DNA from: an uncultured virus (IMG/VR IMGVR_UViG_3300020234_000071)
Lineage: Duplodnaviria > Heunggongvirae > Uroviricota > Caudoviricetes
IMG/VR virus record: IMGVR_UViG_3300020234_000071
Direction: 5' to 3' (one strand)
Length of the DNA: 64,000 nucleotides
Part shown: positions 1 to 64,000 of the stretch, piece after piece
Position numbering within the stretch: position 1 is the stretch's first letter
Layout of the letters: every line of letters starts with the position of its first letter
Position numbers and translations under genes: made by a program
The notes under the pieces: model-generated
Database searches by the model: none
Told to the model about the DNA's origin: nothing
The model's input: only the letters and a program-made list of their open reading frames with translations

Positions 1-2
1 CG

Positions 3-611
3 CGCTTTGTACACATCGATCTGGGGCTGACATCAGATGCGGCGGGGGTATGTTTGGGATACGTGGATAGATTCGTACATGTGGAAGGGGATGATGACAC
101 TGCGGGGGGTATGATGCCCCACATAATGATAGACGGGTTCTTACGGGTTACGCCACCAATCAATGATGAGATAAACTTTAGTAAGATCAGGACAATACTA
201 TACAGGCTCACAGAGTTGGGGGTACTGATACGGTGGGTTACGTTCGATAGTTACCAGAGTGTTGACTCATTGCAGATATTGCGGGGCAAGGGCTATATGA
301 CAGGGTTACAGAGTATGGACAGGACACCATTACCTTATGACATACTGAAGAGCGCGTTGAATCAGTATCGTATCACTGCCCCTGAAGATGCACACCTACG
401 GAATGAGATAGTACATCTTGAGCGCACATCTAAAGGGAAGGTTGATCACAATGCTTACAACACCAAGGACTTAGCTGATGCATTCGCGGGGGTGGTGTAC
501 GGGCTAACGATGCAACGATGGACATGGGCCAGCTTCGGTATACAACCATCTGCAATGATTACTGCAATGCTGACACCGGAACCAGAGATAGAGATAGATA
601 CATACAGTTAG
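3..611 (+). CDS. terL: Terminase large subunit, C-terminal RNase H-like nuclease domain (5' partial)
   Basis: Frame is open from the window edge: HIDLGLTSDAAG, VTFDSYQS..SLQ.L...G and KVDH....KDLADA are typical TerL nuclease motifs. Confidence 0.85.
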   Translation, partial: RFVHIDLGLTSDAAGVCLGYVDRFVHVEGDDDTAGGMMPHIMIDGFLRVTPPINDEINFSKIRTILYRLTELGVLIRWVTFDSYQSVDSLQILRGKGYMTGLQSMDRTPLPYDILKSALNQYRITAPEDAHLRNEIVHLERTSKGKVDHNAYNTKDLADAFAGVVYGLTMQRWTWASFGIQPSAMITAMLTPEPEIEIDTYS

Positions 612-628
612 CAAGGCTAGACCCCCTT

Positions 629-854
629 ACCCACCCGGCAAGGATAACATACCCTGACAAATAATAACAGTGCATACGTCACAGTTTGATAAGATATTTA
701 TATGTACAGGGTGTGACCTACCTCACAGAATTATTTGTCAATATATGCTATACTTAACAGGGTGGGAGGGAGGGCTGTGTAGCTCACAACATATATAGAA
801 CAAGGGGTATACCCTCTGACCCACCCGGTAAGGATAACATACATTGACAAATAA
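629..854 (+). repeat. 36-bp imperfect direct repeat ACCCACCCGG(C/T)AAGGATAACATAC(CC/AT)TGACAAATAA at 629-664 and 819-854
   Basis: Read directly; 3 mismatches between copies. Confidence 0.9.
712..760 (+). promoter_or_regulatory. CRP box (TGTGA-N6-TCACA, 712-727) centred at -41.5 relative to extended -10 TGcTATACT (749-754): class II CRP-type promoter
   Basis: Perfect CRP consensus, canonical spacing, no recognisable -35. Confidence 0.65.
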
Positions 855-882
855 AGATAGTACATAAGTCACATAAATACTA

Positions 883-911
883 TTGACAAATATAAAGAGA
901 TATGATATACT
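883..911 (+). promoter_or_regulatory. Sigma70-type promoter TTGACA-17-TATACT firing into non-coding G-rich DNA
   Basis: Near-consensus hexamers with extended -10 TG. Confidence 0.7.
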
Positions 912-1208
912 TCCGTGGGTGGGTGAGGGGCTGTCTGGGGTGTTGTTGTGTGGCGTGATGCGGGGCGGTGTATACACAGAGAGATATTATAATATATAAC
1001 ACAGGTACTGGCCACCCCCCCTCTGGCCACCCCTGTGAATGTTAATAAATTGTGGATAAAATTTAAAAAAGTTTTAAAAGTTCGTTCGAAAATTATTTTC
1101 AAATCTTTTTTTCTTATTTTTTCACCAAACGGTATCGGATTCTGGGTGTGATTTTTGAATAAAGAGGCTGTGGAATCGGTTGGAATATTTTATTCCATTT
1201 ATTCCGTG

Positions 1209-1357
1209 TGATACTAAGGTCAAATATTTTTGGGGATTTTTTTAGATATTTCTGGATTTGATACTAAGGTCAAAGATATTTTCTGAGGCTTAAACATATT
1301 TCAATTTTCTGATATATATTTCAATGGCTTGGTTTCGCGTTTGAACTTAGTATCAAA
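1209..1357. repeat. Cluster of three copies of the 18-bp motif TTTGAYCTTAGTATCAAA (1209-1224, 1257-1274, 1340-1357)
   Basis: Read directly; the motif recurs across the window. Confidence 0.85.
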
Positions 1358-1675
1358 TCTGATCTTCCTATATCACAGGCAGATTCCCTACGCGCACACA
1401 AAAAAATCAATGTTATAATCTGAATCCTATGTCTGACCCATTTATAAAGGTACTGTTAAGAGCTAAGGTGCAAGCTCGGACGGATGCACGAGAGATTAAG
1501 CGATTGCGGGGGGAATTGGGACAGTGTAAATCGTTGGTTGGTCGGTATCGCAAATACTTTTCGGACACGGTTAAGGCTCAGAAATTACGGAGTACACGGG
1601 GTAAATAGGGGTAAATAAAGTTTGTGGGGGGATGGGCTTATCGTGGGCAATTTAAAAATTCGCGCAAAAAAATAC

Positions 1676-1903
1676 TTACTCCTGATGTGAACAGCTTGTT
1701 TTTCCGCAGATGTCGCAGATACCGTGGAATTCCAGAATTTCTTTTAATCTTGCAATATGTGAATCCCTATTTTTCTTAGCGTGTTGAACTGAGGCTAGTC
1801 GATCATGCAAATGCAGAACAGTAATCTTGTATTGATTGTTCCTGTGGGTAAGGCGAGAAATAGTTTTTTCCTGTCCTGTCTGCCTGTCGGGAAAGTCTTT
1901 CAT
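1676..1903 (-). CDS. Hypothetical protein with C-terminal Cys cluster
   Basis: ORF track; last gene of the tightly packed minus-strand operon. Confidence 0.55.
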   Translation of the reverse strand: MKDFPDRQTGQEKTISRLTHRNNQYKITVLHLHDRLASVQHAKKNRDSHIARLKEILEFHGICDICGKTSCSHQE

Positions 1904-1904
1904 A

Positions 1905-2069
1905 TTATTTGCGGTAAAGCGGTTTCAGATATTCCAGTACATATTTTGCGTAGACGGTGGTGAGGGTTTTACCGTTGAATTCGAATTGCATCAACCCGAA
2001 TTTCATTGCCTTATTGTAAGCACGTTTTAACGCAGGGTAATCCCGCGCACAAATCATTTGGGGTTTCAT
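1905..2069 (-). CDS. Small hypothetical protein (54 aa, MKPQMICARD...YAKYVLEYLKPLYRK), absent from the ORF track
   Basis: Manual translation; fills the gap between neighbours with ATGA overlap. Confidence 0.6.
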   Translation of the reverse strand: MKPQMICARDYPALKRAYNKAMKFGLMQFEFNGKTLTTVYAKYVLEYLKPLYRK

Positions 2070-2281
2070 ACCGTGTATCGGTTTATGATTTCTGACCTAG
2101 CTGCTTCCGCAAAGGTTCTAAATTTCGCACATCTTTCTGGCCCATACGTGTTGACCTTGCAACCAATAAACTCCATCTTCGAATGATACTCCACCAATTC
2201 AACGGATGTCATTTTTTTGCAATTGGGTGGGGTTTCAAATTCGTTGATTTGATCTAAGATTAATATTTGGTAATCGGACAT
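2066..2281 (-). CDS. Hypothetical protein
   Basis: ORF with AGGAG Shine-Dalgarno. Confidence 0.6.
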   Translation of the reverse strand: MSDYQILILDQINEFETPPNCKKMTSVELVEYHSKMEFIGCKVNTYGPERCAKFRTFAEAARSEIINRYTV

Positions 2282-2396
2282 CAGTATTTCTCCTGTCGGC
2301 GTTTTTTAGATGTGTTCCGCTTCGCACTCTTTTTCCATGCGCGTGAAAGCGAATCTGGTCTACCTGATTTCTTTTTTGCTGAATCCATATTAGTTC

Positions 2397-2564
2397 CTAG
2401 ATAATTTTATCGAGTCGGTCAATTTCATCTGGGGTTGCATCCCCGTACAGTCCTGCGGTTTCCATGTCGGCAACGAAGGCTTCCACGGTTGCATCATCTG
2501 CAAAGGAATCTGCTTTGGCAATATCAGCCAAAAACTTTCGAGTTATGTTCGGTAGTAAAATCAT
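2397..2564 (-). CDS. Small acidic hypothetical protein (55 aa), absent from the ORF track
   Basis: Manual translation MILLPNITRKFLADIAKADSF...; AGGA upstream. Confidence 0.55.
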   Translation of the reverse strand: MILLPNITRKFLADIAKADSFADDATVEAFVADMETAGLYGDATPDEIDRLDKII

Positions 2565-2589
2565 GTGTCACATCCTAAGTGATTAAAAA

Positions 2590-3069
2590 TTAATATGCTT
2601 CGTATCCTGTCCAACCTAATTTGATACGCTTTCGAATTCCGTTGTCTGTTATGCCAAGTGCCTTCCCTGCATCTACACAGGATTCATATAAAATCCCTGC
2701 GGCTAAAACTGGTCGTGCTGCGTAACAGTTTCCAAATTCCCGTGTTGAACGCTGTCTACCCCGTGCTGACATTTCATCCATGTTGTCCTGATGTGTTCCC
2801 ATGTGTAAATGATCGGGGTTGACACATCTTCGATTGTCACAGTGATGAAGAACCATAAGACCGTTTTTTATCTCCCCGTTAAAAACGAGATAAGAAACTC
2901 TGGAAACCTTCAGTGCGTAATCTGGTATTTTCGGGTATCTGCGAAGATGACAACGGGCATACCCGCTTTGGTCACAAGAAAAATTCCAGTTCCAACATTT
3001 CGTTTTCGAATCGATGGTTGAATTTTTCTTGATGTAATCTCTTACATCTTCATCAGTCATTTCTTTCAA
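2590..3069 (-). CDS. HNH homing endonuclease with C-terminal NUMOD-like DNA-binding domain
   Basis: CWNW, GY, VLHHCDNRRCVNPDHL.GT..DN motifs; YES..DAGKALGI. Confidence 0.9.
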   Translation of the reverse strand: MKEMTDEDVRDYIKKNSTIDSKTKCWNWNFSCDQSGYARCHLRRYPKIPDYALKVSRVSYLVFNGEIKNGLMVLHHCDNRRCVNPDHLHMGTHQDNMDEMSARGRQRSTREFGNCYAARPVLAAGILYESCVDAGKALGITDNGIRKRIKLGWTGYEAY

Positions 3070-3094
3070 AGAACTGCCCCACTAAAAAAGGGTG

Positions 3095-3165
3095 CGAACC
3101 GTGGGGGAATCGAACCCCCGTAATCTGATAGAAAGTCAGGTGAACTACCACTATTCTAACGGTTC
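3095..3165 (-). tRNA. tRNA-Glu (anticodon TTC), CCA not encoded
   Basis: Cloverleaf: acceptor GAACCGT/ACGGTTC, anticodon loop CT-TTC-TA, T arm GGGGG-TTCGATT-CCCCC. Confidence 0.85.
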
Positions 3166-3174
3166 AAAATAGGG

Positions 3175-3291
3175 TGTCAGGTGGCAGGATTTTAACCTGC
3201 TTTCGAAGCATTCTCTCCGCTTCGCCGCACGGGTTCAAACTAATTTAATAGCCACTCCCTTGCGCCCGTTCACACCGGGTTGCACCTAACA
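3175..3291 (-). ncRNA. Atypical tRNA-like RNA (about 117 nt) with 9-bp acceptor, extended anticodon-like arm and long variable arm
   Basis: Stems UGUUAGGUG/CACCUGACA, CCCG/CGGG, CGAAGC/GCUUCG and T arm GCAGG-UUAAAAU-CCUGC. Confidence 0.65.
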
Positions 3292-3304
3292 TAAAAATAT
3301 AATT

Positions 3305-3391
3305 TGGTGGATGTCGTAGAATTCGAATCTACTAGTTTCAAGAACCCTCCCGCTTTACAGGCGGGGGAACTTCCAGTCGTTCATCACATCC
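3305..3391 (-). tRNA. tRNA-Tyr (anticodon GTA), CCA encoded
   Basis: Cloverleaf with CCCGC-CT-GTA-AA-GCGGG, long variable arm, GTAGA-TTCGAAT-TCTAC, ACCA end. Confidence 0.9.
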
Positions 3392-3540
3392 AAAATTTTG
3401 AGGTCTAAGAAAGTGGACATACAATGTCCTGCAATCCCATCTGCGGTTACTCAATTTCGGTAGAGCACACCTGTCAACCTCAGAACAGTCACGTACATCA
3501 GTTCAGTCTTAAGCCATTCCTGATGCCCTAGCTCCGCTTT

Positions 3541-3683
3541 AAGTCTTTTGAAAGTTCTCGGCTGAAGGATTCTAACCTTCGCGGCAAACGTCTTCGCCAG
3601 TGCCAATTACTTGAGAGTCTTGAAGGTCTCACTGGTGATCGAAACCAGATTACAAACTGTGTCCAAGAACTTTCAAAAGACTT
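3541..3683 (-). ncRNA. Structured RNA closed by a ~21-bp stem, containing two T-loop-like hairpins
   Basis: Perfect 18-bp inverted repeat extended by a G-U pair on the minus strand; CUGGU-UUCGAUC-ACCAG and GAAGG-UUAGAAU-CCUUC. Confidence 0.65.
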
Positions 3684-3741
3684 TTTGAGACTCCCTGTGT
3701 TCCCCAAAAATCCAGAACTCGAATATTGGGAATCTCAAAAA
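3682..3741 (-). ncRNA. Hairpin RNA with 14-bp closing stem
   Basis: UUUUUGAGAUUCCC/GGGAGUCUCAAAAA with U-G wobble on the minus strand. Confidence 0.5.
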
Positions 3742-3749
3742 AAATAGTC

Positions 3750-3904
3750 TAAAAGTTTTTTGTGAGACCACTGGCTTATCTAGAATCATCCAGTGCCAAA
3801 GTCCGTTGTCCTTTGGTGGTTTCAAGTCAGGCGATACTATCAACGTGCATTAGCCGATAGGAGGATTCTGACCTTCCCCGTTTTAATCTCACAAAAAACT
3901 TCTA
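3750..3904 (-). ncRNA. Structured RNA closed by a ~19-bp stem
   Basis: UAGAAGUUUUUUGUGAGAU/GUCUCACAAAAAACUUUUA; the mismatches are G-U pairs on the minus strand. Confidence 0.6.
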
Positions 3905-3916
3905 AAAAATAAAGAG

Positions 3917-4019
3917 TGGAAGTAGCCGTACCAAAATTCTCTCTCAATGCCCTTCCCCGGTTTCCGGTATATGAAGCTTCGTGACACTGGCGGGGAATCG
4001 AACCCCGCTAACACTTCCA
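3917..4019 (-). ncRNA. Circularly permuted tRNA-like RNA (T arm precedes a closed acceptor-like stem)
   Basis: UGGAAGU/ACUUCCA closing stem, GCGGGG-UUCGAUU-CCCCGC, then CAGUGUC/GGCAUUG. Confidence 0.65.
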
Positions 4020-4109
4020 AAATTGGTAGGAATTTTAATCTGGGATATTCCCGTAACCCGTGTCTCAATCCTTGACTCTTCTGCTCTAACTTTCCTTACT
4101 TACCCTATA

Positions 4110-4137
4110 ATAATAGCACACTACAATTCTTTGTCAA
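4110..4137 (-). promoter_or_regulatory. Sigma70-type promoter for the tRNA/ncRNA array
   Basis: TTGACA-16-(TGc)TATTAT on the minus strand. Confidence 0.7.
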
Positions 4138-4213
4138 GTTATTTCTGAAAGTATTTTCAATTATTTTTATACCTTATATATAGGGGTGACAGGCAAAACC
4201 CGAAAAAATAAAA

Positions 4214-4242
4214 CTGACAAATATTTTTAGATGTGTTATAAT
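4214..4242 (+). promoter_or_regulatory. Early promoter CTGACAAATA...TGtTATAAT; related promoters at 5011, 6480, 10996, 11890, 14586, 17679, 21330, 23257, 26986, 62442-62470 (minus) and 63010
   Basis: Shared (C/T)TGACAAATA -35 extension, mostly with 16-18 bp spacers to TATAAT/TATACT-like -10. Confidence 0.8.
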
Positions 4243-4267
4243 GAAATTAGAAATGGAGAAACACACG

Positions 4268-4702
4268 ATGACAAAACTTAGCAATCCCCCTTCAAGGGAA
4301 AAAGGCAAACGGTGGTATTGTGGGCCTTTCGTGATTGCCGCAGTTACGGGATTCTCTTTTGAGCCAATCCGATCTGCAATCAATCGCGCAAAAGGTAGAC
4401 CCATTTCGCGGGGGGTCTGTTCAGTACAAACTCAGGAACTTCGAAAAGCCTTCAAGGAACTTGGGTGGGATTCTACTGTGACATATCATCATGCGGAAAA
4501 TCCGAAGATGAGACTCAAGGACTTTATGAAAAGTCTTGACCCTGATGATAAGGACATCTATGTGGTCTACATCACGGGTCACTATGTTGCAGTGCAGGGC
4601 GATACTTTTGTTGATACCTACAGTAAGCACAAAGTATCAACCGTGTATTCCCCACAAGCAGGGAAGACCGTAAAACAAGTTTACAGAATGACCAAAGTTT
4701 AA
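4268..4702 (+). CDS. Hypothetical early protein with possible papain/C39-like Cys-His dyad
   Basis: YCGPFVIAAVTG and YVVYITGHYVAV; start re-assigned to the ATG after GGAG. Confidence 0.5.
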   Translation: MTKLSNPPSREKGKRWYCGPFVIAAVTGFSFEPIRSAINRAKGRPISRGVCSVQTQELRKAFKELGWDSTVTYHHAENPKMRLKDFMKSLDPDDKDIYVVYITGHYVAVQGDTFVDTYSKHKVSTVYSPQAGKTVKQVYRMTKV

Positions 4703-4718
4703 ACTACATCACTAGGAG

Positions 4719-4976
4719 GTGATTATGAAAGACTCAGTAATTTCAATACATGAAGATGAAGGATACAAAACTGGATTGGTAGTTGGTGTTGGTCACAAAT
4801 TTCTTCGTGTGATCTATCCCGATTCATCAGGAATTAAAATCCGAAAGATTGCACTTGACTCTAAATACAATGTGATCGACTACCCCACCAACAGGGCAAA
4901 GCGAAAGCTGCGGGAGTGCGGGAAGAATTTTGGTATCACCAAGAGCGCAAAGGTGGCACTTCGGATAGTTAAATAA
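4719..4976 (+). CDS. Hypothetical early protein
   Basis: ORF with AGGAGG. Confidence 0.6.
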   Translation: MIMKDSVISIHEDEGYKTGLVVGVGHKFLRVIYPDSSGIKIRKIALDSKYNVIDYPTNRAKRKLRECGKNFGITKSAKVALRIVK

Positions 4977-4987
4977 CTTTACCTGTT

Positions 4988-5003
4988 TGTGAACTGCATC
5001 ACA
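4988..5003. promoter_or_regulatory. CRP-consensus site TGTGA-ACTGCA-TCACA just upstream of the promoter at 5011-5040
   Basis: Perfect consensus, intergenic. Confidence 0.6.
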
Positions 5004-5074
5004 CAGATAATTGACAAATAATTTCTGTGTGGTGTATACTTAAGGTATAGAAATTAAACAACACGGAACACGAA

Positions 5075-8000
5075 ATGAAAATCACAGTATCAAAAGACAC
5101 AGGCTACACAGTTTATAAATTCGAAGCACGTAAGGTTACTTACGAAGTTCTTACCAAAGACCACAAAGAATTTTCAGTTTGGTCAAACCGTTTTGGAACT
5201 GCGGGTTTTGGTAGGGGAACTATGAATGTGTATTGGTCAGTTGAAGAGCTTGCAGCACGAAGCAAAATGTTTGCAGACTTTACAAAGAGCTTGACCGCTT
5301 ATTCCAACATGCTTAGTTCAGTGAGTCACTAACATGACTACCATACTAAACAAGAAAGGCAACGTAGGTTACACAGCCGAATATTGGAATTGTTCAGAAG
5401 GTCATTTTGACCCGAAGCGTAGGGATTTTGACCACACTACTATTCAATTAATTATTCGTTTCACTGAAGTTAAATCATGTGGCAAAAAGCAAATGACTTT
5501 ATCTGCCCCTGATGGTACTTGGTCTGATATGCGGGGAAAATTTTACAGCCCTGTGAAGCCGATTTATGAAACTTATGAAGACGCTGTTGAAGCTGCTGAA
5601 GAAATGTATGCTGTAATGATTCCTGAAATTTTGCGTCAACAAGATAGACGCTTGAATGGTGAGCATGGTCTGAAGTCAAGAATTGGTACAGACAAGTGGG
5701 CAACCAAACACGTTGAAGAAGTTGAGGCTTACATAGCCAAGATCGAAGCAGGAGAATTTCCGCTTGAAATAATTGACTATGCCGAGTGGTTAGAAAGCCT
5801 GAACAAACCCAAATTTTAACAACACGGAGAAACGAATATGGACAAGAAAAAAAGAGCATGGGAAATCACCTTAGACAATGGTGACAAGTTTGAATTCTTT
5901 GCTGAAGATAGAAGCCTTGCCGTAAGTCATAGTGCTCAGCTTTTTAGGGACACAGACTTTCCGCAATTGACACAACACAGTTCACCGAAGTTTAGTCGGT
6001 GGGCTTATGATGGAGAACTGTAAGTATGAGTTTTCCAAAACAAAATGTAGCAGGTAGGCGCAGACACCAAAAGCAAACTGCTAAAAATTTAGCTTGCCCT
6101 TCATGTAAGAGAAAGTCAGCACTGAAAATAACTTTCCCTGAAAGCACTGGTGGGCTTTATTGCGCGAAGCATTGTCGCTACTGTGGTTGGAATAAAACCA
6201 CATTAATCTTTGTGGGTGCGTAATGGATACCTTTGAAATTTCTGTAAATGGTATTCCTGCACTAGCAGTTGTTACCGATTATATTTGTGTTGCCCCCCAA
6301 GGTAAGGGGGCAGACAGTGACCTTGATTGCCACGGGTATTCAGAGATTGAGTACACCATTAAAGACCGCAAGGGCTACCCAAAAGTGGGGGATGCTGAGT
6401 GGTTGCTGAAGATCGTAAATGATCGGGATTTGTGGCAGGACATCCATGAACAGATAATATGGGATATGGAAAATATTGATTGACAAATAACCCTATATAG
6501 TTTAGGGTACTAATGACTAGGAGGTTTTATGAACGCGAATACTGTAAAAAAACTAGGCAGACGCAAAGCAGGTACTTGGGGCAGAACTGCCAAGCCTGTA
6601 GCAAAGCGTATTGCCAACAAAGCTTGCCGCCGCGCTGCGAAGCGCGAACTGTCATGAGTGCATGTGACATCAAATTTAATCCGAAGCGTAATGATCAAGG
6701 TGATTACGATCTTGAGCTATGGATTAATGGGCAGTTCGATTCCACTTGGAGCGCACCACTTAATTTTATCGATCAAGTTGATCTAGGCAAGTTTGCCAAG
6801 ATGGTCAATCGTGGTGTGTCACACGGCAAAGAAGATGCCCGAAAAGAAATGCGGGGTGCTCTGGGGATTACATCATGAGTGACTTGACTGATATGGAGCA
6901 GAAATTGCTCGCGCATTTAGAAGCCACGCATGATGAAGCTGTAAAGGCTTTCGGCAAGGAGTATGGGCCAGAGCATATTAGGATAATGAAGACCGATGGA
7001 AATATTCCGTGGGATGTCATGACAGCTTTCTGTGATGCTCACGATACGGATTATCCTGACTGGCCTGACTTCGTAAAATAAAATAATGACTAAAGAATTT
7101 TCTAAACTGGATACAGCCAAGCTCGATCTAATTCGCATGAAAAGCAAGTTGGATGATTTGCGGGATATGACCTTGCGGGATTATGAAGAAATTGATTATT
7201 TGGAAAAAGCAATTGGGACTAAACATGTATGGATTTTAGAACTTCAGGCTAAGCATGATGCGAAACCTGTTGAAGTAATGCGTAGGGATATGGAATCCCA
7301 TAAAGATAATGTAATTGACCTAAAGGAATTACGATAATGGCTCAGAGATTTTACTGCCCCGATTGTGGGGATTTCAGCGAAGACCGGGAGTACCCATTAA
7401 CAGATGATGGATTCCCAGATACCCCTTTGTGTAAATCCTGTGGGTCTGACTGTACAAATTTAACTGAAGACCCCCGAATGACAGAACTTAATAATCTGGC
7501 TAAAAGATTGGGGGTTGCAAGAATTGAATATAAGGAGCGTATTTCTGCGGTTGATACTTTAGCTCAAAAACTTAAAGATGATTGGGGGCTAAATAAATTA
7601 CCATGAATTTAGATTTATATGTGATTCCTGTTGCTCTGATTCTTTGCGGGTTAGTTGCTTTTGGTTGTGCAGCGTGGATTAAATGGCGGGATAAAGATGA
7701 TGAGTGATTTCAAAGACAATTTAAACTTTGTGATAGAGCAATATCAAAAAATACAAGACTATGTAATTAAAACTGGATTGTATAAAGATAAGCTTAATAC
7801 GCAGAGTCATTCTGATTTGGTGTTGATCAGAATAAAAGAATTGGAATTGACAAATGTTGAATGGATAAGTGCTGAAGACAGGTTGCCCCAAAAGTATCAG
7901 CAGGTTATTGCCTGTGGAACTTGGGTTGGTGAAATCTGCGGGGCAAAGGAAAAAGATTTTATTGGCATGGGCGAGTGGGACGGTTCAGTTGTAAATATGC

Positions 8001-9106
8001 AATGTGATACTTACGGGTGTGTCATAGCAAATATAATTGCTTGGATGCCCAGACCAGATTTACCGAATTTGGGGGATGATGATGACTGAAAGAATGAGTG
8101 TTGAAGAAGCACGATCTAAATTATCTGAAATGCTTTTAGAGTTGGATAAGGTTCCTGCGGTTTGTAGTAATCGGGCAGAACGGGACTACCGTTTTTATCT
8201 GGAAATGAATATCAAAGTTTACCAGACCACCATTCAAGCTTTCGATGAAGTAAGTGCTGAACCATGAAATTACCGCACGTAAAAAAGCCTTGTAAAGATT
8301 GTCCGTTCAGAACTGATTGTATGAAGGGTTGGCTTAATCGTATGCCTGAAATTCTGGCAGATGATTCTTTTGTCTGTCACAAAAATACCAAATTACAATG
8401 CGCGGGACACATGTTGATCAAAAGAAATGCGAATGCTTTTGTGAGATTAGCGGGACGTTTAAGAATGGATTTACCGCTGACAGGCAGAGAACTTGTTTTT
8501 AAAACTGAACAGGATTGTATCGCACATCATGAGTATAAATGATAAAACAGATAAAGATGGGGTTTTGGATTTGATTCAGAATCTTGAATATAATTATTCC
8601 CTAATGCATTTTAAGGTCACTTATTTTACAGGGTGGATACGGGTATTTCCCGCAGAACAGTTTTGTGATATTGAGTTACTGGATGGGAATCCAAGTTTGA
8701 TGCAGTGGTTGGAAGCCTACAGGAGCATTGAAGAATATTCGCTGAAGCATTGGAAAGAATGGTACTTTGAAAAATTTGATATGCGGTGGTTAAATGAAAA
8801 TATTTTGGAAAAGAATAGTGTGCTGGTTCATCAGCCACGATTACACCTGTGCAGCAGCAGAAGGCATTAAACCAAGTGAAGAACAAATTACAGGTGGTGT
8901 CAAAGGATTCGATGATTACGCAACGATGTATTGCAAAAGGTGCGAGTATATTTATAAGCATAGGTGAATCTTTGAAACTTCGGCGTAGAGCAGTTTATAG
9001 AAATTGGTTGGGTTGGATAATTACAATAGTTAGAAGAAAGATTAATTGGTGGGCAGTGGCAGTTGTTGTTCTGTTTTCAATTTCTTTCTGGGTTAGTGTT
9101 GAATAG
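5075..9106 (+). other. Array of about 15 short early hypothetical CDSs (5075, 5334, 5838, 6026, 6223, 6529, ~6654, 6875, 7086, 7337, ~7697 DUF551-like, ~8082, 8264 Cys-rich, ~8529, ~8912)
   Basis: Contiguous same-strand ORFs with overlapping stop/start codons; several CxxC zinc motifs; WISAEDRLP...AWMPRP in the 7655 ORF. Confidence 0.7.
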
Positions 9107-9168
9107 TTAGTTGGGGTAATTTTGCCCTGTATAAGTCCACGGCTGGCAATTGAGAACGGAGAAGGAAA

Positions 9169-9522
9169 ATGAATAAAGATAAAAATAAGAGGAAGGATAT
9201 TTCTAAAGCGGTAGTCAAGAAAGCGGTTAAGAAAGTAGTTGCTGCTACGAAAGTAGTTGATACTAAGAAAGCTGCTAAGCCTAAAAAGGTAAAACCCACA
9301 CCAAGATTTTATAAGCAGTGGGGCAAAGGAAAAAAGCAATGGGTGTTTCGTAGGGATGGATTTTCTTCATTATCTATTGAGCACATAACCGATGGGGAAG
9401 TGAATGAGATTTATGTACTTGAAAAAGAGATACCTGATTTGATTCAGGCTTTGACCGTTGTTCAAAAGAAAATTGCAGTTGCAAAAGCACTCGCTAAGGA
9501 ACGTGGGAAACCTTTTGTATAA
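9169..9522 (+). CDS. Lys-rich basic protein (histone H1-like N-terminus)
   Basis: KAVVKKAVKKVVAATK..KKAAKPKK. Confidence 0.6.
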   Translation: MNKDKNKRKDISKAVVKKAVKKVVAATKVVDTKKAAKPKKVKPTPRFYKQWGKGKKQWVFRRDGFSSLSIEHITDGEVNEIYVLEKEIPDLIQALTVVQKKIAVAKALAKERGKPFV

Positions 9523-9574
9523 CGGAGTTAGCCAATACGAAAACCTTTTTTCACAGTAATCTTTTCGTGTTGTT

Positions 9575-9599
9575 GGGGGTCTTTGTGACCCCCTTTTTT
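9575..9599 (+). terminator. Intrinsic terminator
   Basis: GGGGGTC-TTTGT-GACCCCC followed by a T-tract. Confidence 0.8.
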
Positions 9600-9611
9600 A
9601 GAGGATAAATT

Positions 9612-9806
9612 ATGGACTATTCAAAAAAGCGGGACTATTCAAAAAAGCGGGATAACCGATTGGCAATCCGACTTACCAGTGAGTTGAAAGATGCCTGTGT
9701 TGCGAAATGTTCAACGGGGGATTTAACCCTTTCCCAAGTAACTTGTCGGCTGTTGAAGCGGTGGGTGGATGGTAAGCTAGACATTGGGAATGAGGAAATG
9801 ATGTGA
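9612..9806 (+). CDS. Ribbon-helix-helix-like DNA-binding protein with duplicated DYSKKR
   Basis: RLAIRLTSELK...LTLSQV..RLLKRWV pattern; 18-bp tandem duplication at 9615-9650. Confidence 0.6.
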   Translation: MDYSKKRDYSKKRDNRLAIRLTSELKDACVAKCSTGDLTLSQVTCRLLKRWVDGKLDIGNEEMM

Positions 9807-10024
9807 GTGAAACCTTAAATATGATTCGATATAAACGGGCTGATGCAATTGCCACTATGGAAAATCCTATTGTTACTTTTTCGTTGGAAGAGATAAATCT
9901 GGTGTTGGAATTAATTGACGATCTTAAAAGCGATAAGAAAATTTTGATGAATGATCTTGCTATGGTGAATCTTCAATTGGGGAATAGATAATTTGATCTT
10001 AGTATCAAATAACGGAAAGGGGTA

Positions 10025-10705
10025 ATGAGTAAATTTCGGGGGAACATAATTAAAGCCGTGGACAAATGGTTGCCGACTGAGATTCCTGAAGTCTGGGATT
10101 GGAAACCTACCCCAGAAATGTTACATCCATATTGGAAGAATGTTTTTAACAAAGAGGGGCAGGTTCATGAACACAGTAATCTTTTAAAGCAACTACAGGA
10201 GCCACTTCCCTACATTTTTTTAATCCCACTTTTTTCTGATAAATATTGTGATTGGCTGATCAAGAAAGCTAACGAATCTAACAAATGGTGTTTCGATAAT
10301 AAAGATGGATATGCTGCATTTGAAATTCCGCTAAAGAAAATGAATCCGTGGATTAATAGTTATCACGAAAATTTTATTTGTGAGTGGGTTTTGAATTCTT
10401 TGTATATGGGATTGTTCGGTTACAGAATCCAAAGCGTTGCGAAATGTTTTCTGATCAAGTACACAACTCAGGTTGGGTATCGAAGTATGGATATGCATCA
10501 TGACGGAAATTCTTTGCTATCCGTTTCTATCAGTTTGAATGATGAATTTGAGGGGGGAGGAATGACTTTTGTGCGGAACCCAGATCAAGAAATTGAAATA
10601 TTAAAAGGTCAAGCCCTTCTATTTTCGGGAAACCCTATCACAAGCCATAGGGCAAACCCTGTCACCAAAGGCGAAAAATATTCGCTTGTCTACTGGATAA
10701 AATAA
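10025..10705 (+). CDS. 2OG-Fe(II) oxygenase (prolyl/lysyl hydroxylase-like)
   Basis: HHD, SISLNDEFEGGG, H.A.PVTKGEKYSLVYW. Confidence 0.85.
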   Translation: MSKFRGNIIKAVDKWLPTEIPEVWDWKPTPEMLHPYWKNVFNKEGQVHEHSNLLKQLQEPLPYIFLIPLFSDKYCDWLIKKANESNKWCFDNKDGYAAFEIPLKKMNPWINSYHENFICEWVLNSLYMGLFGYRIQSVAKCFLIKYTTQVGYRSMDMHHDGNSLLSVSISLNDEFEGGGMTFVRNPDQEIEILKGQALLFSGNPITSHRANPVTKGEKYSLVYWIK

Positions 10706-10925
10706 TGGACGTTCAAGAAAAGTTAGAAGAAATGCTTACCTACCATGTGGGACTGAAAAATCATTATCAGAAAATCAAAAAAGTGAATGAAGTGAAAAGG
10801 CACACTCAATTTATTATCGCAATAAATCATACACGAATTGAACTGAAATTAATTCGGGAAGAAAACGAAGAACTTAAAAAAACATTGAAGGATTAATTTT
10901 TATCGCGTAGAAGAGCGCGTGTTTC

Positions 10926-10952
10926 GGGGGGTAGAAATACCCCCTTTTTTTT
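10926..10952 (+). terminator. Intrinsic terminator
   Basis: GGGGGTA-GAAA-TACCCCC followed by a T-tract. Confidence 0.8.
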
Positions 10953-10963
10953 GTTTCCCAGAG

Positions 10964-10979
10964 TGTGAAGTACGTCACA
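10964..10979. promoter_or_regulatory. CRP-consensus site TGTGA-AGTACG-TCACA upstream of the promoter at 10996-11023
   Basis: Perfect consensus, intergenic. Confidence 0.6.
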
Positions 10980-11056
10980 AGTCACTTCAATAATCCTGAC
11001 AAATATTTATAGAGTGCTATAATATATGTATAGAAAGAAACAAAACGAGACACGAA

Positions 11057-11475
11057 ATGGAAACACTAATTATCTTCTTAAGCCTTCAAATCCCCGTAGT
11101 AATTTTTGCGGTTGCAGGTTTCAAGCATTGGAGAAAAGTTACCACTCATCGTTTGGCTCAACGTGTTTGCAGAAAGCATCCTGAAGCACATCAAGCAGGT
11201 ATCGCAGTTCGCAAATTTGGAATCACTCTTTATGAAGTTCCTGTTTGTGCCGCCACTCTTCGTCTTTACAAGGTTAAATAATCATGGTCATAGTAAACAT
11301 CAACCATAGAACATATCCCATCAGTCTGAAAAATAAGTCTGATGATTCCCTGCACTATATTATGAAGGATGCCTATGAAGCAATGAAGGCAAATCCTGAA
11401 GGTTCAAAGTCAGGTTACTATGCCGATGAAATTAATTATTGTTCTGATGAATTGGCAAAAAGGAAATCAGCATGA
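11057..11475 (+). other. Two short early CDSs (11057-11281, 11284-11475)
   Basis: ORFs directly downstream of a promoter; the first has the ACACGAAATG leader. Confidence 0.6.
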
Positions 11476-11925
11476 ATAGCTATCGAATCGGTTATTTGAT
11501 TGGCTACCTCAAAGCCAAAAAATACAAATTTACTTTTGCCTATTGGCGCGGATATTTTGCGGGGAAATTCTCATGAGCAGAAAAACTTTTACTGTTTGGA
11601 CTGATGCACGGGATTATATTTCTGAAATGAAAAATCTTGGGCATAGGGTCAGATATGAAATTGATATGAGACCCACTAATCCAAGACCCCATGTAGTTAT
11701 AGTGAGGGCAGCATAATGGAAATTAAATTTTATGTTGTGCTTACAATTGTGGTCTTGTTCGTGATTCACATTTACATGGTTAAGAGGGTGGATTATAAAA
11801 AGCATCCTTATTATATCCTGACTGTTTTGGGGGTGTACTGGTTCGGTACAGCAGGACTATTTTTCTTTGGATTTATTTCTTAAAAGGGGTTGACAAATAT
11901 TCCCCGCATGTGGTAGTATTATATT

Positions 11926-12471
11926 ATGAAAACAAACCCATACAAATATGACCCTAATAAATATATTCATGACATCGATCATGTCATCGAATTTATAGCA
12001 ATGGCTCATGAAGGGCAGACCAGAAAATATACTGGTGAACCTTATGTTGAACATCCTATGGAAGTTGCAAGGATTGTTAGGGATGCTATTTATGACCTTG
12101 ATATGATTGCCGCTGCAATGTGTCATGACATTATTGAAGATACTGATTACACTCTTGATGATGTTGAGAAGGTTGCAGGTAAAGTTTCTGCTACTTTCGT
12201 TGATTGGCTTTCAAACAAAGAATATCCTGAAGCCAAAAACAGAAAAGAAAGGAAGGCTTTGATTGCCGCACATCTGACTAATGCCCCAGATGAAGTTAAG
12301 ACAATCAAGCTTGCTGATATTCTTCACAACACTCCGACCATAATTAAATATGACCCGAAGTTTGCAAAGGTCTATGTTCCTGAAAACAAGGTGCTGTTGA
12401 AAGCTTTGAAGGGTGGAAATGAAAAGTTGTATAACAAGGTTAAGGAAATCCTTTATGCTTTTGAAGATTAA
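11926..12471 (+). CDS. HD-domain (p)ppGpp hydrolase-like protein (SpoT/Mesh1-type small alarmone hydrolase)
   Basis: AH.GQ.RK..GEPY..HP, HDIIEDT, IKLADILHN. Confidence 0.85.
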   Translation: MKTNPYKYDPNKYIHDIDHVIEFIAMAHEGQTRKYTGEPYVEHPMEVARIVRDAIYDLDMIAAAMCHDIIEDTDYTLDDVEKVAGKVSATFVDWLSNKEYPEAKNRKERKALIAAHLTNAPDEVKTIKLADILHNTPTIIKYDPKFAKVYVPENKVLLKALKGGNEKLYNKVKEILYAFED

Positions 12472-12687
12472 AGATTGATGGGGAGGGAGTGGAAATAATC
12501 CTGTTCTTGATTTGATACTAGTATCATTTTGGGGGCGGGATTTTTTTTAATATATGAACAAGAAAAAAATGGTAGTGATTAGGTTCTGGTTACTTAATAT
12601 AAAATCTCTATTACGCCCCCCTAAAATTGCCTACTTCAAAAAAAGGAAATGTATTATCAAAATGCGTGGAATCTGGGGGGATAAGTT

Positions 12688-13059
12688 ATGAGCGCAACTG
12701 TTGAAGAAGTATTAGCGTTGGCAGATGTTGAGAAATGTCTGAAAGATACGGGGGCAGAATCTACATCTGGGCATTGTCATAATGCGTGTGTGTGGCTTAT
12801 TGTTCAAATCAAAGAAGCAGGTTTATCAGATTATAATATCGCTTGGTGTCTTGGTACATTCTGGAATAAAGACCATAGTTGGTTAGTGGTTCAAGACCTA
12901 AACACGGGTGAAGAAATTATTGTTGATATGACTGTCAATCAATTTGTTGATCGTGAAGTTCCTTTTTCTGGGCTGATGAATGACCAGTATGAAATACGCG
13001 ATAGTGTGGTGCTTTGCGAGACTGACAAACTTCACGAATTCGTAGAGAGGGTAGGATAG
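12688..13059 (+). CDS. Hypothetical protein with possible transglutaminase/papain-like Cys-His-Asp triad
   Basis: GHC, HSWL, VDMT..QF. Confidence 0.5.
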   Translation: MSATVEEVLALADVEKCLKDTGAESTSGHCHNACVWLIVQIKEAGLSDYNIAWCLGTFWNKDHSWLVVQDLNTGEEIIVDMTVNQFVDREVPFSGLMNDQYEIRDSVVLCETDKLHEFVERVG

Positions 13060-13346
13060 TGGGAGAAATTGCAGACCAAATAATTGAAGGCGAAATTTGC
13101 CAAATGTGTTGCTGCTCTGATGGGCGGGAAGCACAGGGCTATCCTTACACATGCGCGGAATGCGGGGGTGACAAACCTGAAGATGATGACCCAAGCATTT
13201 TCGATGTGGACAAACAGCAAATAAATAATCCAATGCATCATGCCACTAGGGGAAAATCCAAGAAAGTGAAATGCCCCCACTGTGATAAAATGGTTGCCGA
13301 AGTTGGACTTGATCAACATCTAGAAGCCAAGCATCAGGGGATATAA
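13059..13346 (+). CDS. Zinc-finger hypothetical protein
   Basis: CxxC pairs and C-terminal CPHC...H...KH. Confidence 0.6.
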   Translation: MGEIADQIIEGEICQMCCCSDGREAQGYPYTCAECGGDKPEDDDPSIFDVDKQQINNPMHHATRGKSKKVKCPHCDKMVAEVGLDQHLEAKHQGI

Positions 13347-13747
13347 AATGGATAAAAGTCTAGGTAGTATTTGTTATATATTTTTGGTGGTAGCGTGGGT
13401 TATGGGTTTTGTTATTGCTAAAGGATTTTTGAGTACAGTATTTTGTATTTTTCCATTGTGGGCATGGTACTTAGTTGTTGAAAGAGTGCTTACCCATTAT
13501 CACCTACTAGGGTTTTGAAATGACTGAAATTGTAACAATGAAAGATAGGAACGGAAAAGATTTTAGAGTGGGCATGAAATTACGTTCTGCTAAATTTCCT
13601 GATAATGTAGTCAAGTGCGTAAAAATTGAAGACGGTAAGGCACATCTTCAACAAGGTAAAAAAGAAAGCCCGATTATTCTTAATCAGAAAACTTTAGATA
13701 TAGCTCAGTGGGAAGTTCCTACAAAGTAAATTTTTAGGGGATGGGGG

Positions 13748-14002
13748 ATGGAGCAAACTAAAATTGAGTCTTTAATAGAGACTAGTACAGATATGGTTGC
13801 AGCCTTTATTATTTCATGGATGGTAATGCTCTGGTTCATTCCTATGGTCTACCCCAATCATGCTTCAACAGTACAATCTGCTTTCGGGGTAGTCTTTATT
13901 TTTACCATGACTTCCTTTATTCGTAGATACCTGACAAGAAGATTTTTTGCACGGGGTTTCCATCTGGTAATTCATAAAATAATATCGAGGTTTTTTATAT
14001 GA
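13748..14002 (+). CDS. Small membrane protein
   Basis: Two hydrophobic helices; ESLIE..T and R.Y..RR.F pattern. Confidence 0.65.
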   Translation: MEQTKIESLIETSTDMVAAFIISWMVMLWFIPMVYPNHASTVQSAFGVVFIFTMTSFIRRYLTRRFFARGFHLVIHKIISRFFI

Positions 14003-14565
14003 AGATAATTGGTATCACAGGAAAAGCGAAATCAGGAAAAGATGAAATGGTAGTTCAGTATTTTAAAAATTCACTTCATCCATTGGCTCAAACACATGCA
14101 TTTGCGGATGCAGTAAAACATTCTGCTGCTGCTTTTTTTAATGAGCCTATCGGCAAGTTCTATGAAAACAAGGATGATATTTCTGAACAGTGGGGAATCA
14201 GTTACCGTGAAATGCTACAAAAGATTGGAACTGACTTTGCGCGGAATATGATTCATGAAGATTTCTGGGTGCAGATGTTGGAAACAAAATTAAAAGGTAT
14301 TCCAGATACTATCAAATTAGTTTTTATTACTGATGTCAGATTCGATAATGAAGCAACTTGGATTCATTCCAAAGGTGGGGCAGTGATCGAATTAATAAGG
14401 GAAGGGCATATACCGTTGGAAGGAATTGAAGCACAGCATTCTTCTGAAGATGGAATTTCTGAAGAGTTGGTTGACTACAGAATACTTAATAATACAAGTG
14501 TTGAAGACCTTGGATTTAAACTTAAAAAATTCTTGGATACAATGGAGATATTGCAGGTAGTTTGA
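13999..14565 (+). CDS. Deoxynucleoside monophosphate kinase
   Basis: IIGITGKAKSGKD, FADAVK, REMLQKIGT, ITDVRFDNE, HSSE. Confidence 0.9.
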   Translation: MKIIGITGKAKSGKDEMVVQYFKNSLHPLAQTHAFADAVKHSAAAFFNEPIGKFYENKDDISEQWGISYREMLQKIGTDFARNMIHEDFWVQMLETKLKGIPDTIKLVFITDVRFDNEATWIHSKGGAVIELIREGHIPLEGIEAQHSSEDGISEELVDYRILNNTSVEDLGFKLKKFLDTMEILQVV

Positions 14566-14655
14566 TACTAAGGTCAAAAAATAAACTGACAAATAATTTC
14601 TAGGTGTGTTATAATAGAATTACGAAATCGAATTTCAGGAGAGACCCGATAGAAA

Positions 14656-14775
14656 ATGAACAATCCAGTAGCTAAATACTCTAATAGGTTTAACAAACCT
14701 GCGACTCACACAGACCGCAAGAAAGCGGTAAAGCGTGGTGCGCGTCCCAAACACAAAAAGAACTATAATGTCTAA
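14656..14775 (+). CDS. Small basic protein (39 aa, MNNPVAKYSNRFNKPATHTDRKK...), absent from the ORF track
   Basis: First ORF after the promoter at 14586, with AGGAG upstream. Confidence 0.6.
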   Translation: MNNPVAKYSNRFNKPATHTDRKKAVKRGARPKHKKNYNV

Positions 14776-15463
14776 ACTGACTTTCGGGGAATTGGTTAAA
14801 AACCAAATGCAAAACCCATCTGATGATGTGGTCAAGGCAGCAGAATATGTGATTCAGTTTGGAAAGCATAAGGGCATGAATTTGTCTATGCTGATGGAAG
14901 AGCAACATAGCTATTGCATGTGGTTAATCAAGCAAGATGAATCCCAGAATTCAAAATTCAATGATGCAGTTCATCATATTAAAATACTTTTCGCTGAAGA
15001 CCACATTCTATATGAAGAGAAAGTTGACGGGGTTGATACTGACAATACTGTTTTTGAAGGTGGGGTGATTGATCTTGGGGCAGAGAATAAGCAGACGGTA
15101 ATGAAGGATTACCATGCTGATAATTTGATCATTGATAAGGGAGTAGTGAAGGTGGACGGGGTTGAAGTAATTGATGGGGATATTATGGTTCTTAATATTG
15201 ATCATGGAAAAACCAAACCTGTTGTGGGTTTAATTATGGGTACTGTCACTGATCTTATGCATCAAGTAGATCAAGGATTGACTTTTGATTTTTCACATGA
15301 AGATATAGATGTATGGTTGGGGTTGGTAAGTAAAGTTGAATTGGGGGAGAATTATTTTGTCATTATTGAAACCCAATATAAATTTGAAGAATCTGATGAA
15401 TCTCACGCACAAAAGATTAAAATGGTAGTGTCTGATTTGAAAAAACTGAAGGGGGTGTTTTAA
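14768..15463 (+). CDS. Hypothetical protein with FGKHKG domain
   Basis: FGKHKG..L......SYC.WL motif; start re-assigned to ATG. Confidence 0.6.
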   Translation: MSKLTFGELVKNQMQNPSDDVVKAAEYVIQFGKHKGMNLSMLMEEQHSYCMWLIKQDESQNSKFNDAVHHIKILFAEDHILYEEKVDGVDTDNTVFEGGVIDLGAENKQTVMKDYHADNLIIDKGVVKVDGVEVIDGDIMVLNIDHGKTKPVVGLIMGTVTDLMHQVDQGLTFDFSHEDIDVWLGLVSKVELGENYFVIIETQYKFEESDESHAQKIKMVVSDLKKLKGVF

Positions 15464-15699
15464 TGCCTAAGCTACTTAGCAAATTACATACGGGAACGGT
15501 AGAGCATACAATTATTTCTCTACTGACTCTTTGCCCCAAGTGTGATGCTTCATCTGATGTTCATGATAATGGAGATTCATTTCATGTTGAATGTCCCAAG
15601 TGTGGGGTGATGGGGTACAGGTACGAAACCGAAAAATTAGCAGTGAGGGATTTTAGAAACCATTATGGTATTCGGAAAATTAAAAAAATTGAGAGTTAG
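15463..15699 (+). CDS. Zn-ribbon protein, Lar (restriction alleviation)-like
   Basis: LCPKC...VECPKCG.......E..AV. Confidence 0.5.
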   Translation: MPKLLSKLHTGTVEHTIISLLTLCPKCDASSDVHDNGDSFHVECPKCGVMGYRYETEKLAVRDFRNHYGIRKIKKIES

Positions 15700-15849
15700 A
15701 AAAGTGTCCAAAGTAATTGATGAATCGGTGGTTACTGACATCTTGATTAAGCATTGGAAAAGGAATGACAGTGCAATGAATTACCTGAACAAGAGATTTC
15801 CTGCGGGGGATGCAACAGGAGATTTTCTAAAGGGGATAATCGAATTACG

Positions 15850-16341
15850 ATGATGAAAGTTGGAAAAAATATTTCACTTCAGTACACCAATAATATTGTG
15901 GCTAACGAAGTTGGTCTTCATTGGGATATGCGGTTGATGAATTTAGCCCTTCACGTTGCGGAATGGAGTAAAGACCCGAAGACAGGAGTGGGGGCAATCA
16001 TTGCAAATGGAAAACGTGATATTGATATTGGGTACAACGGATTCCCAGAAGGAATTTCAGATTTGAAAGAACGGTTAAGCGATTATGATTTGAAACACAA
16101 GTTGGTTATTCATGCTGAAAAAAATGCAATGGATAATTCAACTCGTACTTTGGTGGGCAGAACTTTGTATGTCACCTACCCCCCGTGTGTCCCTTGCACG
16201 GTTAGTATCATAAGCAGAAAATTGGGAAGGGTAGTCTGTTTGAAATCTTCCCCAGAGAAAATGAAAAAGCATCATGTGGATATTGAACTTTCCAAAGAAC
16301 TTTTTATAGAGGCGAAAATTAGATTCGATATATTTGACTAG
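15850..16341 (+). CDS. dCMP deaminase
   Basis: SKDP.T.VGA, GYNGFP, HAEKNA, PCVPC. Confidence 0.92.
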   Translation: MMKVGKNISLQYTNNIVANEVGLHWDMRLMNLALHVAEWSKDPKTGVGAIIANGKRDIDIGYNGFPEGISDLKERLSDYDLKHKLVIHAEKNAMDNSTRTLVGRTLYVTYPPCVPCTVSIISRKLGRVVCLKSSPEKMKKHHVDIELSKELFIEAKIRFDIFD

Positions 16342-16349
16342 GAGGTAAA

Positions 16350-17486
16350 ATGTTTAAATCAAAAATTGCGGGATTACGGGCAAAACTTAAACGATCATTT
16401 AGGGTTATGGCAGACAGTTATCTTGTTCTACATTACCCAGAAGAATTTGCAAAAATAAATGAGCAGAGATTAAATCATAATCAATTTCATTCTGAGGATG
16501 CATCCAAGCTAGTTAGGACTGACAAGTTTTGTTATTGGACAGCAGATAATGGGACAAGTATAGATGCACAATATCCAGTTGTTATAGATTTTGAAAATGA
16601 CTTGTTGTATCTAGCAAAAAATTTGAGTGAAGATGATCTTGTTGGACTAGTTAAAGTTGCGGCTGATGATATGCGGAACGGCAAATGTCATTTTCCTTTT
16701 GAAGATATGCTTATCCATGTTGGGGCATGTGAAACCCCTGATAGTAAAGTTCTTGAAGATGTGTGTATTCGTGTTCGAAATGTGACTAACAATTATATTA
16801 TCGAAGTAGATGAACAAGTAGATACAATGATTGAGATTTCAATGATGCATACTATTTCAGATACAGATTATGAATTTTCAAATAATCAAACTGATATTTA
16901 TATGGCAAGCTGTAAGCCAGAGATAATTGAATTGTTTGAAGATGAAATAATATTGGAACAGAATTTATTGTGGGAAGATAAGATACTAGAGTTTATGTAT
17001 TTAGCTCTTGGGAGAGACCCCACATTAATCAAAAATCTTAATGAGGTTGCTAGAGTTTCGATGATGACTATTGTGGTGTTGTTCTTATTTTTCTACAGAC
17101 ATCAACGGGTTTATTATAAGGAAGTAGAAATTCCTATAGGCATAATCAAGAAAAGAAAAAAGAGAAGTAAGATTCCGTACACTAGATATTTTGTGAGCAG
17201 CATAGGAGATTTTACAAAGACCATTTACACGGAAAGTAGACCTTCAGAAAATCCTGTGAGTGGGGTTGCTATGCATGTTCGAAGGGGGCATTATCAACTC
17301 TGGCCTAACCACAGAAACCTTCCCCACTATCTTCAGAAACGTACTTGGGTTCCTAGTTGTGTTGTGGGAGACCCCAGATATGGAGTTATCATCAGGGACT
17401 ATCTGAGTGACATGACATCAGGGGGAGAAGTGACCAAAGAAAAATTGCAGAAGGAAATTAAGGAACGGGAAATAAAACATGACTGA
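16350..17486 (+). CDS. Hypothetical phage protein with C-terminal HVRRGH motif
   Basis: 378-aa ORF with GGAGG. Confidence 0.7.
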   Translation: MFKSKIAGLRAKLKRSFRVMADSYLVLHYPEEFAKINEQRLNHNQFHSEDASKLVRTDKFCYWTADNGTSIDAQYPVVIDFENDLLYLAKNLSEDDLVGLVKVAADDMRNGKCHFPFEDMLIHVGACETPDSKVLEDVCIRVRNVTNNYIIEVDEQVDTMIEISMMHTISDTDYEFSNNQTDIYMASCKPEIIELFEDEIILEQNLLWEDKILEFMYLALGRDPTLIKNLNEVARVSMMTIVVLFLFFYRHQRVYYKEVEIPIGIIKKRKKRSKIPYTRYFVSSIGDFTKTIYTESRPSENPVSGVAMHVRRGHYQLWPNHRNLPHYLQKRTWVPSCVVGDPRYGVIIRDYLSDMTSGGEVTKEKLQKEIKEREIKHD

Positions 17487-17739
17487 TCATCTTTGGGTTA
17501 GTATAAACAAGGTTGAAGCCTTGACTCAAATCAGGAAGTGGGGTGCTAAGCCTTTGGTTTATAGCTGCCCCCATTACAAGTATTTCAGTACCCATAATCA
17601 TCCGCTGATTAAACACGATAGCAAGAAGAATCAGTTTTTTGGGTCTGAGGATTATCGAAAATTAATGTTAGAAACAGCTTGACAAATATCTTTACATGGT
17701 TCATACTGATAACTCACTTGAAAACTTAGGAGGTTGTAA

Positions 17740-19674
17740 GTGAATTTAATTAATCTTTTTACATCAGGACAAATTGTTTCCAAGTCTACTGTTAATAGTA
17801 ACGGTGGCAAAGGTCACAACCTGATTGAAATGAAAAAGGATGGGCTTAACGTGCCTACTGGTCTGGTTATACCCACTGAGGTTTGTAACCAATACCGCAA
17901 ATCAAATGATGTTGGTAAGGCTCTGATACTTGATCAAGTAATTGATGCAGTTATGGATGCCTTGGACAAACACATCTATCCTGAGTCTGTTCACAAACTT
18001 GTTTCTATCCGTTCCGGTGCGCCAATTTCAATGCCGGGAATGATGGATACCCTTCTGAATGTTGGGGCAGGTTACGAAGACTCTGGATTAGCATCTGACC
18101 TTAAAGCCGATTGTCGTAGACGTTTTGTTGAAATGTATGCGGATGTTGTTATGGGTCACGAAGGAAAAATTAAAGACCCTGTTAAATGGATGAAGACAAT
18201 CAAAAAACACATTCCTGAATTGCAGGATGTTATCCGTAATTCAATTGAAGCAGTTTGGAAATCTTTTGATAATGAGCGTTGTACTCACTATAGAAAGATG
18301 AACAAAATTCCTAACGATATGGGAACTGCTGTAATTATTCAGTCTATGGTTTTTGGAAACTTCAATGATAATTCTGGTTCAGGAGTTATGTTTACTCGTA
18401 ACCCTGATTCTGGTGCGAACAAAATCTTTGGAGACTTCCTTACCAATTGTCAGGGTGAAGATGTTGTTGCGGGTCATATCACTGCCCCCCCGATTTCTGA
18501 AATGAAAAAATGGAACATCGATCTTTATAATGACCTGATCAAAATTGGTGAAGGGCTTGAAAAGAAAAATAAGGATATGCAGGAAATTGAATTCACTATT
18601 GAAGATGGTGAACTGTTTATTCTTCAGACTCGTAATGGTCTGCGGTCTTCGTATGCAGAAATCAGGATTGCTCTTGATCTTCTGGATGAAGGAATCATTG
18701 AAGAGTTGGGTGAAAGAATAACTGATGGGACTTTTATGAAACTTAGGGTTCCTGTTCTTCCCGCTGATTTCAAAAAGAAAGCCATTGCAAAAGGTATTGG
18801 TTCGGGTTACTTCGCTACAGGTAAAGCTGCTTTTTCTGTTAAGGAAGTTATGGATTCTAATGAGCCTACAATTTTGGTTGCTGAAGAAACTACCCCTGAT
18901 GATATTAAGGCAATGGAAAAAGCTGAAGGCATTTTGACCTTCAGGGGTTCAGCTACTTGTCACGCTGCTGTTGTCGCAAGGGGAATGAACAAGCCTTGTG
19001 TTGTGGGTTGTGTTGATGTTGAAGCTGCTTTTGCAGATGCTTCTAATATCTCTAGCAATACTTATGTTTTGATTGATGGTCAAACTGGTGAAGTCTATTT
19101 ATCTGATAAGCCTTTTGATCTTGATTTTTCAACCAACATTCCTGTTGAACTTTTGGGCAGTCTTTTTGAAGTTGCCATTACTCAAGATGATTGGATTATG
19201 GTTGATAACTATGAAGAAGCTTTGAGCCTTGAAGATTACATTTATAAAATTGGGGTTCCCGTTGAAGGTCTGAGTTCTGAAGAACTGGTTTATCTTGCTG
19301 ATCTTTTTGACAAGGTTGTACTTATTAATCCTGAGCGCAATGATAAGGTCAGTGATTTTCTTGGTACTCCTAATCCTGTGGCTATGGAAACAGCCCGTGA
19401 ATTGGATGAAACCATTTGTAATAATCCTGCAATGACCAACGTGTTTTTTGATTCAGGAACTTGGGTCACTGAGCAAGTTGCGAAACCTTATCGGACTATG
19501 GCAGATGTTATGAACCCTGATTTTATTGGATACATTGAAAAGGATTTTATAGATACTGTTATGGGTGATGCTGATACTTTTGAAAAAATCAGTGAACAGT
19601 TAGGATTATCTGCACGGGTTGTTGCAATGGAAAGTGCATTAGGTCTTCTCGAAAAACGAATTAATATAGGTTAG
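17740..19674 (+). CDS. PPDK-like dikinase: ATP-grasp plus phospho-His swivel domains, lacking the pyruvate-binding barrel
   Basis: GGKG.NL, LVSIRSGA..SMPGMMDT.LN, QSMVFGN, GEDVVAG, EFTIE.G.LF.LQTR, ETTPDDI, TCHAAVVAR. Confidence 0.88.
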   Translation: MNLINLFTSGQIVSKSTVNSNGGKGHNLIEMKKDGLNVPTGLVIPTEVCNQYRKSNDVGKALILDQVIDAVMDALDKHIYPESVHKLVSIRSGAPISMPGMMDTLLNVGAGYEDSGLASDLKADCRRRFVEMYADVVMGHEGKIKDPVKWMKTIKKHIPELQDVIRNSIEAVWKSFDNERCTHYRKMNKIPNDMGTAVIIQSMVFGNFNDNSGSGVMFTRNPDSGANKIFGDFLTNCQGEDVVAGHITAPPISEMKKWNIDLYNDLIKIGEGLEKKNKDMQEIEFTIEDGELFILQTRNGLRSSYAEIRIALDLLDEGIIEELGERITDGTFMKLRVPVLPADFKKKAIAKGIGSGYFATGKAAFSVKEVMDSNEPTILVAEETTPDDIKAMEKAEGILTFRGSATCHAAVVARGMNKPCVVGCVDVEAAFADASNISSNTYVLIDGQTGEVYLSDKPFDLDFSTNIPVELLGSLFEVAITQDDWIMVDNYEEALSLEDYIYKIGVPVEGLSSEELVYLADLFDKVVLINPERNDKVSDFLGTPNPVAMETARELDETICNNPAMTNVFFDSGTWVTEQVAKPYRTMADVMNPDFIGYIEKDFIDTVMGDADTFEKISEQLGLSARVVAMESALGLLEKRINIG

Positions 19675-19678
19675 ACTC

Positions 19679-20104
19679 ATGACACTTTTTTTGATGATAG
19701 CCTATCTTATGGGATTAACCTGCCCCAAATGTGGGGGTTTATCTTGGATTAAGTTTGAAGAAGATTCAGTTGTACAACATTGTGTTTGTGGATTGAATAG
19801 GTTTCTGTACCTTAAAATAGATGGTACTACCCTTACCAGAGTACCCGTTAAATTAAATACGGTGGTGTTGCCTGTCAGGGGAAGTCAGCTTTCACAGATT
19901 TTAGGTTGCTTGGTTTTGTTGGGTCAATTAACTTCCCAACAGATTGCTAGGCAATTGAGTATCACGGTAGACAAGGCAACAACCAATCTTTCTATTTTGC
20001 GGAAGCGGGGATTGATAACAGCTTTGGAAGATCGTAAAGGCAGGTTGGGGGGTTCCTTGTGGATTACTCATGCTGTGGTAATTAAAAAATGGAACGGGGG
20101 ATAA
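19679..20104 (+). CDS. Zn-ribbon plus winged-helix protein (candidate transcription regulator)
   Basis: CPKC..CVC; TSQQIARQL.I......NLS.LRKRGLI. Confidence 0.65.
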   Translation: MTLFLMIAYLMGLTCPKCGGLSWIKFEEDSVVQHCVCGLNRFLYLKIDGTTLTRVPVKLNTVVLPVRGSQLSQILGCLVLLGQLTSQQIARQLSITVDKATTNLSILRKRGLITALEDRKGRLGGSLWITHAVVIKKWNGG

Positions 20105-20107
20105 GAC

Positions 20108-20395
20108 ATGGCTTTAGTTCTTGGAATGAATTTAGAAAAGGATAATGAAATCTGGGTGGGTGATTTATTGATAACATTGGATAAGATTTTAAATCCTACC
20201 CAAACTCAAATTACAGTTCATGGTAGATTTTTGACTGAACAAAAAGTGATAAATAATATGAGCTATGTTGGTATTACTACCGATGTCAAAATGATGTTAG
20301 GAACAGATACAAACAGGGATGGTTTTTGTAGGGTGTTGGTTGAAGCCCCGAGAAGTATTACAATTAACCGTGGGCAGAAAAAACGTAACGGGTAA
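20108..20395 (+). CDS. CsrA/RsmA-like RNA-binding protein (extended)
   Basis: MALVL....D.EI.VGD.LI N-terminus and RVLVEAPRSITINR C-terminus resemble CsrA strands. Confidence 0.5.
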   Translation: MALVLGMNLEKDNEIWVGDLLITLDKILNPTQTQITVHGRFLTEQKVINNMSYVGITTDVKMMLGTDTNRDGFCRVLVEAPRSITINRGQKKRNG

Positions 20396-20398
20396 ATC

Positions 20399-20884
20399 AT
20401 GTTGCACAAATTTAGCAAGGGAGCCAAAGAAGATTTGTTGGCTTTGCACAATGAACATACTTATGCAGATGTAGTTTCTTACATCAGGAATGGAAGCCCC
20501 TGTGATCATAAAGTAGGGAACCTAAGATTCAACAATATTGTTGTTGATCGAAATGATAGGGAAATTGTTGGGGTGACACTTTTTCATTTGGATAGGTATG
20601 CACGGTATTTTAATTTTAGTTGTAACGTGTGTTTTGATTCACACACAATTGAAGTGGGAGACCCTTGTAGCTTTTGTGATGGGGCAGGATGTAAAGACTG
20701 TAAGGAAGGGTTGGATTTTAAATTAATAGCTTGTCCAAATTGTACAGCTAAACAAATTGAAGGGGATAGAAATGAATGGTCAGATAGAAACAAAATTGTT
20801 AGGGCGCAAAGTCACGGTAATGGGAGGCCCATACCGAGAAAAGCCCGTGGGTATCAAAGGCGTAAAACTCGCATCCGAAATTAA
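20399..20884 (+). CDS. Cys-rich hypothetical protein (DnaJ-like CxxCxGxG)
   Basis: CSFCDGAGCKDC. Confidence 0.55.
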   Translation: MLHKFSKGAKEDLLALHNEHTYADVVSYIRNGSPCDHKVGNLRFNNIVVDRNDREIVGVTLFHLDRYARYFNFSCNVCFDSHTIEVGDPCSFCDGAGCKDCKEGLDFKLIACPNCTAKQIEGDRNEWSDRNKIVRAQSHGNGRPIPRKARGYQRRKTRIRN

Positions 20885-21302
20885 TGCGGGTTGTGCTGTT
20901 CGGTTAGATATTCCTGATTTTGGAATTCCCACAGTACATGCAGTTGATGATGCTATTTACCATACTTTAAAAATTCTGTGTGAAGATGGGGTGATCTATC
21001 TTGGGTGCATGGGTGGCATTGGCAGAACAGGAATGTTCATGGCTCTGCTGATTAAGACAATTGGTATTCTAAATATACAAGCTGAAGAAAAAACCCTGTG
21101 GTACAAGATCAAGAATTTCTTGGGCTATGCCGTTTCACCCTATTTGGGAATGAGAAATTTCCCTGTGGAATGGGTGCGGGATGAATACCTTTCCACTGCG
21201 GTTGAAACTGATGAACAATATTCTTTTGTCAGTCATTATGACCCAACAGAAATGTTGGATATTCGTGATCGAATTTCTAATTGTATGGAAAGTGTCAGGT
21301 AA
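20772..21302 (+). CDS. Protein-tyrosine/dual-specificity phosphatase-like
   Basis: IPDF acid loop, CMGGIGRTG (CX5R), AVET..Q. Confidence 0.85.
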   Translation: MNGQIETKLLGRKVTVMGGPYREKPVGIKGVKLASEINAGCAVRLDIPDFGIPTVHAVDDAIYHTLKILCEDGVIYLGCMGGIGRTGMFMALLIKTIGILNIQAEEKTLWYKIKNFLGYAVSPYLGMRNFPVEWVRDEYLSTAVETDEQYSFVSHYDPTEMLDIRDRISNCMESVR

Positions 21303-21403
21303 ATTAATTTGATATTAAGGTCAAATAAATTGACAAATAATTTTTACCTGTGTTATACTTAGAGTATAGAAATTAAATGTCATCAAATTTTAGGAGAGAC
21401 CTG

Positions 21404-21553
21404 ATGCCAACTCACGAAGAAATAGAAGCATTCATTATGAAGTCTGAAGCTCATGAATTATATGAGCACTACGAAGCAGTTGATGCGGCTGAAGAAGCTG
21501 CTGATGCTCAAGCTGCTGCGTATGAACTTGATCATTTTGCGTATCACAACTAG
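21404..21553 (+). CDS. Small highly acidic protein (49 aa), absent from the ORF track
   Basis: MPTHEEIEAF...AYELDHFAYHN after the promoter at 21330 and AGGAG. Confidence 0.6.
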   Translation: MPTHEEIEAFIMKSEAHELYEHYEAVDAAEEAADAQAAAYELDHFAYHN

Positions 21554-21561
21554 GAGGTTTT

Positions 21562-22572
21562 ATGATTCTCAGAGAAGTAAAAAATTCAATGCTCTTTAAA
21601 GCTTGTGAATACAGCAAGCAGAAAATGAGTATGGAAAAATTTATTTCCGTTAATAACGGGACAATGGTTCAACCTGAAGAAGATGTTATCGGGTTCTATC
21701 TTGGTGCTCACGTTATGGGTGTCGTTGAATCTAAATATGGGGTTGATACTGAACTTCCTGAAGACGTTGAAGAATTGGTTAGAACCCATCATACAAATAT
21801 GGAAAATGTTTTTTTCCGTATCTTCACTTATATCCTTTTAATTTCCATTGGCGAATCCCGTCACGGAAAAATTAGTTCCAAAACTGCAACCATCGATAAA
21901 CAATATGGTAGTGATGTCAGAAATTTTGGAACCACCATCAACGGTAAGAAAAATCGCTCAGGGTCAAGAAACGAATTTCTGAATTCTGAGAGAGACCTTC
22001 TGGATTTCTCCCGCTATTGTGATTGGATGTTTGTGCATTGTTTTGTAGGGATGGGTTCTTACGGTGGGCAAAAATGGAAAAACATTAGCCAGAAAATTAC
22101 TCAAGTTCTGGAAGGCGAAATTTCACCTTTCACTATGGTTGATATTGCGTGGGCTTTGGTTCACAACACAGGTTCAATCTTTAACAAGAACACAATTTAT
22201 CATCATGAAATTCATGGTGCGGGATTGACTCAATTGCTTGATATGCAACGTGGGGGTGCTATCCCTTCTTTGATCATGCATCTTGATAAATATAATTCTG
22301 AGTGTTCAGGATTCTCTATTAACGTCAATCTAATAAATAACTTTAAAGATGCGGTTACTTCTGCTGCTAAAGTTTTGGGTGAAGATTTTTATTCTTATGT
22401 TTCTCCTTCTGCTATTAATGAAGCGGGGGCATTATCGACAAGCACATTTAAGAAAGCGAAAACTGCCAAGCCTTCTGAAACTGAAAAAGGTGAAGCAACA
22501 GACTTTGAAATAGATGGTCTGATTGACTTGGGCGTTATGAAGATTCAAACCCTAAAACGGAAGGGGGCATAA
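21562..22572 (+). CDS. Hypothetical protein (YGG.KW..I, HNTGSIFNK motifs)
   Basis: 336-aa ORF with AGGAGG. Confidence 0.7.
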   Translation: MILREVKNSMLFKACEYSKQKMSMEKFISVNNGTMVQPEEDVIGFYLGAHVMGVVESKYGVDTELPEDVEELVRTHHTNMENVFFRIFTYILLISIGESRHGKISSKTATIDKQYGSDVRNFGTTINGKKNRSGSRNEFLNSERDLLDFSRYCDWMFVHCFVGMGSYGGQKWKNISQKITQVLEGEISPFTMVDIAWALVHNTGSIFNKNTIYHHEIHGAGLTQLLDMQRGGAIPSLIMHLDKYNSECSGFSINVNLINNFKDAVTSAAKVLGEDFYSYVSPSAINEAGALSTSTFKKAKTAKPSETEKGEATDFEIDGLIDLGVMKIQTLKRKGA

Positions 22573-22573
22573 T

Positions 22574-23260
22574 ATGTCTAAAGTAGCTGACCTATGGAAA
22601 AATAAAGGTTCCTCCAAAAAAGGAAACAACTTTAAGAAACATGTTTCTTGTTGGACTACCCACCCTGTTTATAAAATAGGTGATTATGAAATTACTGGTG
22701 GAAGCTGTACCAGTAGTTACCCTGATGTGGATTTGTTTATTGCTTTGGATAGTTCGGGCAAAAAAGGTAAACGGTCTTACCCGTGGAATGATGGGGTAGA
22801 TATTTATTTTAAAATCGCAGATATGGGCGTACCTAAAGATTTAAAGGATTTCAAAAAACTTCTGTCTTACACTGCTAAGGCAATGAAGGCAGGGAAGAAA
22901 GTTTTTGTGGGTTGTATCGGTGGGCATGGTCGAACAGGTTTGTTCCTTGCTGCCCTGACTAAAGTTATGATTGGGGATGAAGATGCAACTAATACAGTGC
23001 GGGAAAATTATTGTCACAAGGCTGTTGAATCGAAGGAACAGATTGATTGGTTGAACAAGCATTTTGGAATTAAAAAAGTCAAAGGCACTAAAACTAGTTT
23101 TAAATCAGTGTGGGGCAATGATGCAAAAACAAGTTCATCCCCTAGTTATGCTTGGGGAACTGATTTGACTGAAGATTGGATTACGGGGAAGGTAACGGAT
23201 AACAAGTCCCAAAAATATTTATGTGCTAAAGGCACTTCACTAATCGTAAATAATGATTGA
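22574..23260 (+). CDS. Second protein-tyrosine/dual-specificity phosphatase-like protein
   Basis: IADMGVP, CIGGHGRTG (CX5R), AVES..Q. Confidence 0.85.
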   Translation: MSKVADLWKNKGSSKKGNNFKKHVSCWTTHPVYKIGDYEITGGSCTSSYPDVDLFIALDSSGKKGKRSYPWNDGVDIYFKIADMGVPKDLKDFKKLLSYTAKAMKAGKKVFVGCIGGHGRTGLFLAALTKVMIGDEDATNTVRENYCHKAVESKEQIDWLNKHFGIKKVKGTKTSFKSVWGNDAKTSSSPSYAWGTDLTEDWITGKVTDNKSQKYLCAKGTSLIVNND

Positions 23261-23284
23261 CAAATACTTTAGACTCGTGTTAAG

Positions 23285-24628
23285 ATGGGTCTTGAACTAG
23301 GAGGTTATATGCTACAAATTCAGAAACCAGAGTTAGAAATTGAAGAGGTTGTAATTCCGATTCCGCTTCGTGCGGCTCTGCAAGATATTCTTGTTACCAA
23401 AATCAGTACACAATCCATTAATAAATTATTGGGTAAAAGTGGTATTGAAGTTTTGAAGTCAAAGAAAAAGAAATTTGATTTATTTGTTTCTAAGGATAAA
23501 TCTTCGTTTCATATTGGTGGGGATGTTGTTGTAACCTACTTACCTGCTGAACTTCATTTCATGGAAAAAGGTAATCTGATTCGATCTGCAATTTTATTTC
23601 ATTTGGGTATCGACACAGCTTTAGATTCATTTACTGATTCTAATGATTCTGTTATTGGTAATGAGAATATATTTGATTCGGTAGGCCCGATTACAGGTGG
23701 AAGTATGGCACACAAAAAGATTAATGAAGAACTTACGGGTATTACATCTGTTCCTTTTTTGAAGGATGCAACAGAATTTTATGAGCCTGTAAAATCGACT
23801 ACCCCAGAATCCCGTTATGTTTTTATTGCACGGGAAAAGAATGGCTCTGGAAAACTTGCTATAAGGTTGCGCGGTACTAAATGTTCTATTCGGATTGAAC
23901 CTTATTCTGATTCCATAGCGGGAGACATTCTGATGCTTGGACTCAGCAACAATGGAGACTATGCTTCAGGTCATTTTGATATGTCAGGTAATCTTGCATT
24001 GAAAAGGTATATGGCAATGTTAGTTGCTAGTCTTTTAAATTGGGAAGTTGCCAAGTTCGATGAAGACAAAATTAGAAAGCTTGGTGTGTAATGGCTAAGA
24101 AATCCAAACAGTCAACCAAAAAAAATACATCCCCGTATTCTGCACAGTGGTTGCTTGGTAGTGATACTTCTTTGGTGGTGGTGAGTACCACAGAGAAATC
24201 AGTAACCCTAGAAGTTGCGGGTGTCTCTCTGGGTAGACATTTTGGGGAGGTCATACGTGAATATAAGCCAAGCTAATTTATACGAAATTTTAGATGCCTT
24301 TGAAATTAATGCGAAGGTAGGAGAGAACGGGGTATTTAAAATTCTGAATCCCCTGATTATCAAAACTGATTTTGTTAAAGCTGAAGTCAGAATACAGGGG
24401 CTTTACATTTTTGAAAGTGACATGATGATGTATGCAGTAATGCATATTTCTGATCTTGGGATTATTGCTCATGCTTCGAATGGTTCTCTGAAAAAGATTT
24501 GTTTGATTGATTTCAGTAATCCAACTGCTAAGGGATATTTTGATAGCAAAGATTTTGATGCTTTGCTTACCCATCTTACTCAAGATAAATGGGAATCTGA
24601 TTTTGTGATAGACACTATTTTAATCTAG
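23285..24628 (+). other. Three hypothetical CDSs (23285-24091, 24091-24276, ~24257-24628)
   Basis: Contiguous ORFs leading into the DNA polymerase gene. Confidence 0.6.
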
Positions 24629-24633
24629 AGATA

Positions 24634-26958
24634 ATGCTAAAAATTTGGTCTAGGTCTGAGCATCCAGAATTAATCAAAGAGTTGGATGTACTAAAGAAGG
24701 GGGGTAATTATTCCTTCCCTTCTGGCTATGCAGTTCCCAATTTACAGGCTGATGATATTCTTCTTTGCATGGGTGGGGATAACCTACAAGCAATTCAACA
24801 GGCAGGACATCTACCCAAAAACAGAACCATAACTTCAATGCGAGAGAAAGCACATCCATTGGGGGAGGGGTTTTGCTTTATCACATTTGATATTGACATC
24901 AAAGATTTCGATTACACCAACTATGTAAAACTCCAAACTGATATTTCTTTGACCAAAAGATTTATCGATACCGGAAGCTTAGAACCTGTCTATGGAAAAT
25001 ATGTTTGGGCAGATACTTTAAGTCATTTGCCTGAGCAGGTAAATGAGAAGTATAACCAAACTGGTAAACGTGTTCGGGTTGCAATGGATTTAGAAACCGT
25101 AGGACTTGACCCCTTTAAGTCTGAAAAATTTATTGTCAGTATTTCATTCTCAATTGAAGAAGGGTTTTCTGATCTGATCAGGTTTAGTGGGGTGAATGAC
25201 CAACCCGCTAAAACTTCTGAATTGTGGGATGTTATAAATTGGCTTCTGAATGATGACAGGATTTCCCTGATCGGAGCAAATCTTAAATATGATCTACTGT
25301 GGATTCGGGTGAAGTGGCAAATTTTTTGCACCAATTTTAAAATGGATACAACTTTGGTGGGTTCCCTTCTAGATGAAAATCGAAGTAACTCTTTGAACAC
25401 TCACACCAAAATTTATGTTCCTGCATTGGGCGGGTACGATGATTCGTTTAATCTGGAATATGATAAAGCCCGAATGGATTTAGTTCCTGATGAACCACTG
25501 TTGAAATATGCGGGGGGTGATACAGATGCAACTTTACGGGTTGCAAATCAGATGTTGAAGAAACTGACTACTTCTGAATCCCAGACTAAATTTTATACTC
25601 ACCTTCTTCATCCTGCTTGCCGTGCATTTGAAGATATGGAGTTTAATGGAATTCATATTGATGTAGCTAAGTTTGCCGAATTGCAGGTTGAACTTTTTTC
25701 GGAAATGAAAAGGCTGACTGAAGAAGCAAAAGCTTTGATGCCTAGAAGACTGCTAAATAAATACGGGGATGATTTCTCACTAACCAAATCGGCAATCATA
25801 AAAGATTTTATGTTTGCACATCCTAATGGGTTGAAGCTTGAACCCAAAATGGTGACAGAAAAAACCAAGCAACCTAGCACATCATTCGATCACTTAAAAA
25901 TGTTTGAGGATGTACCAGAAGCAGTTGAGTTTGTGAAAATATTTAAGGCATGGAATTCTGCGAAGAAAACAGAATCAACTTATATCACTGGATTCCTGAA
26001 ACATTTGCGGGAAGATGGGTTGCTTCATCCAACAGCGATTTTGTATCGGGGGGATTACGGGGGCAGTGCTGATGACTCTGGAACAGTAACGGGGAGACTG
26101 TCATTTAAAGACCCTGCAATGCAGACGTTATCCAAGCATACTATCTGGGCAAAGAAATTAAGACTTGCCTATCCTGCCCCTGAAGGCTACTGCATTGTGA
26201 ATTGGGATTATTCACAAGGGGAACTTCGGGTAATCGCTTGCGTAGCAAATGAACCCACAATGATTCAAGCCTATCATGATGGAATCGATATGCACTTGAA
26301 AACAGGTGCGGAGTTGAACGGGTACACCTTAGCGGAAGCCCTGAGAATGAAAGCAGGGGGGCATGAAGATATTGCGGCAATCAGGCAGGGGGGCAAGGCA
26401 GGAAACTTTGGATTGATCTATGGAATTTTCCCAGAAGGATTTGTTGAATATGCGCGGAACACTTTTGGGGTGATTGTTTCAATCGAAGAAGCCACAGTTC
26501 AGCGGGAGCAATTTTTTGAAATGTATCCTGAACTGGTAACTTACCATGCGAAATATAAAGCACATGCTCATGAAACTGGTTATGTTCAATCTCCGTTAGG
26601 CAGGGTCAGACATCTACCGCTGATCAATTCCAAAAACTTTTCTATTATGTTGAAGGCTGAAAGACAGGCAATCAATTCCCCAATTCAATCTACCCTGTCT
26701 GATCTTTCGTGTTTGGCTTTTGCGCTATTCAGACAGAAGCATGGTAATCCTAATGGGTGCAAGTTCTTTGCAATGACTCACGATTCTATGACTGCCTACG
26801 TTCTCATTAAGGAACGTGATTATTGGATTCCCGAAATGAAAAACATTATGGAGAATCTACCACTGGAAGAATATTTCAATTGGTGTCCACAGCTTCCGTT
26901 TCTGGTTGACGTTGAAACAGGTTCGAATCTTGGAGCATTGGAAGAAATCAGGGTTTAA
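24634..26958 (+). CDS. polA: DNA polymerase family A with 3'-5' exonuclease
   Basis: DLETVG, NLKYD, YAGGD (exonuclease); TVTGRLS, DYSQGELR, KAGNFGLIYG, HDS (polymerase). Confidence 0.95.
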   Translation: MLKIWSRSEHPELIKELDVLKKGGNYSFPSGYAVPNLQADDILLCMGGDNLQAIQQAGHLPKNRTITSMREKAHPLGEGFCFITFDIDIKDFDYTNYVKLQTDISLTKRFIDTGSLEPVYGKYVWADTLSHLPEQVNEKYNQTGKRVRVAMDLETVGLDPFKSEKFIVSISFSIEEGFSDLIRFSGVNDQPAKTSELWDVINWLLNDDRISLIGANLKYDLLWIRVKWQIFCTNFKMDTTLVGSLLDENRSNSLNTHTKIYVPALGGYDDSFNLEYDKARMDLVPDEPLLKYAGGDTDATLRVANQMLKKLTTSESQTKFYTHLLHPACRAFEDMEFNGIHIDVAKFAELQVELFSEMKRLTEEAKALMPRRLLNKYGDDFSLTKSAIIKDFMFAHPNGLKLEPKMVTEKTKQPSTSFDHLKMFEDVPEAVEFVKIFKAWNSAKKTESTYITGFLKHLREDGLLHPTAILYRGDYGGSADDSGTVTGRLSFKDPAMQTLSKHTIWAKKLRLAYPAPEGYCIVNWDYSQGELRVIACVANEPTMIQAYHDGIDMHLKTGAELNGYTLAEALRMKAGGHEDIAAIRQGGKAGNFGLIYGIFPEGFVEYARNTFGVIVSIEEATVQREQFFEMYPELVTYHAKYKAHAHETGYVQSPLGRVRHLPLINSKNFSIMLKAERQAINSPIQSTLSDLSCLAFALFRQKHGNPNGCKFFAMTHDSMTAYVLIKERDYWIPEMKNIMENLPLEEYFNWCPQLPFLVDVETGSNLGALEEIRV

Positions 26959-27045
26959 AATAAATGTAAATAAGTGCAAATAATCCTGACAAATAATTCT
27001 AGCTGTGCTATACTTAAGGTATACAAACAAACAAGGAAACACGAA

Positions 27046-27558
27046 ATGGCTTATATGTCCCAAGAAAATAAAAAAGCACTGGCTCCCCAGATCAAAGCTG
27101 TACTGAAAAAGTACAACATGAAGGGAACCATTGGTGTTCGGCACTATAGCACTTTAGTAGTTAATGTTAAATCTGGTGCTCTTGACATAATCGGTAACAT
27201 GATGGAAAACATTCCTGTAGATCATTTCTATACTGAGAATGCAGTTACCCCTACTAGCATCCAAGTTAATACTTACCACATTGGTAGTTCTTACACAGGT
27301 AAGGTTGCTGACTTCCTGACTGAACTTAAAGATGCAATGATGAGCACTGAAGATGGTTCGGTTGCCAATCATGACAACTCTGACATCATGACTGACTACT
27401 TTGATGTTGGTTGGTATATAGACATCAATGTTGGAAAATATGACAAGCCTTATGAACTTACTGGTAAGGTTGTCAAATTGAATGTTAAGAAGGCTGACAC
27501 TCCGAAAGTTGAAGTTGACCTTTGGGCTGAGCATCTTGAGACTCACGGTAGTTTTTAA
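27046..27558 (+). CDS. Conserved-type phage early protein with its own promoter and terminator
   Basis: MAYMSQE.KK...DNSDIMTDYFDVGWY; start after the ACACGAA leader. Confidence 0.7.
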   Translation: MAYMSQENKKALAPQIKAVLKKYNMKGTIGVRHYSTLVVNVKSGALDIIGNMMENIPVDHFYTENAVTPTSIQVNTYHIGSSYTGKVADFLTELKDAMMSTEDGSVANHDNSDIMTDYFDVGWYIDINVGKYDKPYELTGKVVKLNVKKADTPKVEVDLWAEHLETHGSF

Positions 27559-27563
27559 TCACT

Positions 27564-27583
27564 AGCCCCTTCGGGGGCTTTTT
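27564..27583 (+). terminator. Intrinsic terminator
   Basis: AGCCCC-TTCG-GGGGCT-TTTT. Confidence 0.85.
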
Positions 27584-27615
27584 GATCTTAGTATCAAACA
27601 TCGACTTAGGAAAGA

Positions 27616-28257
27616 ATGATGGAAATGACAGACAAACAATCTTTAGCAGTGGAATTAGAAACGCTGCTTCACACTCACCCCTTCAATGAAAAAGCTGCGG
27701 ATGCTGCTTACTCTTTGGTGAGCCAATATATTAAGAATGGTCAACATGACAATTCCCTGTCTGACAAGCAATGGAATTTTGTTGGAAGTCTAGTTGCCCA
27801 GACTAAAAACTTTTCTTCTCCTGCCCCAGAAATGCCCAAAGAAAGGGTTGGGGATTTTTCGGGAGTGATCGAACTGTTCACTAAAGCCAAGGGAAATCTG
27901 AAATACCCGAAGATTAGCCTGACTACTAAATCAGGTGGAACTGTGATGTTGTCACTTGCGGGAGACAAGGCAAAGAAACCGGGAACCATAAATGTAACGG
28001 ATGGAAAACCTTTCGGGGAAAATATCTGGTACGGACGGGTTGACGCTTCTGGAAGTTGGGAAAAAACCCATAGTGCAACTGATGAAGTTGGGGCTGTGTT
28101 GAAAGAACTTTCAAATGACCCTGCGGGATTTGCTGCCAATTACGGACACAAAACTGGTAATTGCGTATTCTGTTTGAAGAAACTGACTGATGAAAAATCA
28201 ACTACCGTTGGTTACGGAAAAGTTTGTGCTTCTAATTGGGGTTTAGTTTGGGGGTAA
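27616..28257 (+). CDS. Hypothetical protein with C-terminal DUF6011-like zinc motif
   Basis: C..C...LTD..S...GYG.VCA. Confidence 0.65.
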   Translation: MMEMTDKQSLAVELETLLHTHPFNEKAADAAYSLVSQYIKNGQHDNSLSDKQWNFVGSLVAQTKNFSSPAPEMPKERVGDFSGVIELFTKAKGNLKYPKISLTTKSGGTVMLSLAGDKAKKPGTINVTDGKPFGENIWYGRVDASGSWEKTHSATDEVGAVLKELSNDPAGFAANYGHKTGNCVFCLKKLTDEKSTTVGYGKVCASNWGLVWG

Positions 28258-28355
28258 TGCTGCTGTTAAATAGGTTGTGCTGCCATTGAAACTATAGAAT
28301 AATCGGTTAGGAGGATATACACTTTCTACCTTCCGATTATTTTTTTGGGTTTGGC

Positions 28356-30377
28356 ATGGCTGAGACTACCAAATTAAAAACTGCGGCTACCCGCAAACGT
28401 AAAAAAACTGCCCCTTCCAATGTACGAAAATTGGAAACCAATATAACTGCGATTATAAAAGCGGAACCCCAGATAACTTCAAATGCTCTGGATATTGAAG
28501 ATACGTTTTTAAACAACTATACCACTTCAATTATACAACCAGAGATTTCCCCCGATATTTACTATTCCCTTGTTGAGCAAAACAATGCTTTGAATCAATG
28601 TATCTCTGCTATGGAGGTTAATATTGATGGAACAGGTTTTGATGTTGTCAGGACTGATGGGGAAGAAATAACTGATACAGATACCAAGGCTCTTCAGCCT
28701 GTCAAAGAATTTTTGATGGAGGTTTCCCCCACTGTTTCTTTTGTGACTCTTCGTAGGCAGATGCGGAGACAATTAGAAATTTCGGGGTATGCCTGTATCG
28801 AGGTAATCAGAAATCCCAAAGATGAAATTATTTTCATGAGAACTTTGGAATCTAAAACTATTCGTTTAATGAAATTAGGTGATGCTGTACCCACACAGAA
28901 AACTTTAATCCGTGGTGGGACTGCAATGAAAATTCAAACCTTGACTCGTGAAAGAAGGTTTGTGCAATTAGTCAATCGTAGAAAAATCTATTTCAAGGAA
29001 TTTGGTTCTAATCGTGATCTTGCAAAAGCCACAGGGGTTTTTGTTGCTACTGGTCTGAGATTACCATTTGAAGAAAGGGCTTCTGAAATAATTTACCTGA
29101 CTGTTCACAGAGCAGCAAATTCCCCCTATGGTGTTCCCCGTTGGTTGAACAATCTGCCTTCCGTTATTGGTTCCCGTTCTGCTGAAGAATTGAATCTTGA
29201 ATATTTTGCAGCGGGAGGTATTCCCCCGTTGATGATATTTATTACGGGTGGTGCAATGGCTGAGAAAGCCAGAAAACAATTGGAAGGTCTGCTTGCGGGT
29301 AAAGCTCGAAATAAATTAAAAGGTCTCGTTGCAGATATTCAAAGCACATCAGGAACCATTGATAAGGGTGGTGGTGTGAAAGTGGATATAGAATCTTTCG
29401 GGTCTGATCGGCAACAGGATTCCATGTTTGAAAATTACGATACAAGATGTGAACAAAGAGTTCGCGCCTCATTCAGATTACCACCTTTGTTTGTCGGCAA
29501 GGCTGATGATTATTCCTATGCTTCCGTTTTCGCTTCCTATACTTTAGCTGAAGCTCAGGTATTTCAACCTGAAAGAATGGAGTTTGATGAAGTGTTTAAT
29601 AATACGGTAATGAAGGAAATGACCAATGGTGTTTATCGGATTAGATCAAAACCCTTGATTGTGGCTGATGCTGAAACAAATCTTGATACCCTGAGAACTG
29701 CAATGAATGGGGGCGCAATCACCAAGAAAGATTTGATAGAAAATCTAAATCTGGTGGGAAGTGTTACCTTGACAATGTTAGAAGATGAAGATGGTGATGA
29801 GATTGCTGAAAGATTCAGCGGGTCAAGTTCTGCTGACCAAGTACGCAACCCACATATTGAAGATTTTGTGGATGATGACCAGATTGATGTGAGTACAGGT
29901 GAACCAGTTGTCAAAGTTGATCTGTCTTATCTGGGTGTAATTTCTGATCTTCAGGTAAGAAGTCTGACCAAGGAACTTCCACAAAAAGATTTGAAAGCAC
30001 TGGCAGATGGTCTAAAAGTTTTGAATGCTTTTGAACTAGATATGGTTCACATGCTTACCAGTAATAAATTATATGCTTCAGTTGAACATGACAATGTTGG
30101 GATGTCTGAATTGCTTGGGGCTGTTTCACAGATTGATCTAAAGGCTGCACATCCCCCTTGCCCTGAAGGTCAAGTTTTGCGGAATGGTGTGTGTGTAGAC
30201 AAGGATGAACAAAAGGCTGAAGCAGGTGATTCCACTGGGCCCGGTGGTGTAAATAATCACATCCATATTCTTGAAGCGGGTGGGGTTACATCTGAAGCAG
30301 AAGGTCATACCCATACGTGGGATAGTGAGGAAGCAACAACAGGTTCTACTAACAAGCATACACATCAGCTAGGTTAA
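28356..30377 (+). CDS. Portal protein with C-terminal Cys/HxH extension
   Basis: G.A.IEVIRN, YGVPRW, N..YF..GGIP, V...FRLPP..VG, A.......VFQPE. Confidence 0.88.
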   Translation: MAETTKLKTAATRKRKKTAPSNVRKLETNITAIIKAEPQITSNALDIEDTFLNNYTTSIIQPEISPDIYYSLVEQNNALNQCISAMEVNIDGTGFDVVRTDGEEITDTDTKALQPVKEFLMEVSPTVSFVTLRRQMRRQLEISGYACIEVIRNPKDEIIFMRTLESKTIRLMKLGDAVPTQKTLIRGGTAMKIQTLTRERRFVQLVNRRKIYFKEFGSNRDLAKATGVFVATGLRLPFEERASEIIYLTVHRAANSPYGVPRWLNNLPSVIGSRSAEELNLEYFAAGGIPPLMIFITGGAMAEKARKQLEGLLAGKARNKLKGLVADIQSTSGTIDKGGGVKVDIESFGSDRQQDSMFENYDTRCEQRVRASFRLPPLFVGKADDYSYASVFASYTLAEAQVFQPERMEFDEVFNNTVMKEMTNGVYRIRSKPLIVADAETNLDTLRTAMNGGAITKKDLIENLNLVGSVTLTMLEDEDGDEIAERFSGSSSADQVRNPHIEDFVDDDQIDVSTGEPVVKVDLSYLGVISDLQVRSLTKELPQKDLKALADGLKVLNAFELDMVHMLTSNKLYASVEHDNVGMSELLGAVSQIDLKAAHPPCPEGQVLRNGVCVDKDEQKAEAGDSTGPGGVNNHIHILEAGGVTSEAEGHTHTWDSEEATTGSTNKHTHQLG

Positions 30378-30381
30378 AAAA

Positions 30382-32151
30382 ATGGTAGTCAAAGTAGAAG
30401 CCTATCTTGACTTGGAAGCATCCCTTCAAGCATTGGTTCTACCCCAATGGAATAAGATTCAAAGAAGGGTTGTACCCCAGATTGAAGCCGCGATTCTAGA
30501 TCACGATTTAGCTAAGGTTACTGAGATAGTTGATACCATCAACACATCTCTTTTATATCAAGGCAAACTTAAATCAATAAATACACTTCTTACAACGGGG
30601 ATGGTTTTTGGGGGTGCGTTGATTAATGGCACTACTCTTGATCTTGAAATTGTCTTGAATCCAGACGCTTTAGAAATGCCTTCTATTGCTACCAATCAAT
30701 ATCAAATCCAATTAGATCAGGCAATGATCACAGTTCGAAAACGATTTTTGCAATTGGCTGTGAAATTGGAAGCGCGGCTTACCTTTGAAGAACAGCAGGA
30801 AGAAGAGTTTAGCAAAAGTGATTTAGTCAATGTTCAGAAAATCAATCCTATCAATATCAGAAATGCTTTGAATGTTGGGGCAGGGAATATTGGTGGCAGT
30901 ATGATAAGTGTTGCTTCATCCCTTCAGATGTCACGAATGGCTAATTATGGTTTTGTGGCTGAAGCATCTTCACGGGGAGTTACCCATTATATTGTTAATG
31001 AACAATTGGATAGCAGGATTTGTCCGGTGTGTAGAAGGATGCACGGCAAGAGATTTGAGGTTGCCCCCGCACTGGCAAAACTGGATACCCAGATAAGAAT
31101 AACTGACCCCACTGATTTAAAAATTCTTGCGCCTTTTCCACTGCAAAGTAAGGCTGCTGTAAAAGATTTAACGGAAATGACTTCAGAACAATTGAGGGCG
31201 AAAGGTTGGGACACTCCCCCATACCATCCTAATTGCAGGGGCTTGCTGAAATTTGTTCGCGCACCTAGAACTGTTCAACGAGTAAATCCTTTGCGCCCCG
31301 GTCAGAAAATTCCAGACAAGCCTTTTACTTCTGCCTCAGATTATTATATTGCGGGAGATACCGCAGTAACGGAAGAAGGACTAATAGGTGCTTTGTCTGT
31401 TGAAGATGCCGCTGCTATCAGGAAATTTGAAGACCTGTTAGATGGTGTGGAACCTACGTTTGAAGCATTCAGGGATGCAAATGGTGTATGGTCTGAGTCA
31501 AGGAAACTGCTTCACAGGAAGATTGTAAGAAAGGTTATTCTTGGTTTCGATGAAGAAACCTTAGCTTTAAACCGTTCCAATATACTGAGTAATGGATTAC
31601 ACAAAGCCAAGACCGCTGCGGATGAAATCCCAACATATACTGTTTTAGGTGGGCGCGGGGGTTCCGGTAAATCTTGGTTCTCTGGGGGCAATGGGCCTGT
31701 AGACCCAAGGCATACATTGATAATGGATAGTGATGCAATCAAGAAATTGTTACCAGAATTCAAAGGGTGGAATGCGGGGCAACTTCACTTGGAATCTTCC
31801 TATCTATTTGATGAAATAACTGCGATAGCCAGAAGAATGAATCTGAATGTGGTTCATGATATGACTTTGAAAAATGCTAGGCAAGCTGTGACCCGTATGA
31901 ATTTATTTTCTGATGCAGGGTATAAGCTTGAAGGGTATTACATGTACCTTCCCAGACACGAAGCTGCAAATCGGGCAATCGTAAGAGCATTGGGGGATGA
32001 AGCAAGATATGTCCCACTGGATATAATTCTTTCCAATACTCAAAATGAAATAGTCTTTGATCAATTACGTGCAAGTTTTAGTAGGTGGGGTATGTGGGAT
32101 AATCTGGTTCCTTTTGGAGAACAACCTAAATTTCTTGGAGGTAATTTATAA
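30382..32151 (+). CDS. MuF/gp7-like head morphogenesis protein fused to a zeta-toxin-like P-loop kinase
   Basis: DSRICPVC..MHG, PPYHPNCR; GGRGGSGKS, DSDAIK, VVHDMT. Confidence 0.82.
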   Translation: MVVKVEAYLDLEASLQALVLPQWNKIQRRVVPQIEAAILDHDLAKVTEIVDTINTSLLYQGKLKSINTLLTTGMVFGGALINGTTLDLEIVLNPDALEMPSIATNQYQIQLDQAMITVRKRFLQLAVKLEARLTFEEQQEEEFSKSDLVNVQKINPINIRNALNVGAGNIGGSMISVASSLQMSRMANYGFVAEASSRGVTHYIVNEQLDSRICPVCRRMHGKRFEVAPALAKLDTQIRITDPTDLKILAPFPLQSKAAVKDLTEMTSEQLRAKGWDTPPYHPNCRGLLKFVRAPRTVQRVNPLRPGQKIPDKPFTSASDYYIAGDTAVTEEGLIGALSVEDAAAIRKFEDLLDGVEPTFEAFRDANGVWSESRKLLHRKIVRKVILGFDEETLALNRSNILSNGLHKAKTAADEIPTYTVLGGRGGSGKSWFSGGNGPVDPRHTLIMDSDAIKKLLPEFKGWNAGQLHLESSYLFDEITAIARRMNLNVVHDMTLKNARQAVTRMNLFSDAGYKLEGYYMYLPRHEAANRAIVRALGDEARYVPLDIILSNTQNEIVFDQLRASFSRWGMWDNLVPFGEQPKFLGGNL

Positions 32152-32360
32152 TGGCTAAAATTAGAAATTCATCTGGTGATGGTTTCCTTACATGGGCTAA
32201 TGGGGATTTCATAGATTCCGATCACATGGAAAATGATGTTGTTTCCGTAGAAGAAACTGCACGGGATAATGTTTCAAATGTGGATACAGATGCAAAGATT
32301 GAAGACCTATTTCCTGAACTTGATCTTGAGACAGGAAAATTTACATTCGAAGACGATTAA
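32151..32360 (+). CDS. Small acidic protein (candidate immunity protein or antitoxin)
   Basis: 69 aa, D/E-rich, start overlaps the MuF-zeta stop codon. Confidence 0.5.
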   Translation: MAKIRNSSGDGFLTWANGDFIDSDHMENDVVSVEETARDNVSNVDTDAKIEDLFPELDLETGKFTFEDD

Positions 32361-32446
32361 TCATTTGACCTTAGTATCAAAAAATCCTTGCGGTTCTCGT
32401 TAGGTAGTTCTAAATTATCAATATAGTTTATTGGCTTTGAGAAAAG

Positions 32447-33181
32447 ATGCCTCTACCCACACCTAATACGGGTGAATCAAGGGATAAATTTATTGCTCGT
32501 TGCATGAGTAACCCAACGGCAATTGAAGATTTCCCGGCTGAAGACCAAAGGCTTGCGGTTTGTTTTTCTCAATTCGAAAAAGACGAGAGTGTAACTAAAC
32601 ATCATTTAATGAATATTAAAAAAATAGATGAGGAACTACAGATTGTTTACGCTGAAGTCTATGTTCCTAATACTCCCGATTCAGATAATGATTTTATGAG
32701 TATCGAGACCGTGCGGGAAATGGGTCATAATTTTCTTGCAAATGGAAGGGTCACAAAGGTTGATGTAAATCATAGCAGGGAAGAAATTGCCGCTGCTGTG
32801 GTTGAAAGTTTTATAGTTCGCAAAGGAGACCCAGACTTTATTGTTGATGCATGGGTTACAGGGATTAAAATTATGGATGATGCCGTTTGGGAACTAATAA
32901 AGAGTGGGGAGATTAACGGCTTCTCATTAGATGGTGTAGGTCAAGGTAAAGATACTGAACTGGAAATTGAAATTCCAGAGTTTGTTAAAGGTGAAACTGA
33001 TAAACAGGAGAATCATAAACATATCTTTCAAGTTAATTTCGATGAAGAAGGAAATTTTCTTGGAGGTCAAACTGTAGATGATGACACTAATCATATTCAC
33101 CTTATCAAGCGAGGTACTATTACCGAAGAGACCAATGACCATGCACACCGATTTAGCTTCGTTGAGGTATATACACAATGA
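32447..33181 (+). CDS. XkdF-like prohead serine protease with C-terminal HxH repeats
   Basis: IVYAEVY.P...D...DFM, DVNH, VESF, W..IK.GEINGFS..G. Confidence 0.85.
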   Translation: MPLPTPNTGESRDKFIARCMSNPTAIEDFPAEDQRLAVCFSQFEKDESVTKHHLMNIKKIDEELQIVYAEVYVPNTPDSDNDFMSIETVREMGHNFLANGRVTKVDVNHSREEIAAAVVESFIVRKGDPDFIVDAWVTGIKIMDDAVWELIKSGEINGFSLDGVGQGKDTELEIEIPEFVKGETDKQENHKHIFQVNFDEEGNFLGGQTVDDDTNHIHLIKRGTITEETNDHAHRFSFVEVYTQ

Positions 33182-34401
33182 CTCGTAAAAAAGTAATAAT
33201 TCAAGCCCGTGAATTATCGGAAATGGATGTGAATATTATCTCTTTAGTTAAGCGTGGTGCGAATCGTATTCCTTTTCGTATCGTAAAATCTGATGGAGAA
33301 ACTACCATGAATCTTTCAAATCTTTTTGTCTGGAAACAAGCACCACAACTTCCTGCTGTAGTTGCAGTTGTACTAGCAAAATCTGCTAATCAGGAAGTCT
33401 ATACCAAAGCCCTTGCTGAAGGTGGCTTTGAAGTTGATCACGTAACAGAAGGGGAGAATGAAACCGTAACCCTGATGTTTACCAAGTCTGATGAAATGAC
33501 AGATGCCATTGCTCTGAAAATTTCGGATGATGCTGCTCTTATTGTTGTCGGAGTTGAGAAGGGTTTACTATCCTTCCCCGATAGCAATTCGTTTATCGAA
33601 AACATTACCAAAGCGGGGTTTGCCCCTTCCTATCATATTGCCAATGAAATTCTGAATGAAACTGTTGGTAATATTATCTTCTCTGAAGGTGACGCTGCTG
33701 AAACCAAGGAAGCGGTTTCAAAGGCAATTTCGGATTTCGGCGGGTACATCGAAGCAATCCTTTCTACCATCCCTGTTCAGGCTTTCAAAGCTGAAGAAAT
33801 TGTAGTGGAAGTTGAAAAGGGTTTGCTGAACAAGCCTACCAAAGCCCCAAAGAAAGCTGCCAAGAAAAAGCCTGCTAAGGATGCGAAGGATGCGGATGCG
33901 AAGAAGCAGGAAGATGATGATGAAGAGCAGGATGATGATGCGGCTGATGATGAATCAGGTGCGGAAGATACAGGGAATGACCCTGCTGCTGATGAATCAG
34001 GTGATGATGAATCAGGTGATGATGCTGAAGGTTCTGAAGATGAAGGGGCAGATAATGATTCAGAAAAAGTATCAAAAGACCCGAAGGAAGACGATTCTTC
34101 CGAAGAAGAAATCCAAGGTAAGGATTCAGATGATGCTATTGCGGCAATGTCTAAATCTTTAACTGGTATTGCGGAAGGTATCGAGGAACTTAAAACTTCC
34201 CAGACCGAAGCAATGAAAGACCTTTCTGATCGAATGACTGATCTGGAAGCCAAGGTAAAAAAGACTGATGAAGCCCTAGCGGGTACAACTCATTCTGCGG
34301 ATACTGATGATAGTGATAATGATGTTGGTGAGCCGAAGAAAAAAGTCGAAGCTGTAAAGTGGGATAACTTGTTGGACTTCGGTGACGTTGAGATTTCCTA
34401 A
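33178..34401 (+). CDS. Scaffold-like capsid assembly protein
   Basis: Lies before the capsid gene; N-terminal ISLV.RGAN; long acidic linker and coiled coil. Confidence 0.7.
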   Translation: MTRKKVIIQARELSEMDVNIISLVKRGANRIPFRIVKSDGETTMNLSNLFVWKQAPQLPAVVAVVLAKSANQEVYTKALAEGGFEVDHVTEGENETVTLMFTKSDEMTDAIALKISDDAALIVVGVEKGLLSFPDSNSFIENITKAGFAPSYHIANEILNETVGNIIFSEGDAAETKEAVSKAISDFGGYIEAILSTIPVQAFKAEEIVVEVEKGLLNKPTKAPKKAAKKKPAKDAKDADAKKQEDDDEEQDDDAADDESGAEDTGNDPAADESGDDESGDDAEGSEDEGADNDSEKVSKDPKEDDSSEEEIQGKDSDDAIAAMSKSLTGIAEGIEELKTSQTEAMKDLSDRMTDLEAKVKKTDEALAGTTHSADTDDSDNDVGEPKKKVEAVKWDNLLDFGDVEIS

Positions 34402-34440
34402 GTCTTTGAATTGTAACTTTTGTAAATTGGAGTATTGAAT

Positions 34441-35415
34441 ATGTCTAGCAATAGTAAGATTATCCAGAAAGCGGATATGACTCTGGCAGACTTGGCTTCT
34501 GGTGGTCTGTTAAATCCAGAGCAAGCTGCCACTTTCATTCGTAAACTCAGAACCACACCTACCATCCTTAACCAGATGCGTACAATTGTAATGAGTTCCC
34601 CCCAACGTAATATTGACAAGATCGGTTTTGGTGATCGAATCCTGATGCCTGCAATTTCGGGTGTCGCATTGGATGAAGATACATCCCCAACTAATCGGCG
34701 TAGTAAAGCAACCACTGAGCAAGTACAACTGACTACCAAAGAAGTTATTGCCGAAGTCCGGTTGCCCTACGATGTCATCGAAGACAACATTGAACAGGGT
34801 GGTGCAAGCATTAACGCAGACCCAACGGTAACAGGTTCAGGTGTTGTACAAGGTGATTTCAAGGATACCATCATGGACTTAATGGCAGAACGTGTTGCCA
34901 TTGACCTAGAAGAATTAGCGATTCTGGGTGACACTGGTTCGGGTGATGCGTTCCTTGCACTGTTGGACGGTTTCCTTGTAGCTGCCACTTCGAATGTGGT
35001 TGACCAAGGGGGTGCTGTTATTTCACGTACCATGTTCAAGAACGGTATCAAAACTTTGCCTGATCAGTACAAGAACCAACTGGCACAGTTGAAGAATTTT
35101 GTTTCTATGGACAACTACACTGAGTATCAGGACACTCGTGCTAACCGTGAAACAAATGGTGGTGATACCGTCAACGATCAGGTAACACCTATCCTTTGGG
35201 CTTTGGGAACAAAGGTCGAGGGTGCTGCTGTAATGCCTGCCGTGAACGGGCTGTTCACTAACCCACAAAATATGATGTGGGGTATTCAGCGTCAAATGTC
35301 TGTCGAAGTTGACAAGATTATCACTGAGCGCGTTTTTGTTATTGTCATGACCCTGCGAATCGACTTCAAGTACGAAGAAGAAGAAGCTGTGGTTAAGTAC
35401 ATTGACATCGGCTAA
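34441..35415 (+). CDS. Major capsid protein (HK97 fold)
   Basis: GGLLNPEQA..F, EDNIE, DLEEL...GD, R.DF..E; highly expressed codon style. Confidence 0.9.
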   Translation: MSSNSKIIQKADMTLADLASGGLLNPEQAATFIRKLRTTPTILNQMRTIVMSSPQRNIDKIGFGDRILMPAISGVALDEDTSPTNRRSKATTEQVQLTTKEVIAEVRLPYDVIEDNIEQGGASINADPTVTGSGVVQGDFKDTIMDLMAERVAIDLEELAILGDTGSGDAFLALLDGFLVAATSNVVDQGGAVISRTMFKNGIKTLPDQYKNQLAQLKNFVSMDNYTEYQDTRANRETNGGDTVNDQVTPILWALGTKVEGAAVMPAVNGLFTNPQNMMWGIQRQMSVEVDKIITERVFVIVMTLRIDFKYEEEEAVVKYIDIG

Positions 35416-35427
35416 TCTGAGTTGAAA

Positions 35428-35447
35428 CGGGGGGATTAATTTCCCCC
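35428..35447 (+). terminator. Stem-loop after the capsid gene
   Basis: GGGGGA-TTAATT-TCCCCC. Confidence 0.5.
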
Positions 35448-35481
35448 TGATTCAATCCTTTCAACTTAAGAGGAAACAGTT

Positions 35482-36842
35482 ATGGAAATGGGAAGATGCC
35501 AAGGTGTGCGCCACACGGTTGACGCTGATGATGTTACTGCGGGTTCAATTGCTATCGAAGCTCAAGACCTTGCCCCAACGGGTGCTACTGCTGTGGTGAG
35601 AACTGCTGCGGGTGGTTTGAAAGCGTGGGATGGTTTGTTACTTGTAGCAGGAAACACAGTCACAGTTGACAACTCTGGTTCAGTCGATTGGGCTGATACC
35701 GATACGATTGATATAGTAATTCTTTCAGGAGAGTAGTAGCATGAGGTAGACCCTGAAAAATGGGTCTATCTTTTTACTGAGACTGAGAGAGGTTGCTATG
35801 TTAGTTCGTTTAACTTTTGTAAAGCGATTTTTAAAAGATAATTTTTTATATCGCAAAGGGCGCATCTATAATGTAGATGAAACAATGGGTATGAATCTCT
35901 GTGGTTTGATGAGCAAAGATTTGCCTATGTTCACTATTGTTGCCCCTGATCGTGTGGGGGATTCTCCTGTAGTTAATCTTCAAATTGATGATGAAGTTGA
36001 AGACATCCCTGTAGTTCAAAAAAATGTTTCTGTTGTTGACAGTGCTAAGACACGAAAAACTGTGAGTAAAAAAGTTCCCAAAAAAGCCAAGGCAAAAAAG
36101 GGTGCAAAAATAAAGCAGACTACGGCAAAAGCTGCTAGTGAAGAATCGAGTAACGTAGTACAGGTTTAACTTTATGACTTTCCCCCTTGCAACAGTTGAT
36201 GAATTAATTGTTCGGATTAATGCTATTGATGCAACGGATTTAAGACCCCTGCTGTATCAATCTTTAAAGTCTGCGACTATACAACTTAAAGATATTTTTC
36301 GGTTGGGGGAACTGGATGCAAAGGTGGGTGTCGTTGAGGATTTTCTGATTGATCGAGATACCGCAGTTCGTAGGGAACGGTATCTCAAATTTCGTGTTAC
36401 TAATGCTTTCATTAATGATGATACAACCCCTGTGGAAGTTTTGTTTGGAATCACTGAAGATGATCTTGTTAATGCAACTCCTATTGAACCCCAATTTTTG
36501 AAAATCAATAAGGAGACAGGAACCATTAAATTTGATGTCACTGGTTTCAATAGTGATTTGATTACGATCAGTAGAAGGATTCCCGATTTCTTTTTTGAAT
36601 ATCTTTTCAGGATTACTTACGATCATGGGTTTGCCACACGGGGAAGCTCAGATGGAAAAAGTTATAGGGGTGTTCCTGATTGGCTATCAGAAGCGGGGCT
36701 AATTAAAGGCAGGGAAATATACCAACTAACTAACCCATCCAAAGATGTTCCTGCGGATGCGTTCTCTGGAAATCTGGCTTATCTTGTAGATAACAATATT
36801 CGGGTTGCCCCCCTACATCTTGACCCACTAGACCAGTTTTAA
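35482..36842 (+). other. Head accessory and head-tail adaptor CDSs (35482-35736, 35798-36169, 36174-36842)
   Basis: Synteny after the capsid gene; ITY.HGF...VPDWL.EA in the 36174 ORF is typical of adaptors. Confidence 0.6.
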
Positions 36843-36843
36843 A

Positions 36844-37293
36844 ATGGCTGTAAGTATCTTAGCGGAAGGCTTTGAGAAAGTAAAAAAAGACCTTGATAAG
36901 TTGAAGTTGGCTACTAATACTGAAGATATTTTAGATACAGCAGCGGCTTTTATACTCAATCAAATTAAGACCAGATTTTTAAGGCAGGAAGCTACTGATG
37001 GAAGTACATGGGAAGTTTCCCAAGCTGCCAAGAACAGATCAGCGGGTGCTCTGGGTGGTGGGACTTTATTTGACTCTGGTGACTTATTCAGGAGTATTGA
37101 AATAAGCAGGGGCGGGCCCGGAGTTAGGATTATATCCACTGACCTTCCTTATGCTGCACAGCATCAATTTGGTCTTACGGTTGATGGGGTAAAATTTCCA
37201 GTAAGAGAATTTCTTGGAATCAGTCCTGATGATGAACAAGGAGTTTTAAATATTATTGAAGATCGTATTCGCATTTCAATAGGAAGATTTTGA
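36844..37293 (+). CDS. Virion morphogenesis protein (Mu gpG / tail completion-like)
   Basis: RF......DG..W, L.DSG.L..SI, YAA.HQFG, P.REFLG. Confidence 0.85.
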   Translation: MAVSILAEGFEKVKKDLDKLKLATNTEDILDTAAAFILNQIKTRFLRQEATDGSTWEVSQAAKNRSAGALGGGTLFDSGDLFRSIEISRGGPGVRIISTDLPYAAQHQFGLTVDGVKFPVREFLGISPDDEQGVLNIIEDRIRISIGRF

Positions 37294-37294
37294 A

Positions 37295-37726
37295 ATGACC
37301 ACTACAACAGAAGATGTCATTACTGCCCTGAAGGAAGACATTGAACTTCAAATAAATACTGTATCTGAGTTGGAAAATAAATCTATCTATGTGTATGACC
37401 CTGCCCAATTAAGTTCAGCACATACAAGAATAGCTTTGCCTTGTGTGATTTTTCATTATGCGGGAATGCGACAAGGCATTAAAAAACATGATGTTGTTTT
37501 TGATATATATCTTATAGCAAAAGCAGAGTCATTAAATCAAATTAAGGGAACCAAAGTAGTTCCTACTGCAACGGAAATTTTACAAAGATTAAGAAAAGCA
37601 ATGGCTTGTAATACGGCTGCTACTAAGAGAAATTGGAATCTTGAATCTGAGCAACCTAGTTTTGGGGTAGATGACAAACTAATTTATCGGCAAAGATGGG
37701 TGACTGCCTATCAAATAATACTTTGA
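37295..37726 (+). CDS. Probable tail terminator
   Basis: Synteny and size. Confidence 0.55.
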   Translation: MTTTTEDVITALKEDIELQINTVSELENKSIYVYDPAQLSSAHTRIALPCVIFHYAGMRQGIKKHDVVFDIYLIAKAESLNQIKGTKVVPTATEILQRLRKAMACNTAATKRNWNLESEQPSFGVDDKLIYRQRWVTAYQIIL

Positions 37727-37774
37727 ATTGATGTTAGGTAGTTGTAGGCTCATGATTACTATTGAGGTTTTTTT

Positions 37775-37996
37775 ATGGTTCGTAAAAGAAAGCTTAAAGT
37801 GAAGGACTCCGACAATGATACTGCTGTTGTTGTGGTTGAAGAAGATGATACTTCGATTGATCAGCCACAAGACATCGGTACTGTTGTAGTTGCGGCACAC
37901 GTTCATAAGGGTGTCTTGTATAAATCTGGTGATGTCATTGCATTTGATGACCCTGCTTCGGCACGGAAATTAAGGGCGCGGGGCATTATTTCTTAA
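37775..37996 (+). CDS. Small virion-associated protein
   Basis: H.H.G..Y..GD.I......A..L...G pattern. Confidence 0.55.
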   Translation: MVRKRKLKVKDSDNDTAVVVVEEDDTSIDQPQDIGTVVVAAHVHKGVLYKSGDVIAFDDPASARKLRARGIIS

Positions 37997-38013
37997 TTAT
38001 AGAGGTTTGATAA

Positions 38014-38787
38014 ATGACTAATTCATGTGTAATAAATCAATATTTCTCTGGTCAAGGCTCTGTACTGTTAGCAACTAAAGACCCTGTTACGGGAGAACCA
38101 GAGGGTTTTCGTCCTGTCGGTAACGTGTCTGCCTTGACTATCGGTGTAGAGACAACTGTTTTCCAACACAAAGAATCGTGTACGGGAGTGCGGGGCATTG
38201 ATAAGGAAATCGTGCAAGAAGTTATTGTGACTATCGCAATGACTATGGAATCCATCGATGATGAAAACCTTGCCCTTGCTTTGTACGGTACAACTGCTGA
38301 AGTTACTGGTGCTACCGTTTCTGATGAACTGCTTACGGCTCATCATGATCTGTGGTCGAAGCTTGACAATATCAAAGTGACTAATGTTATTGTCGGTGAT
38401 GATGCCACACCAACTATCACTTACGTTCTTGATACGGACTATGAACTGAATCCAGAAACAGGTTCGATCAGAGTTCTGAGCACTGGTGCAATTACCGATC
38501 TTCAAGTTGTCTTTGTCGATTATGATTTCGCAACCTACGATCAAATCGAAGCAATCACTTCTTCTGTTGCCCCTGAGCGTTGGATTCGCTTCGAAGGTCT
38601 GAATACTGCTGATGGTGACAACCCTGTAGTAATCGATATTTACAAGGGTTCAATTCAACCACTGGCAGAACTGGCATTGATCAATGAGGAACTTGCCGAA
38701 ATGGTTGTTGAAGCATCTGCCCTGACTGACCCAACTCGTGTAACGGGTAGTCAGTATTTCACAGTAAGGCAGATTGCCACTAACTAA
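38014..38787 (+). CDS. Major tail tube protein
   Basis: YFSGQG.V, GNV..L, ENLALAL.G, F.GLNTA. Confidence 0.85.
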   Translation: MTNSCVINQYFSGQGSVLLATKDPVTGEPEGFRPVGNVSALTIGVETTVFQHKESCTGVRGIDKEIVQEVIVTIAMTMESIDDENLALALYGTTAEVTGATVSDELLTAHHDLWSKLDNIKVTNVIVGDDATPTITYVLDTDYELNPETGSIRVLSTGAITDLQVVFVDYDFATYDQIEAITSSVAPERWIRFEGLNTADGDNPVVIDIYKGSIQPLAELALINEELAEMVVEASALTDPTRVTGSQYFTVRQIATN

Positions 38788-38848
38788 GTTTGACCTTAGT
38801 ATCAAATATGGAGAATGATGATTGGGCGTTTTGTGATAGAGTATAGGA

Positions 38849-39163
38849 ATGACCCTACACGCTATACCAGAACGTCCAATTTGCAAAACTTGTGAGACCA
38901 ATCCTGTAACCCGTAAGGGTTCAAGTGAAAAAGGATTTCCGCTTTGGGCTAACGAGTGTGCAGGATGCCGAAAGAATAGAACGGCACATAGACTTAAGAA
39001 GGATGTATGTGAGCTTTGTGGGTTTACTGCGTTGAATAAATGTCAGATGGATTTAGACCATATTGACGGGGATTCAACTAACGATGACCCAAAGAATTTG
39101 CAAACTCTATGTTCCAATTGCCACAGGTTAAAGACCTTCTGTAATCGGGATTGGCAATCCTAA
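38849..39163 (+). CDS. HNH endonuclease inserted in the tail module
   Basis: CELCG, DLDHIDG...N....NLQTLC.NCH. Confidence 0.88.
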   Translation: MTLHAIPERPICKTCETNPVTRKGSSEKGFPLWANECAGCRKNRTAHRLKKDVCELCGFTALNKCQMDLDHIDGDSTNDDPKNLQTLCSNCHRLKTFCNRDWQS

Positions 39164-39191
39164 TGTTTTAAATCACAACGAGACTGAGACC

Positions 39192-39572
39192 ATGTTAAAA
39201 GATATTGTTATTCAGACTGAAAAGATCAGTCTGTCAGGGGGGCAATCGTTTGAAGTACAGGGTTTAACCCTGACAAATTTAGGAAATTTAATCGCAGAAT
39301 ACAAAGAACCATTAGAAGCATTGATGGACGCAAAGTTAGACCTAAGCAATGTTGCGGAACAATACCCTGAATTTATGGCTAAGGTTGTTGCTCTTTCTGC
39401 GAAGGAACCCGATCAATGGGAAAAAATTGCATCAATGCCTTTCCCTACTCAACTTCTTGCTTTTGAAAAATGTTGGGATTTGACTATACCGGATTATGAT
39501 GCGCTAAAAAAGTTGATAGAAAGGATACAAGGACTCATCCCGAAATTACAGGGAAGCAAGGTCTTAGAGTAA
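39192..39572 (+). CDS. Tail assembly chaperone (G)
   Basis: Between the tail tube and tape measure genes; contains slippery A-AAA-AAG. Confidence 0.75.
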   Translation: MLKDIVIQTEKISLSGGQSFEVQGLTLTNLGNLIAEYKEPLEALMDAKLDLSNVAEQYPEFMAKVVALSAKEPDQWEKIASMPFPTQLLAFEKCWDLTIPDYDALKKLIERIQGLIPKLQGSKVLE

Positions 39573-39829
39573 AGACCAAGAAACAGAAAGACGCTGAAGA
39601 TGCTGTAAAAGTTTTTGATTGGAAAATATATTATGCAGAAGTGGGTGAGTATCTTCTAGCTCACGGACATCCAAATGCATTAAGTTATACCTTACGTCAA
39701 GCAATTACCCTTTTCTTTTTTGCTAACAAAAGAATTAGGGGGGAGAGTCTAGCCCAAATGAATCTAATGCGCGTTGCTTATCATGCAGATGATAAGAACT
39801 ATAAAAAATCCGTGAAATTATTAGGGTAA
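39506..39829 (+). other. Programmed -1 frameshift site (39506-39512) and T-frame extension giving a GT fusion
   Basis: The -1 frame is open from 39512 through the 39641-39829 ORF. Confidence 0.75.
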
Positions 39830-39833
39830 AGTA

Positions 39834-42800
39834 ATGGCTTCCAGACTTCAAATTATTATTGATGCCCAGAATTTAGCCACTAAAGAACTGAAAAAAGTTC
39901 AAAAGGATTTAGCTAAACTTAATAAAGAGGTACAAAAATTCCAAGGTGGTAAGCCCGGCTCTGGGGGAACTGCTCTTGCCGCAGGTTTTAATAAAGCTTC
40001 AAAAGCAGGAAGTGCGCTCACTGGTGTTCTTATAACTCTGGGTGGTATCACTCTATTTCTTGGGGCAATTAAACAGATAGCCCAATTCGAACAGGCTATG
40101 CAGAATGTTCGTGCTGTTATTTCTGGTATCACAGAAGATGAATTCCAAGCATTAAATGCTGAGGCCCGAAGGTTGGGTGCAACCACTGTATTTAGTGCGA
40201 CTGAAGCAGCGGGGGGTTTAGAGTTCTTAGCCCGTGCGGGTTTTGATGCCAATGAATCAATAGCTGCCCTTGAAGGCACATTGAATCTTGCGGCTGCGGG
40301 TGGTCTTGGTTTAGCTGAAGCTGCTGACATTGCTTCAAATGTACTCTCTGGTTTTGCTTTAGACACTTCTGAAGCAGGAAGAGTTGCGGATGTTTTAGCG
40401 GCTGCTGCTGCAAACTCTAATACCAGTGTTCTACAATTGGGTCAAGCCCTACAATTTGTTGCCCCTGTTGCTGCTGCCTTTGGGGTGACGCTTGAAGATA
40501 CTTCTGCGGCTCTTGGTATTTTGGGTAATGCGGGTTTGCAAGCATCTACTGCGGGTACTGGATTGCGGAGAGTTCTTGCAGTGTTGGGAACTCGTGCTGA
40601 TAAAACTACTGCATTGCTTACCAAGTTGGGATTGACATTTGATGATGTTAATCCACAAACCAATTCCCTTGCTGAGATTATTGAAACCCTTTCAGCCACT
40701 ACTTTAACTGCGGGGGATGCTCTACAAGTATTTGGTCAAAGGGGTGCTCCTGCAATTCTGGCTATTGTATCTCAGAATAAAGACCTGCAAGAATTGAATG
40801 TTATTTTAGCATCTGCCCAAGAAGCTTTTGATGGGGCGGGTGAAGCAGCTAGACAAGCAGGGATACGATCTAATTCTTTGATTGGGGAATTGAAAGGTCT
40901 GACATCTGCATTTACAGAATTACTTTTACAATCGGGTGACAGTGGGGTTCTTGGTGCATTTCGGAGACTCACTGTAATTATAACGGGAGTGATTCGAACC
41001 TTTGCAGGACTGCAAGACCCCCTTGATAAAGATGCAGTTCTATTCAGAACAATAGCGGATGCTGTTGAATCCCTACGATTTATTTTGATTGCATTGGTAG
41101 CAGTCAAGGTACTTGGTTTTCTTGGTGGTCTCGTTGCCAGTCTTGCGGGTGTACGAACTGCATTTATAACTGCACGGGCAGGGGTGGTTGGACTCAGGGG
41201 GGCATTGATTGGGCTTAGAGCAGTTGCCCTTTTAGCCCTTGGCCCGTTAGGTTGGATTATTGGAATTGGCTTAGCCCTTGCTGCTTTTGTTGCTACTGAT
41301 GCAAAAGATACTGTTGATATTTTAAAGGAGATTGAACAAGCAATACGGGATGTCGATGAAACTGTAGAAGGATTTAGGGCGGCTGATATTCAAGTACGGA
41401 CTATCCAAGCTGAACAGAGATTAGAAGCCCTCAGAGAAGTGGCTCAAGCTGCGGGTGATGCAATTGGTGAAGCTGCCAGTGTTCAACAGGGGGCAGCATT
41501 TGATGAATTGGATATTCCTGCCCCCCGTTCTGATATTGATGTAGGAGCACAGCAAGCGATTTTAGCTGAAGCGAATGCTGAGATTGCTATTGAGGAAGCC
41601 AAGCTTAAAAGACTTGAAGAATTAAGACTTGCTGCTCTGGGTAGGGAAGCCAAAGAAGCTGAAAAAAATAAAGATGATCTTGCCAAGTTGTTAGCCAAAC
41701 AAACAGCAGCGGAACTTGATGCTATTAATGCCAAGAAAAATCTTGATGAAGCTGCGGCGTTGGCTTCATTGGAACTTGCCAAGAGCACAGCAGATGAAAT
41801 TCAAAAATTAGAAAAGGCTATATTAGATAAGTCACTTGCTGAAAGAAAAATCTCAGTTAAGGTATATTATGAAGGACTATTAGCTTTAGCCCTGACAAAT
41901 CTTGATGCTGAAATTGCTATTGCTCAGCAAAAACGTGATGCCCAAGTTGAAATTAATACTCAAGCTGCTGAGGAATTAGCGCGGTCTGCAACTATTGCAG
42001 GATTAGAAGCCAACTCAGAAAACGAATTAAGAGCTATTGAAGCTGCTTTTGCAGCACAAGCATTAACACAAGAGTTGAATCAGGAAAAGGAATTACTTTC
42101 TTCTACCAATCATTTAATAGAATTGGGATTGCGGAGAGAACAACTTATTGCCCAAAATGCTGCGGCTTCTACCAAAGCAATAATAGCAGCGGGTACAAAG
42201 GCAGAAGCAGCACAGAAAAAAATTGATGATAAAGCACTGAAAGATCAGAAAGACTTATTTGCTAAACGGAAAGAAGCAATAGACTTTGCACGGGAACAAG
42301 AAATTGCGGGTGCAGAAAGGAGAGTAGAAACAGGTGAAGATTCTCAATTTGAATTGGGGGCTAATATTTTTGCTGCCAATCAACAAGCTATTGAAGACCT
42401 AACTTTATTGAATGAGGCTCAAATTAAATTTAATGAAACTGCCAAAGATGAAGGGGTAGCTTTAAGCATTCGTAATATTAAGGTAGAAATTGATGAACTT
42501 GGACAGGTAGGTAATGTTGTTTTTGAGAAATTAAAAACTAGTGCAGTCGAGGGTTTAACGGCTGCTTTTGGTTCTATTATCGATGGAACTAAATCTGCTA
42601 AGGACGCTTTTGCTGATTTTGCCAGAAGTTTTCTTGCCCAGATTGCCCAGATGATTATTCAGACTTTGATACTTAAGGCTATCAATGCTGCTTTTGGCAC
42701 CCCCACTCTAGCTAGTGGTGGGCCCGGTGGTGGTGCGGGTGGTGGTCTGTTTCAAGTCAAAAATGGAATGCTTGGTTTTGCGGGTGGTGGTAGAGTTCAC

Positions 42801-43178
42801 GGAGGGGGAAGTTCAAAATCAGATTCTATCCCTGCAAGATTAAGTGATGGGGAATATGTCCATAATGCTGCGGCTGTACAAAAATACGGTTTGAATTTTA
42901 TGGAAGCAATTAATAGATTGAAGTTGGATGTCAATACAAAAGGACTTCCAAATTTTGCAATTACCAGACCCCGCAGAATGAACTTTGCGGAAGGTGGTAT
43001 TGTTAGTTCGGGTTCCCAAACTGTTGAATCTTCTGCCCAAGTATCTTCACTACGAATAATTAATGTTGATGGTGGTATGGAAGCTGCAAAAGAATTTGCG
43101 GTTAGTTCTGAAAATGAAGAAGTGATTATGAATATCATGCGAAGAAATAATACACAAGTTAGACAATATTTGAGGTAG
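39834..43178 (+). CDS. Tape measure protein (TP901 family)
   Basis: 1114 aa, Ala-rich; FSATEAA...LARAGF, AGTGLR, SDSIPARLSDGEYV. Confidence 0.93.
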   Translation: MASRLQIIIDAQNLATKELKKVQKDLAKLNKEVQKFQGGKPGSGGTALAAGFNKASKAGSALTGVLITLGGITLFLGAIKQIAQFEQAMQNVRAVISGITEDEFQALNAEARRLGATTVFSATEAAGGLEFLARAGFDANESIAALEGTLNLAAAGGLGLAEAADIASNVLSGFALDTSEAGRVADVLAAAAANSNTSVLQLGQALQFVAPVAAAFGVTLEDTSAALGILGNAGLQASTAGTGLRRVLAVLGTRADKTTALLTKLGLTFDDVNPQTNSLAEIIETLSATTLTAGDALQVFGQRGAPAILAIVSQNKDLQELNVILASAQEAFDGAGEAARQAGIRSNSLIGELKGLTSAFTELLLQSGDSGVLGAFRRLTVIITGVIRTFAGLQDPLDKDAVLFRTIADAVESLRFILIALVAVKVLGFLGGLVASLAGVRTAFITARAGVVGLRGALIGLRAVALLALGPLGWIIGIGLALAAFVATDAKDTVDILKEIEQAIRDVDETVEGFRAADIQVRTIQAEQRLEALREVAQAAGDAIGEAASVQQGAAFDELDIPAPRSDIDVGAQQAILAEANAEIAIEEAKLKRLEELRLAALGREAKEAEKNKDDLAKLLAKQTAAELDAINAKKNLDEAAALASLELAKSTADEIQKLEKAILDKSLAERKISVKVYYEGLLALALTNLDAEIAIAQQKRDAQVEINTQAAEELARSATIAGLEANSENELRAIEAAFAAQALTQELNQEKELLSSTNHLIELGLRREQLIAQNAAASTKAIIAAGTKAEAAQKKIDDKALKDQKDLFAKRKEAIDFAREQEIAGAERRVETGEDSQFELGANIFAANQQAIEDLTLLNEAQIKFNETAKDEGVALSIRNIKVEIDELGQVGNVVFEKLKTSAVEGLTAAFGSIIDGTKSAKDAFADFARSFLAQIAQMIIQTLILKAINAAFGTPTLASGGPGGGAGGGLFQVKNGMLGFAGGGRVHGGGSSKSDSIPARLSDGEYVHNAAAVQKYGLNFMEAINRLKLDVNTKGLPNFAITRPRRMNFAEGGIVSSGSQTVESSAQVSSLRIINVDGGMEAAKEFAVSSENEEVIMNIMRRNNTQVRQYLR

Positions 43179-43185
43179 TACCGAA

Positions 43186-44844
43186 ATGCCAAACGTACAA
43201 AACATATTAGCCAACGATCACAAGGACTTGATGAACAGGGTTCGCCAGTTCATAACAGGCTATGGAACTTTTCCTACGCCGGGATTTGCGGGGGTAGGTG
43301 ATGGAACCATAAGTGATGTGGCTTCTCCCCCACCTTCATTATCTGAGACTTGGACAATTCTATGTACGCTAGGGGGTGGCACAGGTGTTGGTATATTTTC
43401 GGTTACTGGTTCTGTATCTGGTGCTCAAGCTGATGCGACTGTAGGTGAGTTCTACGATGGTGCGGGTGGACTGTTTGAATTTCTGATAAAGGATGGGCCT
43501 ATTGATTTTGTGATAGCTGATGTGTTCACTGTGGTTATTACCGTAGGGGATATGATCGGGCAAGAGTGGTTTCAAGATAGGTGGATTCCTGCCCCAAATG
43601 ATATTCTTACAGGAACCAATTTCGACATCCCAACAAACATATTTAATGGTCTTTCAACTTCAACTACTACCGCAGTAAGGGCAGGACAGACTACCGCAAT
43701 AGCTCAAGCTCAATTTGATGATGCTGTTGAATTTGATCAGTACACGATAAGCCCTCAAGGTGGTGGATTTGTCTTAGCCAATACTCCGCAGGATTGGACA
43801 TTTGAATGGTCTGATGATCTGTCAGGGCCGTGGACTATTGAAGATACTCAGGTAGGTGTTGTTGCGTGGGTAAGTGGCGTACCACAGAGCTTTGCCTTGA
43901 CTTCCCCCGGTAGGCATTTCAATTGGCGTTTGGTTATTACAGATAACAATGGTGGAGTTGATGTTGATCTAGGATTTTTGGAAGCACGGGTAACAGGGGA
44001 TTTAGATAGTTTCTTAGCTGAAGGTCAACTTCTTGTTACTGGTCAAGGACTTGCTGCGGCTGATGTTATTCCTGTGGGCATGGCAATTACGGAAGACCCA
44101 TTTGTTCCATATTTTAATTGGAGATTGCAGGGAGCAATAGCATTTGATGATAGTGCTGACTTTCAGAATCAACCGGGGGGAAGCCCTCAGAGTGGTGGTG
44201 CTTTTTATGTACTAGATGATGGTCTTGTCACATACTGGATTATTGCTACAGGCAGATATTTTATTGTAGTGACCAAGATAGGCTCGATCTATACATCAAT
44301 GATGATGGGTTTTCATTTGCCTTATGGTGTTCCTTCTGAGTATGGATTCCCGCTGGTAATTGCGGGTAGTGGGCGTAATTTAACTGGCAACCCGTTTCAT
44401 TTCACTCTGGTAGATAACCGTTTGAGGATGTTTGCAAATCCGGGTGCTAATGCTATGTTGATTCGTGACCCCGGTGGGGCATGGCTCTTTTTTACAAACT
44501 TTTTAAATTCTGGAACAAACGATTTTCAAGCTACTTTTAGGGTGATTGCACCTTATGCGGGTAATAACACCAATCAGACTAATCTTATGATGGATAAAGT
44601 TGTTGAGGCTATTGATGGTTCGTATCCATTGACCCCGCTTGTCATCTCTGAGTTTGAAAAGGAAGTGGGGGAAGTGGGGAAGAATGGGAATGCGTATGGC
44701 GAACTGGATGGTGTGTTTCATATATCTGGTTCAAATCAAACATCAGAAAATACGCTAACGATTGGGGGTGATGACTATATTGTTTTCCAAGACGTTTATC
44801 GATTAGCGTTCCACAATTTTATGGCAATTAGGTTAGACACATGA
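43186..44844 (+). CDS. Tail structural protein with an inserted discoidin-like domain
   Basis: Follows the tape measure gene; PQDWTFEWSDD..WT..RL.IT motif; GELDGVF.ISG C-terminus. Confidence 0.65.
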   Translation: MPNVQNILANDHKDLMNRVRQFITGYGTFPTPGFAGVGDGTISDVASPPPSLSETWTILCTLGGGTGVGIFSVTGSVSGAQADATVGEFYDGAGGLFEFLIKDGPIDFVIADVFTVVITVGDMIGQEWFQDRWIPAPNDILTGTNFDIPTNIFNGLSTSTTTAVRAGQTTAIAQAQFDDAVEFDQYTISPQGGGFVLANTPQDWTFEWSDDLSGPWTIEDTQVGVVAWVSGVPQSFALTSPGRHFNWRLVITDNNGGVDVDLGFLEARVTGDLDSFLAEGQLLVTGQGLAAADVIPVGMAITEDPFVPYFNWRLQGAIAFDDSADFQNQPGGSPQSGGAFYVLDDGLVTYWIIATGRYFIVVTKIGSIYTSMMMGFHLPYGVPSEYGFPLVIAGSGRNLTGNPFHFTLVDNRLRMFANPGANAMLIRDPGGAWLFFTNFLNSGTNDFQATFRVIAPYAGNNTNQTNLMMDKVVEAIDGSYPLTPLVISEFEKEVGEVGKNGNAYGELDGVFHISGSNQTSENTLTIGGDDYIVFQDVYRLAFHNFMAIRLDT

Positions 44845-45824
44845 GTTACGAAACAGGTACGGCACTTAACGTTGATGATCTGCTTGGAAAGCTGAGTGTA
44901 TTTGCTCAGGCAAATGGTTGGACAGAAAATAAGATTGTTGCAGGTAGTGGCAATGGGTCAAGCTCAGAATTGTATTTATCTAAGGGTATTACTTTTGTTA
45001 TTTTCGATGCCCAATTAACTACGGGCAATAATCTTTATCATGGTGTTAGCCAACCATTAGATCATCCCCACATTGATATTTATGTGGCAACTGGTTTTGA
45101 TGGTGGACAATCCGCAGCAGGTCAACCCGGAACTTCGGATTTCAAAGAAGTAAATTGGCTGCTACCAAATTTTACTGCCTACCATTTTTTCACTGACCCG
45201 ACTAAAGAATATTTGCATATTGTGGTGGAAGTTATTGCTAATGAGTTCAGGCATATTCATGTTGGATTACTGGAAAAGATCGGTGCATACGATGGTGGGC
45301 AATATAATCAAAGTACCCGCCCTGATCAGAGTATTAATAATATAGATGAACCTGTAGACTTTCAGCACAGTTATCCTTGGACTAAGATAGGTAACAGTAC
45401 AGGTAGCCATCAACTTATTCGCGTCAATATTGACGGAGTTGATTGGAAGTCAAGTCGATTCCAAGATACTACTCAAGCATGGACTCCTCCTTTGAGAATG
45501 TTAGCACAGGGCGAAGTGTTAGATAACCACTTTGATATGAAATTGTTTGATCAGGGGGATACCCAACCGAATCAGTTTAATTCAACAGTTGTCTTGTTCC
45601 CTATGCCTTGTTTTGTTTCTAGGAGTGCTACACAACGCTCACCCATAGGTAAGCCTTTTGATCTTAGAATGGCAAATATACAAAATATTACCCCGAGTTC
45701 ATCTATTTTCTTTGGCGGGGATGAATGGCTAATCTTTCCGTTCGTTCAAAAGAAAGAACCTGCACAATTGGATGAATTGCCAAATTCAGGTTGGTTAGCG
45801 TTTGCCTATCTTAAGGTTCCATAA
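44841..45824 (+). CDS. Tail structural protein
   Basis: MSYETGTA..DLL..L..FA..NGW; synteny. Confidence 0.65.
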   Translation: MSYETGTALNVDDLLGKLSVFAQANGWTENKIVAGSGNGSSSELYLSKGITFVIFDAQLTTGNNLYHGVSQPLDHPHIDIYVATGFDGGQSAAGQPGTSDFKEVNWLLPNFTAYHFFTDPTKEYLHIVVEVIANEFRHIHVGLLEKIGAYDGGQYNQSTRPDQSINNIDEPVDFQHSYPWTKIGNSTGSHQLIRVNIDGVDWKSSRFQDTTQAWTPPLRMLAQGEVLDNHFDMKLFDQGDTQPNQFNSTVVLFPMPCFVSRSATQRSPIGKPFDLRMANIQNITPSSSIFFGGDEWLIFPFVQKKEPAQLDELPNSGWLAFAYLKVP

Positions 45825-47518
45825 TGGTTGATGTTGTACTCGACTCACCGATCTTCGAAAATCCATTTGCAGGTAATCAGGCAACGCTGCTCAGTGGACA
45901 GGATGCTTTTCCTACCCCGATCTTTCTTGCAGATGAAGATATTTTTGGTGATTTAATTGATAACAGACCAGTAGAGTTAGCTTTTGTACTTGTTGATGGG
46001 CAACTTTGCCCGATGTTTGTTGTAGATTTTTATGAGCGAGTTCATATAACTCCAAGTGTGATTGCGTTGGGTAATCTGGTGAGCGCACAGATTAGGACGT
46101 TTGAAGTATGGAACGCATTTTTTACCAGTAACAATAATATTAGTTTGGTTGCTACGGGAGATACGACAGGTGTTATTCTGACTGAACCTGCTATACCCCC
46201 GACTTTATATGCCGCGCTAGAATCCAGAGAGTATCAAATTAGTGTGGGTCTGACTGGCCCTCCTGCAATTGATATTCTTTATACGTGGGTTTTCGATACA
46301 GAGACACGGACGCTTGAACTGACTGGTAACAGGGTAATAATATTCGCATTCTCTCCTGATTGGTCTGATGATGTAATTGAAAGATATGAATGGGCTACCC
46401 AGATAATTGAAGCTGATGATGGGGGAGAAAGAAGAAATAGGCTGAGAACTAATCCGCGCAGAAGTTTAGAGTACAGAGTTTTAGTTACTTCCGATGATAA
46501 GCGGTGGCTTGAAACGTATCTTTGGGATTGGAAAGCAAGATTATTTTCTGTTCCGATCTGGACTGATTGCGTACTTACAACTTCTGATACGCCGATAGGG
46601 GATTTGGTAATCGATGTTGTGACTACAGATTTCACATCATTCAAGGTTGATGGTGTAGCAATATTTGTTATCGATCAGAGAGATGTTGAGGCTGTAGAGA
46701 TATTGAGCATTTCACCAACAGCATTGACACTTATAAGACCGACACTGAAAGCATGGCCTTCAGGTACTAGGATTTATCCTGCATTGACAGGCAGGTTGAC
46801 CGAAGACCAGCAGCTAGTGCAACCAACTGATGACATAGATTTTGCTAGTTTTAAATTTCAATTTGTGGACAACGAAGCTATCGATGCTGTTGATGCCCCT
46901 GTTCAATATACTGATACTGATGGAAGCCCCTCATTTGTTCTTGAACGTGTACCGAATAGGGCAACGGACTTATCTTTAACTTACCAGTCTAAATATGGGA
47001 TTGTAGACTTCGGAATAAATGTACCCTTTGTAGATGACCGTTCAGGATTTCCTGATGTAATACACAAGTTTGATTTTGCTGAAGAAGGTAGAGAAAATAT
47101 TTGGTTTTGGAAGGAATGGTTACATGCACGGGCGGGTAAATGGTCATCATTTTGGATTGCCTCACAGTCTTCAGATTTCTTTCCGTTGAAAGAAATTGCT
47201 AGTACAGATGTTAGCATCACTGTTACAGATTATGAGTACAGGAATTTTTATAACTTTGCTCAAGGCAAACGAGATATGGCAATATTTAGTAAGGATGGTC
47301 AGGTGTTTTACAGAAGAATCACATCAGCAGTTTCAACGACTCCCGGCGAAGAGATAATTGGGATGGATGCGCCGTTAGGTGTAGATATTTCGTTAAATCA
47401 GATTAAGATAATTTCATTTTTACATCCGACTAGGTTGGATGTTGACGGGATAGAATTTTCTTGGAGCCATACTGAAATGATGAGAATTTCATTTGCTACT
47501 AGGGTGTTAGGAAGATGA
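45824..47518 (+). CDS. Tail tip / distal tail structural protein
   Basis: ER.EW.T, E.R..LR..PRR motifs; synteny. Confidence 0.65.
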   Translation: MVDVVLDSPIFENPFAGNQATLLSGQDAFPTPIFLADEDIFGDLIDNRPVELAFVLVDGQLCPMFVVDFYERVHITPSVIALGNLVSAQIRTFEVWNAFFTSNNNISLVATGDTTGVILTEPAIPPTLYAALESREYQISVGLTGPPAIDILYTWVFDTETRTLELTGNRVIIFAFSPDWSDDVIERYEWATQIIEADDGGERRNRLRTNPRRSLEYRVLVTSDDKRWLETYLWDWKARLFSVPIWTDCVLTTSDTPIGDLVIDVVTTDFTSFKVDGVAIFVIDQRDVEAVEILSISPTALTLIRPTLKAWPSGTRIYPALTGRLTEDQQLVQPTDDIDFASFKFQFVDNEAIDAVDAPVQYTDTDGSPSFVLERVPNRATDLSLTYQSKYGIVDFGINVPFVDDRSGFPDVIHKFDFAEEGRENIWFWKEWLHARAGKWSSFWIASQSSDFFPLKEIASTDVSITVTDYEYRNFYNFAQGKRDMAIFSKDGQVFYRRITSAVSTTPGEEIIGMDAPLGVDISLNQIKIISFLHPTRLDVDGIEFSWSHTEMMRISFATRVLGR

Positions 47519-48324
47519 CTTTTGAAACATTTGAAGAAGGGTTTGGTTATCCAATTGAGTTATATCAATTTCAGTTGACTGTTAATCAGGCATTCTTTCT
47601 GACTTCGCATGACTCTGAGATAGTATTCAATTCACAAACGTATATCCCACATCAGATGCAAAGGGCGGCTGTGGAACAAAACACGGAAATTGAAAGACAA
47701 GAAATAAAGATAGATATTCAGAGGGACGCTGAAGTATTAGAAAGCTTTGTTGGATTTCCACCTACTCAGATTATGACTTTGACAATATTCAGGAGTCATC
47801 TGAATGACCCTGCTGATGAATTTGTAGTGGTCTGGAAAGGCAGGGTATTGACTGTTGAATGGTCTGGTTCCCAAGCGTCAATGTCGTGTGAGCCTGTCTT
47901 CACTAGTTTGAAAAGACCCGGCTTGCGTAGAAAGTATTCAGCGCAATGCCCTCATATCCATTACGGTCTTGAATGCAAAGTAGATAACTTAGCATTTCGG
48001 ACAATTGGAACCATATCGGCAATTGCAGGAAATATTGTTTCTGCTCCTGAATGGGCGGCAACAGGGGCAGAGTTTTATGATGGTGGGTATCTTCAGTTTG
48101 ATCTTATACATTTTAGAACAGTATTGAATGATGATGGGGCAGGTAATATAACTCTTGTGACTCCATTTCCAGTTGAATTAGAAGTTGGTAATGTGGTCGA
48201 TGCGTTCCCCGGATGCAGACATGATTTAGAAGACTGTAAAGACAGGTATGACAACGTGAATAATTATGGGGGATTTCCGTTTAGCCCCGATCATAATCCG
48301 TTTGGCGGCAAGACACTTTATTAG
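47515..48324 (+). CDS. Tail tip protein (DUF2163/BR0599-like, Cys-containing)
   Basis: C.H..Y...C, PGC.H..EDC..RY.N..NYGGFP. Confidence 0.85.
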   Translation: MTFETFEEGFGYPIELYQFQLTVNQAFFLTSHDSEIVFNSQTYIPHQMQRAAVEQNTEIERQEIKIDIQRDAEVLESFVGFPPTQIMTLTIFRSHLNDPADEFVVVWKGRVLTVEWSGSQASMSCEPVFTSLKRPGLRRKYSAQCPHIHYGLECKVDNLAFRTIGTISAIAGNIVSAPEWAATGAEFYDGGYLQFDLIHFRTVLNDDGAGNITLVTPFPVELEVGNVVDAFPGCRHDLEDCKDRYDNVNNYGGFPFSPDHNPFGGKTLY

Positions 48325-48333
48325 GAGATTAAA

Positions 48334-48589
48334 AATGAAAAAGAAGTCTGTATATTTTTTTCCAACGGTGATAGTTGGTTTTATTATAGCAATGATGCTT
48401 CTTGTGTTGGTACAAGGTTGTGCATTTTCTTCATCATTTGCCCCTGCTGAACCAACAGTAGCAGTAAAGATTTATAAACATATTGAATCCGGCAATCTCA
48501 TTTATTGTGAGACCGGGACTCTGACTGATGAGTTTCACACGTATCAAGGTGAAGGTGTCATTGCCGAAAGTAAAGCAGTTGCTTGCTAG
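48334..48589 (+). CDS. Predicted lipoprotein within the tail module
   Basis: MKMKKK + hydrophobic stretch + LVQG-C lipobox; AGGAG upstream. Confidence 0.6.
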
Positions 48590-48636
48590 TAAAAATAATT
48601 GTGAGTGATACTAAGATCAAAAATAGGTAAATAGAT

Positions 48637-49064
48637 ATGTGGGTACAAATAGCAATAATGGTTTTGTCGGCGGTTATCAGTTACATGCTTGCGCCAAAAC
48701 CACCCGTGCCAAAAGCAGCAGCATTGGGAGATTTCCAAGTGCCGACTGCTGAACAAGATAGGGCTATACCTGTGATATTTGGGAGAGTAAAAGTAACTGG
48801 CCCGAATGTGGTTTGGTATGGTGATTTGTTTACCATAGCGATTAAAGGTAAGGGCAAAAAGTAATGCAAGTTTATGCGAGTGTAAAATACTGTCGGGTGT
48901 TGGGGTATTGCTTGCATGGAGTAAAGCGTTGGTGTACCCGTTACGATATTGATTTTAAAAAATTAGTCAGAGGGGAAATGCCAGTAGAAGAACTGGAAGC
49001 CACTGGTGATGCTATGGGTAAGCATGTTGCAGCCCTAGCAAGGGAGGTCGCTAATGGGAGGTAA
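48637..49064 (+). other. Two small tail assembly CDSs (48637-48864, 48864-49064)
   Basis: PTAE..R.IPV.FG...GPNV.WYGD; C..G...W.....D motifs. Confidence 0.75.
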
Positions 49065-51345
49065 AAGTGGTGGCATAATAGGGTACAGGTACTATCTTGG
49101 TTTACACATGGTTATCTGTTATGGCCCTGTGGATGAAATTCACCAAATTCGTGTGGGTGATCGACTGGCGTATGATGCGGGTGGTGATGACCCCACATTA
49201 ACTTCATCACAAGTTATCAATATCAATAAGCCTGACTTGTTCGGTGGAGTGGATAGGGAAGGTGGAGTGGGTGGAGTTGCACAAGGAGGTAAGGTTAGCA
49301 CTAGTGGTCTCTTTGCTGAACTTATAAATCAAATCGCTATTGGTGGAACAGTCGAAGTTGCCTTTGGGGAAAGCACACAGATAGCAAGTACATATCTTGA
49401 GTCTAGGCTTACTGGTAATGTACCTGCCTATAGGGGTGTACTAGGTTTCATTTTTAATGCGTTTTATATTGGGAACAATCCGTATATAAAAAATTGGGAA
49501 TTTGAGGTATCGAGATACCCCGATCTTGCATTGAATCCTGCTACCAAAAAAATAGGTACAGATGCAAATCCTGCCAATATGTTGCTTGATTTGTTGACTA
49601 ATGTTGATTGGGGTATGGGTTATCTCACTGCGGATATTGACTTAACAAGTTTCACTGATGCTGCGATTACTTTGCATGGTGAGGACTTCGGCTTGTCGAT
49701 GATATGGACAGCCTCAGATACTATTGAGAATTTTGTAAGTAGCATCTTGGAGCACATCAATGGTTCGTTATACATAGACTTAGCTTCTGGTAAGTTTGTA
49801 TTGCGATTGATTCGTGATGATTACGTTCCTGCATCATTGCAATTATTTGATGAAAGTAATGTAGTAGATTTGCAGAGCTTTTCACGGAGAGGGTGGGGGG
49901 AAACCGTTAATGAAATAACAGTTGTGTATCACGATGGGGAGACCAATAAAGATGTGCCTATCACTGTTCAGGATATGGCAAATATTCAGATTCAGGGAAC
50001 CACAATTAATACGACAAGACAGTACCCCGGCGTTTCAAATGCAGACCAAGCTATGTTTCTAGCGTTGCGGGATTTAAGAACACTGTCTACGCCATTGGCT
50101 AAAGTTAAATTCAAGGTGAATAGGGATGCATGGGATATAGCCCCCGGTGATGTGTTCAGATTGTCTTGGGTTGCTTTCGGTATTGTTGATGTGGTGTTCA
50201 GGGTCGGTGCTGTGAATTACGGTAATTTGAAAGATGGGCATATCATAATTGATGCCATAGAAGATGTTTTTGGATTGCCTTCTTCAAGTTATGCGAAGCC
50301 TCAGTTAAGTGGGTGGGTTGAACCTAGTGGCCCACCGCAAGATGCGCCTTTTCAGTTCGTTGAAGATGCTACGTTCTACGATATTATTCAGCAGATCGGT
50401 GAAGATGATGCTGCCAATGTAGCGATTGATCAGGCATTCATAAAAGCCTATGCATCAAAGCCAACTTCAGATCATTATAGTTTTCAGTTGCACATTTCGC
50501 CTGATGAAACTTTAGCCTTGTATGTCCAAGAAGGTTCAGGGGAATTTGCCCCTAGCGCGACACTTGTTGCTGAGATGATAGGCGCGGCACAAACGACTTT
50601 TGTTTATGAAGGTGATCTTGGGGTTGAATTTCTGCCGTTATTGGAGTGGATTCAAATCGAAGATGAGTTAATGGAATTATTCGATCACGATATAGTAAAC
50701 AAAACTATGATTGTAAATCGGGGTTTGGTTGATACTGTTCCTGCTCCCCATGTAATCGGCTCTAGGTTTTTTGGTAATCAAAGCAACAGGGCTTTCAGTG
50801 GGGTTCAATACACTGATGGAGAACAGGTGGACGTTAAGATACTGACTTCTAGTGGGCAAGGTTTGTTGGCTTTACTTGATGCAACCACGAATATCCATGT
50901 TGTAACTAATCGAAAAGATAAACCGTACCCCCCTGCAAATCTTCAGTTGGATAATTTACCTGCTTATGTTCCTGTTGGAATGACATTGGGTGATCTGGAT
51001 ATTACGTGGGAACACAGAGACAGGACACAGCAAACAGCTACCGCACATATTCCGCAAGTATTCGGTGACATAGGCCCTGAAGTTGGAACCACATATACGT
51101 TGAGACTGTATGATGAAACCAATACGCTTGTAAGAACAGAGACTTTGATTGCGGGAACAGTCTTTGTTTGGGTTGATGAAACAGCAGATAGTGGTTTGGT
51201 GGATAGGGTAAATAACAATTTACGACTTGAATTGGAAGCCAACAATAGTGTGACTGGTTTGACAAGTTTTCAAACCCATAATTATGCTTTTAAACGTGCC
51301 GACTACGGCTACAGCTACGGCGAATTTTACGGAGGTTTTGTGTAA
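49054..51345 (+). CDS. Central tail / tip attachment protein
   Basis: GY.Y..G.H...C.GPVD, PAYRG, NPA, LIR.DY, NEITV, PGDV. Confidence 0.85.
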   Translation: MGGKSGGIIGYRYYLGLHMVICYGPVDEIHQIRVGDRLAYDAGGDDPTLTSSQVININKPDLFGGVDREGGVGGVAQGGKVSTSGLFAELINQIAIGGTVEVAFGESTQIASTYLESRLTGNVPAYRGVLGFIFNAFYIGNNPYIKNWEFEVSRYPDLALNPATKKIGTDANPANMLLDLLTNVDWGMGYLTADIDLTSFTDAAITLHGEDFGLSMIWTASDTIENFVSSILEHINGSLYIDLASGKFVLRLIRDDYVPASLQLFDESNVVDLQSFSRRGWGETVNEITVVYHDGETNKDVPITVQDMANIQIQGTTINTTRQYPGVSNADQAMFLALRDLRTLSTPLAKVKFKVNRDAWDIAPGDVFRLSWVAFGIVDVVFRVGAVNYGNLKDGHIIIDAIEDVFGLPSSSYAKPQLSGWVEPSGPPQDAPFQFVEDATFYDIIQQIGEDDAANVAIDQAFIKAYASKPTSDHYSFQLHISPDETLALYVQEGSGEFAPSATLVAEMIGAAQTTFVYEGDLGVEFLPLLEWIQIEDELMELFDHDIVNKTMIVNRGLVDTVPAPHVIGSRFFGNQSNRAFSGVQYTDGEQVDVKILTSSGQGLLALLDATTNIHVVTNRKDKPYPPANLQLDNLPAYVPVGMTLGDLDITWEHRDRTQQTATAHIPQVFGDIGPEVGTTYTLRLYDETNTLVRTETLIAGTVFVWVDETADSGLVDRVNNNLRLELEANNSVTGLTSFQTHNYAFKRADYGYSYGEFYGGFV

Positions 51346-52028
51346 TGGTAACTTTAGTAGGCCCGAATGAGGGTATCAGTTACAACTTTGATTTGGGTAC
51401 ATTCTGGAAAACAGAAAATGATCTGACTCTTAAATTGATAGATGGGATTCTTCATCTTGGAGTCATCGATAAAGATTTGCCCACTCAACCGGGAAGCCCT
51501 ACAAATGGAGACAGGTATATATTACCTGCGGGTGCTACAGGTGCAGCATGGGCAGGACACGATACTGAAATTGCAATCTTTATTAATAACATTTGGGAAT
51601 TCCATGTTCCAAAATTAGCGTGGTTAGCATTCGTTCAGGATGAAGAGCTTGTTTATTTTTGGAATGCTACAGCTTGGATACTCCTTAATACCCCTGCAAG
51701 TATCAGTAATGTGGTTACAGCACTGCCGGGAAGTGGAACCTTGACTATGGATTTAAGTACGGGGGTTCGTAACTTTGCAACCATATTGACGGGGGCTGCT
51801 ACGTTAGCATTTTCAAATGTTCCTGCGGGTGTTCAAACTGAAATCTCTGTGAAGGTAGTTCAGGATGGTGTGGGGGGTCATGTTCTGACTTTACCTGCGG
51901 GTGCAATTTATGCGGGGGGTGTAACTCCTACCCCAAGTGTTGCTTCTAATACTAGAGACCGTTATTTATTTCTTCATGATGAAAATGGAATACTTGAAGG
52001 TAACATAGTGGGTCAATTATATGCCTAG
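51345..52028 (+). CDS. DUF2793-like tail fibre-associated protein
   Basis: P.SP..GDRYI...ATGAWAG....IA.....W.F..P. Confidence 0.75.
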   Translation: MVTLVGPNEGISYNFDLGTFWKTENDLTLKLIDGILHLGVIDKDLPTQPGSPTNGDRYILPAGATGAAWAGHDTEIAIFINNIWEFHVPKLAWLAFVQDEELVYFWNATAWILLNTPASISNVVTALPGSGTLTMDLSTGVRNFATILTGAATLAFSNVPAGVQTEISVKVVQDGVGGHVLTLPAGAIYAGGVTPTPSVASNTRDRYLFLHDENGILEGNIVGQLYA

Positions 52029-53436
52029 AAGATTAACATTAGGTGCAGCGGGGCATAATTTTCTAGACCCCCCACCATTAGACCCGCCCGGCCCTGCAAC
52101 TCGTGCTGCTGTGCTGTCTGGTTTGGTGGGTCTTGATTTTGTTCATCAGTATTTGTTTGAAGGTGGAGACCCTGACTACTTTCTTGATGAAGAAGGGTCT
52201 AGGGATTTGACATCTATTGCAGGGAATCCGACTTTTGGTGGTGCTCAGTTAAGTAAGACTTCGGTGGATTCAATCAATTGCGGGAATACAACTCAATGTC
52301 TTTTTGCATATGATTTTATTGTGCCGCTTACTATATTCGCGTGGGAACTTTGGTATCGACAACCTGATCTGGGACATGATCGATGTGTGCTGACTGGTGC
52401 TCCGCTTAACTCCAATATCAATATGGGCAGAGCAAATAATACGTTCCGTTATCCTATGTTCAGAAATGATTCTAATGGGGCTGTAGGTTGGGAATCAGAA
52501 GTTGATTTGTACGGTGATAATAAAATTCATCAGTTGATTGAAGCCCACGAACCTGCAACGCGCCCGAACTATGTTGTGTACATTGATGGGATGCCTGTTG
52601 CTTCAGGTACGAATGCGGGGGCATTAAATGATGGGTCAAGCGGCTCTCAAGGTGGTTGGTCTAGTGGTCAGAAAGGGCCATCTTTCAATGGTCGTAATGT
52701 TGGCTTAACTAATGCGGAAAGAAGCGGTGCAGATTTTGGGTCATTCCATTTTTATAACGGTGGGGCAGAATTAACACAACTTGCAGTTAGACAATTATAT
52801 GAAGGAACTGCATTATCAGGGCAGGATATGTTGACTAGTCCAAGATGGTTCATACTGGATAGTGTGAACTGTACGGTTAGTGCTGCCCCCGCTAAAGATT
52901 TAACTTGTGGGGATGTGACTGATAATACAGGTGGTCGATCTGGGGCGATTCCTAGAAATGGCAAAGTGTATTTTGAAGTTGAGATTATCGCTGAAGGTGA
53001 TGATACTGCTTCGAATCTACTTGGACTGCGAAGATTGGCAGAGGGTGGGAATGTAGGTTTTACTCCAAGCTTACCAGACTTTGAATATCATACTGATGGT
53101 GCGGGTGATGTGGTGGATGGACAAGGCACTACGCTTGGAATCACGGGAACACTTGGTACTGCTGCCACTGCCAGAATTTTTCAGTTTGCTATTGATTGGG
53201 ACACTGGTGATTGGTGGATGGGAACTGACAATACTGTTTTTGCGGGTGTCGGTGGTGTCGGCAATCCTTCTACTGGTGCTAATCCATTAACTACTTTGGA
53301 CATTCGTTATAATTGGGCAGTCATTGATAGGGTCAACGGTGCAAATGGAAATGGGGTTGTCAGGTTAATAACTGCTGATGCCGATCTGAATTTTGCTAAA
53401 CCCACAAGTTATGTAGCGTGGGAAGATGCAGTTTAA
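52021..53436 (+). CDS. Candidate receptor-binding protein (LamG/ConA-like plus SPRY-like)
   Basis: WELWY, YIDG; GKVYFEV, A.D.DTG..W.G; P..Y.AW. Confidence 0.6.
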   Translation: MPRRLTLGAAGHNFLDPPPLDPPGPATRAAVLSGLVGLDFVHQYLFEGGDPDYFLDEEGSRDLTSIAGNPTFGGAQLSKTSVDSINCGNTTQCLFAYDFIVPLTIFAWELWYRQPDLGHDRCVLTGAPLNSNINMGRANNTFRYPMFRNDSNGAVGWESEVDLYGDNKIHQLIEAHEPATRPNYVVYIDGMPVASGTNAGALNDGSSGSQGGWSSGQKGPSFNGRNVGLTNAERSGADFGSFHFYNGGAELTQLAVRQLYEGTALSGQDMLTSPRWFILDSVNCTVSAAPAKDLTCGDVTDNTGGRSGAIPRNGKVYFEVEIIAEGDDTASNLLGLRRLAEGGNVGFTPSLPDFEYHTDGAGDVVDGQGTTLGITGTLGTAATARIFQFAIDWDTGDWWMGTDNTVFAGVGGVGNPSTGANPLTTLDIRYNWAVIDRVNGANGNGVVRLITADADLNFAKPTSYVAWEDAV

Positions 53437-53696
53437 AATGAGGAAATAATATGCAAGTAATAGATTCAACACTGCAAGGTTGGTTAGACAATGGCGATTT
53501 CTGTCAATGTTGTCAAAGAATGATGCCTGAAGATGAAGCTACAGGTGCGCCTTTGAATGAGAATCAAAAAATAGGTGACGGTTTGGGTAGTCCGGTAAGT
53601 TGTGTAAGGTGTATTGATTTGAGTGTGCCTATTATTGAAGGTTACACTCCAATTTAATAGTAGAAAACGAGATGAGACTTTTAATATTCATGAGGA

Positions 53697-54125
53697 ATGA
53701 AAATGAAGATTTTACTCTTGGCACTTATGCTAATGTTTTCTACCGCTATTTTTGCGAGTGGTGAGCATCATCATCACAACGGCGAAGATGGAAAGGATGG
53801 GGTTGATGGGATTGATGGTATTGATGGGGCTGATGGTATCTCTGGTCTTAATGGTATCAATGGTTTTGATGGTACTGATGGACTCGATTCATCCGATCTT
53901 AATATCGCTATAGCTTCTTCAATTGCTTTATCAAATATTGACTTCAGTTCTTCTACTCAGCAGTGGCAGATTGGAATAGCTGCGGGAACTTATGATGGTG
54001 AGCAAGCTATTGCATTTGGTGCAGGTAAGCTTGTTGCAAAATACGATATGCTTTTTAAGGTTAGTGGGACTGCTGCCAATAGTGAACTTGGTTTAGGTGT
54101 TGGTCTGGTGTGGAAGATTAAGTAA
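53697..54125 (+). CDS. Mini trimeric autotransporter: signal peptide, His4, collagen-like G-X-D/N repeats, YadA-type anchor
   Basis: IASSIAL...IGIAAGTYDGEQAIAFG...FKVSG....GLGVG..W. Confidence 0.75.
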   Translation: MKMKILLLALMLMFSTAIFASGEHHHHNGEDGKDGVDGIDGIDGADGISGLNGINGFDGTDGLDSSDLNIAIASSIALSNIDFSSSTQQWQIGIAAGTYDGEQAIAFGAGKLVAKYDMLFKVSGTAANSELGLGVGLVWKIK

Positions 54126-54712
54126 TGGACGATGACATTACAGAACGGGCTAAAGAACATCATGAAGCCCACATGGAAATCCCAGACCCTACACCTTTTG
54201 AACGTATAATTTCTTGGGTGAAAATTGCCTTTGCTACCAAGAAAGTAATCATGTTGGTGTGGGCTTTCTTTTTCAGTGTGGCAGGGGTTGCAGTCAAAGG
54301 GAACATTGATGAAATTAATCCGTGGAAGGAAGCTGCTATTGGAGTGGGCTTGATTGATGCAGACCCTATAGATGAAAAGCTTAGCCCCCAAGATGTTGCA
54401 AAAGAAGAGGCACTTAATCAGCTTCGGGCAAATATGGTGAATCTGGAAGGCAAGTTAGAAGCTATGCAGGAAGCCTCAGATGCCCCTGTAAGCTACGATC
54501 TACCAGAACACACACATCCACCCCCCGATTTAGCTCATGAGCACACTGAATATGCCCTGAAGACCCACACACACGTATTTGAAGTAAGGGAACATACACA
54601 TCCTGACTCTTCGCGGGTTGTTCTGGCTTCTGAGGTTCAATCTATTCTGGAATCTGAGGTTAAAAGGGTGTTTCAAATAGAACTGAAAGATCATATAAAT
54701 TTGCTTCATTGA
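54125..54712 (+). CDS. Membrane-anchored coiled-coil protein with HxH repeats
   Basis: Hydrophobic helix; EHTH, HEH, HTH motifs. Confidence 0.6.
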   Translation: MDDDITERAKEHHEAHMEIPDPTPFERIISWVKIAFATKKVIMLVWAFFFSVAGVAVKGNIDEINPWKEAAIGVGLIDADPIDEKLSPQDVAKEEALNQLRANMVNLEGKLEAMQEASDAPVSYDLPEHTHPPPDLAHEHTEYALKTHTHVFEVREHTHPDSSRVVLASEVQSILESEVKRVFQIELKDHINLLH

Positions 54713-55031
54713 TTTGACCTTAGTATCAATCGGCTATAGCGCAAAGCGTTAGGAGGTTTTACACTTGAATTTATTAATTTGGTTGGCTGAGATGAGAACT
54801 TTAGTTTTAGAAATCAAAGATATAGCTTTGGCTGCTTACATGAAAATGAGTGGTTGTGAGTTTATAGCTTTTGATGGGTCAAAATTTAAGTTAAAAAACC
54901 CAAGTGAAAAATCGATTGATGATTGGTCTCTTGAATACACTAATTCTTGTTGCTGCTCACATGATAATCAATTACTACAGTTGAGAAATCTGGTGCGTAG
55001 ACACAACAACTATAGTTGAGGGGTTGTAATC

Positions 55032-55400
55032 ATGGCAGCAGGAACACTCGATATAGTTATTGAACAGGGCGCAACATTTCAAAAGAAATTAACGTGGGCA
55101 GATGACATTGATTTTCCTGCTTCGGGAAATCCTATTGACATAACAGGGTACACAGCACGGATGCATTTGAGAGAAGAAAAGGATAGCCCAGACCCACCAA
55201 TTATAGCACTGACTGATAGTAATGGTCGAATAACTATCGGGGGTGCAAACGGAGAAATTGATTTATTTATTGACGATGCCGACACGGAAGCATTAACAAT
55301 TGAATCTGGATTTTATGATCTGGAAGTTGAATCTCCTGCGGGTATTGTGACCCGATTAATTGAAGGCACTTTTCAATTATCTACTGAGGTTACTAGGTGA
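55032..55400 (+). CDS. Beta-sandwich virion protein (BppU-N-like)
   Basis: I.IEQGATF, P.D.TGYTARM..R, YDLE......V.R..EG...S.EVT. Confidence 0.7.
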   Translation: MAAGTLDIVIEQGATFQKKLTWADDIDFPASGNPIDITGYTARMHLREEKDSPDPPIIALTDSNGRITIGGANGEIDLFIDDADTEALTIESGFYDLEVESPAGIVTRLIEGTFQLSTEVTR

Positions 55401-55909
55401 GTGAAAATAGTTGCATCCTTGTTAAAGAAATTGACTGTGACAATGTAGTTCTTGTTGAGGAAATTAAAACTGCTGTCATTGTTCAACCTGATACGGATGT
55501 TGTCATTGTCGCATGTGAGCAAGGGCCAGCAGGACAGGATGGACAGGATGGACAGGATGGACAGGATGGACAGGATGGACAAGATGGTTTTGGTATTCTT
55601 CAGATTGATACTGGGCCTGTTGCCCCGGCTGCAACACAGGTTGCCGATTCGGTAGCTGTTGCAACTTTTCGAAGTGTGAAATGGTTGGTGACTTTAAAGG
55701 ATTCAGTAGGTGGGCTTTTTAAATTCTATGAAGTGATTGCGATACATGATGATACAACTTCAAAGCATTCAGTTTATGGGTTGATTGGCGATACAATTTC
55801 GGTTGTAAATAATGTGGATATACTAGCAGGATTTATCCGATTGAATATCACAAACAATAGTGCTAACACTATTGATATTAGCGTGATGAGAATCACCACA
55901 ACAGTATGA
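55397..55909 (+). CDS. Virion protein with collagen-like (GQD)6
   Basis: 9-bp tandem repeat GGACAGGAT at 55532-55585. Confidence 0.65.
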   Translation: MSENSCILVKEIDCDNVVLVEEIKTAVIVQPDTDVVIVACEQGPAGQDGQDGQDGQDGQDGQDGFGILQIDTGPVAPAATQVADSVAVATFRSVKWLVTLKDSVGGLFKFYEVIAIHDDTTSKHSVYGLIGDTISVVNNVDILAGFIRLNITNNSANTIDISVMRITTTV

Positions 55910-55945
55910 TGAGATGAGACTTTTTAATACACTTGGAGCAATCTG

Positions 55946-57136
55946 ATGACACAAGCATTTTTTGATATTGAAAAAGGTTTGCAACTTGATAGTACCAGTG
56001 TCTATCTAACTGGCTCTGGGGTTCCGGGGGCGAGTGCTGACACTGATGCTGTAGTTGTAGGTTCCCATTATACTGATACTGCTGATGGTGCTGTCTTTGC
56101 CAAAGTAACAGTAGGAGCAGGTACAGACAAATGGAAGAAGTTAGCAACGGAGGATTTTGCAAGTCAACAATCTGGAATTGATTGGAAGGATTCGGCTAGG
56201 TTAGCTACTGATGCCCCATTACCTGCCTATACCCAAGCGGGTGCAGGAGTCGGCGCAACGCTGACAGCAGATGCAAATGGAATATTGACTGTTGATGGTG
56301 TGGCAATGGTTCTTGGTGACGATGTTCTTGTCAAGGATGAAGCGGGTGCGCCGGGTGATTCCGATCATGGTCTGTATGATTTGACCACAGAAGGTACTGC
56401 GGGTGTGCCATTTGTCCTGACTCGTAGAACTGATGCGGATGATGATTCGGATGTTACCGCTTCCCTTCAGGTTGGTATTGAAGAAGGTACGGTAAACGAT
56501 GATACCTATTGGGCGTTGACTACCAACAACCCAATTGTTGTTGATACCACACTTCTGAATTTTGCCAAGATTTCAGATGCGGCTACTCAGGCTGAACTTG
56601 GTTTCATTCGTACCTTCATTGGTAAGTCTGCGGCTGGTGCTGAAACCCCAACGTACAGTTCTACGAATTTTGTAGTTGATACGACCAGCCTTGAAACCGC
56701 AATTGGTGCATTGGACTCCCAGCTTGGTACTACTCAGAGTGATCTGGATACGGCTGAACTGGACATTCTGAAAGGGCGTACTGAAGCAAGTGCAAGCAAT
56801 GTCACAGCCCAAACAGTTATTGATACTGTGTTGGTTGATGATGTATCACTTGTTAAGTGGAGCGTTATGGTAGAAGGAAATCTTCTGGCTGATGCTGCCT
56901 TGAAACGGGCTGTGGAAATATTTGCTACCCATGATGGACACATTAATGGTGCGGGTGCTGATGCAACTGACTCTGATTTCACGGTATATGCCAAGCTGAA
57001 GATGGGCAATATCGTTGGTCTGATATTTACCATTGATGTATCCGGTGCGGGTGTTGCTCAGGTGATGCGCCTTCTGGTTACTTCAACAACTGCGGTTGAT
57101 GTTCGCTCAGTCAGAGAAGTAATTCTTACTGCCTAA
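55946..57136 (+). CDS. Virion fibre / structural protein
   Basis: G.DWK.S.R.AT, D.VLVK......G.Y, LTR.TDAD, V.EGT.N. Confidence 0.65.
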   Translation: MTQAFFDIEKGLQLDSTSVYLTGSGVPGASADTDAVVVGSHYTDTADGAVFAKVTVGAGTDKWKKLATEDFASQQSGIDWKDSARLATDAPLPAYTQAGAGVGATLTADANGILTVDGVAMVLGDDVLVKDEAGAPGDSDHGLYDLTTEGTAGVPFVLTRRTDADDDSDVTASLQVGIEEGTVNDDTYWALTTNNPIVVDTTLLNFAKISDAATQAELGFIRTFIGKSAAGAETPTYSSTNFVVDTTSLETAIGALDSQLGTTQSDLDTAELDILKGRTEASASNVTAQTVIDTVLVDDVSLVKWSVMVEGNLLADAALKRAVEIFATHDGHINGAGADATDSDFTVYAKLKMGNIVGLIFTIDVSGAGVAQVMRLLVTSTTAVDVRSVREVILTA

Positions 57137-57149
57137 GAGGTAGCTTAAC

Positions 57150-58769
57150 GTGTCTGTTGAAAAGGCATTTGAAGTCCCGTCCATTGTCATTAACGACTTG
57201 GGCGGGATTCTTTCGGGTACTGCTGACCCTTCATCCCCCGGCTTAAATGCCCCTATTGGCTCGATATATATGCGGGACAATGGGGGTGTGGGTGAGCACT
57301 GGAAAAAGACTGGTGCTGCTGATACTTCTTGGAATTTACAAGAAGATAGTGGTGGTGCGGGTGGTGGCTTTCAGGGATTTGGTCTGTGGCGTTATCGAAC
57401 CGATATAACTAATAATCCATCAGCAGGAAGATTACAGTTTAATAATGTAACCGTTGATAGTGCAACGGAACTGTATGTAAATGTTACAAATGATGGCGGC
57501 ACGGATATGACCGTGTTCCTGACTCTGCTGATTGAAGATGATTTGATCTTTATTCAAAACCAGTCTGATTCGAGTCAGTTCGTAGTTGTTAGGATTGGTG
57601 GTACGCCAGTTCTCGCCAGTGGTGTGTTTACGTTCCCGATTGGTTCTGTTGAGTCACAAGGCGCGGCTATGGCTAACAATCAAAGTGTTGCTTTGTTGGG
57701 GAGTCATTCTGGTGGAGGGGGTGGGTCAACTGTTGAATTAGACTTTGCTATTGTTGAAAGACTAGCTGCGTTCTCTATACCTGTTTTTCCTCTAACTCTA
57801 GTACCGATGGATAATGTTGATCAGGAAACGAATACCGCAGTTATTGAGGCTGATACTGGTAATAATAATCGGTTGATCTTGCATGAGATTGGAACTTATC
57901 TTGTAGGGTACTCAGCTTCGATTGATAAGCCTGACCCCGCTAGTAATGCAGAGGTAGTTTCTCAGTTACAGTTGAATGGGGTTGTTATAACCGGAACGCA
58001 TAATGAAACCAGTGTCTTTCAGGACACTTCTATTGTAGGTGATCTTCACGAAGATACGATGCATGGAGTTTCGGTTATCAGGACAACATCGGTAGATCAG
58101 TTTATTGAGCTTTTTGTAGCGCACCTTGAAAGTGGCGGGACTCCAAACCCACTCTTAGAAAGCGGGCCAACAGGTGAAGCTACTAGTATGTGGGCAATTC
58201 GCCTCAAGGGAACCAAAGGTACTGATGGTACTGATGGTACTGATGGCGCACAAGGCGTACCGGGTTCAGGTACTACACTTAATATTCAGGATGAAGGCGT
58301 TGCACTTCCCAATAGTCCACACGATGCGGTTAATTTCATAGGTGCGGGAGTTGTTGCCAGTGATGCCGGGGGTGGTGTTGCTGATGTCACAATTCCCGGT
58401 GGTGGTGTTTCAACATTTCAGGCAACTGCTTTGGGTTCAACGACCACGACCAGCGGAACCGATGTCCTTGTTCCCGGTATGTCGTTAATTCCCGGCCCCG
58501 GCGATTTTGTTGTTATGTTTAATACTTCGTGGGAAAACAGTTCTGCTGATGATATGTTCGTGTCGATTTATGTTAATGGTGTTCAGGTGGCGGCTAGTGA
58601 ACGGATAAATGAAATGGAAAGTTCAATAGTTGATGCTGAATTAACTGCTGCGACTCATGCTTTCGTGCAGGGTGTTCTGGCAGGGGAGGTTATTGATATT
58701 AGATTCAGAAATACAGGTGGGACTTTGACTATGCTTAACCGAACTTTGATTTTATTGAAGGTGGCGTAA
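57150..58769 (+). CDS. Virion fibre-like protein with collagen-like GTD repeats
   Basis: APIGSIY.R, GTKGTDGTDGTDGAQG, IQDEG. Confidence 0.65.
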   Translation: MSVEKAFEVPSIVINDLGGILSGTADPSSPGLNAPIGSIYMRDNGGVGEHWKKTGAADTSWNLQEDSGGAGGGFQGFGLWRYRTDITNNPSAGRLQFNNVTVDSATELYVNVTNDGGTDMTVFLTLLIEDDLIFIQNQSDSSQFVVVRIGGTPVLASGVFTFPIGSVESQGAAMANNQSVALLGSHSGGGGGSTVELDFAIVERLAAFSIPVFPLTLVPMDNVDQETNTAVIEADTGNNNRLILHEIGTYLVGYSASIDKPDPASNAEVVSQLQLNGVVITGTHNETSVFQDTSIVGDLHEDTMHGVSVIRTTSVDQFIELFVAHLESGGTPNPLLESGPTGEATSMWAIRLKGTKGTDGTDGTDGAQGVPGSGTTLNIQDEGVALPNSPHDAVNFIGAGVVASDAGGGVADVTIPGGGVSTFQATALGSTTTTSGTDVLVPGMSLIPGPGDFVVMFNTSWENSSADDMFVSIYVNGVQVAASERINEMESSIVDAELTAATHAFVQGVLAGEVIDIRFRNTGGTLTMLNRTLILLKVA

Positions 58770-59206
58770 TGAGTTGGGAACAGATAAACGTACTAGTGCC
58801 TGAGCCTGATTGTGATACGGATGATGGGGTCATAACCGTATGGCGGGACGCTAGACCAGAGCCAACAGCGGCGGCTATTGCGGCGGTGACGCGAACACAG
58901 ATCGAAGATCAAGAACTGTTGACATTTCGTAGACGGGCAAAATCTACGCCGGATATAGAAGACAGTCATGCGGGGGTACAGACTCGGGCATTGATCGACT
59001 TGCTGAATAAGCGAGATAACTTTTTAGTTAATCGGATAATGGAATTGCAGGATGCGATGGCAGCGATGAAAGCATCGACAGGTGGAATTGCGAATTTGCG
59101 AACTGCAATACCGGGTAGCTTCTTGGCAACGGATACTCGATCCCGTGCTGATGCGATTCAGGATTATAAGGACAATATAGACACAGGGAATGCGGATAAA
59201 AACTAG
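58769..59206 (+). CDS. Hypothetical protein (possible fibre chaperone)
   Basis: Follows the fibre gene; W.D.RP.PT pattern. Confidence 0.5.
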   Translation: MSWEQINVLVPEPDCDTDDGVITVWRDARPEPTAAAIAAVTRTQIEDQELLTFRRRAKSTPDIEDSHAGVQTRALIDLLNKRDNFLVNRIMELQDAMAAMKASTGGIANLRTAIPGSFLATDTRSRADAIQDYKDNIDTGNADKN

Positions 59207-59469
59207 TGGAAGTAAATTTTCAAACGCTATTCAATATCGCATTGGCATTAGTTAGTTTTGGTTTGGGGTTTATTGTGAACAGATTATTTCAAAGTCTTGA
59301 TGCCTTGCGCGAACAAGACAACAAATTAACCGCTGAGATTACTGCGATTAGGATTGCCCTGCCTACCAACTATGTGACTAAACCAGATATGGAAGGATTC
59401 GTAAATGCGATATTTAAAAAGTTGGATGTCATATCTGAAAAGCTTGACGGGAAAGCTGACAAAACATAG
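59206..59469 (+). CDS. Membrane/coiled-coil lysis-associated protein (holin-like)
   Basis: N-terminal TM, LP..YV.K.D, KLD.KADK; precedes the endolysin. Confidence 0.6.
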   Translation: MEVNFQTLFNIALALVSFGLGFIVNRLFQSLDALREQDNKLTAEITAIRIALPTNYVTKPDMEGFVNAIFKKLDVISEKLDGKADKT

Positions 59470-59482
59470 AGAGAGATGAGAA

Positions 59483-59995
59483 ATGAAAGACACAAATTTG
59501 ATTGTAAAAAAGTGTCCAAATTTTAGGTGGTATGAAGTTTGGAAATCATCAACTGCTGATAGGATTGGAATTGATAATGTTACGGATGATGAAATTATTA
59601 TTCAGAATGTTCAGAACTTGGTGACTAATTTACTGCAACCATTGCGGGATGAAGTAGGCCCGATGATGCCCCAATCTTGGTTCAGGGGTGAAGCACTGGA
59701 AAAAGTTTTAACTCAGAGAGCTTTCGGTGCTTGGTGTGCCAAGAAAGAAAAGCAAATTAATTTTCAATCGTGGGCTGAATATTTTAAATTAAAATCCCAC
59801 CCTAAAGGTTCAGCTATAGATGTTGAAGTTTCCAGTATGTCCAATAATGATTTGTACGATCTGGTTAAAAAAGATTTTGAATTTGATCAGCTAATCAGGG
59901 AGTTCCCAAAGAAGGGGGTTCCTGATTCTGGGTGGGTTCATATTTCTTGGGATTCCGATAAGGATAATCGGGGGCAATCTTTTACAATACCGTAG
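59483..59995 (+). CDS. Endolysin, peptidase M15 family
   Basis: S.TA.R.GIDN, LQPLRD, S.FR, SHPKG.A.D, FDQLI.E, WVHIS. Confidence 0.9.
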   Translation: MKDTNLIVKKCPNFRWYEVWKSSTADRIGIDNVTDDEIIIQNVQNLVTNLLQPLRDEVGPMMPQSWFRGEALEKVLTQRAFGAWCAKKEKQINFQSWAEYFKLKSHPKGSAIDVEVSSMSNNDLYDLVKKDFEFDQLIREFPKKGVPDSGWVHISWDSDKDNRGQSFTIP

Positions 59996-60075
59996 GAGAA
60001 TTATGATGGAAATGTTAAAAGTAGTTTGGAACTTTTTAATGGACACAGGGAATGAATTGATACCCAAAAAACGCT

Positions 60076-60399
60076 ATGCATTTGCGGTGGGTTTTGTTGT
60101 TGCCCTGCTTGGGAGTTGGATGTTCTTTGGATAAGTGGTTAAGAATTGCGGAAGTAATGGATGCGTTTCGGCTCATCCCCAGATTACTTTTACTTGCAAC
60201 TTATTCTTTTGTCCTATGGTACACGGTTGACTTTACCCAATTCTATTTCAAGCTAATTGAACTTCCCGAAATTTCAGATTGGAAGTTGGCTGCTTACACT
60301 GCCTTCGGAGGTTTAACAATTCCTGCTATTGCGGGACTCGCAAAAGGAATGACAACTTCTTATTTACAAACAGGTAGGGATTGGAAAAATAAGGAATAA
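60076..60399 (+). CDS. Two-TM membrane protein, probable holin (start likely near 60127-60158)
   Basis: DAFRLIPR + two TM segments in the lysis cassette. Confidence 0.6.
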   Translation: MHLRWVLLLPCLGVGCSLDKWLRIAEVMDAFRLIPRLLLLATYSFVLWYTVDFTQFYFKLIELPEISDWKLAAYTAFGGLTIPAIAGLAKGMTTSYLQTGRDWKNKE

Positions 60400-60403
60400 T
60401 TTT

Positions 60404-60784
60404 ATGTTCAAATATGTATCAATGATTTTGGGTGTAATATTAATGTGGGCTTTTTTTCTCTTGTGGATGAATGAGAAAGAAATTGGTTCACTGACTTTAA
60501 AGAATCAACAACTCACAACTGAACTTGATGTTTCAGAAGGAAATCTTGCCACTGCTGAAATCTCAAATAAACTTCAGTCTGATCAGGTAGCAGCATTCCA
60601 ACAGCAAATAATTAAGATTAGTGCGGAGCGCGAAGAATCCAGAAAGCAAGTTGAGTACGTGCGGAACCTTTTTATGGGTCATGACTTTCGAAGACTTCTT
60701 GAAAAGAAACCGGGACTCATTGAAAAACGAATGATCAAAGCTACAGCAAAAGTTTTGAAGGAGCTAGAAGAAGCTACGCAATGA
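60404..60784 (+). CDS. i-spanin (Rz-like)
   Basis: N-terminal TM, coiled coil, KPGLIE. Confidence 0.75.
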   Translation: MFKYVSMILGVILMWAFFLLWMNEKEIGSLTLKNQQLTTELDVSEGNLATAEISNKLQSDQVAAFQQQIIKISAEREESRKQVEYVRNLFMGHDFRRLLEKKPGLIEKRMIKATAKVLKELEEATQ

Positions 60785-61161
60785 AATACGCTATTTTATT
60801 TTTGACCTTAGTATCACTTTCTGGGTGTGGGATATTCACTAAGGAAAAGATTGTGATCAAAAATGTTCCTGTCTATGTTCCTGTGGTTTGTCCTGATGCC
60901 CAAAAAGTTACATCGATTAGTCCCAGACCTATTAGACCTAGAGCAATTCAAGATGTCGCAGGAATTTGGTGGGTGGCATTAACCCCAGAAGATTATGAAA
61001 ATCTGGCAATCAACACAAAGGAAACAATCAGATTTATTATTGATCAAAGGGGAGTGGTTCAGTATTATCGGGAATGCATAATTACTTTTAATAATAGTAT
61101 TGATAAATTGAAAAACGATTCTGACAAAATTCGGGAACAGATTGATGCCGACTCCGGGTAA
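60781..61161 (+). CDS. o-spanin (Rz1-like lipoprotein)
   Basis: Lipobox LSGC; Pro-rich; YENLA.N...RFI..Q. Confidence 0.78.
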   Translation: MKYAILFLTLVSLSGCGIFTKEKIVIKNVPVYVPVVCPDAQKVTSISPRPIRPRAIQDVAGIWWVALTPEDYENLAINTKETIRFIIDQRGVVQYYRECIITFNNSIDKLKNDSDKIREQIDADSG

Positions 61162-61218
61162 ATCACTTCCACAACAACCCAAAAAGTTTTTGAGGAAACC
61201 AGTGAAGAGAAATAAATA

Positions 61219-61581
61219 ATGGTCAAAATAAGAGATGACCAAGGACATTTCACAACAGCTTCAAAGGTGATTGCTATGATTGCGGGAACAGTAACTTTGC
61301 TGATTGCGTTGGGTACAACAGCATTCCAAATTGATGAACGTCACGCGAATACTCTTGAAGTTGCGGGGCAGTTCAAAGCTATTCAGGATTCACGGCAAGC
61401 ATCTGATCTGCAAAATCAATTAGCCCTGATTCAGATTAGGCTAGATATTCTTGAAGATAGATTGTTTCGGGAACGTCAACAAACTACTCCTAGTCAAACG
61501 TATATTAATAAATTGGAAAATGATATTCAAAGATTGATAACACAGTCTGATCAAATCTATGAACTATGGATTCAACAGTGA
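61219..61581 (+). CDS. Membrane-anchored coiled-coil hypothetical protein
   Basis: TM segment plus heptads. Confidence 0.6.
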   Translation: MVKIRDDQGHFTTASKVIAMIAGTVTLLIALGTTAFQIDERHANTLEVAGQFKAIQDSRQASDLQNQLALIQIRLDILEDRLFRERQQTTPSQTYINKLENDIQRLITQSDQIYELWIQQ

Positions 61582-61701
61582 TTGACAAAGATAGTGCGTA
61601 GGTTATAATTAAATCTGGGAAGTTACTGCTTCCTATATTCGTGTTTTGATTGTTTGTGTGTGAAGCCTCCCTTCAGAAAATCCTGTTGGGGGGCTTTTTT
61701 G
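61582..61701 (+). ncRNA. Candidate sRNA-1 with promoter (TTGACA-16-TATAAT), 5' hairpin, U/G-rich seed and terminator
   Basis: No ORF; seed AUAUUCGUGUUUUGAUUGUUUGUGU is complementary to early-gene leaders. Confidence 0.65.
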
Positions 61702-61725
61702 TGGGTTCACAATAACCCACAACAG

Positions 61726-61840
61726 TTGACAATAAAAAAATCAATGGGATAATGATCATGCCTATGCCTCACAGAACTATCCCCCTGTGAATGGGTGCAA
61801 GCCCTGTCTTCAACTGCCCTTGATGATGGGGCTTATTTTT
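61726..61840 (+). ncRNA. Candidate sRNA-2 with promoter (TTGACA-16-GATAAT) and two hairpins with C-rich loops
   Basis: Loops AACUAUCCCC and ACUGCCCU are exact complements of 63136-63145 and 63051-63058. Confidence 0.65.
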
Positions 61841-61849
61841 GGGGGGCAT

Positions 61850-61880
61850 AAAAAAGGGAGCCTGTCAGGACTCCCAAAAA
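61850..61880 (-). terminator. Intrinsic terminator for the minus-strand early genes
   Basis: GGGAGTCCTG-A-CAGGCTCCC-TTTTTT on the minus strand. Confidence 0.7.
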
Positions 61881-61921
61881 CAACACACGAGTAAATCTTT
61901 AAACTGGAATTTAAAATTCCA

Positions 61922-62406
61922 TTACCGATCTAACCATGTCCACGGGTCTGCTTCATAAAGTTCTTCATCAGATAGTTCTTCATGTTTTGTGTTGGTGGCT
62001 CTGGTCTCATTGTCTTCAATCATGTTATCGATTAAAGCCATTGCATCTTTTTTAGATTCAGCATCCCAAGGGTAGTGATTCATCCCTTCAAGTTTGATCA
62101 TCCAACCAGTGTCATCAACGGCAAGTTCATATCCCCGATAGGAATATTCCCCTGTCTTAATTCGTGTTGCTCTATTCATATCGTTTACTTTATCCAAGTT
62201 CCATTATTGTCAGTAGTCAGAACCATGTTTTTAAGTTTGTAACCATCAGCAGAAACTACCACTACTGAAGACCAATAAAATTTTCCAAGGTCTCCCAACA
62301 TCGGGCAGTATGTGGGTTTGTGATTCCAGTAGACCCGAAGATTTTTCAAAGAAGGGTTTGCCTTTTTGATCATTCGTTTTGCTACAGCAAGTGTTGGTTT
62401 TTTCAT
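61922..62406 (-). other. Two minus-strand early CDSs (62185-62406 and 61922-~62179)
   Basis: Under the promoter at 62442-62470 with AACACGATATG leader. Confidence 0.65.
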
Positions 62407-62573
62407 ATCGTGTTCATCTCTTTGTTTGTTTTCGTACTATAAGTATAGCATAGTTAGAAATATTTGTCAGGTTTATTTGCACTTAATATCAATTTATTTA
62501 TCGAAAAGACCTTGCTTTTATTTGTCAAGGTGCTATACTTAAGGTATACAAACAAACAAAGAGACACACGAAA

Positions 62574-63002
62574 ATGAATACAAATAAAGTTGAATTAAGA
62601 TTTGAAGCAGGATGTGAAGAAGATTGTGGAAGGGCTTTTGAAGTTGCTGATATAATCCATGCCCCTGAAGATTCGATACATGCAAAGATGGAATCTGAAG
62701 ATGGTACTTACTTTGTAATGAGGGTTGTATTGAATGACCCGATGAACACAGACATCAATGAGTTGGTCAAGAAAATTGACTACCTGATGAACCTTTAAAC
62801 GAGACACGAAATGGCAAAACCAAACAAGATGGGAATGAGTGCAAAGCAATTGATGCGGTCTCGCCGCGCTCGATTTGGTATGCCTAAACCTAAGCCTCTT
62901 GGTGATGATTGGGAAGCCTTTTATGACAAGATGGAAAAGGGTGATATGTCTGTTGAGCAAATGAAATCTGAAATGGAAAAGTTGTTGGATAAGAAATCCT
63001 AA
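62574..63002 (+). other. Two early CDSs (62574-62798, 62811-63002)
   Basis: Divergent promoter at 62512-62539; ACACGAA leaders. Confidence 0.65.
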
Positions 63003-63146
63003 TATCTGCTTGACAAATATTTTAAAGTAGTGTAAGCTTAACACATAAGTAGGGCAGTGCTTTCGTTAAATTCCTATCTATTGGTAAGGGAGCGTTTTAC
63101 TTTTCTCTGCTCAAGCAGTAAGCTACAAATAACTAGGGGATAGTTA

Positions 63147-64000
63147 ATGATTAAAAAGGCAGTGAGTGGTTTGATACCACTCATATCTGTGAGGTCAACT
63201 GACCTTCTTCACATTGAGTTTGTTCTGCGGGGTTTGTTTCCCAAGCATAATGTTATGGCTTTGGGTTCCAAGTTCGTTGAGAGTGAAGAGTTGACCCCCC
63301 TATATTATTCCGTTGGAACTTCAAAAGAAAATTCCCTGAACGATCTTTATAATGATGCTGAGCAAAATGAATACTCAGTAATATTTATCAATCATGACCC
63401 AGACCCAAGATTAATGGAGTGTGGGGAATTAGTCCCAGATGAAAAAACAATTCATCAAATGCTTAAGGGAGAAATCCCAACTAAAATTCTGAAAGAATCT
63501 GTTGCCTATCTCAAGGGTTTGACAGTTCAACATATCAAACAAACACTTTCCCTTTGCTCTATCTACTACGATCAGATTTCCGTGGAGAGCATCCGCAAAA
63601 CCAAAGAAAGATTATTCATTCATCAAACGGGAATTACAAAAGTTGACCCTGAGACCCCATTTTATTTTGGTGGAAATAATTTGTCTTTGTGGGTAGCTGA
63701 AAATAAACCTTATATGTTTGCGGATGTCGATCATAGATTAGTTCCCAAAGGGGTTTTGATGTACGGGGAATCTGGGACAGGTAAAACTGAATTTTCAAAA
63801 TATGTTGCGCGGGAATGGGGGCTATCTTTATTTCTGTTGGATGTTAATTCCATGCTATCGAAATGGCAGGGAGAAGCAGAGCATCATCTGAACCAAGCAC
63901 TTGTAACATTGGATAAGGAAAGCCCGTGCATAGTTTTGTTTGATGAAGTGGAAAAGCTTTTCATGAACAATAGCGAAAACGATACAAGCCAAAGATTGTT
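63147..64000 (+). CDS. AAA+ ATPase (Ycf46/CDC48-like), 3' partial, absent from the ORF track
   Basis: Manual translation: PKGVLMYGESGTGKT, SKWQGEAE, PCIVLFDEVEK; in frame with ATG 63147. Confidence 0.88.
   Translation, partial: MIKKAVSGLIPLISVRSTDLLHIEFVLRGLFPKHNVMALGSKFVESEELTPLYYSVGTSKENSLNDLYNDAEQNEYSVIFINHDPDPRLMECGELVPDEKTIHQMLKGEIPTKILKESVAYLKGLTVQHIKQTLSLCSIYYDQISVESIRKTKERLFIHQTGITKVDPETPFYFGGNNLSLWVAENKPYMFADVDHRLVPKGVLMYGESGTGKTEFSKYVAREWGLSLFLLDVNSMLSKWQGEAEHHLNQALVTLDKESPCIVLFDEVEKLFMNNSENDTSQRL

Follow-up and report, generated by a model that had tools for sequence, protein, structure and literature searches.

The window (the whole stretch of ~64 kb of DNA analysed in this study) belongs to an uncultured tailed phage, in which PHROG matches were obtained for a family A DNA polymerase, the portal, the major capsid protein, the tape measure and tail proteins. 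PHROG matches also identified a lysis cassette, which comprises an endolysin and two Rz-like spanins and ends at position 61581. The stop codon of its last gene (61219-61581, plus strand) is located directly 5' of a sigma-70 type promoter on the same strand (61582-61609), which is followed by a short hairpin (61616-61635), a 26-nt U/G-rich stretch without predicted pairing (61636-61661) and an intrinsic terminator (61662-61700). We refer to this unit as sRNA1. A second unit on the plus strand, sRNA2, has its own promoter (61726-61753) and spans 61759-61840. Beyond it lies the minus-strand terminator of a set of convergent leftward genes (62406 to 61922), positioned at 61856-61875 and conserved in four of the six locus variants described below.

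The window DNA matched none of the deposited phages in either near or distant search modes, and the capsid proteins of deposited phages are at most ~52% identical to that of the window. The sequencing runs containing the window DNA carry the labels marine sediment, subsurface or marine metagenomes, and relatives of the window are present among viral and metagenome contigs. Two of these relatives, the 89,323-bp G003, which is rated as complete, and the fragment G002, are collinear with the window at ~70-85% identity. As neither an integrase (PF00589) nor a resolvase (PF00239) was found in the complete G003 or in G002, the phage is probably virulent; judging from the sequence, we are probably dealing with a virulent, uncultured siphovirus. 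The terminal repeat of G003 is only 123 bp, and the position of the sRNA locus near the end of the G003 record is therefore uninformative on the order of injection. A 120-aa neighbour protein was also searched for in viral contigs, and no relative was found.

Two further regions of the window are worth recording. The genes for tRNA-Glu(TTC) (3094-3165) and tRNA-Tyr(GTA) (3305-3391), both on the minus strand, adjoin an HNH endonuclease gene (2590-3069, minus strand). The region 620-1000 is non-coding and carries a 69-nt direct repeat (615-683 and 805-873, 83% identical), together with several promoters of the module type described below. Two of these promoters read directly into runs of four G tracts (~762-776 and ~917-940) resembling G-quadruplex motifs.

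A preliminary description of this DNA had proposed that a consensus promoter at 61582-61609 reads into a hairpin, a single-stranded segment and a terminator, and each of these elements was recovered here. The promoter (TTGACA-16-TATAAT) matches the consensus at 12 of 12 positions and is the best of eight promoter-like sites in 60500-63500, the number of such sites being not above that in shuffled sequences (mean 8.8). In the MFE fold of the plus strand, the 5' hairpin starts at approximately the inferred transcription start. The U/G-rich stretch, hereafter the seed, is unpaired in the MFE, centroid and consensus folds, and opens with an 11-nt core, TATTCGTGTTT (61636-61646). The terminator is composed of a 10-pair G+C-rich stem and six U. 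The folding energy of 61616-61701 on the plus strand, -31.8 kcal/mol (z -4.9), was equalled by none of 200 shuffles, and neither an ATG nor an ORF was found in the transcript. The locus consequently has what is expected of a trans-acting sRNA, namely its own promoter and a U-tailed intrinsic terminator bounding a short non-coding transcript. In Rfam 15, GcvB included, no family scored at or near its gathering score, and only chance-level hits appeared at E values up to 10; the best match over sRNA1 was BTnc201, whose 22.5 bits (E 0.62) fall below its gathering score of 105. Contigs from two runs labelled as metatranscriptomes, a label that is a guess and may hide DNA, and containing small shares of the window, cover the lysis genes, the sRNA locus and the early genes alike and are therefore uninformative on expression, strand and transcript ends.

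The same segment might instead be expressed from the minus strand alone, as a decayed early leader, and on that strand it does read like a leader (ACAAACAATCAAAACACGAATATAGG). We regard this as extremely improbable, as (i) no promoter-like site is located upstream on that strand, (ii) the leader-like sequence lacks a start codon, with ATA standing where ATG would be, and 61582-61900 contains no minus-strand ORF of at least 30 aa, (iii) the minus strand folds less well (-20.9 vs -31.8 kcal/mol), and (iv) the features kept and co-varying among the variants are a plus-strand promoter and a terminator with a plus-strand U run. The lack of a minus-strand ORF of that size in this interval also sets sRNA1 apart from the cis-antisense RNAs of the lambda OOP/P22 Sar type, which lie opposite their target gene, as does the distance of 0.7 to 57 kb to the complementary leaders described below.

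No other plus-strand terminator was found between 60500 and 61615, and the terminator of sRNA1 probably closes the late lysis operon as well. As it is the only plus-strand terminator after the lysis genes, the seed would become part of the 3' ends of the late transcripts.

Loci homologous to sRNA1 were found in G002 and G003 (~70-74% DNA identity), and seven further loci from metagenome contigs were reached via the better-conserved neighbouring sRNA2. The comparison set of 10 loci, the window included, contains four duplicates and yields six distinct variants; at the sRNA locus, the contig L103 does not differ from the window, which may derive from it. The promoter, the unpaired stretch and both hairpins (5' hairpin and terminator) are kept in all six variants. 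The -35 element reads TTGACA, TTGCAA or TTGCTA, and the -10 element TATAAT or TATACT. The stem of the 5' hairpin is GGAAG/CTTCC in the window and GGTGA/TCACC in three contigs (L038, L101 and L105), with a third form in G003, and pairing is kept throughout. In the terminator stem, compensatory changes occur in three of nine pairs (the third pair is G-C, C-G or A-U depending on the variant), and 100% of the cells of the alignment are paired. Both helices were found in the consensus fold of the variants, which leaves the seed unpaired.

Covariation was also evaluated after fitting the alignment to a covariance model, a procedure that favours the structure. Of the 84 cells, 96.4% are paired, and both sides have changed in five of 14 pairs. 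The covariation score of 0.424 compares with 0.194 in shuffles and was reached by none of 500, and paired cells fall to at most 64% when the partners are slid against each other. The 11-nt core is invariant in the six variants while the surrounding DNA is ~70-74% identical. The unpaired seed is accordingly more conserved than the flanking co-varying helices, as is expected of a trans-acting sRNA. Because the six variants keep the promoter, both hairpins with compensatory changes and the invariant core, sRNA1 is very likely real, and we are highly confident that 61582-61700 constitutes a plus-strand sRNA gene with a product of ~85 nt.

Outside the core, some variation was observed. The distal part of the seed differs among the phages, reading GATTGTTTGT in the window, GATGATTGTTTT in G003 and TGTTTTGTAG in L105, the most divergent of the variants. 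The L101 variant (1597-1684, minus strand of the locus) has the seed core twice, with the additional copy (TTATTCGTG) in the loop and 3' arm of the 5' hairpin, and is otherwise nearly identical to the window. Contigs from other samples have small insertions in the 5' hairpin (61619-61631), and none differs in the seed among the matches listed.

Searches for sRNA1 outside the comparison set gave little. The exact seed pattern had no match in the viral contigs, and a looser pattern hit 60 loci there, of which none but the two known before come from phages of this group. In bacterial and archaeal genomes, a 17-nt segment of sRNA1 had 22 hits; scattered as they are over unrelated taxa, these hits were taken as chance. 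The sRNA2 core had no hits in the same genomes, and with the scatter of the sRNA1 hits there is therefore no lead to a host or a prophage. A covariance-model search for paralogues over 250,839 bases (the window and its relatives) returned only weak hits, with E values of 0.078 or worse.

The adjoining sRNA2 is more conserved than sRNA1. Its promoter (TTGACA-16-GATAAT, with TG before the -10 element; 11 of 12 consensus matches) is kept in the six variants, and the ~82-nt unit consists of a loop hairpin followed by a terminator hairpin and a U run. Folds of the six variants show an invariant 10-nt loop, AACTATCCCC (61775-61784). The first stem has a compensatory change in G003, and CACAG/CTGTG is replaced by CTCAG/CTGAG in L039. 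A short ORF at the 5' end is conserved neither in length nor in start, and we therefore take sRNA2 as non-coding. The loop is complementary to GGGGATA, which is the commonest start-site motif and, counting artefacts aside, the 7-mer most enriched at start sites in both the window and G003. A further complementarity, of 10 nt, exists with the AAA ATPase gene at 63147, at its start site, and is preserved without a change in G002 and G003. This complementarity supports the idea that the locus may make regulators aimed at start sites. We also note that the sRNA2 loop, AACUAUCCCC, resembles the anti-Shine-Dalgarno sequence.

With two strong tandem promoters in non-coding DNA between modules, it is conceivable that the locus works by something other than pairing, such as titration of a chaperone, formation of a primer or R-loop near an origin, or read-through interference with the leftward genes (62406-61922), to which transcription past both terminators would run antisense. 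The loop of the sRNA1 terminator, TTCAGAAA..TGTT, is conserved in five of the six variants and is not explained by pairing with leaders, which would also fit a role of this kind. Nevertheless, both units end in strong terminators, and the most conserved element of sRNA1 is its unpaired stretch, as in base-pairing sRNAs. We consider a non-pairing role improbable.

A base-pairing role directs attention to the leaders of the phage's own genes. The preliminary description had claimed that early genes carry ACACGA directly before the start codon, and the seven sites given (4268, 5075, 11057, 27046, 62574, 62811 and, on the minus strand, 62406) all hold, as does the variant ACGAATATG at 5838. Counting both strands, the window has 29 copies of ACACGA, and the motif is not enriched overall. 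A comparison with background had been proposed: seven of the 29 fall in the 12 nt preceding an ATG that opens at least 50 codons, where ~1.03 would be expected. Among the 7-mers enriched in the 14 nt before such ATGs, ACACGAA ranks 15th; of those above it, the two at the top result from counting artefacts, and the others mostly resemble Shine-Dalgarno sequences. The sequence ACACGAAATG occurs four times in the window. The statement that ACAAACAA often precedes the motif was generous, as this is the case in only three of the seven leaders (27046, 62574 and 62406 on the minus strand).

Many of these leaders belong to a repeated module, in which a -35 element, (C/T)TGACAAATA, is followed by an extended -10 element, TGnTATACT, overlapped by the palindrome TATAC-N5-GTATA, and then by a C/A-rich leader, a weak purine Shine-Dalgarno sequence (GAGA, GGAA or CGGA), (A)CACGAA and the ATG. 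Six of the eight modules listed feed an ACACGA start site, and the remaining two, upstream of the genes at 14657 and 21404, have a AGGAGAGAC leader instead. Within these two (14585-14657 and 21330-21404), a promoter of the same class precedes a strong AGGAGAGAC site, such that two leader classes stand behind one promoter class. The palindrome is exact at 5035-5049, 27009-27023 and 62534-62548, and occurs as variants at 21354-21368, 62448-62460 (minus strand) and 11019-11033. It overlaps the -10 element and the start of most module promoters, with 11 matches at up to three mismatches against 1.9 expected, and looks like the operator of a repressor. Both sRNA promoters lack the palindrome.

The motif goes with start codons and not with promoters, because the site at 62811 lies inside an operon and a site in a relative (G002, 29376) lies just after a terminator, neither of them with a promoter module upstream. 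This tie to start codons in turn argues for a role of the motif at the RNA level. The motif-bearing genes encode small proteins without known function, and the one at 27046 has the DNA polymerase gene on one side and the portal gene on the other. Judged by promoter type alone, the motif genes would be expressed early.

The seed of sRNA1 complements two elements of these leaders, AAACACGAA and ACAAACAA. The pairing reported before, 9+8 nt with the 27046 leader and 7+8 nt with those of 62574 and 62406, proved correct. We co-folded the full sRNA with the region from -35 to +20 of all 507 ATGs opening at least 50 codons in the window, subtracting the self-structure of both partners. The motif start sites took ranks 1, 3, 5, 7, 8, 15, 22 and 29 of 507, with rank 2 being the same site as rank 1. 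The best predicted target is the leader and start of the 27046 gene (ACAAACAAACAAGGAAACACGAAATG; 27021-27048, plus strand; -23.4 kcal/mol, rank 1), for which the duplex spans -25 to -1. It is followed by the leaders of 62574 (62544-62576, plus strand; -21.1 kcal/mol, rank 3), 11057 (11035-11059, plus strand; -18.3 kcal/mol, rank 5), the leftward gene 62406 (62404-62437, minus strand; -17.9 kcal/mol, rank 7) and 5075 (5045-5077, plus strand; -17.7 kcal/mol, rank 8). Weaker predicted targets are the 62811 start site within its operon (GAGACACGAAATG; 62798-62813, plus strand; rank 15), the 5838 variant site (rank 22) and the 4268 start site (AACACACGATG; 4260-4270, plus strand; rank 29). The duplexes cover approximately -25 to -1, which corresponds to the Shine-Dalgarno region and the spacer, and the complementary leaders lie 0.7 to 57 kb from sRNA1. 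The AGGAGAGAC-leader genes at 14657 and 21404 pair poorly with sRNA1: they reach only -9.5 and -8.0 kcal/mol, whereas the motif sites range from -15.2 to -23.4 kcal/mol.

The statistical standing of these matches depends on how they are scored. The best energy (-22.9) was reached by none of 11 shuffles of the unpaired stretch, and one of the 11 gave more strong sites than the real seed. In Watson-Crick local alignments to the seven leaders, the maximum was reached by 36 and the sum by 49 of 2000 composition-matched shuffles; the corresponding numbers among 18,280 genomic 26-mers, the opposite strands of the leaders themselves included, were 35 and 25. With a loop-permissive duplex energy, the real seeds did not outperform shuffled ones in any of the three genomes (window, G002 and G003). 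Exact complements of at least 7 nt were present at 18 start sites in the window, against a shuffle mean of 14, which is not significant (46 of 200 shuffles reached 18), and in G002 and G003 such complements were at or below the shuffle means. The complementarity is partly compositional, as leaders rich in C and A will pair with any stretch rich in U and G.

The signal is weaker in the relatives than in the window. ACACGAA is rarer in their start sites, with a 7-mer rank of 154 in G003 and 1649 in G002. When the start sites of each relative were co-folded with its own sRNA, C/A-rich leaders took ranks 3, 7 and 11 among 768 sites in G003 and ranks 1 and 5 among 517 sites in G002, a noisy enrichment. 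The orthologous leaders in L105 and L039 read GAGACAAACAACATG and lack ACACGA while the seed core is unchanged; consequently, no covariation between the seed and its targets could be shown among the leaders visible in the loci. The proposal that one phage sRNA silences a dispersed early regulon therefore fares unevenly. The sRNA gene itself is backed by six variants with compensatory changes, and the leaders are linked to it by their ranks and by the poor pairing of the AGGAGAGAC-leader genes, but the target link is statistically moderate and weaker in two relatives.

These results leave room for a reading in which sRNA1 is a real sRNA whose main targets are host mRNAs, with the match to the phage leaders being a secondary effect or a vestige of how the sRNA arose. 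C/A-rich elements close to ribosome-binding sites in host messages could be reached by a U/G-rich seed, in the manner of the host sRNA GcvB, the G/U-rich R1 region of which is described as pairing with most of its targets (PMC9299463). Furthermore, host genes are, according to a review, frequent targets of the phage sRNAs known so far (PMC12197685), and host targets would suit a seed core that is invariant although the exact motif is rare in the leaders of relatives, and a pairing with phage leaders that is in large part compositional. Nevertheless, no Rfam family, GcvB included, matches sRNA1 beyond chance level (E up to 10), and within the phage it is the phage leaders that rank at the top of the start sites. 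We find host mRNAs possible as the main targets, albeit rather unlikely.

Reverse-complemented, the seed (61636-61661) can be aligned with the leaders in the order ACAAACAA, short spacer, AAACACGAA: it reads ACAAACAA-TCA-AAACACGAA-TATA, to be compared with ACAAACAA-GG-AAACACGAA-ATG in the 27046 leader. As the reverse complement is leader-like, with the Shine-Dalgarno purines and the ATG replaced, this suggests an inverted leader copy as the origin of the sRNA1 gene. One could also imagine that the unit is mainly the terminator of the late operon, standing where that operon needs one, joined to an inverted and decayed promoter-leader module that is complementary by descent and has no function in trans. 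Such a relic would not be expected to retain a perfect promoter, a compensated 5' hairpin and an 11-nt invariant core across six variants when the flanks differ by ~26-30%, and the adjoining sRNA2 is built alike. The relic is, in our judgement, quite unlikely.

We therefore return to sRNA1 as a regulator of the phage's own leaders. A 5' hairpin, an unpaired seed and a U-tailed terminator are the usual build of a chaperone-assisted trans-acting sRNA. In the mechanism we propose, sRNA1 would be transcribed from the plus strand by the host RNA polymerase, at the place where the late lysis cassette meets a divergent region of early-type promoters, and its 5' hairpin would be protective. The seed would then pair with C/A-rich leaders having weak Shine-Dalgarno sequences, over approximately -25 to -1 (ACAAACAA ... 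ACACGAA-ATG). This pairing would mask the ribosome-binding region and block binding of the 30S subunit, leading to less translation and perhaps to a lower stability of the mRNA. As the sRNA1 promoter is a perfect consensus, the sRNA may be made together with its targets; as this promoter lacks the palindrome and is located at the 3' end of the lysis operon, the sRNA could keep accumulating while the target promoters are shut. Continued accumulation might thereby bring about a timed silencing of the target messages. Whether a plus-strand sRNA of ~85 nt, made by the host RNA polymerase, represses the phage's own C/A-rich leaders, taken as one complete statement, is in our view evenly balanced between being right and being wrong.

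It is attractive to speculate further that the two sRNAs address both kinds of ribosome site, sRNA1 the C/A-rich ACACGAA leaders behind early-type promoters and sRNA2 the GGGGAUA sites of many other genes, including the AAA ATPase gene at 63147, such that a virulent phage would schedule its translation by RNA alone. We hold this extension to be unlikely.

The roles of non-coding RNAs in lytic phages are, according to a 2024 review, still to be elucidated (PMC10884466). The phage sRNAs described in the open-access papers and preprints searched are mostly from prophages and temperate phages; neither in these papers and preprints nor on searching a 2025 review on phage sRNAs (PMC12197685) did we find a virulent-phage sRNA controlling dispersed leaders of its own phage. 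If the proposal is correct, a virulent phage controls dispersed genes of its own at translation initiation by a trans-acting sRNA, and an inverted leader copy would be a route by which such an sRNA can originate. It would also provide a rule for finding others, i.e., small promoter-terminator units whose unpaired stretch complements start-site-enriched motifs of the same phage. With its 85 nt, an invariant core of 11 nt and between six and eight leaders already named, the candidate makes a compact test case.

Phage T4 shuts down its early messages post-transcriptionally with RegA, a translational repressor, and RegB, an endoribonuclease, and dispersed early messages are silenced in this way at their ribosome-binding sites via a common short motif. 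The silencing logic proposed for sRNA1 would be the same, with the difference that RegA and RegB are proteins and sRNA1 is an RNA. If sRNA1 and sRNA2 do act as a pair, they would be the RNA counterpart of RegA and RegB. In enterobacteria, the target elements of GcvB are reportedly C/A-rich and located at or upstream of ribosome-binding sites. sRNA1 resembles GcvB in having an unpaired G/U-rich stretch between hairpins (R1 being the G/U-rich region in GcvB), a U-tailed terminator and many targets, which are predicted ones in the case of sRNA1. It differs in being phage-encoded and much shorter, in having no Rfam match, and in that its proposed targets are the phage's own leaders. What appears to be new here is, by this analogy, a GcvB-like logic in a probably virulent phage with its own leaders as predicted targets.

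Among phage RNAs, P4 CI and P22 Sar are further examples that repress phage genes by pairing. The c4 RNA of phage P1 is described as a trans-acting RNA that represses synthesis of the Ant proteins (PMC8546580), and as being processed from the operon it controls (Citron and Schuster 1992, cited in PMC8546580). As proposed for sRNA1, c4 is a phage RNA repressing phage genes by pairing. Nevertheless, c4 serves the immunity of a temperate phage and acts on one operon, whereas sRNA1 has its own promoter, dispersed predicted targets and a probably virulent phage as its bearer; sRNA1 does not share the processing from a regulated operon of a temperate phage that marks RNAs of the P1 c4/P4 CI type. 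SviR, an sRNA of the PLE satellite, is reported to act in trans and to lower the translation of messages of phage ICP1 (bioRxiv 10.1101/2022.04.08.487710). Like SviR, sRNA1 would be a trans-acting sRNA conserved in a mobile element and acting on phage messages; SviR, however, is encoded by a satellite and fights the phage, whereas sRNA1 would regulate the genes of its own phage.

Follow-up and report, generated by a model that had tools for sequence, protein, structure and literature searches.

A putative small RNA complementary at two positions to the leader of a replication-module AAA-ATPase gene in an uncultured siphophage

The sRNA-2 gene and the AAA-ATPase leader

The DNA analysed (the window) is a 64,000-nt stretch from an uncultured virus of the Caudoviricetes (IMG/VR IMGVR_UViG_3300020234_000071). 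Its right-most region carries the predicted gene of a small RNA, named sRNA-2, and the leader of an AAA-ATPase gene (Table 1). The sRNA-2 gene is located directly 3′ of the last late ORF (lysis/late gene block) and of another promoter-terminator unit. For comparison, 6 related sRNA/leader pairs from metagenomes were used, with 4 distinct sRNA variants and 9 leader variants.

Table 1. Coordinates of the predicted features of sRNA-2 and of the AAA-ATPase leader in the window
Feature	Position	Strand	Details
sRNA-2 promoter	61726..61753	+	-35 TTGACA 61726-61731, 16-nt spacer, TG-extended -10 GATAAT 61748-61753
sRNA-2 predicted transcript	61760..61840	+	about 81 nt; both ends inferred from promoter and terminator
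Loop 1, AACUAUCCCC (10 nt, hairpin 1)	61775..61784	+	anti-Shine-Dalgarno loop; exact complement of 63136-63145
Hairpin 2, intrinsic terminator with U tail	61799..61840	+	from terminator scan and fold
Putative early promoter of the ATPase/replication operon	63010..63038	+	-35 TTGACA 63010-63015, 17-nt spacer, -10 TAAGCT 63033-63038
Conserved leader hairpin, then U-rich run	63047..63102	+	lower stem 63047-63055/63094-63102; upper stem 63059-63064/63088-63093
Upstream target site, AGGGCAGU	63051..63058	+	complementary to loop 2; abuts the leader hairpin
RBS hairpin UAACUA-GGGGA-UAGUUA	63130..63146	+	target site 1, GGGGAUAGUU, is 63136-63145
AAA-ATPase gene	63147..64000	+	394 aa in the full contig, first 284 codons in the window; first gene of the replication module

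The promoter scan scored the sRNA-2 promoter as a near-consensus sigma-70 promoter (11/12). All 4 sRNA variants have the same -35 and -10 boxes, with a spacer that differs among them. No ORF of the unit is conserved among the variants, and a 10-codon ATG frame within it has lost its ATG in L011 and L012. Folding of the predicted transcript gave a minimum free energy of -30.2 kcal/mol (z = -4.5), which none of 200 shuffled sequences equalled, and the two-hairpin architecture was predicted for each of the 4 distinct variants (z -4.35 to -4.75). Compensatory changes were found in both hairpins. In the relative G002 an A-U pair of the hairpin 1 stem flanking loop 1 is changed to U-A, and in L002 the stem of hairpin 2 is rewritten with its 16-bp helix retained, there carrying a loop CCUGCCC. 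Loop 1 is invariant in all 4 variants; altogether 62 of 84 sRNA positions are invariant, including 10/10 of loop 1 and 6/6 of loop 2. Loop 2 proper is CUGCCC (61814-61819), and its complementarity to the leader spans 61813-61820. All eight of these nucleotides had earlier been taken as loop; the complementarity stands, and A61813 and U61820 form the closing pair.

The sequence-only reading had described a stand-alone promoter followed by an ORF-less RNA of about 80 nt with two hairpins, and all of its coordinates and sequences hold. As the promoter boxes are kept around a variable spacer, the stems covary and the ORF is not conserved, the unit has the appearance of a genuine small-RNA gene, structured and standing alone. 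In having its own promoter, a Rho-independent terminator and no conserved ORF, it shares the gene features of trans-encoded base-pairing sRNAs. The tRNA/tmRNA scan found only two tRNAs, near 3.1-3.4 kb. Contigs of 4 sequencing runs were also compared with the region: none of the listed differences fell within 61632-61865 or at either of the two target sites, except an insertion behind 61840, and this comparison, whose listing left out 71 differences and in which some bins had no cover, was not counted as evidence. No RNA run was listed among the sequencing runs that contain the region.

The putative early promoter at 63010-63038 was read from the sequence and is kept in all 9 leader variants; as its -10 box agrees with the consensus at 3 of 6 positions, it is absent from the promoter scan list. 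In the upper stem of the leader hairpin that follows, some pairs are C-G in one variant and U-G in another, a change of a single side, and the count of double compensatory changes is zero. The upstream target site makes up the 5′ strand of the lower stem together with an internal loop, and it is predicted to be unpaired with a probability of 0.37-0.49. The RBS hairpin was predicted in 9/9 leader variants and ends one base before the ATPase AUG. Site 1, GGGGAUAGUU, consists of the Shine-Dalgarno (SD) loop and the 3′ arm of this hairpin. It covers the SD, and the distance from GGGGA to the AUG is 6 nt; such a placement is the usual one for sRNAs that repress translation. Among the 9 leaders, 65 of 120 positions are invariant, including all 10 of site 1.

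The gene behind this leader matched the AAA family (PF00004, E = 3e-27) as well as phrog_10401, and its nearest solved relatives are AAA domains of the Cdc48/p97/VAT type. The replication module that it opens continues with a 240-aa protein, an O-like initiator (HTH_36) and a DnaB-like helicase.

Complementarity in the window and in relatives

Both exact matches on which the first proposal was built were confirmed: loop 1 is the complement of the ATPase RBS site, itself in a hairpin, and loop 2 that of 63051-63058 in the same leader. GGGGATAGTT occurs exactly two times in the window, as the complement of loop 1 and at 63136-63145, and AGGGCAGT three times, as the complement of loop 2, at 63051-63058 and at 37322-37329 (minus strand). 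The ATPase leader was the only 110-nt stretch on either strand of the window with a 10 + 8 exact match (the runner-up had 8 + 6), and random 10-mer/8-mer pairs taken from the window reached the score of 18 in 2 of 400 trials. The order of the two target sites relative to the sRNA-2 loops is colinear and antiparallel, so the geometry is that needed for simultaneous binding of both.

Less stringent measures separated the sites less well. With one mismatch allowed, the number of 10-mer matches is at chance level, 4 found versus 4.05 expected. Hybridisation energy was scanned with the loops only, in place of a naive duplex scan including the stem flanks, which put G-rich sites above the ATPase sites. 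By this measure loop 1 pairs best with the RBS, with a lead of only 0.8 kcal/mol, and the leader site for loop 2 is one of about 10 sites alike in energy. Pairing of loop 2 with the RBS of the HNH gene, also suggested at the outset, is not distinctive, that site (3063-3082, minus strand, -14.9 kcal/mol) being at chance level as one of about 10 similar sites. The neighbouring unit sRNA-1 has another exact 9-mer complementarity to the same ATPase leader (61623-61631 with 63113-63121); it is not conserved in relatives, which indicates that such matches can arise by chance.

Comparison of the relatives found loop 1 and the RBS site invariant in all 6 sRNA/leader pairs, so that the main pairing offers no covariation. 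These relatives are close (ATPase at least 86% identical), and therefore part of the conservation may just reflect short divergence. Within G002 (89 kb, complete), and likewise within G003, GGGGATAGTT is found only at the sRNA and at the ATPase RBS. The upstream position is complementary to an sRNA-2 loop in 8 of the 9 leader variants (5 with AGGGCAGT, 2 with AGGGCAGGT and 1, L009, with GGGGATAGTT), and in 5/6 pairs the upstream site is fully complementary to a loop of its own sRNA. It is absent in the G002-type leader (L001/L003/L007/L008) though loop 2 is unchanged there; the sole other AGGGCAGT of this lineage lies about 8 kb downstream, at chance level. The two-site contact of the original proposal is predicted for most lineages and is not universal.

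Two lineages differ at the upstream position. The sRNA of L009 is 100% identical to that of the window, and its leader only 74% identical; there a second exact GGGGATAGTT replaces the loop-2 site, matches loop 1 over exactly 10 nt and has flanks unlike those of the RBS copy. In L002, loop 2 is one C longer (CCUGCCC, 7 nt) and the site one G longer (AGGGCAGGT), and the whole loop still pairs. As a case of compensation between loop and site the latter is weak, because all lineages share one 7-bp core and a loop of the window type fits the L002-type site too. Taken with the invariant loop 1 and RBS site, the site swap in L009 and the change of loop and site length in L002 lead us to regard the comparative data as favouring a real pairing between sRNA-2 and the ATPase leader.

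In more distant relatives with an ATPase about 33% identical (Vibrio phage 1.215.A, Rhodobacter phage RcZahn, Stenotrophomonas phage DLP5, L111, L112 and L115), the ATPase-initiator-DnaB layout was kept, and neither an sRNA region nor an anti-RBS match of at least 9 nt was found within about 4 kb upstream. ATPase relatives of intermediate identity (46-84%) exist as proteins. A blastn search of 61500-63300 against GenBank phages gave no match. Alignment of the ATPase to viral contigs, and a search with the back-translated pattern YMFxDVDxRLxPKG, each returned the two known contigs only; among the matches listed in a broader ATPase alignment, only relatives about 30% identical appeared. Motif scans of 14 and 15 nt gave 89 and 38 loci, respectively, which beyond the known contigs were chance matches when checked by blastn. 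Genome contig scans found no prophage copy, and searches of G002 (100% complete) and G003 for an integrase, ParB and an S24 repressor were negative.

Proposed mode of action and its alternatives

The reading we hold to be moderately probable is that sRNA-2 is a trans-acting antisense RNA which blocks the RBS of the gene at the head of the replication module. Its transcription would start from its own sigma-70-type promoter, where the lysis/late block ends, and the RNA would probably be present also at the 3′ end of late read-through transcripts. The C-rich loop 1 would then pair with GGGGAUAGUU at the SD of the AAA-ATPase gene and exclude the 30S subunit, so that ATPase translation would be repressed; repression of this first cistron may be polar on the downstream replication genes. 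About 80 nt further upstream, where the leader hairpin has its base, a second contact would be made, through loop 2 in most lineages and through loop 1 in L009; its probable effect is faster or tighter binding and an opening of the hairpin's lower stem.

The sequence-only reading had called this a trans-acting kissing-loop switch, with the loop-2 target near the predicted 5′ end of the leader. Kissing applies at the RBS contact only, the second site being in a lower stem and not in a loop. The complementarity at two sites is a property of the DNA itself; the term switch and the direction of regulation go beyond it and are best kept as conjecture. The second site would be near the mRNA 5′ end only with transcription from the promoter at 63010-63038, and three relatives (L002, L005 and L009) have a small ORF between the corresponding promoter and the upstream site. 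As judged from these leaders, the second site is defined by its position relative to the conserved leader hairpin and not by nearness to the mRNA 5′ end.

That position also lends itself to another explanation, which we consider unlikely, namely that sRNA-2 acts on the ATPase leader mainly through the leader hairpin and its U-run, by termination/attenuation, RNase processing or mRNA stability, or even by activation. The upstream site always adjoins the hairpin, whichever loop it matches, and as the 5′ strand of the lower stem it pairs with the U-run; blocking it costs about 4-6 kcal/mol of leader structure. The hairpin followed by GUUUUACUUUU resembles an attenuator, which in L002, L005 and L009 would stand between the small ORF and the ATPase gene. 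However, with a 22-nt loop closed by an upper stem of only 6 bp, which in the window include two G-U pairs, it would be a poor intrinsic terminator, the terminator scan did not report it, and sRNA-2 does not invade the upper stem. Blocking of site 2 gave no consistent change in the predicted accessibility of the RBS, G002 keeps the RBS site without having the upstream one, and the 10-bp match is centred on the SD. Pairing of the leader-hairpin loop with the RBS, and of the U-run with the SD, was inspected by eye and rejected, with at most 5-6 weak pairs that are not conserved.

To the same low degree we allow that sRNA-2 is real and the ATPase leader is not its functional target, the matches being due to chance or inheritance and the loops acting on other SD-like sequences of host or phage, or the RNA having some other role. 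The near-equal energies of several sites for each loop would fit such a case, as would the lack of covariation between loop 1 and site 1, the missing site 2 of G002 and the chance match of sRNA-1 to the same leader; the significance within a single genome is about 0.5%, before allowing for the number of hairpins first inspected. Against it, L009 has gained a second exact 10-nt target of loop 1 at precisely the position of the loop-2 site, and the lengths of loop and site have changed in match in L002. The 10-mer is moreover unique to sRNA and RBS in two other genomes, and site 1 lies exactly on the SD.

Very improbable is the absence of any independent riboregulator, the unit being a terminator/insulator block of the late operon and GGGGATAGTT or AGGGCAGT DNA or RNA motifs for a phage protein: this would explain the recurrence of the motifs in both orientations, the three copies of the 10-mer in L009 and the location directly after the last late ORF and another promoter-terminator unit, where both hairpins could terminate late transcription; against it, the spacer varies between conserved -35/-10 boxes, the loop of a covarying hairpin coincides exactly with the motif, the target-side motifs are in the transcribed sense strand with one on the SD, and the matched one-base length change of L002 is easier to obtain by base pairing than with a protein site.

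Relation to known antisense RNAs and wider meaning

The original proposal regarded sRNA-2 as unrelated in sequence to the C4 and CI antisense RNAs, and this was borne out by the lack of any Rfam match to them. An Rfam cmscan of 60500-64000 on both strands with E up to 10 yielded 6 matches, all weak and unrelated; C4 was not among them, and none overlapped 61726-61845. Full-text literature searching retrieved only known systems; a metagenomic phage is hardly findable that way. In the reading preferred here, sRNA-2 would work like P1 c4, OxyS-fhlA or RNAIII; by the Rfam result it belongs to no known family.

The c4 RNA of P1/P7 pairs through the segments a′/b′ and a2/b2; it is processed from the operon of its own target and serves prophage immunity via icd/ant. 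As a review describes it, c4 (and similarly P4 CI) is an approximately 80-nt phage RNA in which two loop segments pair with two leader sites, one of them around the RBS (PMC12197685). The likeness to sRNA-2 lies in these points, a phage sRNA of about 80 nt with two loop segments facing two separated leader sites, and does not extend to homology of sequence or structure, there being no Rfam match. Unlike c4, sRNA-2 has its own promoter and terminator and is located 1.3 kb upstream of its target with opposite-strand genes between them; its target is a replication module, and the three lysogeny families were not found in the complete relative.

In OxyS-fhlA and RNAIII-rot, the sRNA binds its mRNA through two hairpin loops at regions far apart; one contact covers a G-rich SD in a hairpin loop, and translation is arrested. 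RNAIII of S. aureus is also reported to have a two-site interaction with the coa mRNA (PMC2837412). With these systems sRNA-2 shares two loops (C-rich in RNAIII as well) directed against two sites of one mRNA, one overlapping the SD. It differs in that its second site is in a stem and not in a hairpin loop. OxyS and RNAIII are chromosomal regulators of stress or quorum sensing with many targets, whereas sRNA-2 is phage-encoded and appears dedicated to one phage leader.

Plasmid copy-number control offers a further parallel. Among its antisense RNAs (CopA/CopT of R1, the RNAI type of IncB/IncI and the countertranscripts of pT181), one system works via a terminator in the leader. Like these, sRNA-2 is a small structured RNA whose loop-initiated pairing with an mRNA leader would control synthesis of a replication protein, and its dose should follow genome copy number. 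CopA, RNAI and the countertranscripts are, however, cis-encoded and fully complementary, whereas the trans-encoded sRNA-2 comes from the same strand, at a distance of 1.3 kb from its target, and matches over 10 + 6-9 nt. In phage T4, early genes are shut off post-transcriptionally at the RBS by RegA, a translational repressor, and RegB, a nuclease that cleaves the SD; the niche suggested for sRNA-2 is the same, but RegA and RegB are proteins and the comparison is by analogy only.

A broader and rather doubtful model would take the tandem promoter-terminator units at 61582-61840 as an RNA-only control module of a probably virulent phage, shutting off translation of early and replication genes. 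In such a module sRNA-1 would be antisense to the common leader of one class of early genes (...AAACAAACAA..ACACGAAAUG), which the window contains at least 6 times, for example at 62540-62580 and 27007-27050, and sRNA-2 to the leader of the replication operon, and the dose of both RNAs would rise with genome copy number and late read-through until translation is shut off. If true, a lytic phage would be using RNA in the role that RegA/RegB have in T4, or a copy-number feedback of the plasmid type.

According to a review (PMC12197685), targets are known for few phage-encoded small RNAs, most of them from temperate phages. The present analysis provides, from sequence alone, a testable sRNA-target pair in an uncultured siphophage lineage of many marine-sediment metagenomes, the target being the gene at the head of the replication module. 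As a mechanism, this would not be novel. If confirmed, the pair would represent RNA-based control of replication-gene expression in a phage without visible lysogeny genes, and a compact two-contact riboregulator whose natural variants, a site swap and a loop length change, would be of use for studying how such pairs evolve.

Organisation of the sRNA-2 locus and its proposed target gene

An 85,458-bp metagenome contig contains the window as its positions 1-64000; L006 is segment 59147-67998 of this contig and is 100% identical to the window over the ATPase match and the sRNA-2, leader and sRNA-1 queries. The G + C content of the window is about 40%, and its modules comprise siphovirus-type structural genes, nucleotide-metabolism genes and a lysis cassette. 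Re-reading of the sequence found all coordinates and sequences of the sequence-only reading to be correct.

Features between the lysis cassette and the replication module
Feature	Position	Strand	Remarks
Endolysin	59483-59995		Lysis cassette
Two Rz-like spanins	60404-61161		Lysis cassette
Last late ORF	61219-61581		Followed by two tandem (+) promoter-terminator units
sRNA-1 unit	61582-61700	+	Directly upstream of sRNA-2, stand-alone
sRNA-1 promoter	61582-61609	+	12/12 consensus positions
sRNA-1 terminator	end near 61700	+	
sRNA-2 promoter	61726-61753	+	11/12 consensus positions, TG extension
Terminator beyond sRNA-2	61856-61875	-	
Two small ORFs beyond sRNA-2		-	
Divergent early-promoter region	near 62440-62550		
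Two small ORFs downstream of that region		+	
Conserved promoter	63010-63038		TTGACA-17 nt-TAAGCT
AAA-ATPase gene	ATG at 63147		Preceded by ~100-nt leader
Rest of replication module	after ATPase		240-aa protein, O-like initiator (HTH_36, phrog_428/678), two small ORFs, DnaB-like helicase

The ATPase (394 aa) is the first gene product of the replication module and has a classical AAA domain (PF00004, E = 3e-27), with Cdc48/p97/VAT-type domains as nearest solved relatives; its N-terminal half is family-specific. The ATPase-initiator-DnaB order was also found in the distant cultured Vibrio phage 1.215.A, VHS1-like phages, Rhodobacter phage RcZahn and Stenotrophomonas phage DLP5, in which the ATPase is about 33% and the major capsid protein about 50% identical. 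Both the sRNA region and the anti-RBS element were absent from the distant cultured relatives examined, suggesting that the RNA is specific to the clade of the window.

Within the ATPase gene, a strong hairpin at 63163-63183 (+; codons 6-12), minus-strand terminator-like in the terminator scan, is kept in relatives by synonymous changes on both arms (window GUGGU...ACCAC; L011/L012 GUGGA...UCCAC) and may be part of the structure of the translation-initiation region. The early region is mosaic on sequence comparison, with small genes of 61921-62185 and 62552-63004 gained or lost among contigs of other metagenomes. Elsewhere, a nucleotide-metabolism cluster (13999-23260, +) encodes a dNMP kinase and a dCMP deaminase, together with a large phrog_18609 'kinase' and two ORFs that match parts of a thymidylate-synthase family, which suggests that the phage DNA may carry a modified pyrimidine. 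One HNH endonuclease gene (2590-3069, -) adjoins tRNA-Glu and tRNA-Tyr (3094-3391, -), and a second (38849-39163, +) is inserted between the genes for the major tail protein and the tail protein phrog_5260.

Complementarity of sRNA-2 to the ATPase leader

The two-hairpin fold proposed for sRNA-2 was confirmed: 61760-61840 folds at -30.2 kcal/mol (z = -4.5), and none of 200 shuffles was as stable. Loop 1 is the 10-nt AACUAUCCCC (61775-61784); hairpin 2 forms a U-tailed terminator, whose loop proper is CUGCCC (61814-61819), closed by A61813-U61820. The claim that loop 1 is the exact complement of the ATPase RBS (63136-63145) holds, and the RBS does lie in a small hairpin of its own, UAACUA-GGGGA-UAGUUA, with a gap of 6 nt between GGGGA and AUG. 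The exact match of loop 2 to an upstream site at 63051-63058 was likewise found as described. In the window, GGGGATAGTT has two exact copies, the loop-1 complement and the RBS, and AGGGCAGT has three, the loop-2 complement, the upstream site and 37322-37329 (-).

Only one 110-nt stretch on either strand, the ATPase leader, gave exact matches of 10+8 nt at two sites; the runner-up had 8+6. Random 10-mer/8-mer pairs of the same spacing drawn from the window equalled this score in 2 of 400 cases, a chance figure of about 0.5% before allowing for the number of hairpins inspected in the sequence-only reading. The evidence from this single genome for more than a chance match is good but not overwhelming. 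When the loops alone were scanned by energy over 128 kb, the RBS ranked first for loop 1 (-16.2 kcal/mol; runner-up -15.4), and the upstream site was among about ten loop-2 sites near -15 kcal/mol. The suggested pairing of loop 2 with the HNH gene RBS (3063-3082, -; -14.9 kcal/mol) is one of about ten such similar sites and is not distinctive. A further 9-nt exact match joins the first hairpin of sRNA-1 (TTACTGCTT, 61623-61631) to the ATPase leader (AAGCAGTAA, 63113-63121); L002 and G002 do not keep its sRNA-1 side, so it is probably due to chance or strain-specific and indicates that chance alone can produce matches this long.

Conservation of the RNA, its loops and their predicted targets

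Protein-anchored scans found close relatives with 86-100% identical ATPases in two IMG/VR sequences and 11 metagenome contigs, with no further relatives among the matches listed in additional scans. GenBank phages gave no match at the DNA level, and no prophage copies were found in 185,579 species genomes. Six sRNA/leader genotype pairs were readable (window/L006, L009, L011, L012, L002 (= G003) and the G002 type, comprising L001+L003, L007 and L008); in L005, L013 and L014 the sRNA is off the contig and only the leader was read. Altogether there were four distinct sRNA-2 and nine distinct leader sequences.

Invariant positions make up 65 of 120 in the leader, including all ten of the RBS site. 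The predicted fold of the leader contains a conserved long hairpin (63047-63102), whose lower stem is AAGUAGGGC paired with GUUUUACUU, so that the upstream site is part of its 5′ strand; the upper stem tolerates C-G/U-G changes. Eight of the nine leaders have an upstream site that is complementary to an sRNA-2 loop, and in five of the six pairs the match to a loop of their own sRNA is complete. A small ORF, about 60-65 codons long, stands between promoter and hairpin in L002 (3705-3900), L005 (~74-270) and L009 (~1980-2180), and is absent in the window (63039-63046), L011-L014 and G002. What relatives conserve about the upstream site is therefore its place at the base of the hairpin, rather than the nearness to the leader 5′ end noted in the sequence-only reading. 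It is unlikely that the sRNA works instead through this hairpin, by attenuation, processing or stability and possibly as an activator: G002 keeps the RBS site but has no upstream site, and the 10-bp match is centred on the SD.

In L009, the sRNA is 100% identical to that of the window and the leader 74% identical over the aligned part. A second GGGGATAGTT is found where the loop-2 site normally sits, directly abutting the conserved hairpin; the two copies share just the 10 nt that complement loop 1 and differ in their flanks. This second site is very hard to account for without selection for pairing with the sRNA. In L002, loop 2 is CCUGCCC (7 nt) and the upstream site is AGGGCAGGT, so that the whole loop still pairs; this appears to be modest evidence, since a 7-bp core is common to all lineages and the window-type loop also fits the L002-type site. 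In the G002 lineage loop 2 is unchanged, the upstream site is absent, the leader starts practically at the hairpin, and the sole other AGGGCAGT, about 8 kb downstream, is at chance level. In G002 (89 kb, 100% complete) and G003, GGGGATAGTT is confined to the sRNA and the ATPase RBS. Across the pairs, the upstream site changes in length with its loop in L002, becomes a loop-1 target in L009 and is lost in G002; loop 1/RBS never varies, leaving the main pairing without covariation, and all relatives are close ones. That the RNA is real with a target other than the ATPase leader would fit the missing upstream site of G002, sits poorly with the L009 second site, and is judged improbable.

The -35 and -10 boxes are conserved in all four sRNA-2 variants, the spacer being variable, and all four keep the two-hairpin shape (z -4.35 to -4.75). 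Compensatory changes were found in hairpin 1 of G002 (A-U to U-A) and in hairpin 2 (C-G to G-C), and L002 still forms a 16-bp helix from a mostly rewritten hairpin-2 stem. Invariant positions number 62 of 84, including 10/10 in loop 1 and 6/6 in loop 2. The sole ATG frame of the unit has 10 codons, and its ATG is lost in L011 and L012. Among the sequencing runs listed, no RNA run contained the region. A terminator/insulator block with protein-binding motifs would fit the place of the unit behind the last late ORF and another promoter-terminator unit; given the conserved promoter boxes and covarying stems, it is a very improbable reading.

Relation to known systems and proposed role

In OxyS-fhlA and RNAIII-rot, two loops meet two mRNA sites, one of them on the SD. 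sRNA-2 resembles these, RNAIII-coa and P1/P7 c4 in having two loops against two sites, one on the SD, its own contacts being predicted from sequence. For P1/P7 c4 antisense RNA and RNAIII-coa the comparison draws on PMC12197685 and PMC2837412, respectively. Membership of the C4 family was rejected (no covariance-model match, different gene organisation, none of the three lysogeny gene families searched for); Rfam had no match for sRNA-2, in line with the claim that sRNA-2 is unrelated to C4 and CI. Nor is it a cis-encoded replicon antisense RNA. By its predicted contacts, sRNA-2 fits an existing kind, the trans-acting base-pairing sRNAs with two-site contact. No prior description was found in Rfam, GenBank phages or full-text literature, where a metagenomic phage is hardly to be expected.

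The upstream unit, sRNA-1, has a perfect promoter (TTGACA-16 nt-TATAAT) and a terminator; its first hairpin varies, and its G/U-rich single-stranded stretch (61634-61662) is conserved. The unit itself is conserved in L002, G002, L009 and L012. The stretch resembles an antisense to an A/C-rich leader that ends in ACACGAAATG and precedes at least six genes (near 5042, 11024, 27013, 62540 and 62778, +; 62439, -); the best non-self duplex in the window is with the leader at 27007, and 62539 is within the top ten. On this partial analysis of sRNA-1, a joint RNA-only shut-off system of both RNAs for early and replication genes is a tentative and rather doubtful proposal.

For repression by sRNA-2 itself, we infer the following steps from the sequence features and their conservation. 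Loop 1 would touch the SD GGGG displayed in the RBS hairpin loop and then extend into the 3′ arm (10 bp, ~-16 kcal/mol), displacing the AU-rich 5′ arm, whose AACUA is also the sequence with which loop 1 begins, and blocking 30S binding. The upstream contact, about 80 nt away and colinear-antiparallel with it, would probably add avidity and, for a predicted ~4-6 kcal/mol, open the leader hairpin's lower stem. Repressing the first cistron may also have polar effects on the downstream replication genes. The complete relative was searched for three families, integrase, ParB and S24-type repressor, and had none of them; a c4- or CI-like part in immunity is therefore unlikely.

The observation of the sequence-only reading is confirmed, and its riboregulator interpretation is supported in part; sRNA-2 is a credible candidate phage riboregulator, whose mechanism would be conventional. 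Its gene has a strong host-type promoter and lies at the 3′ end of the late/lysis block, hence the RNA should accumulate with genome copy number and late read-through, and would then exert negative feedback on, or late shut-off of, the replication operon.
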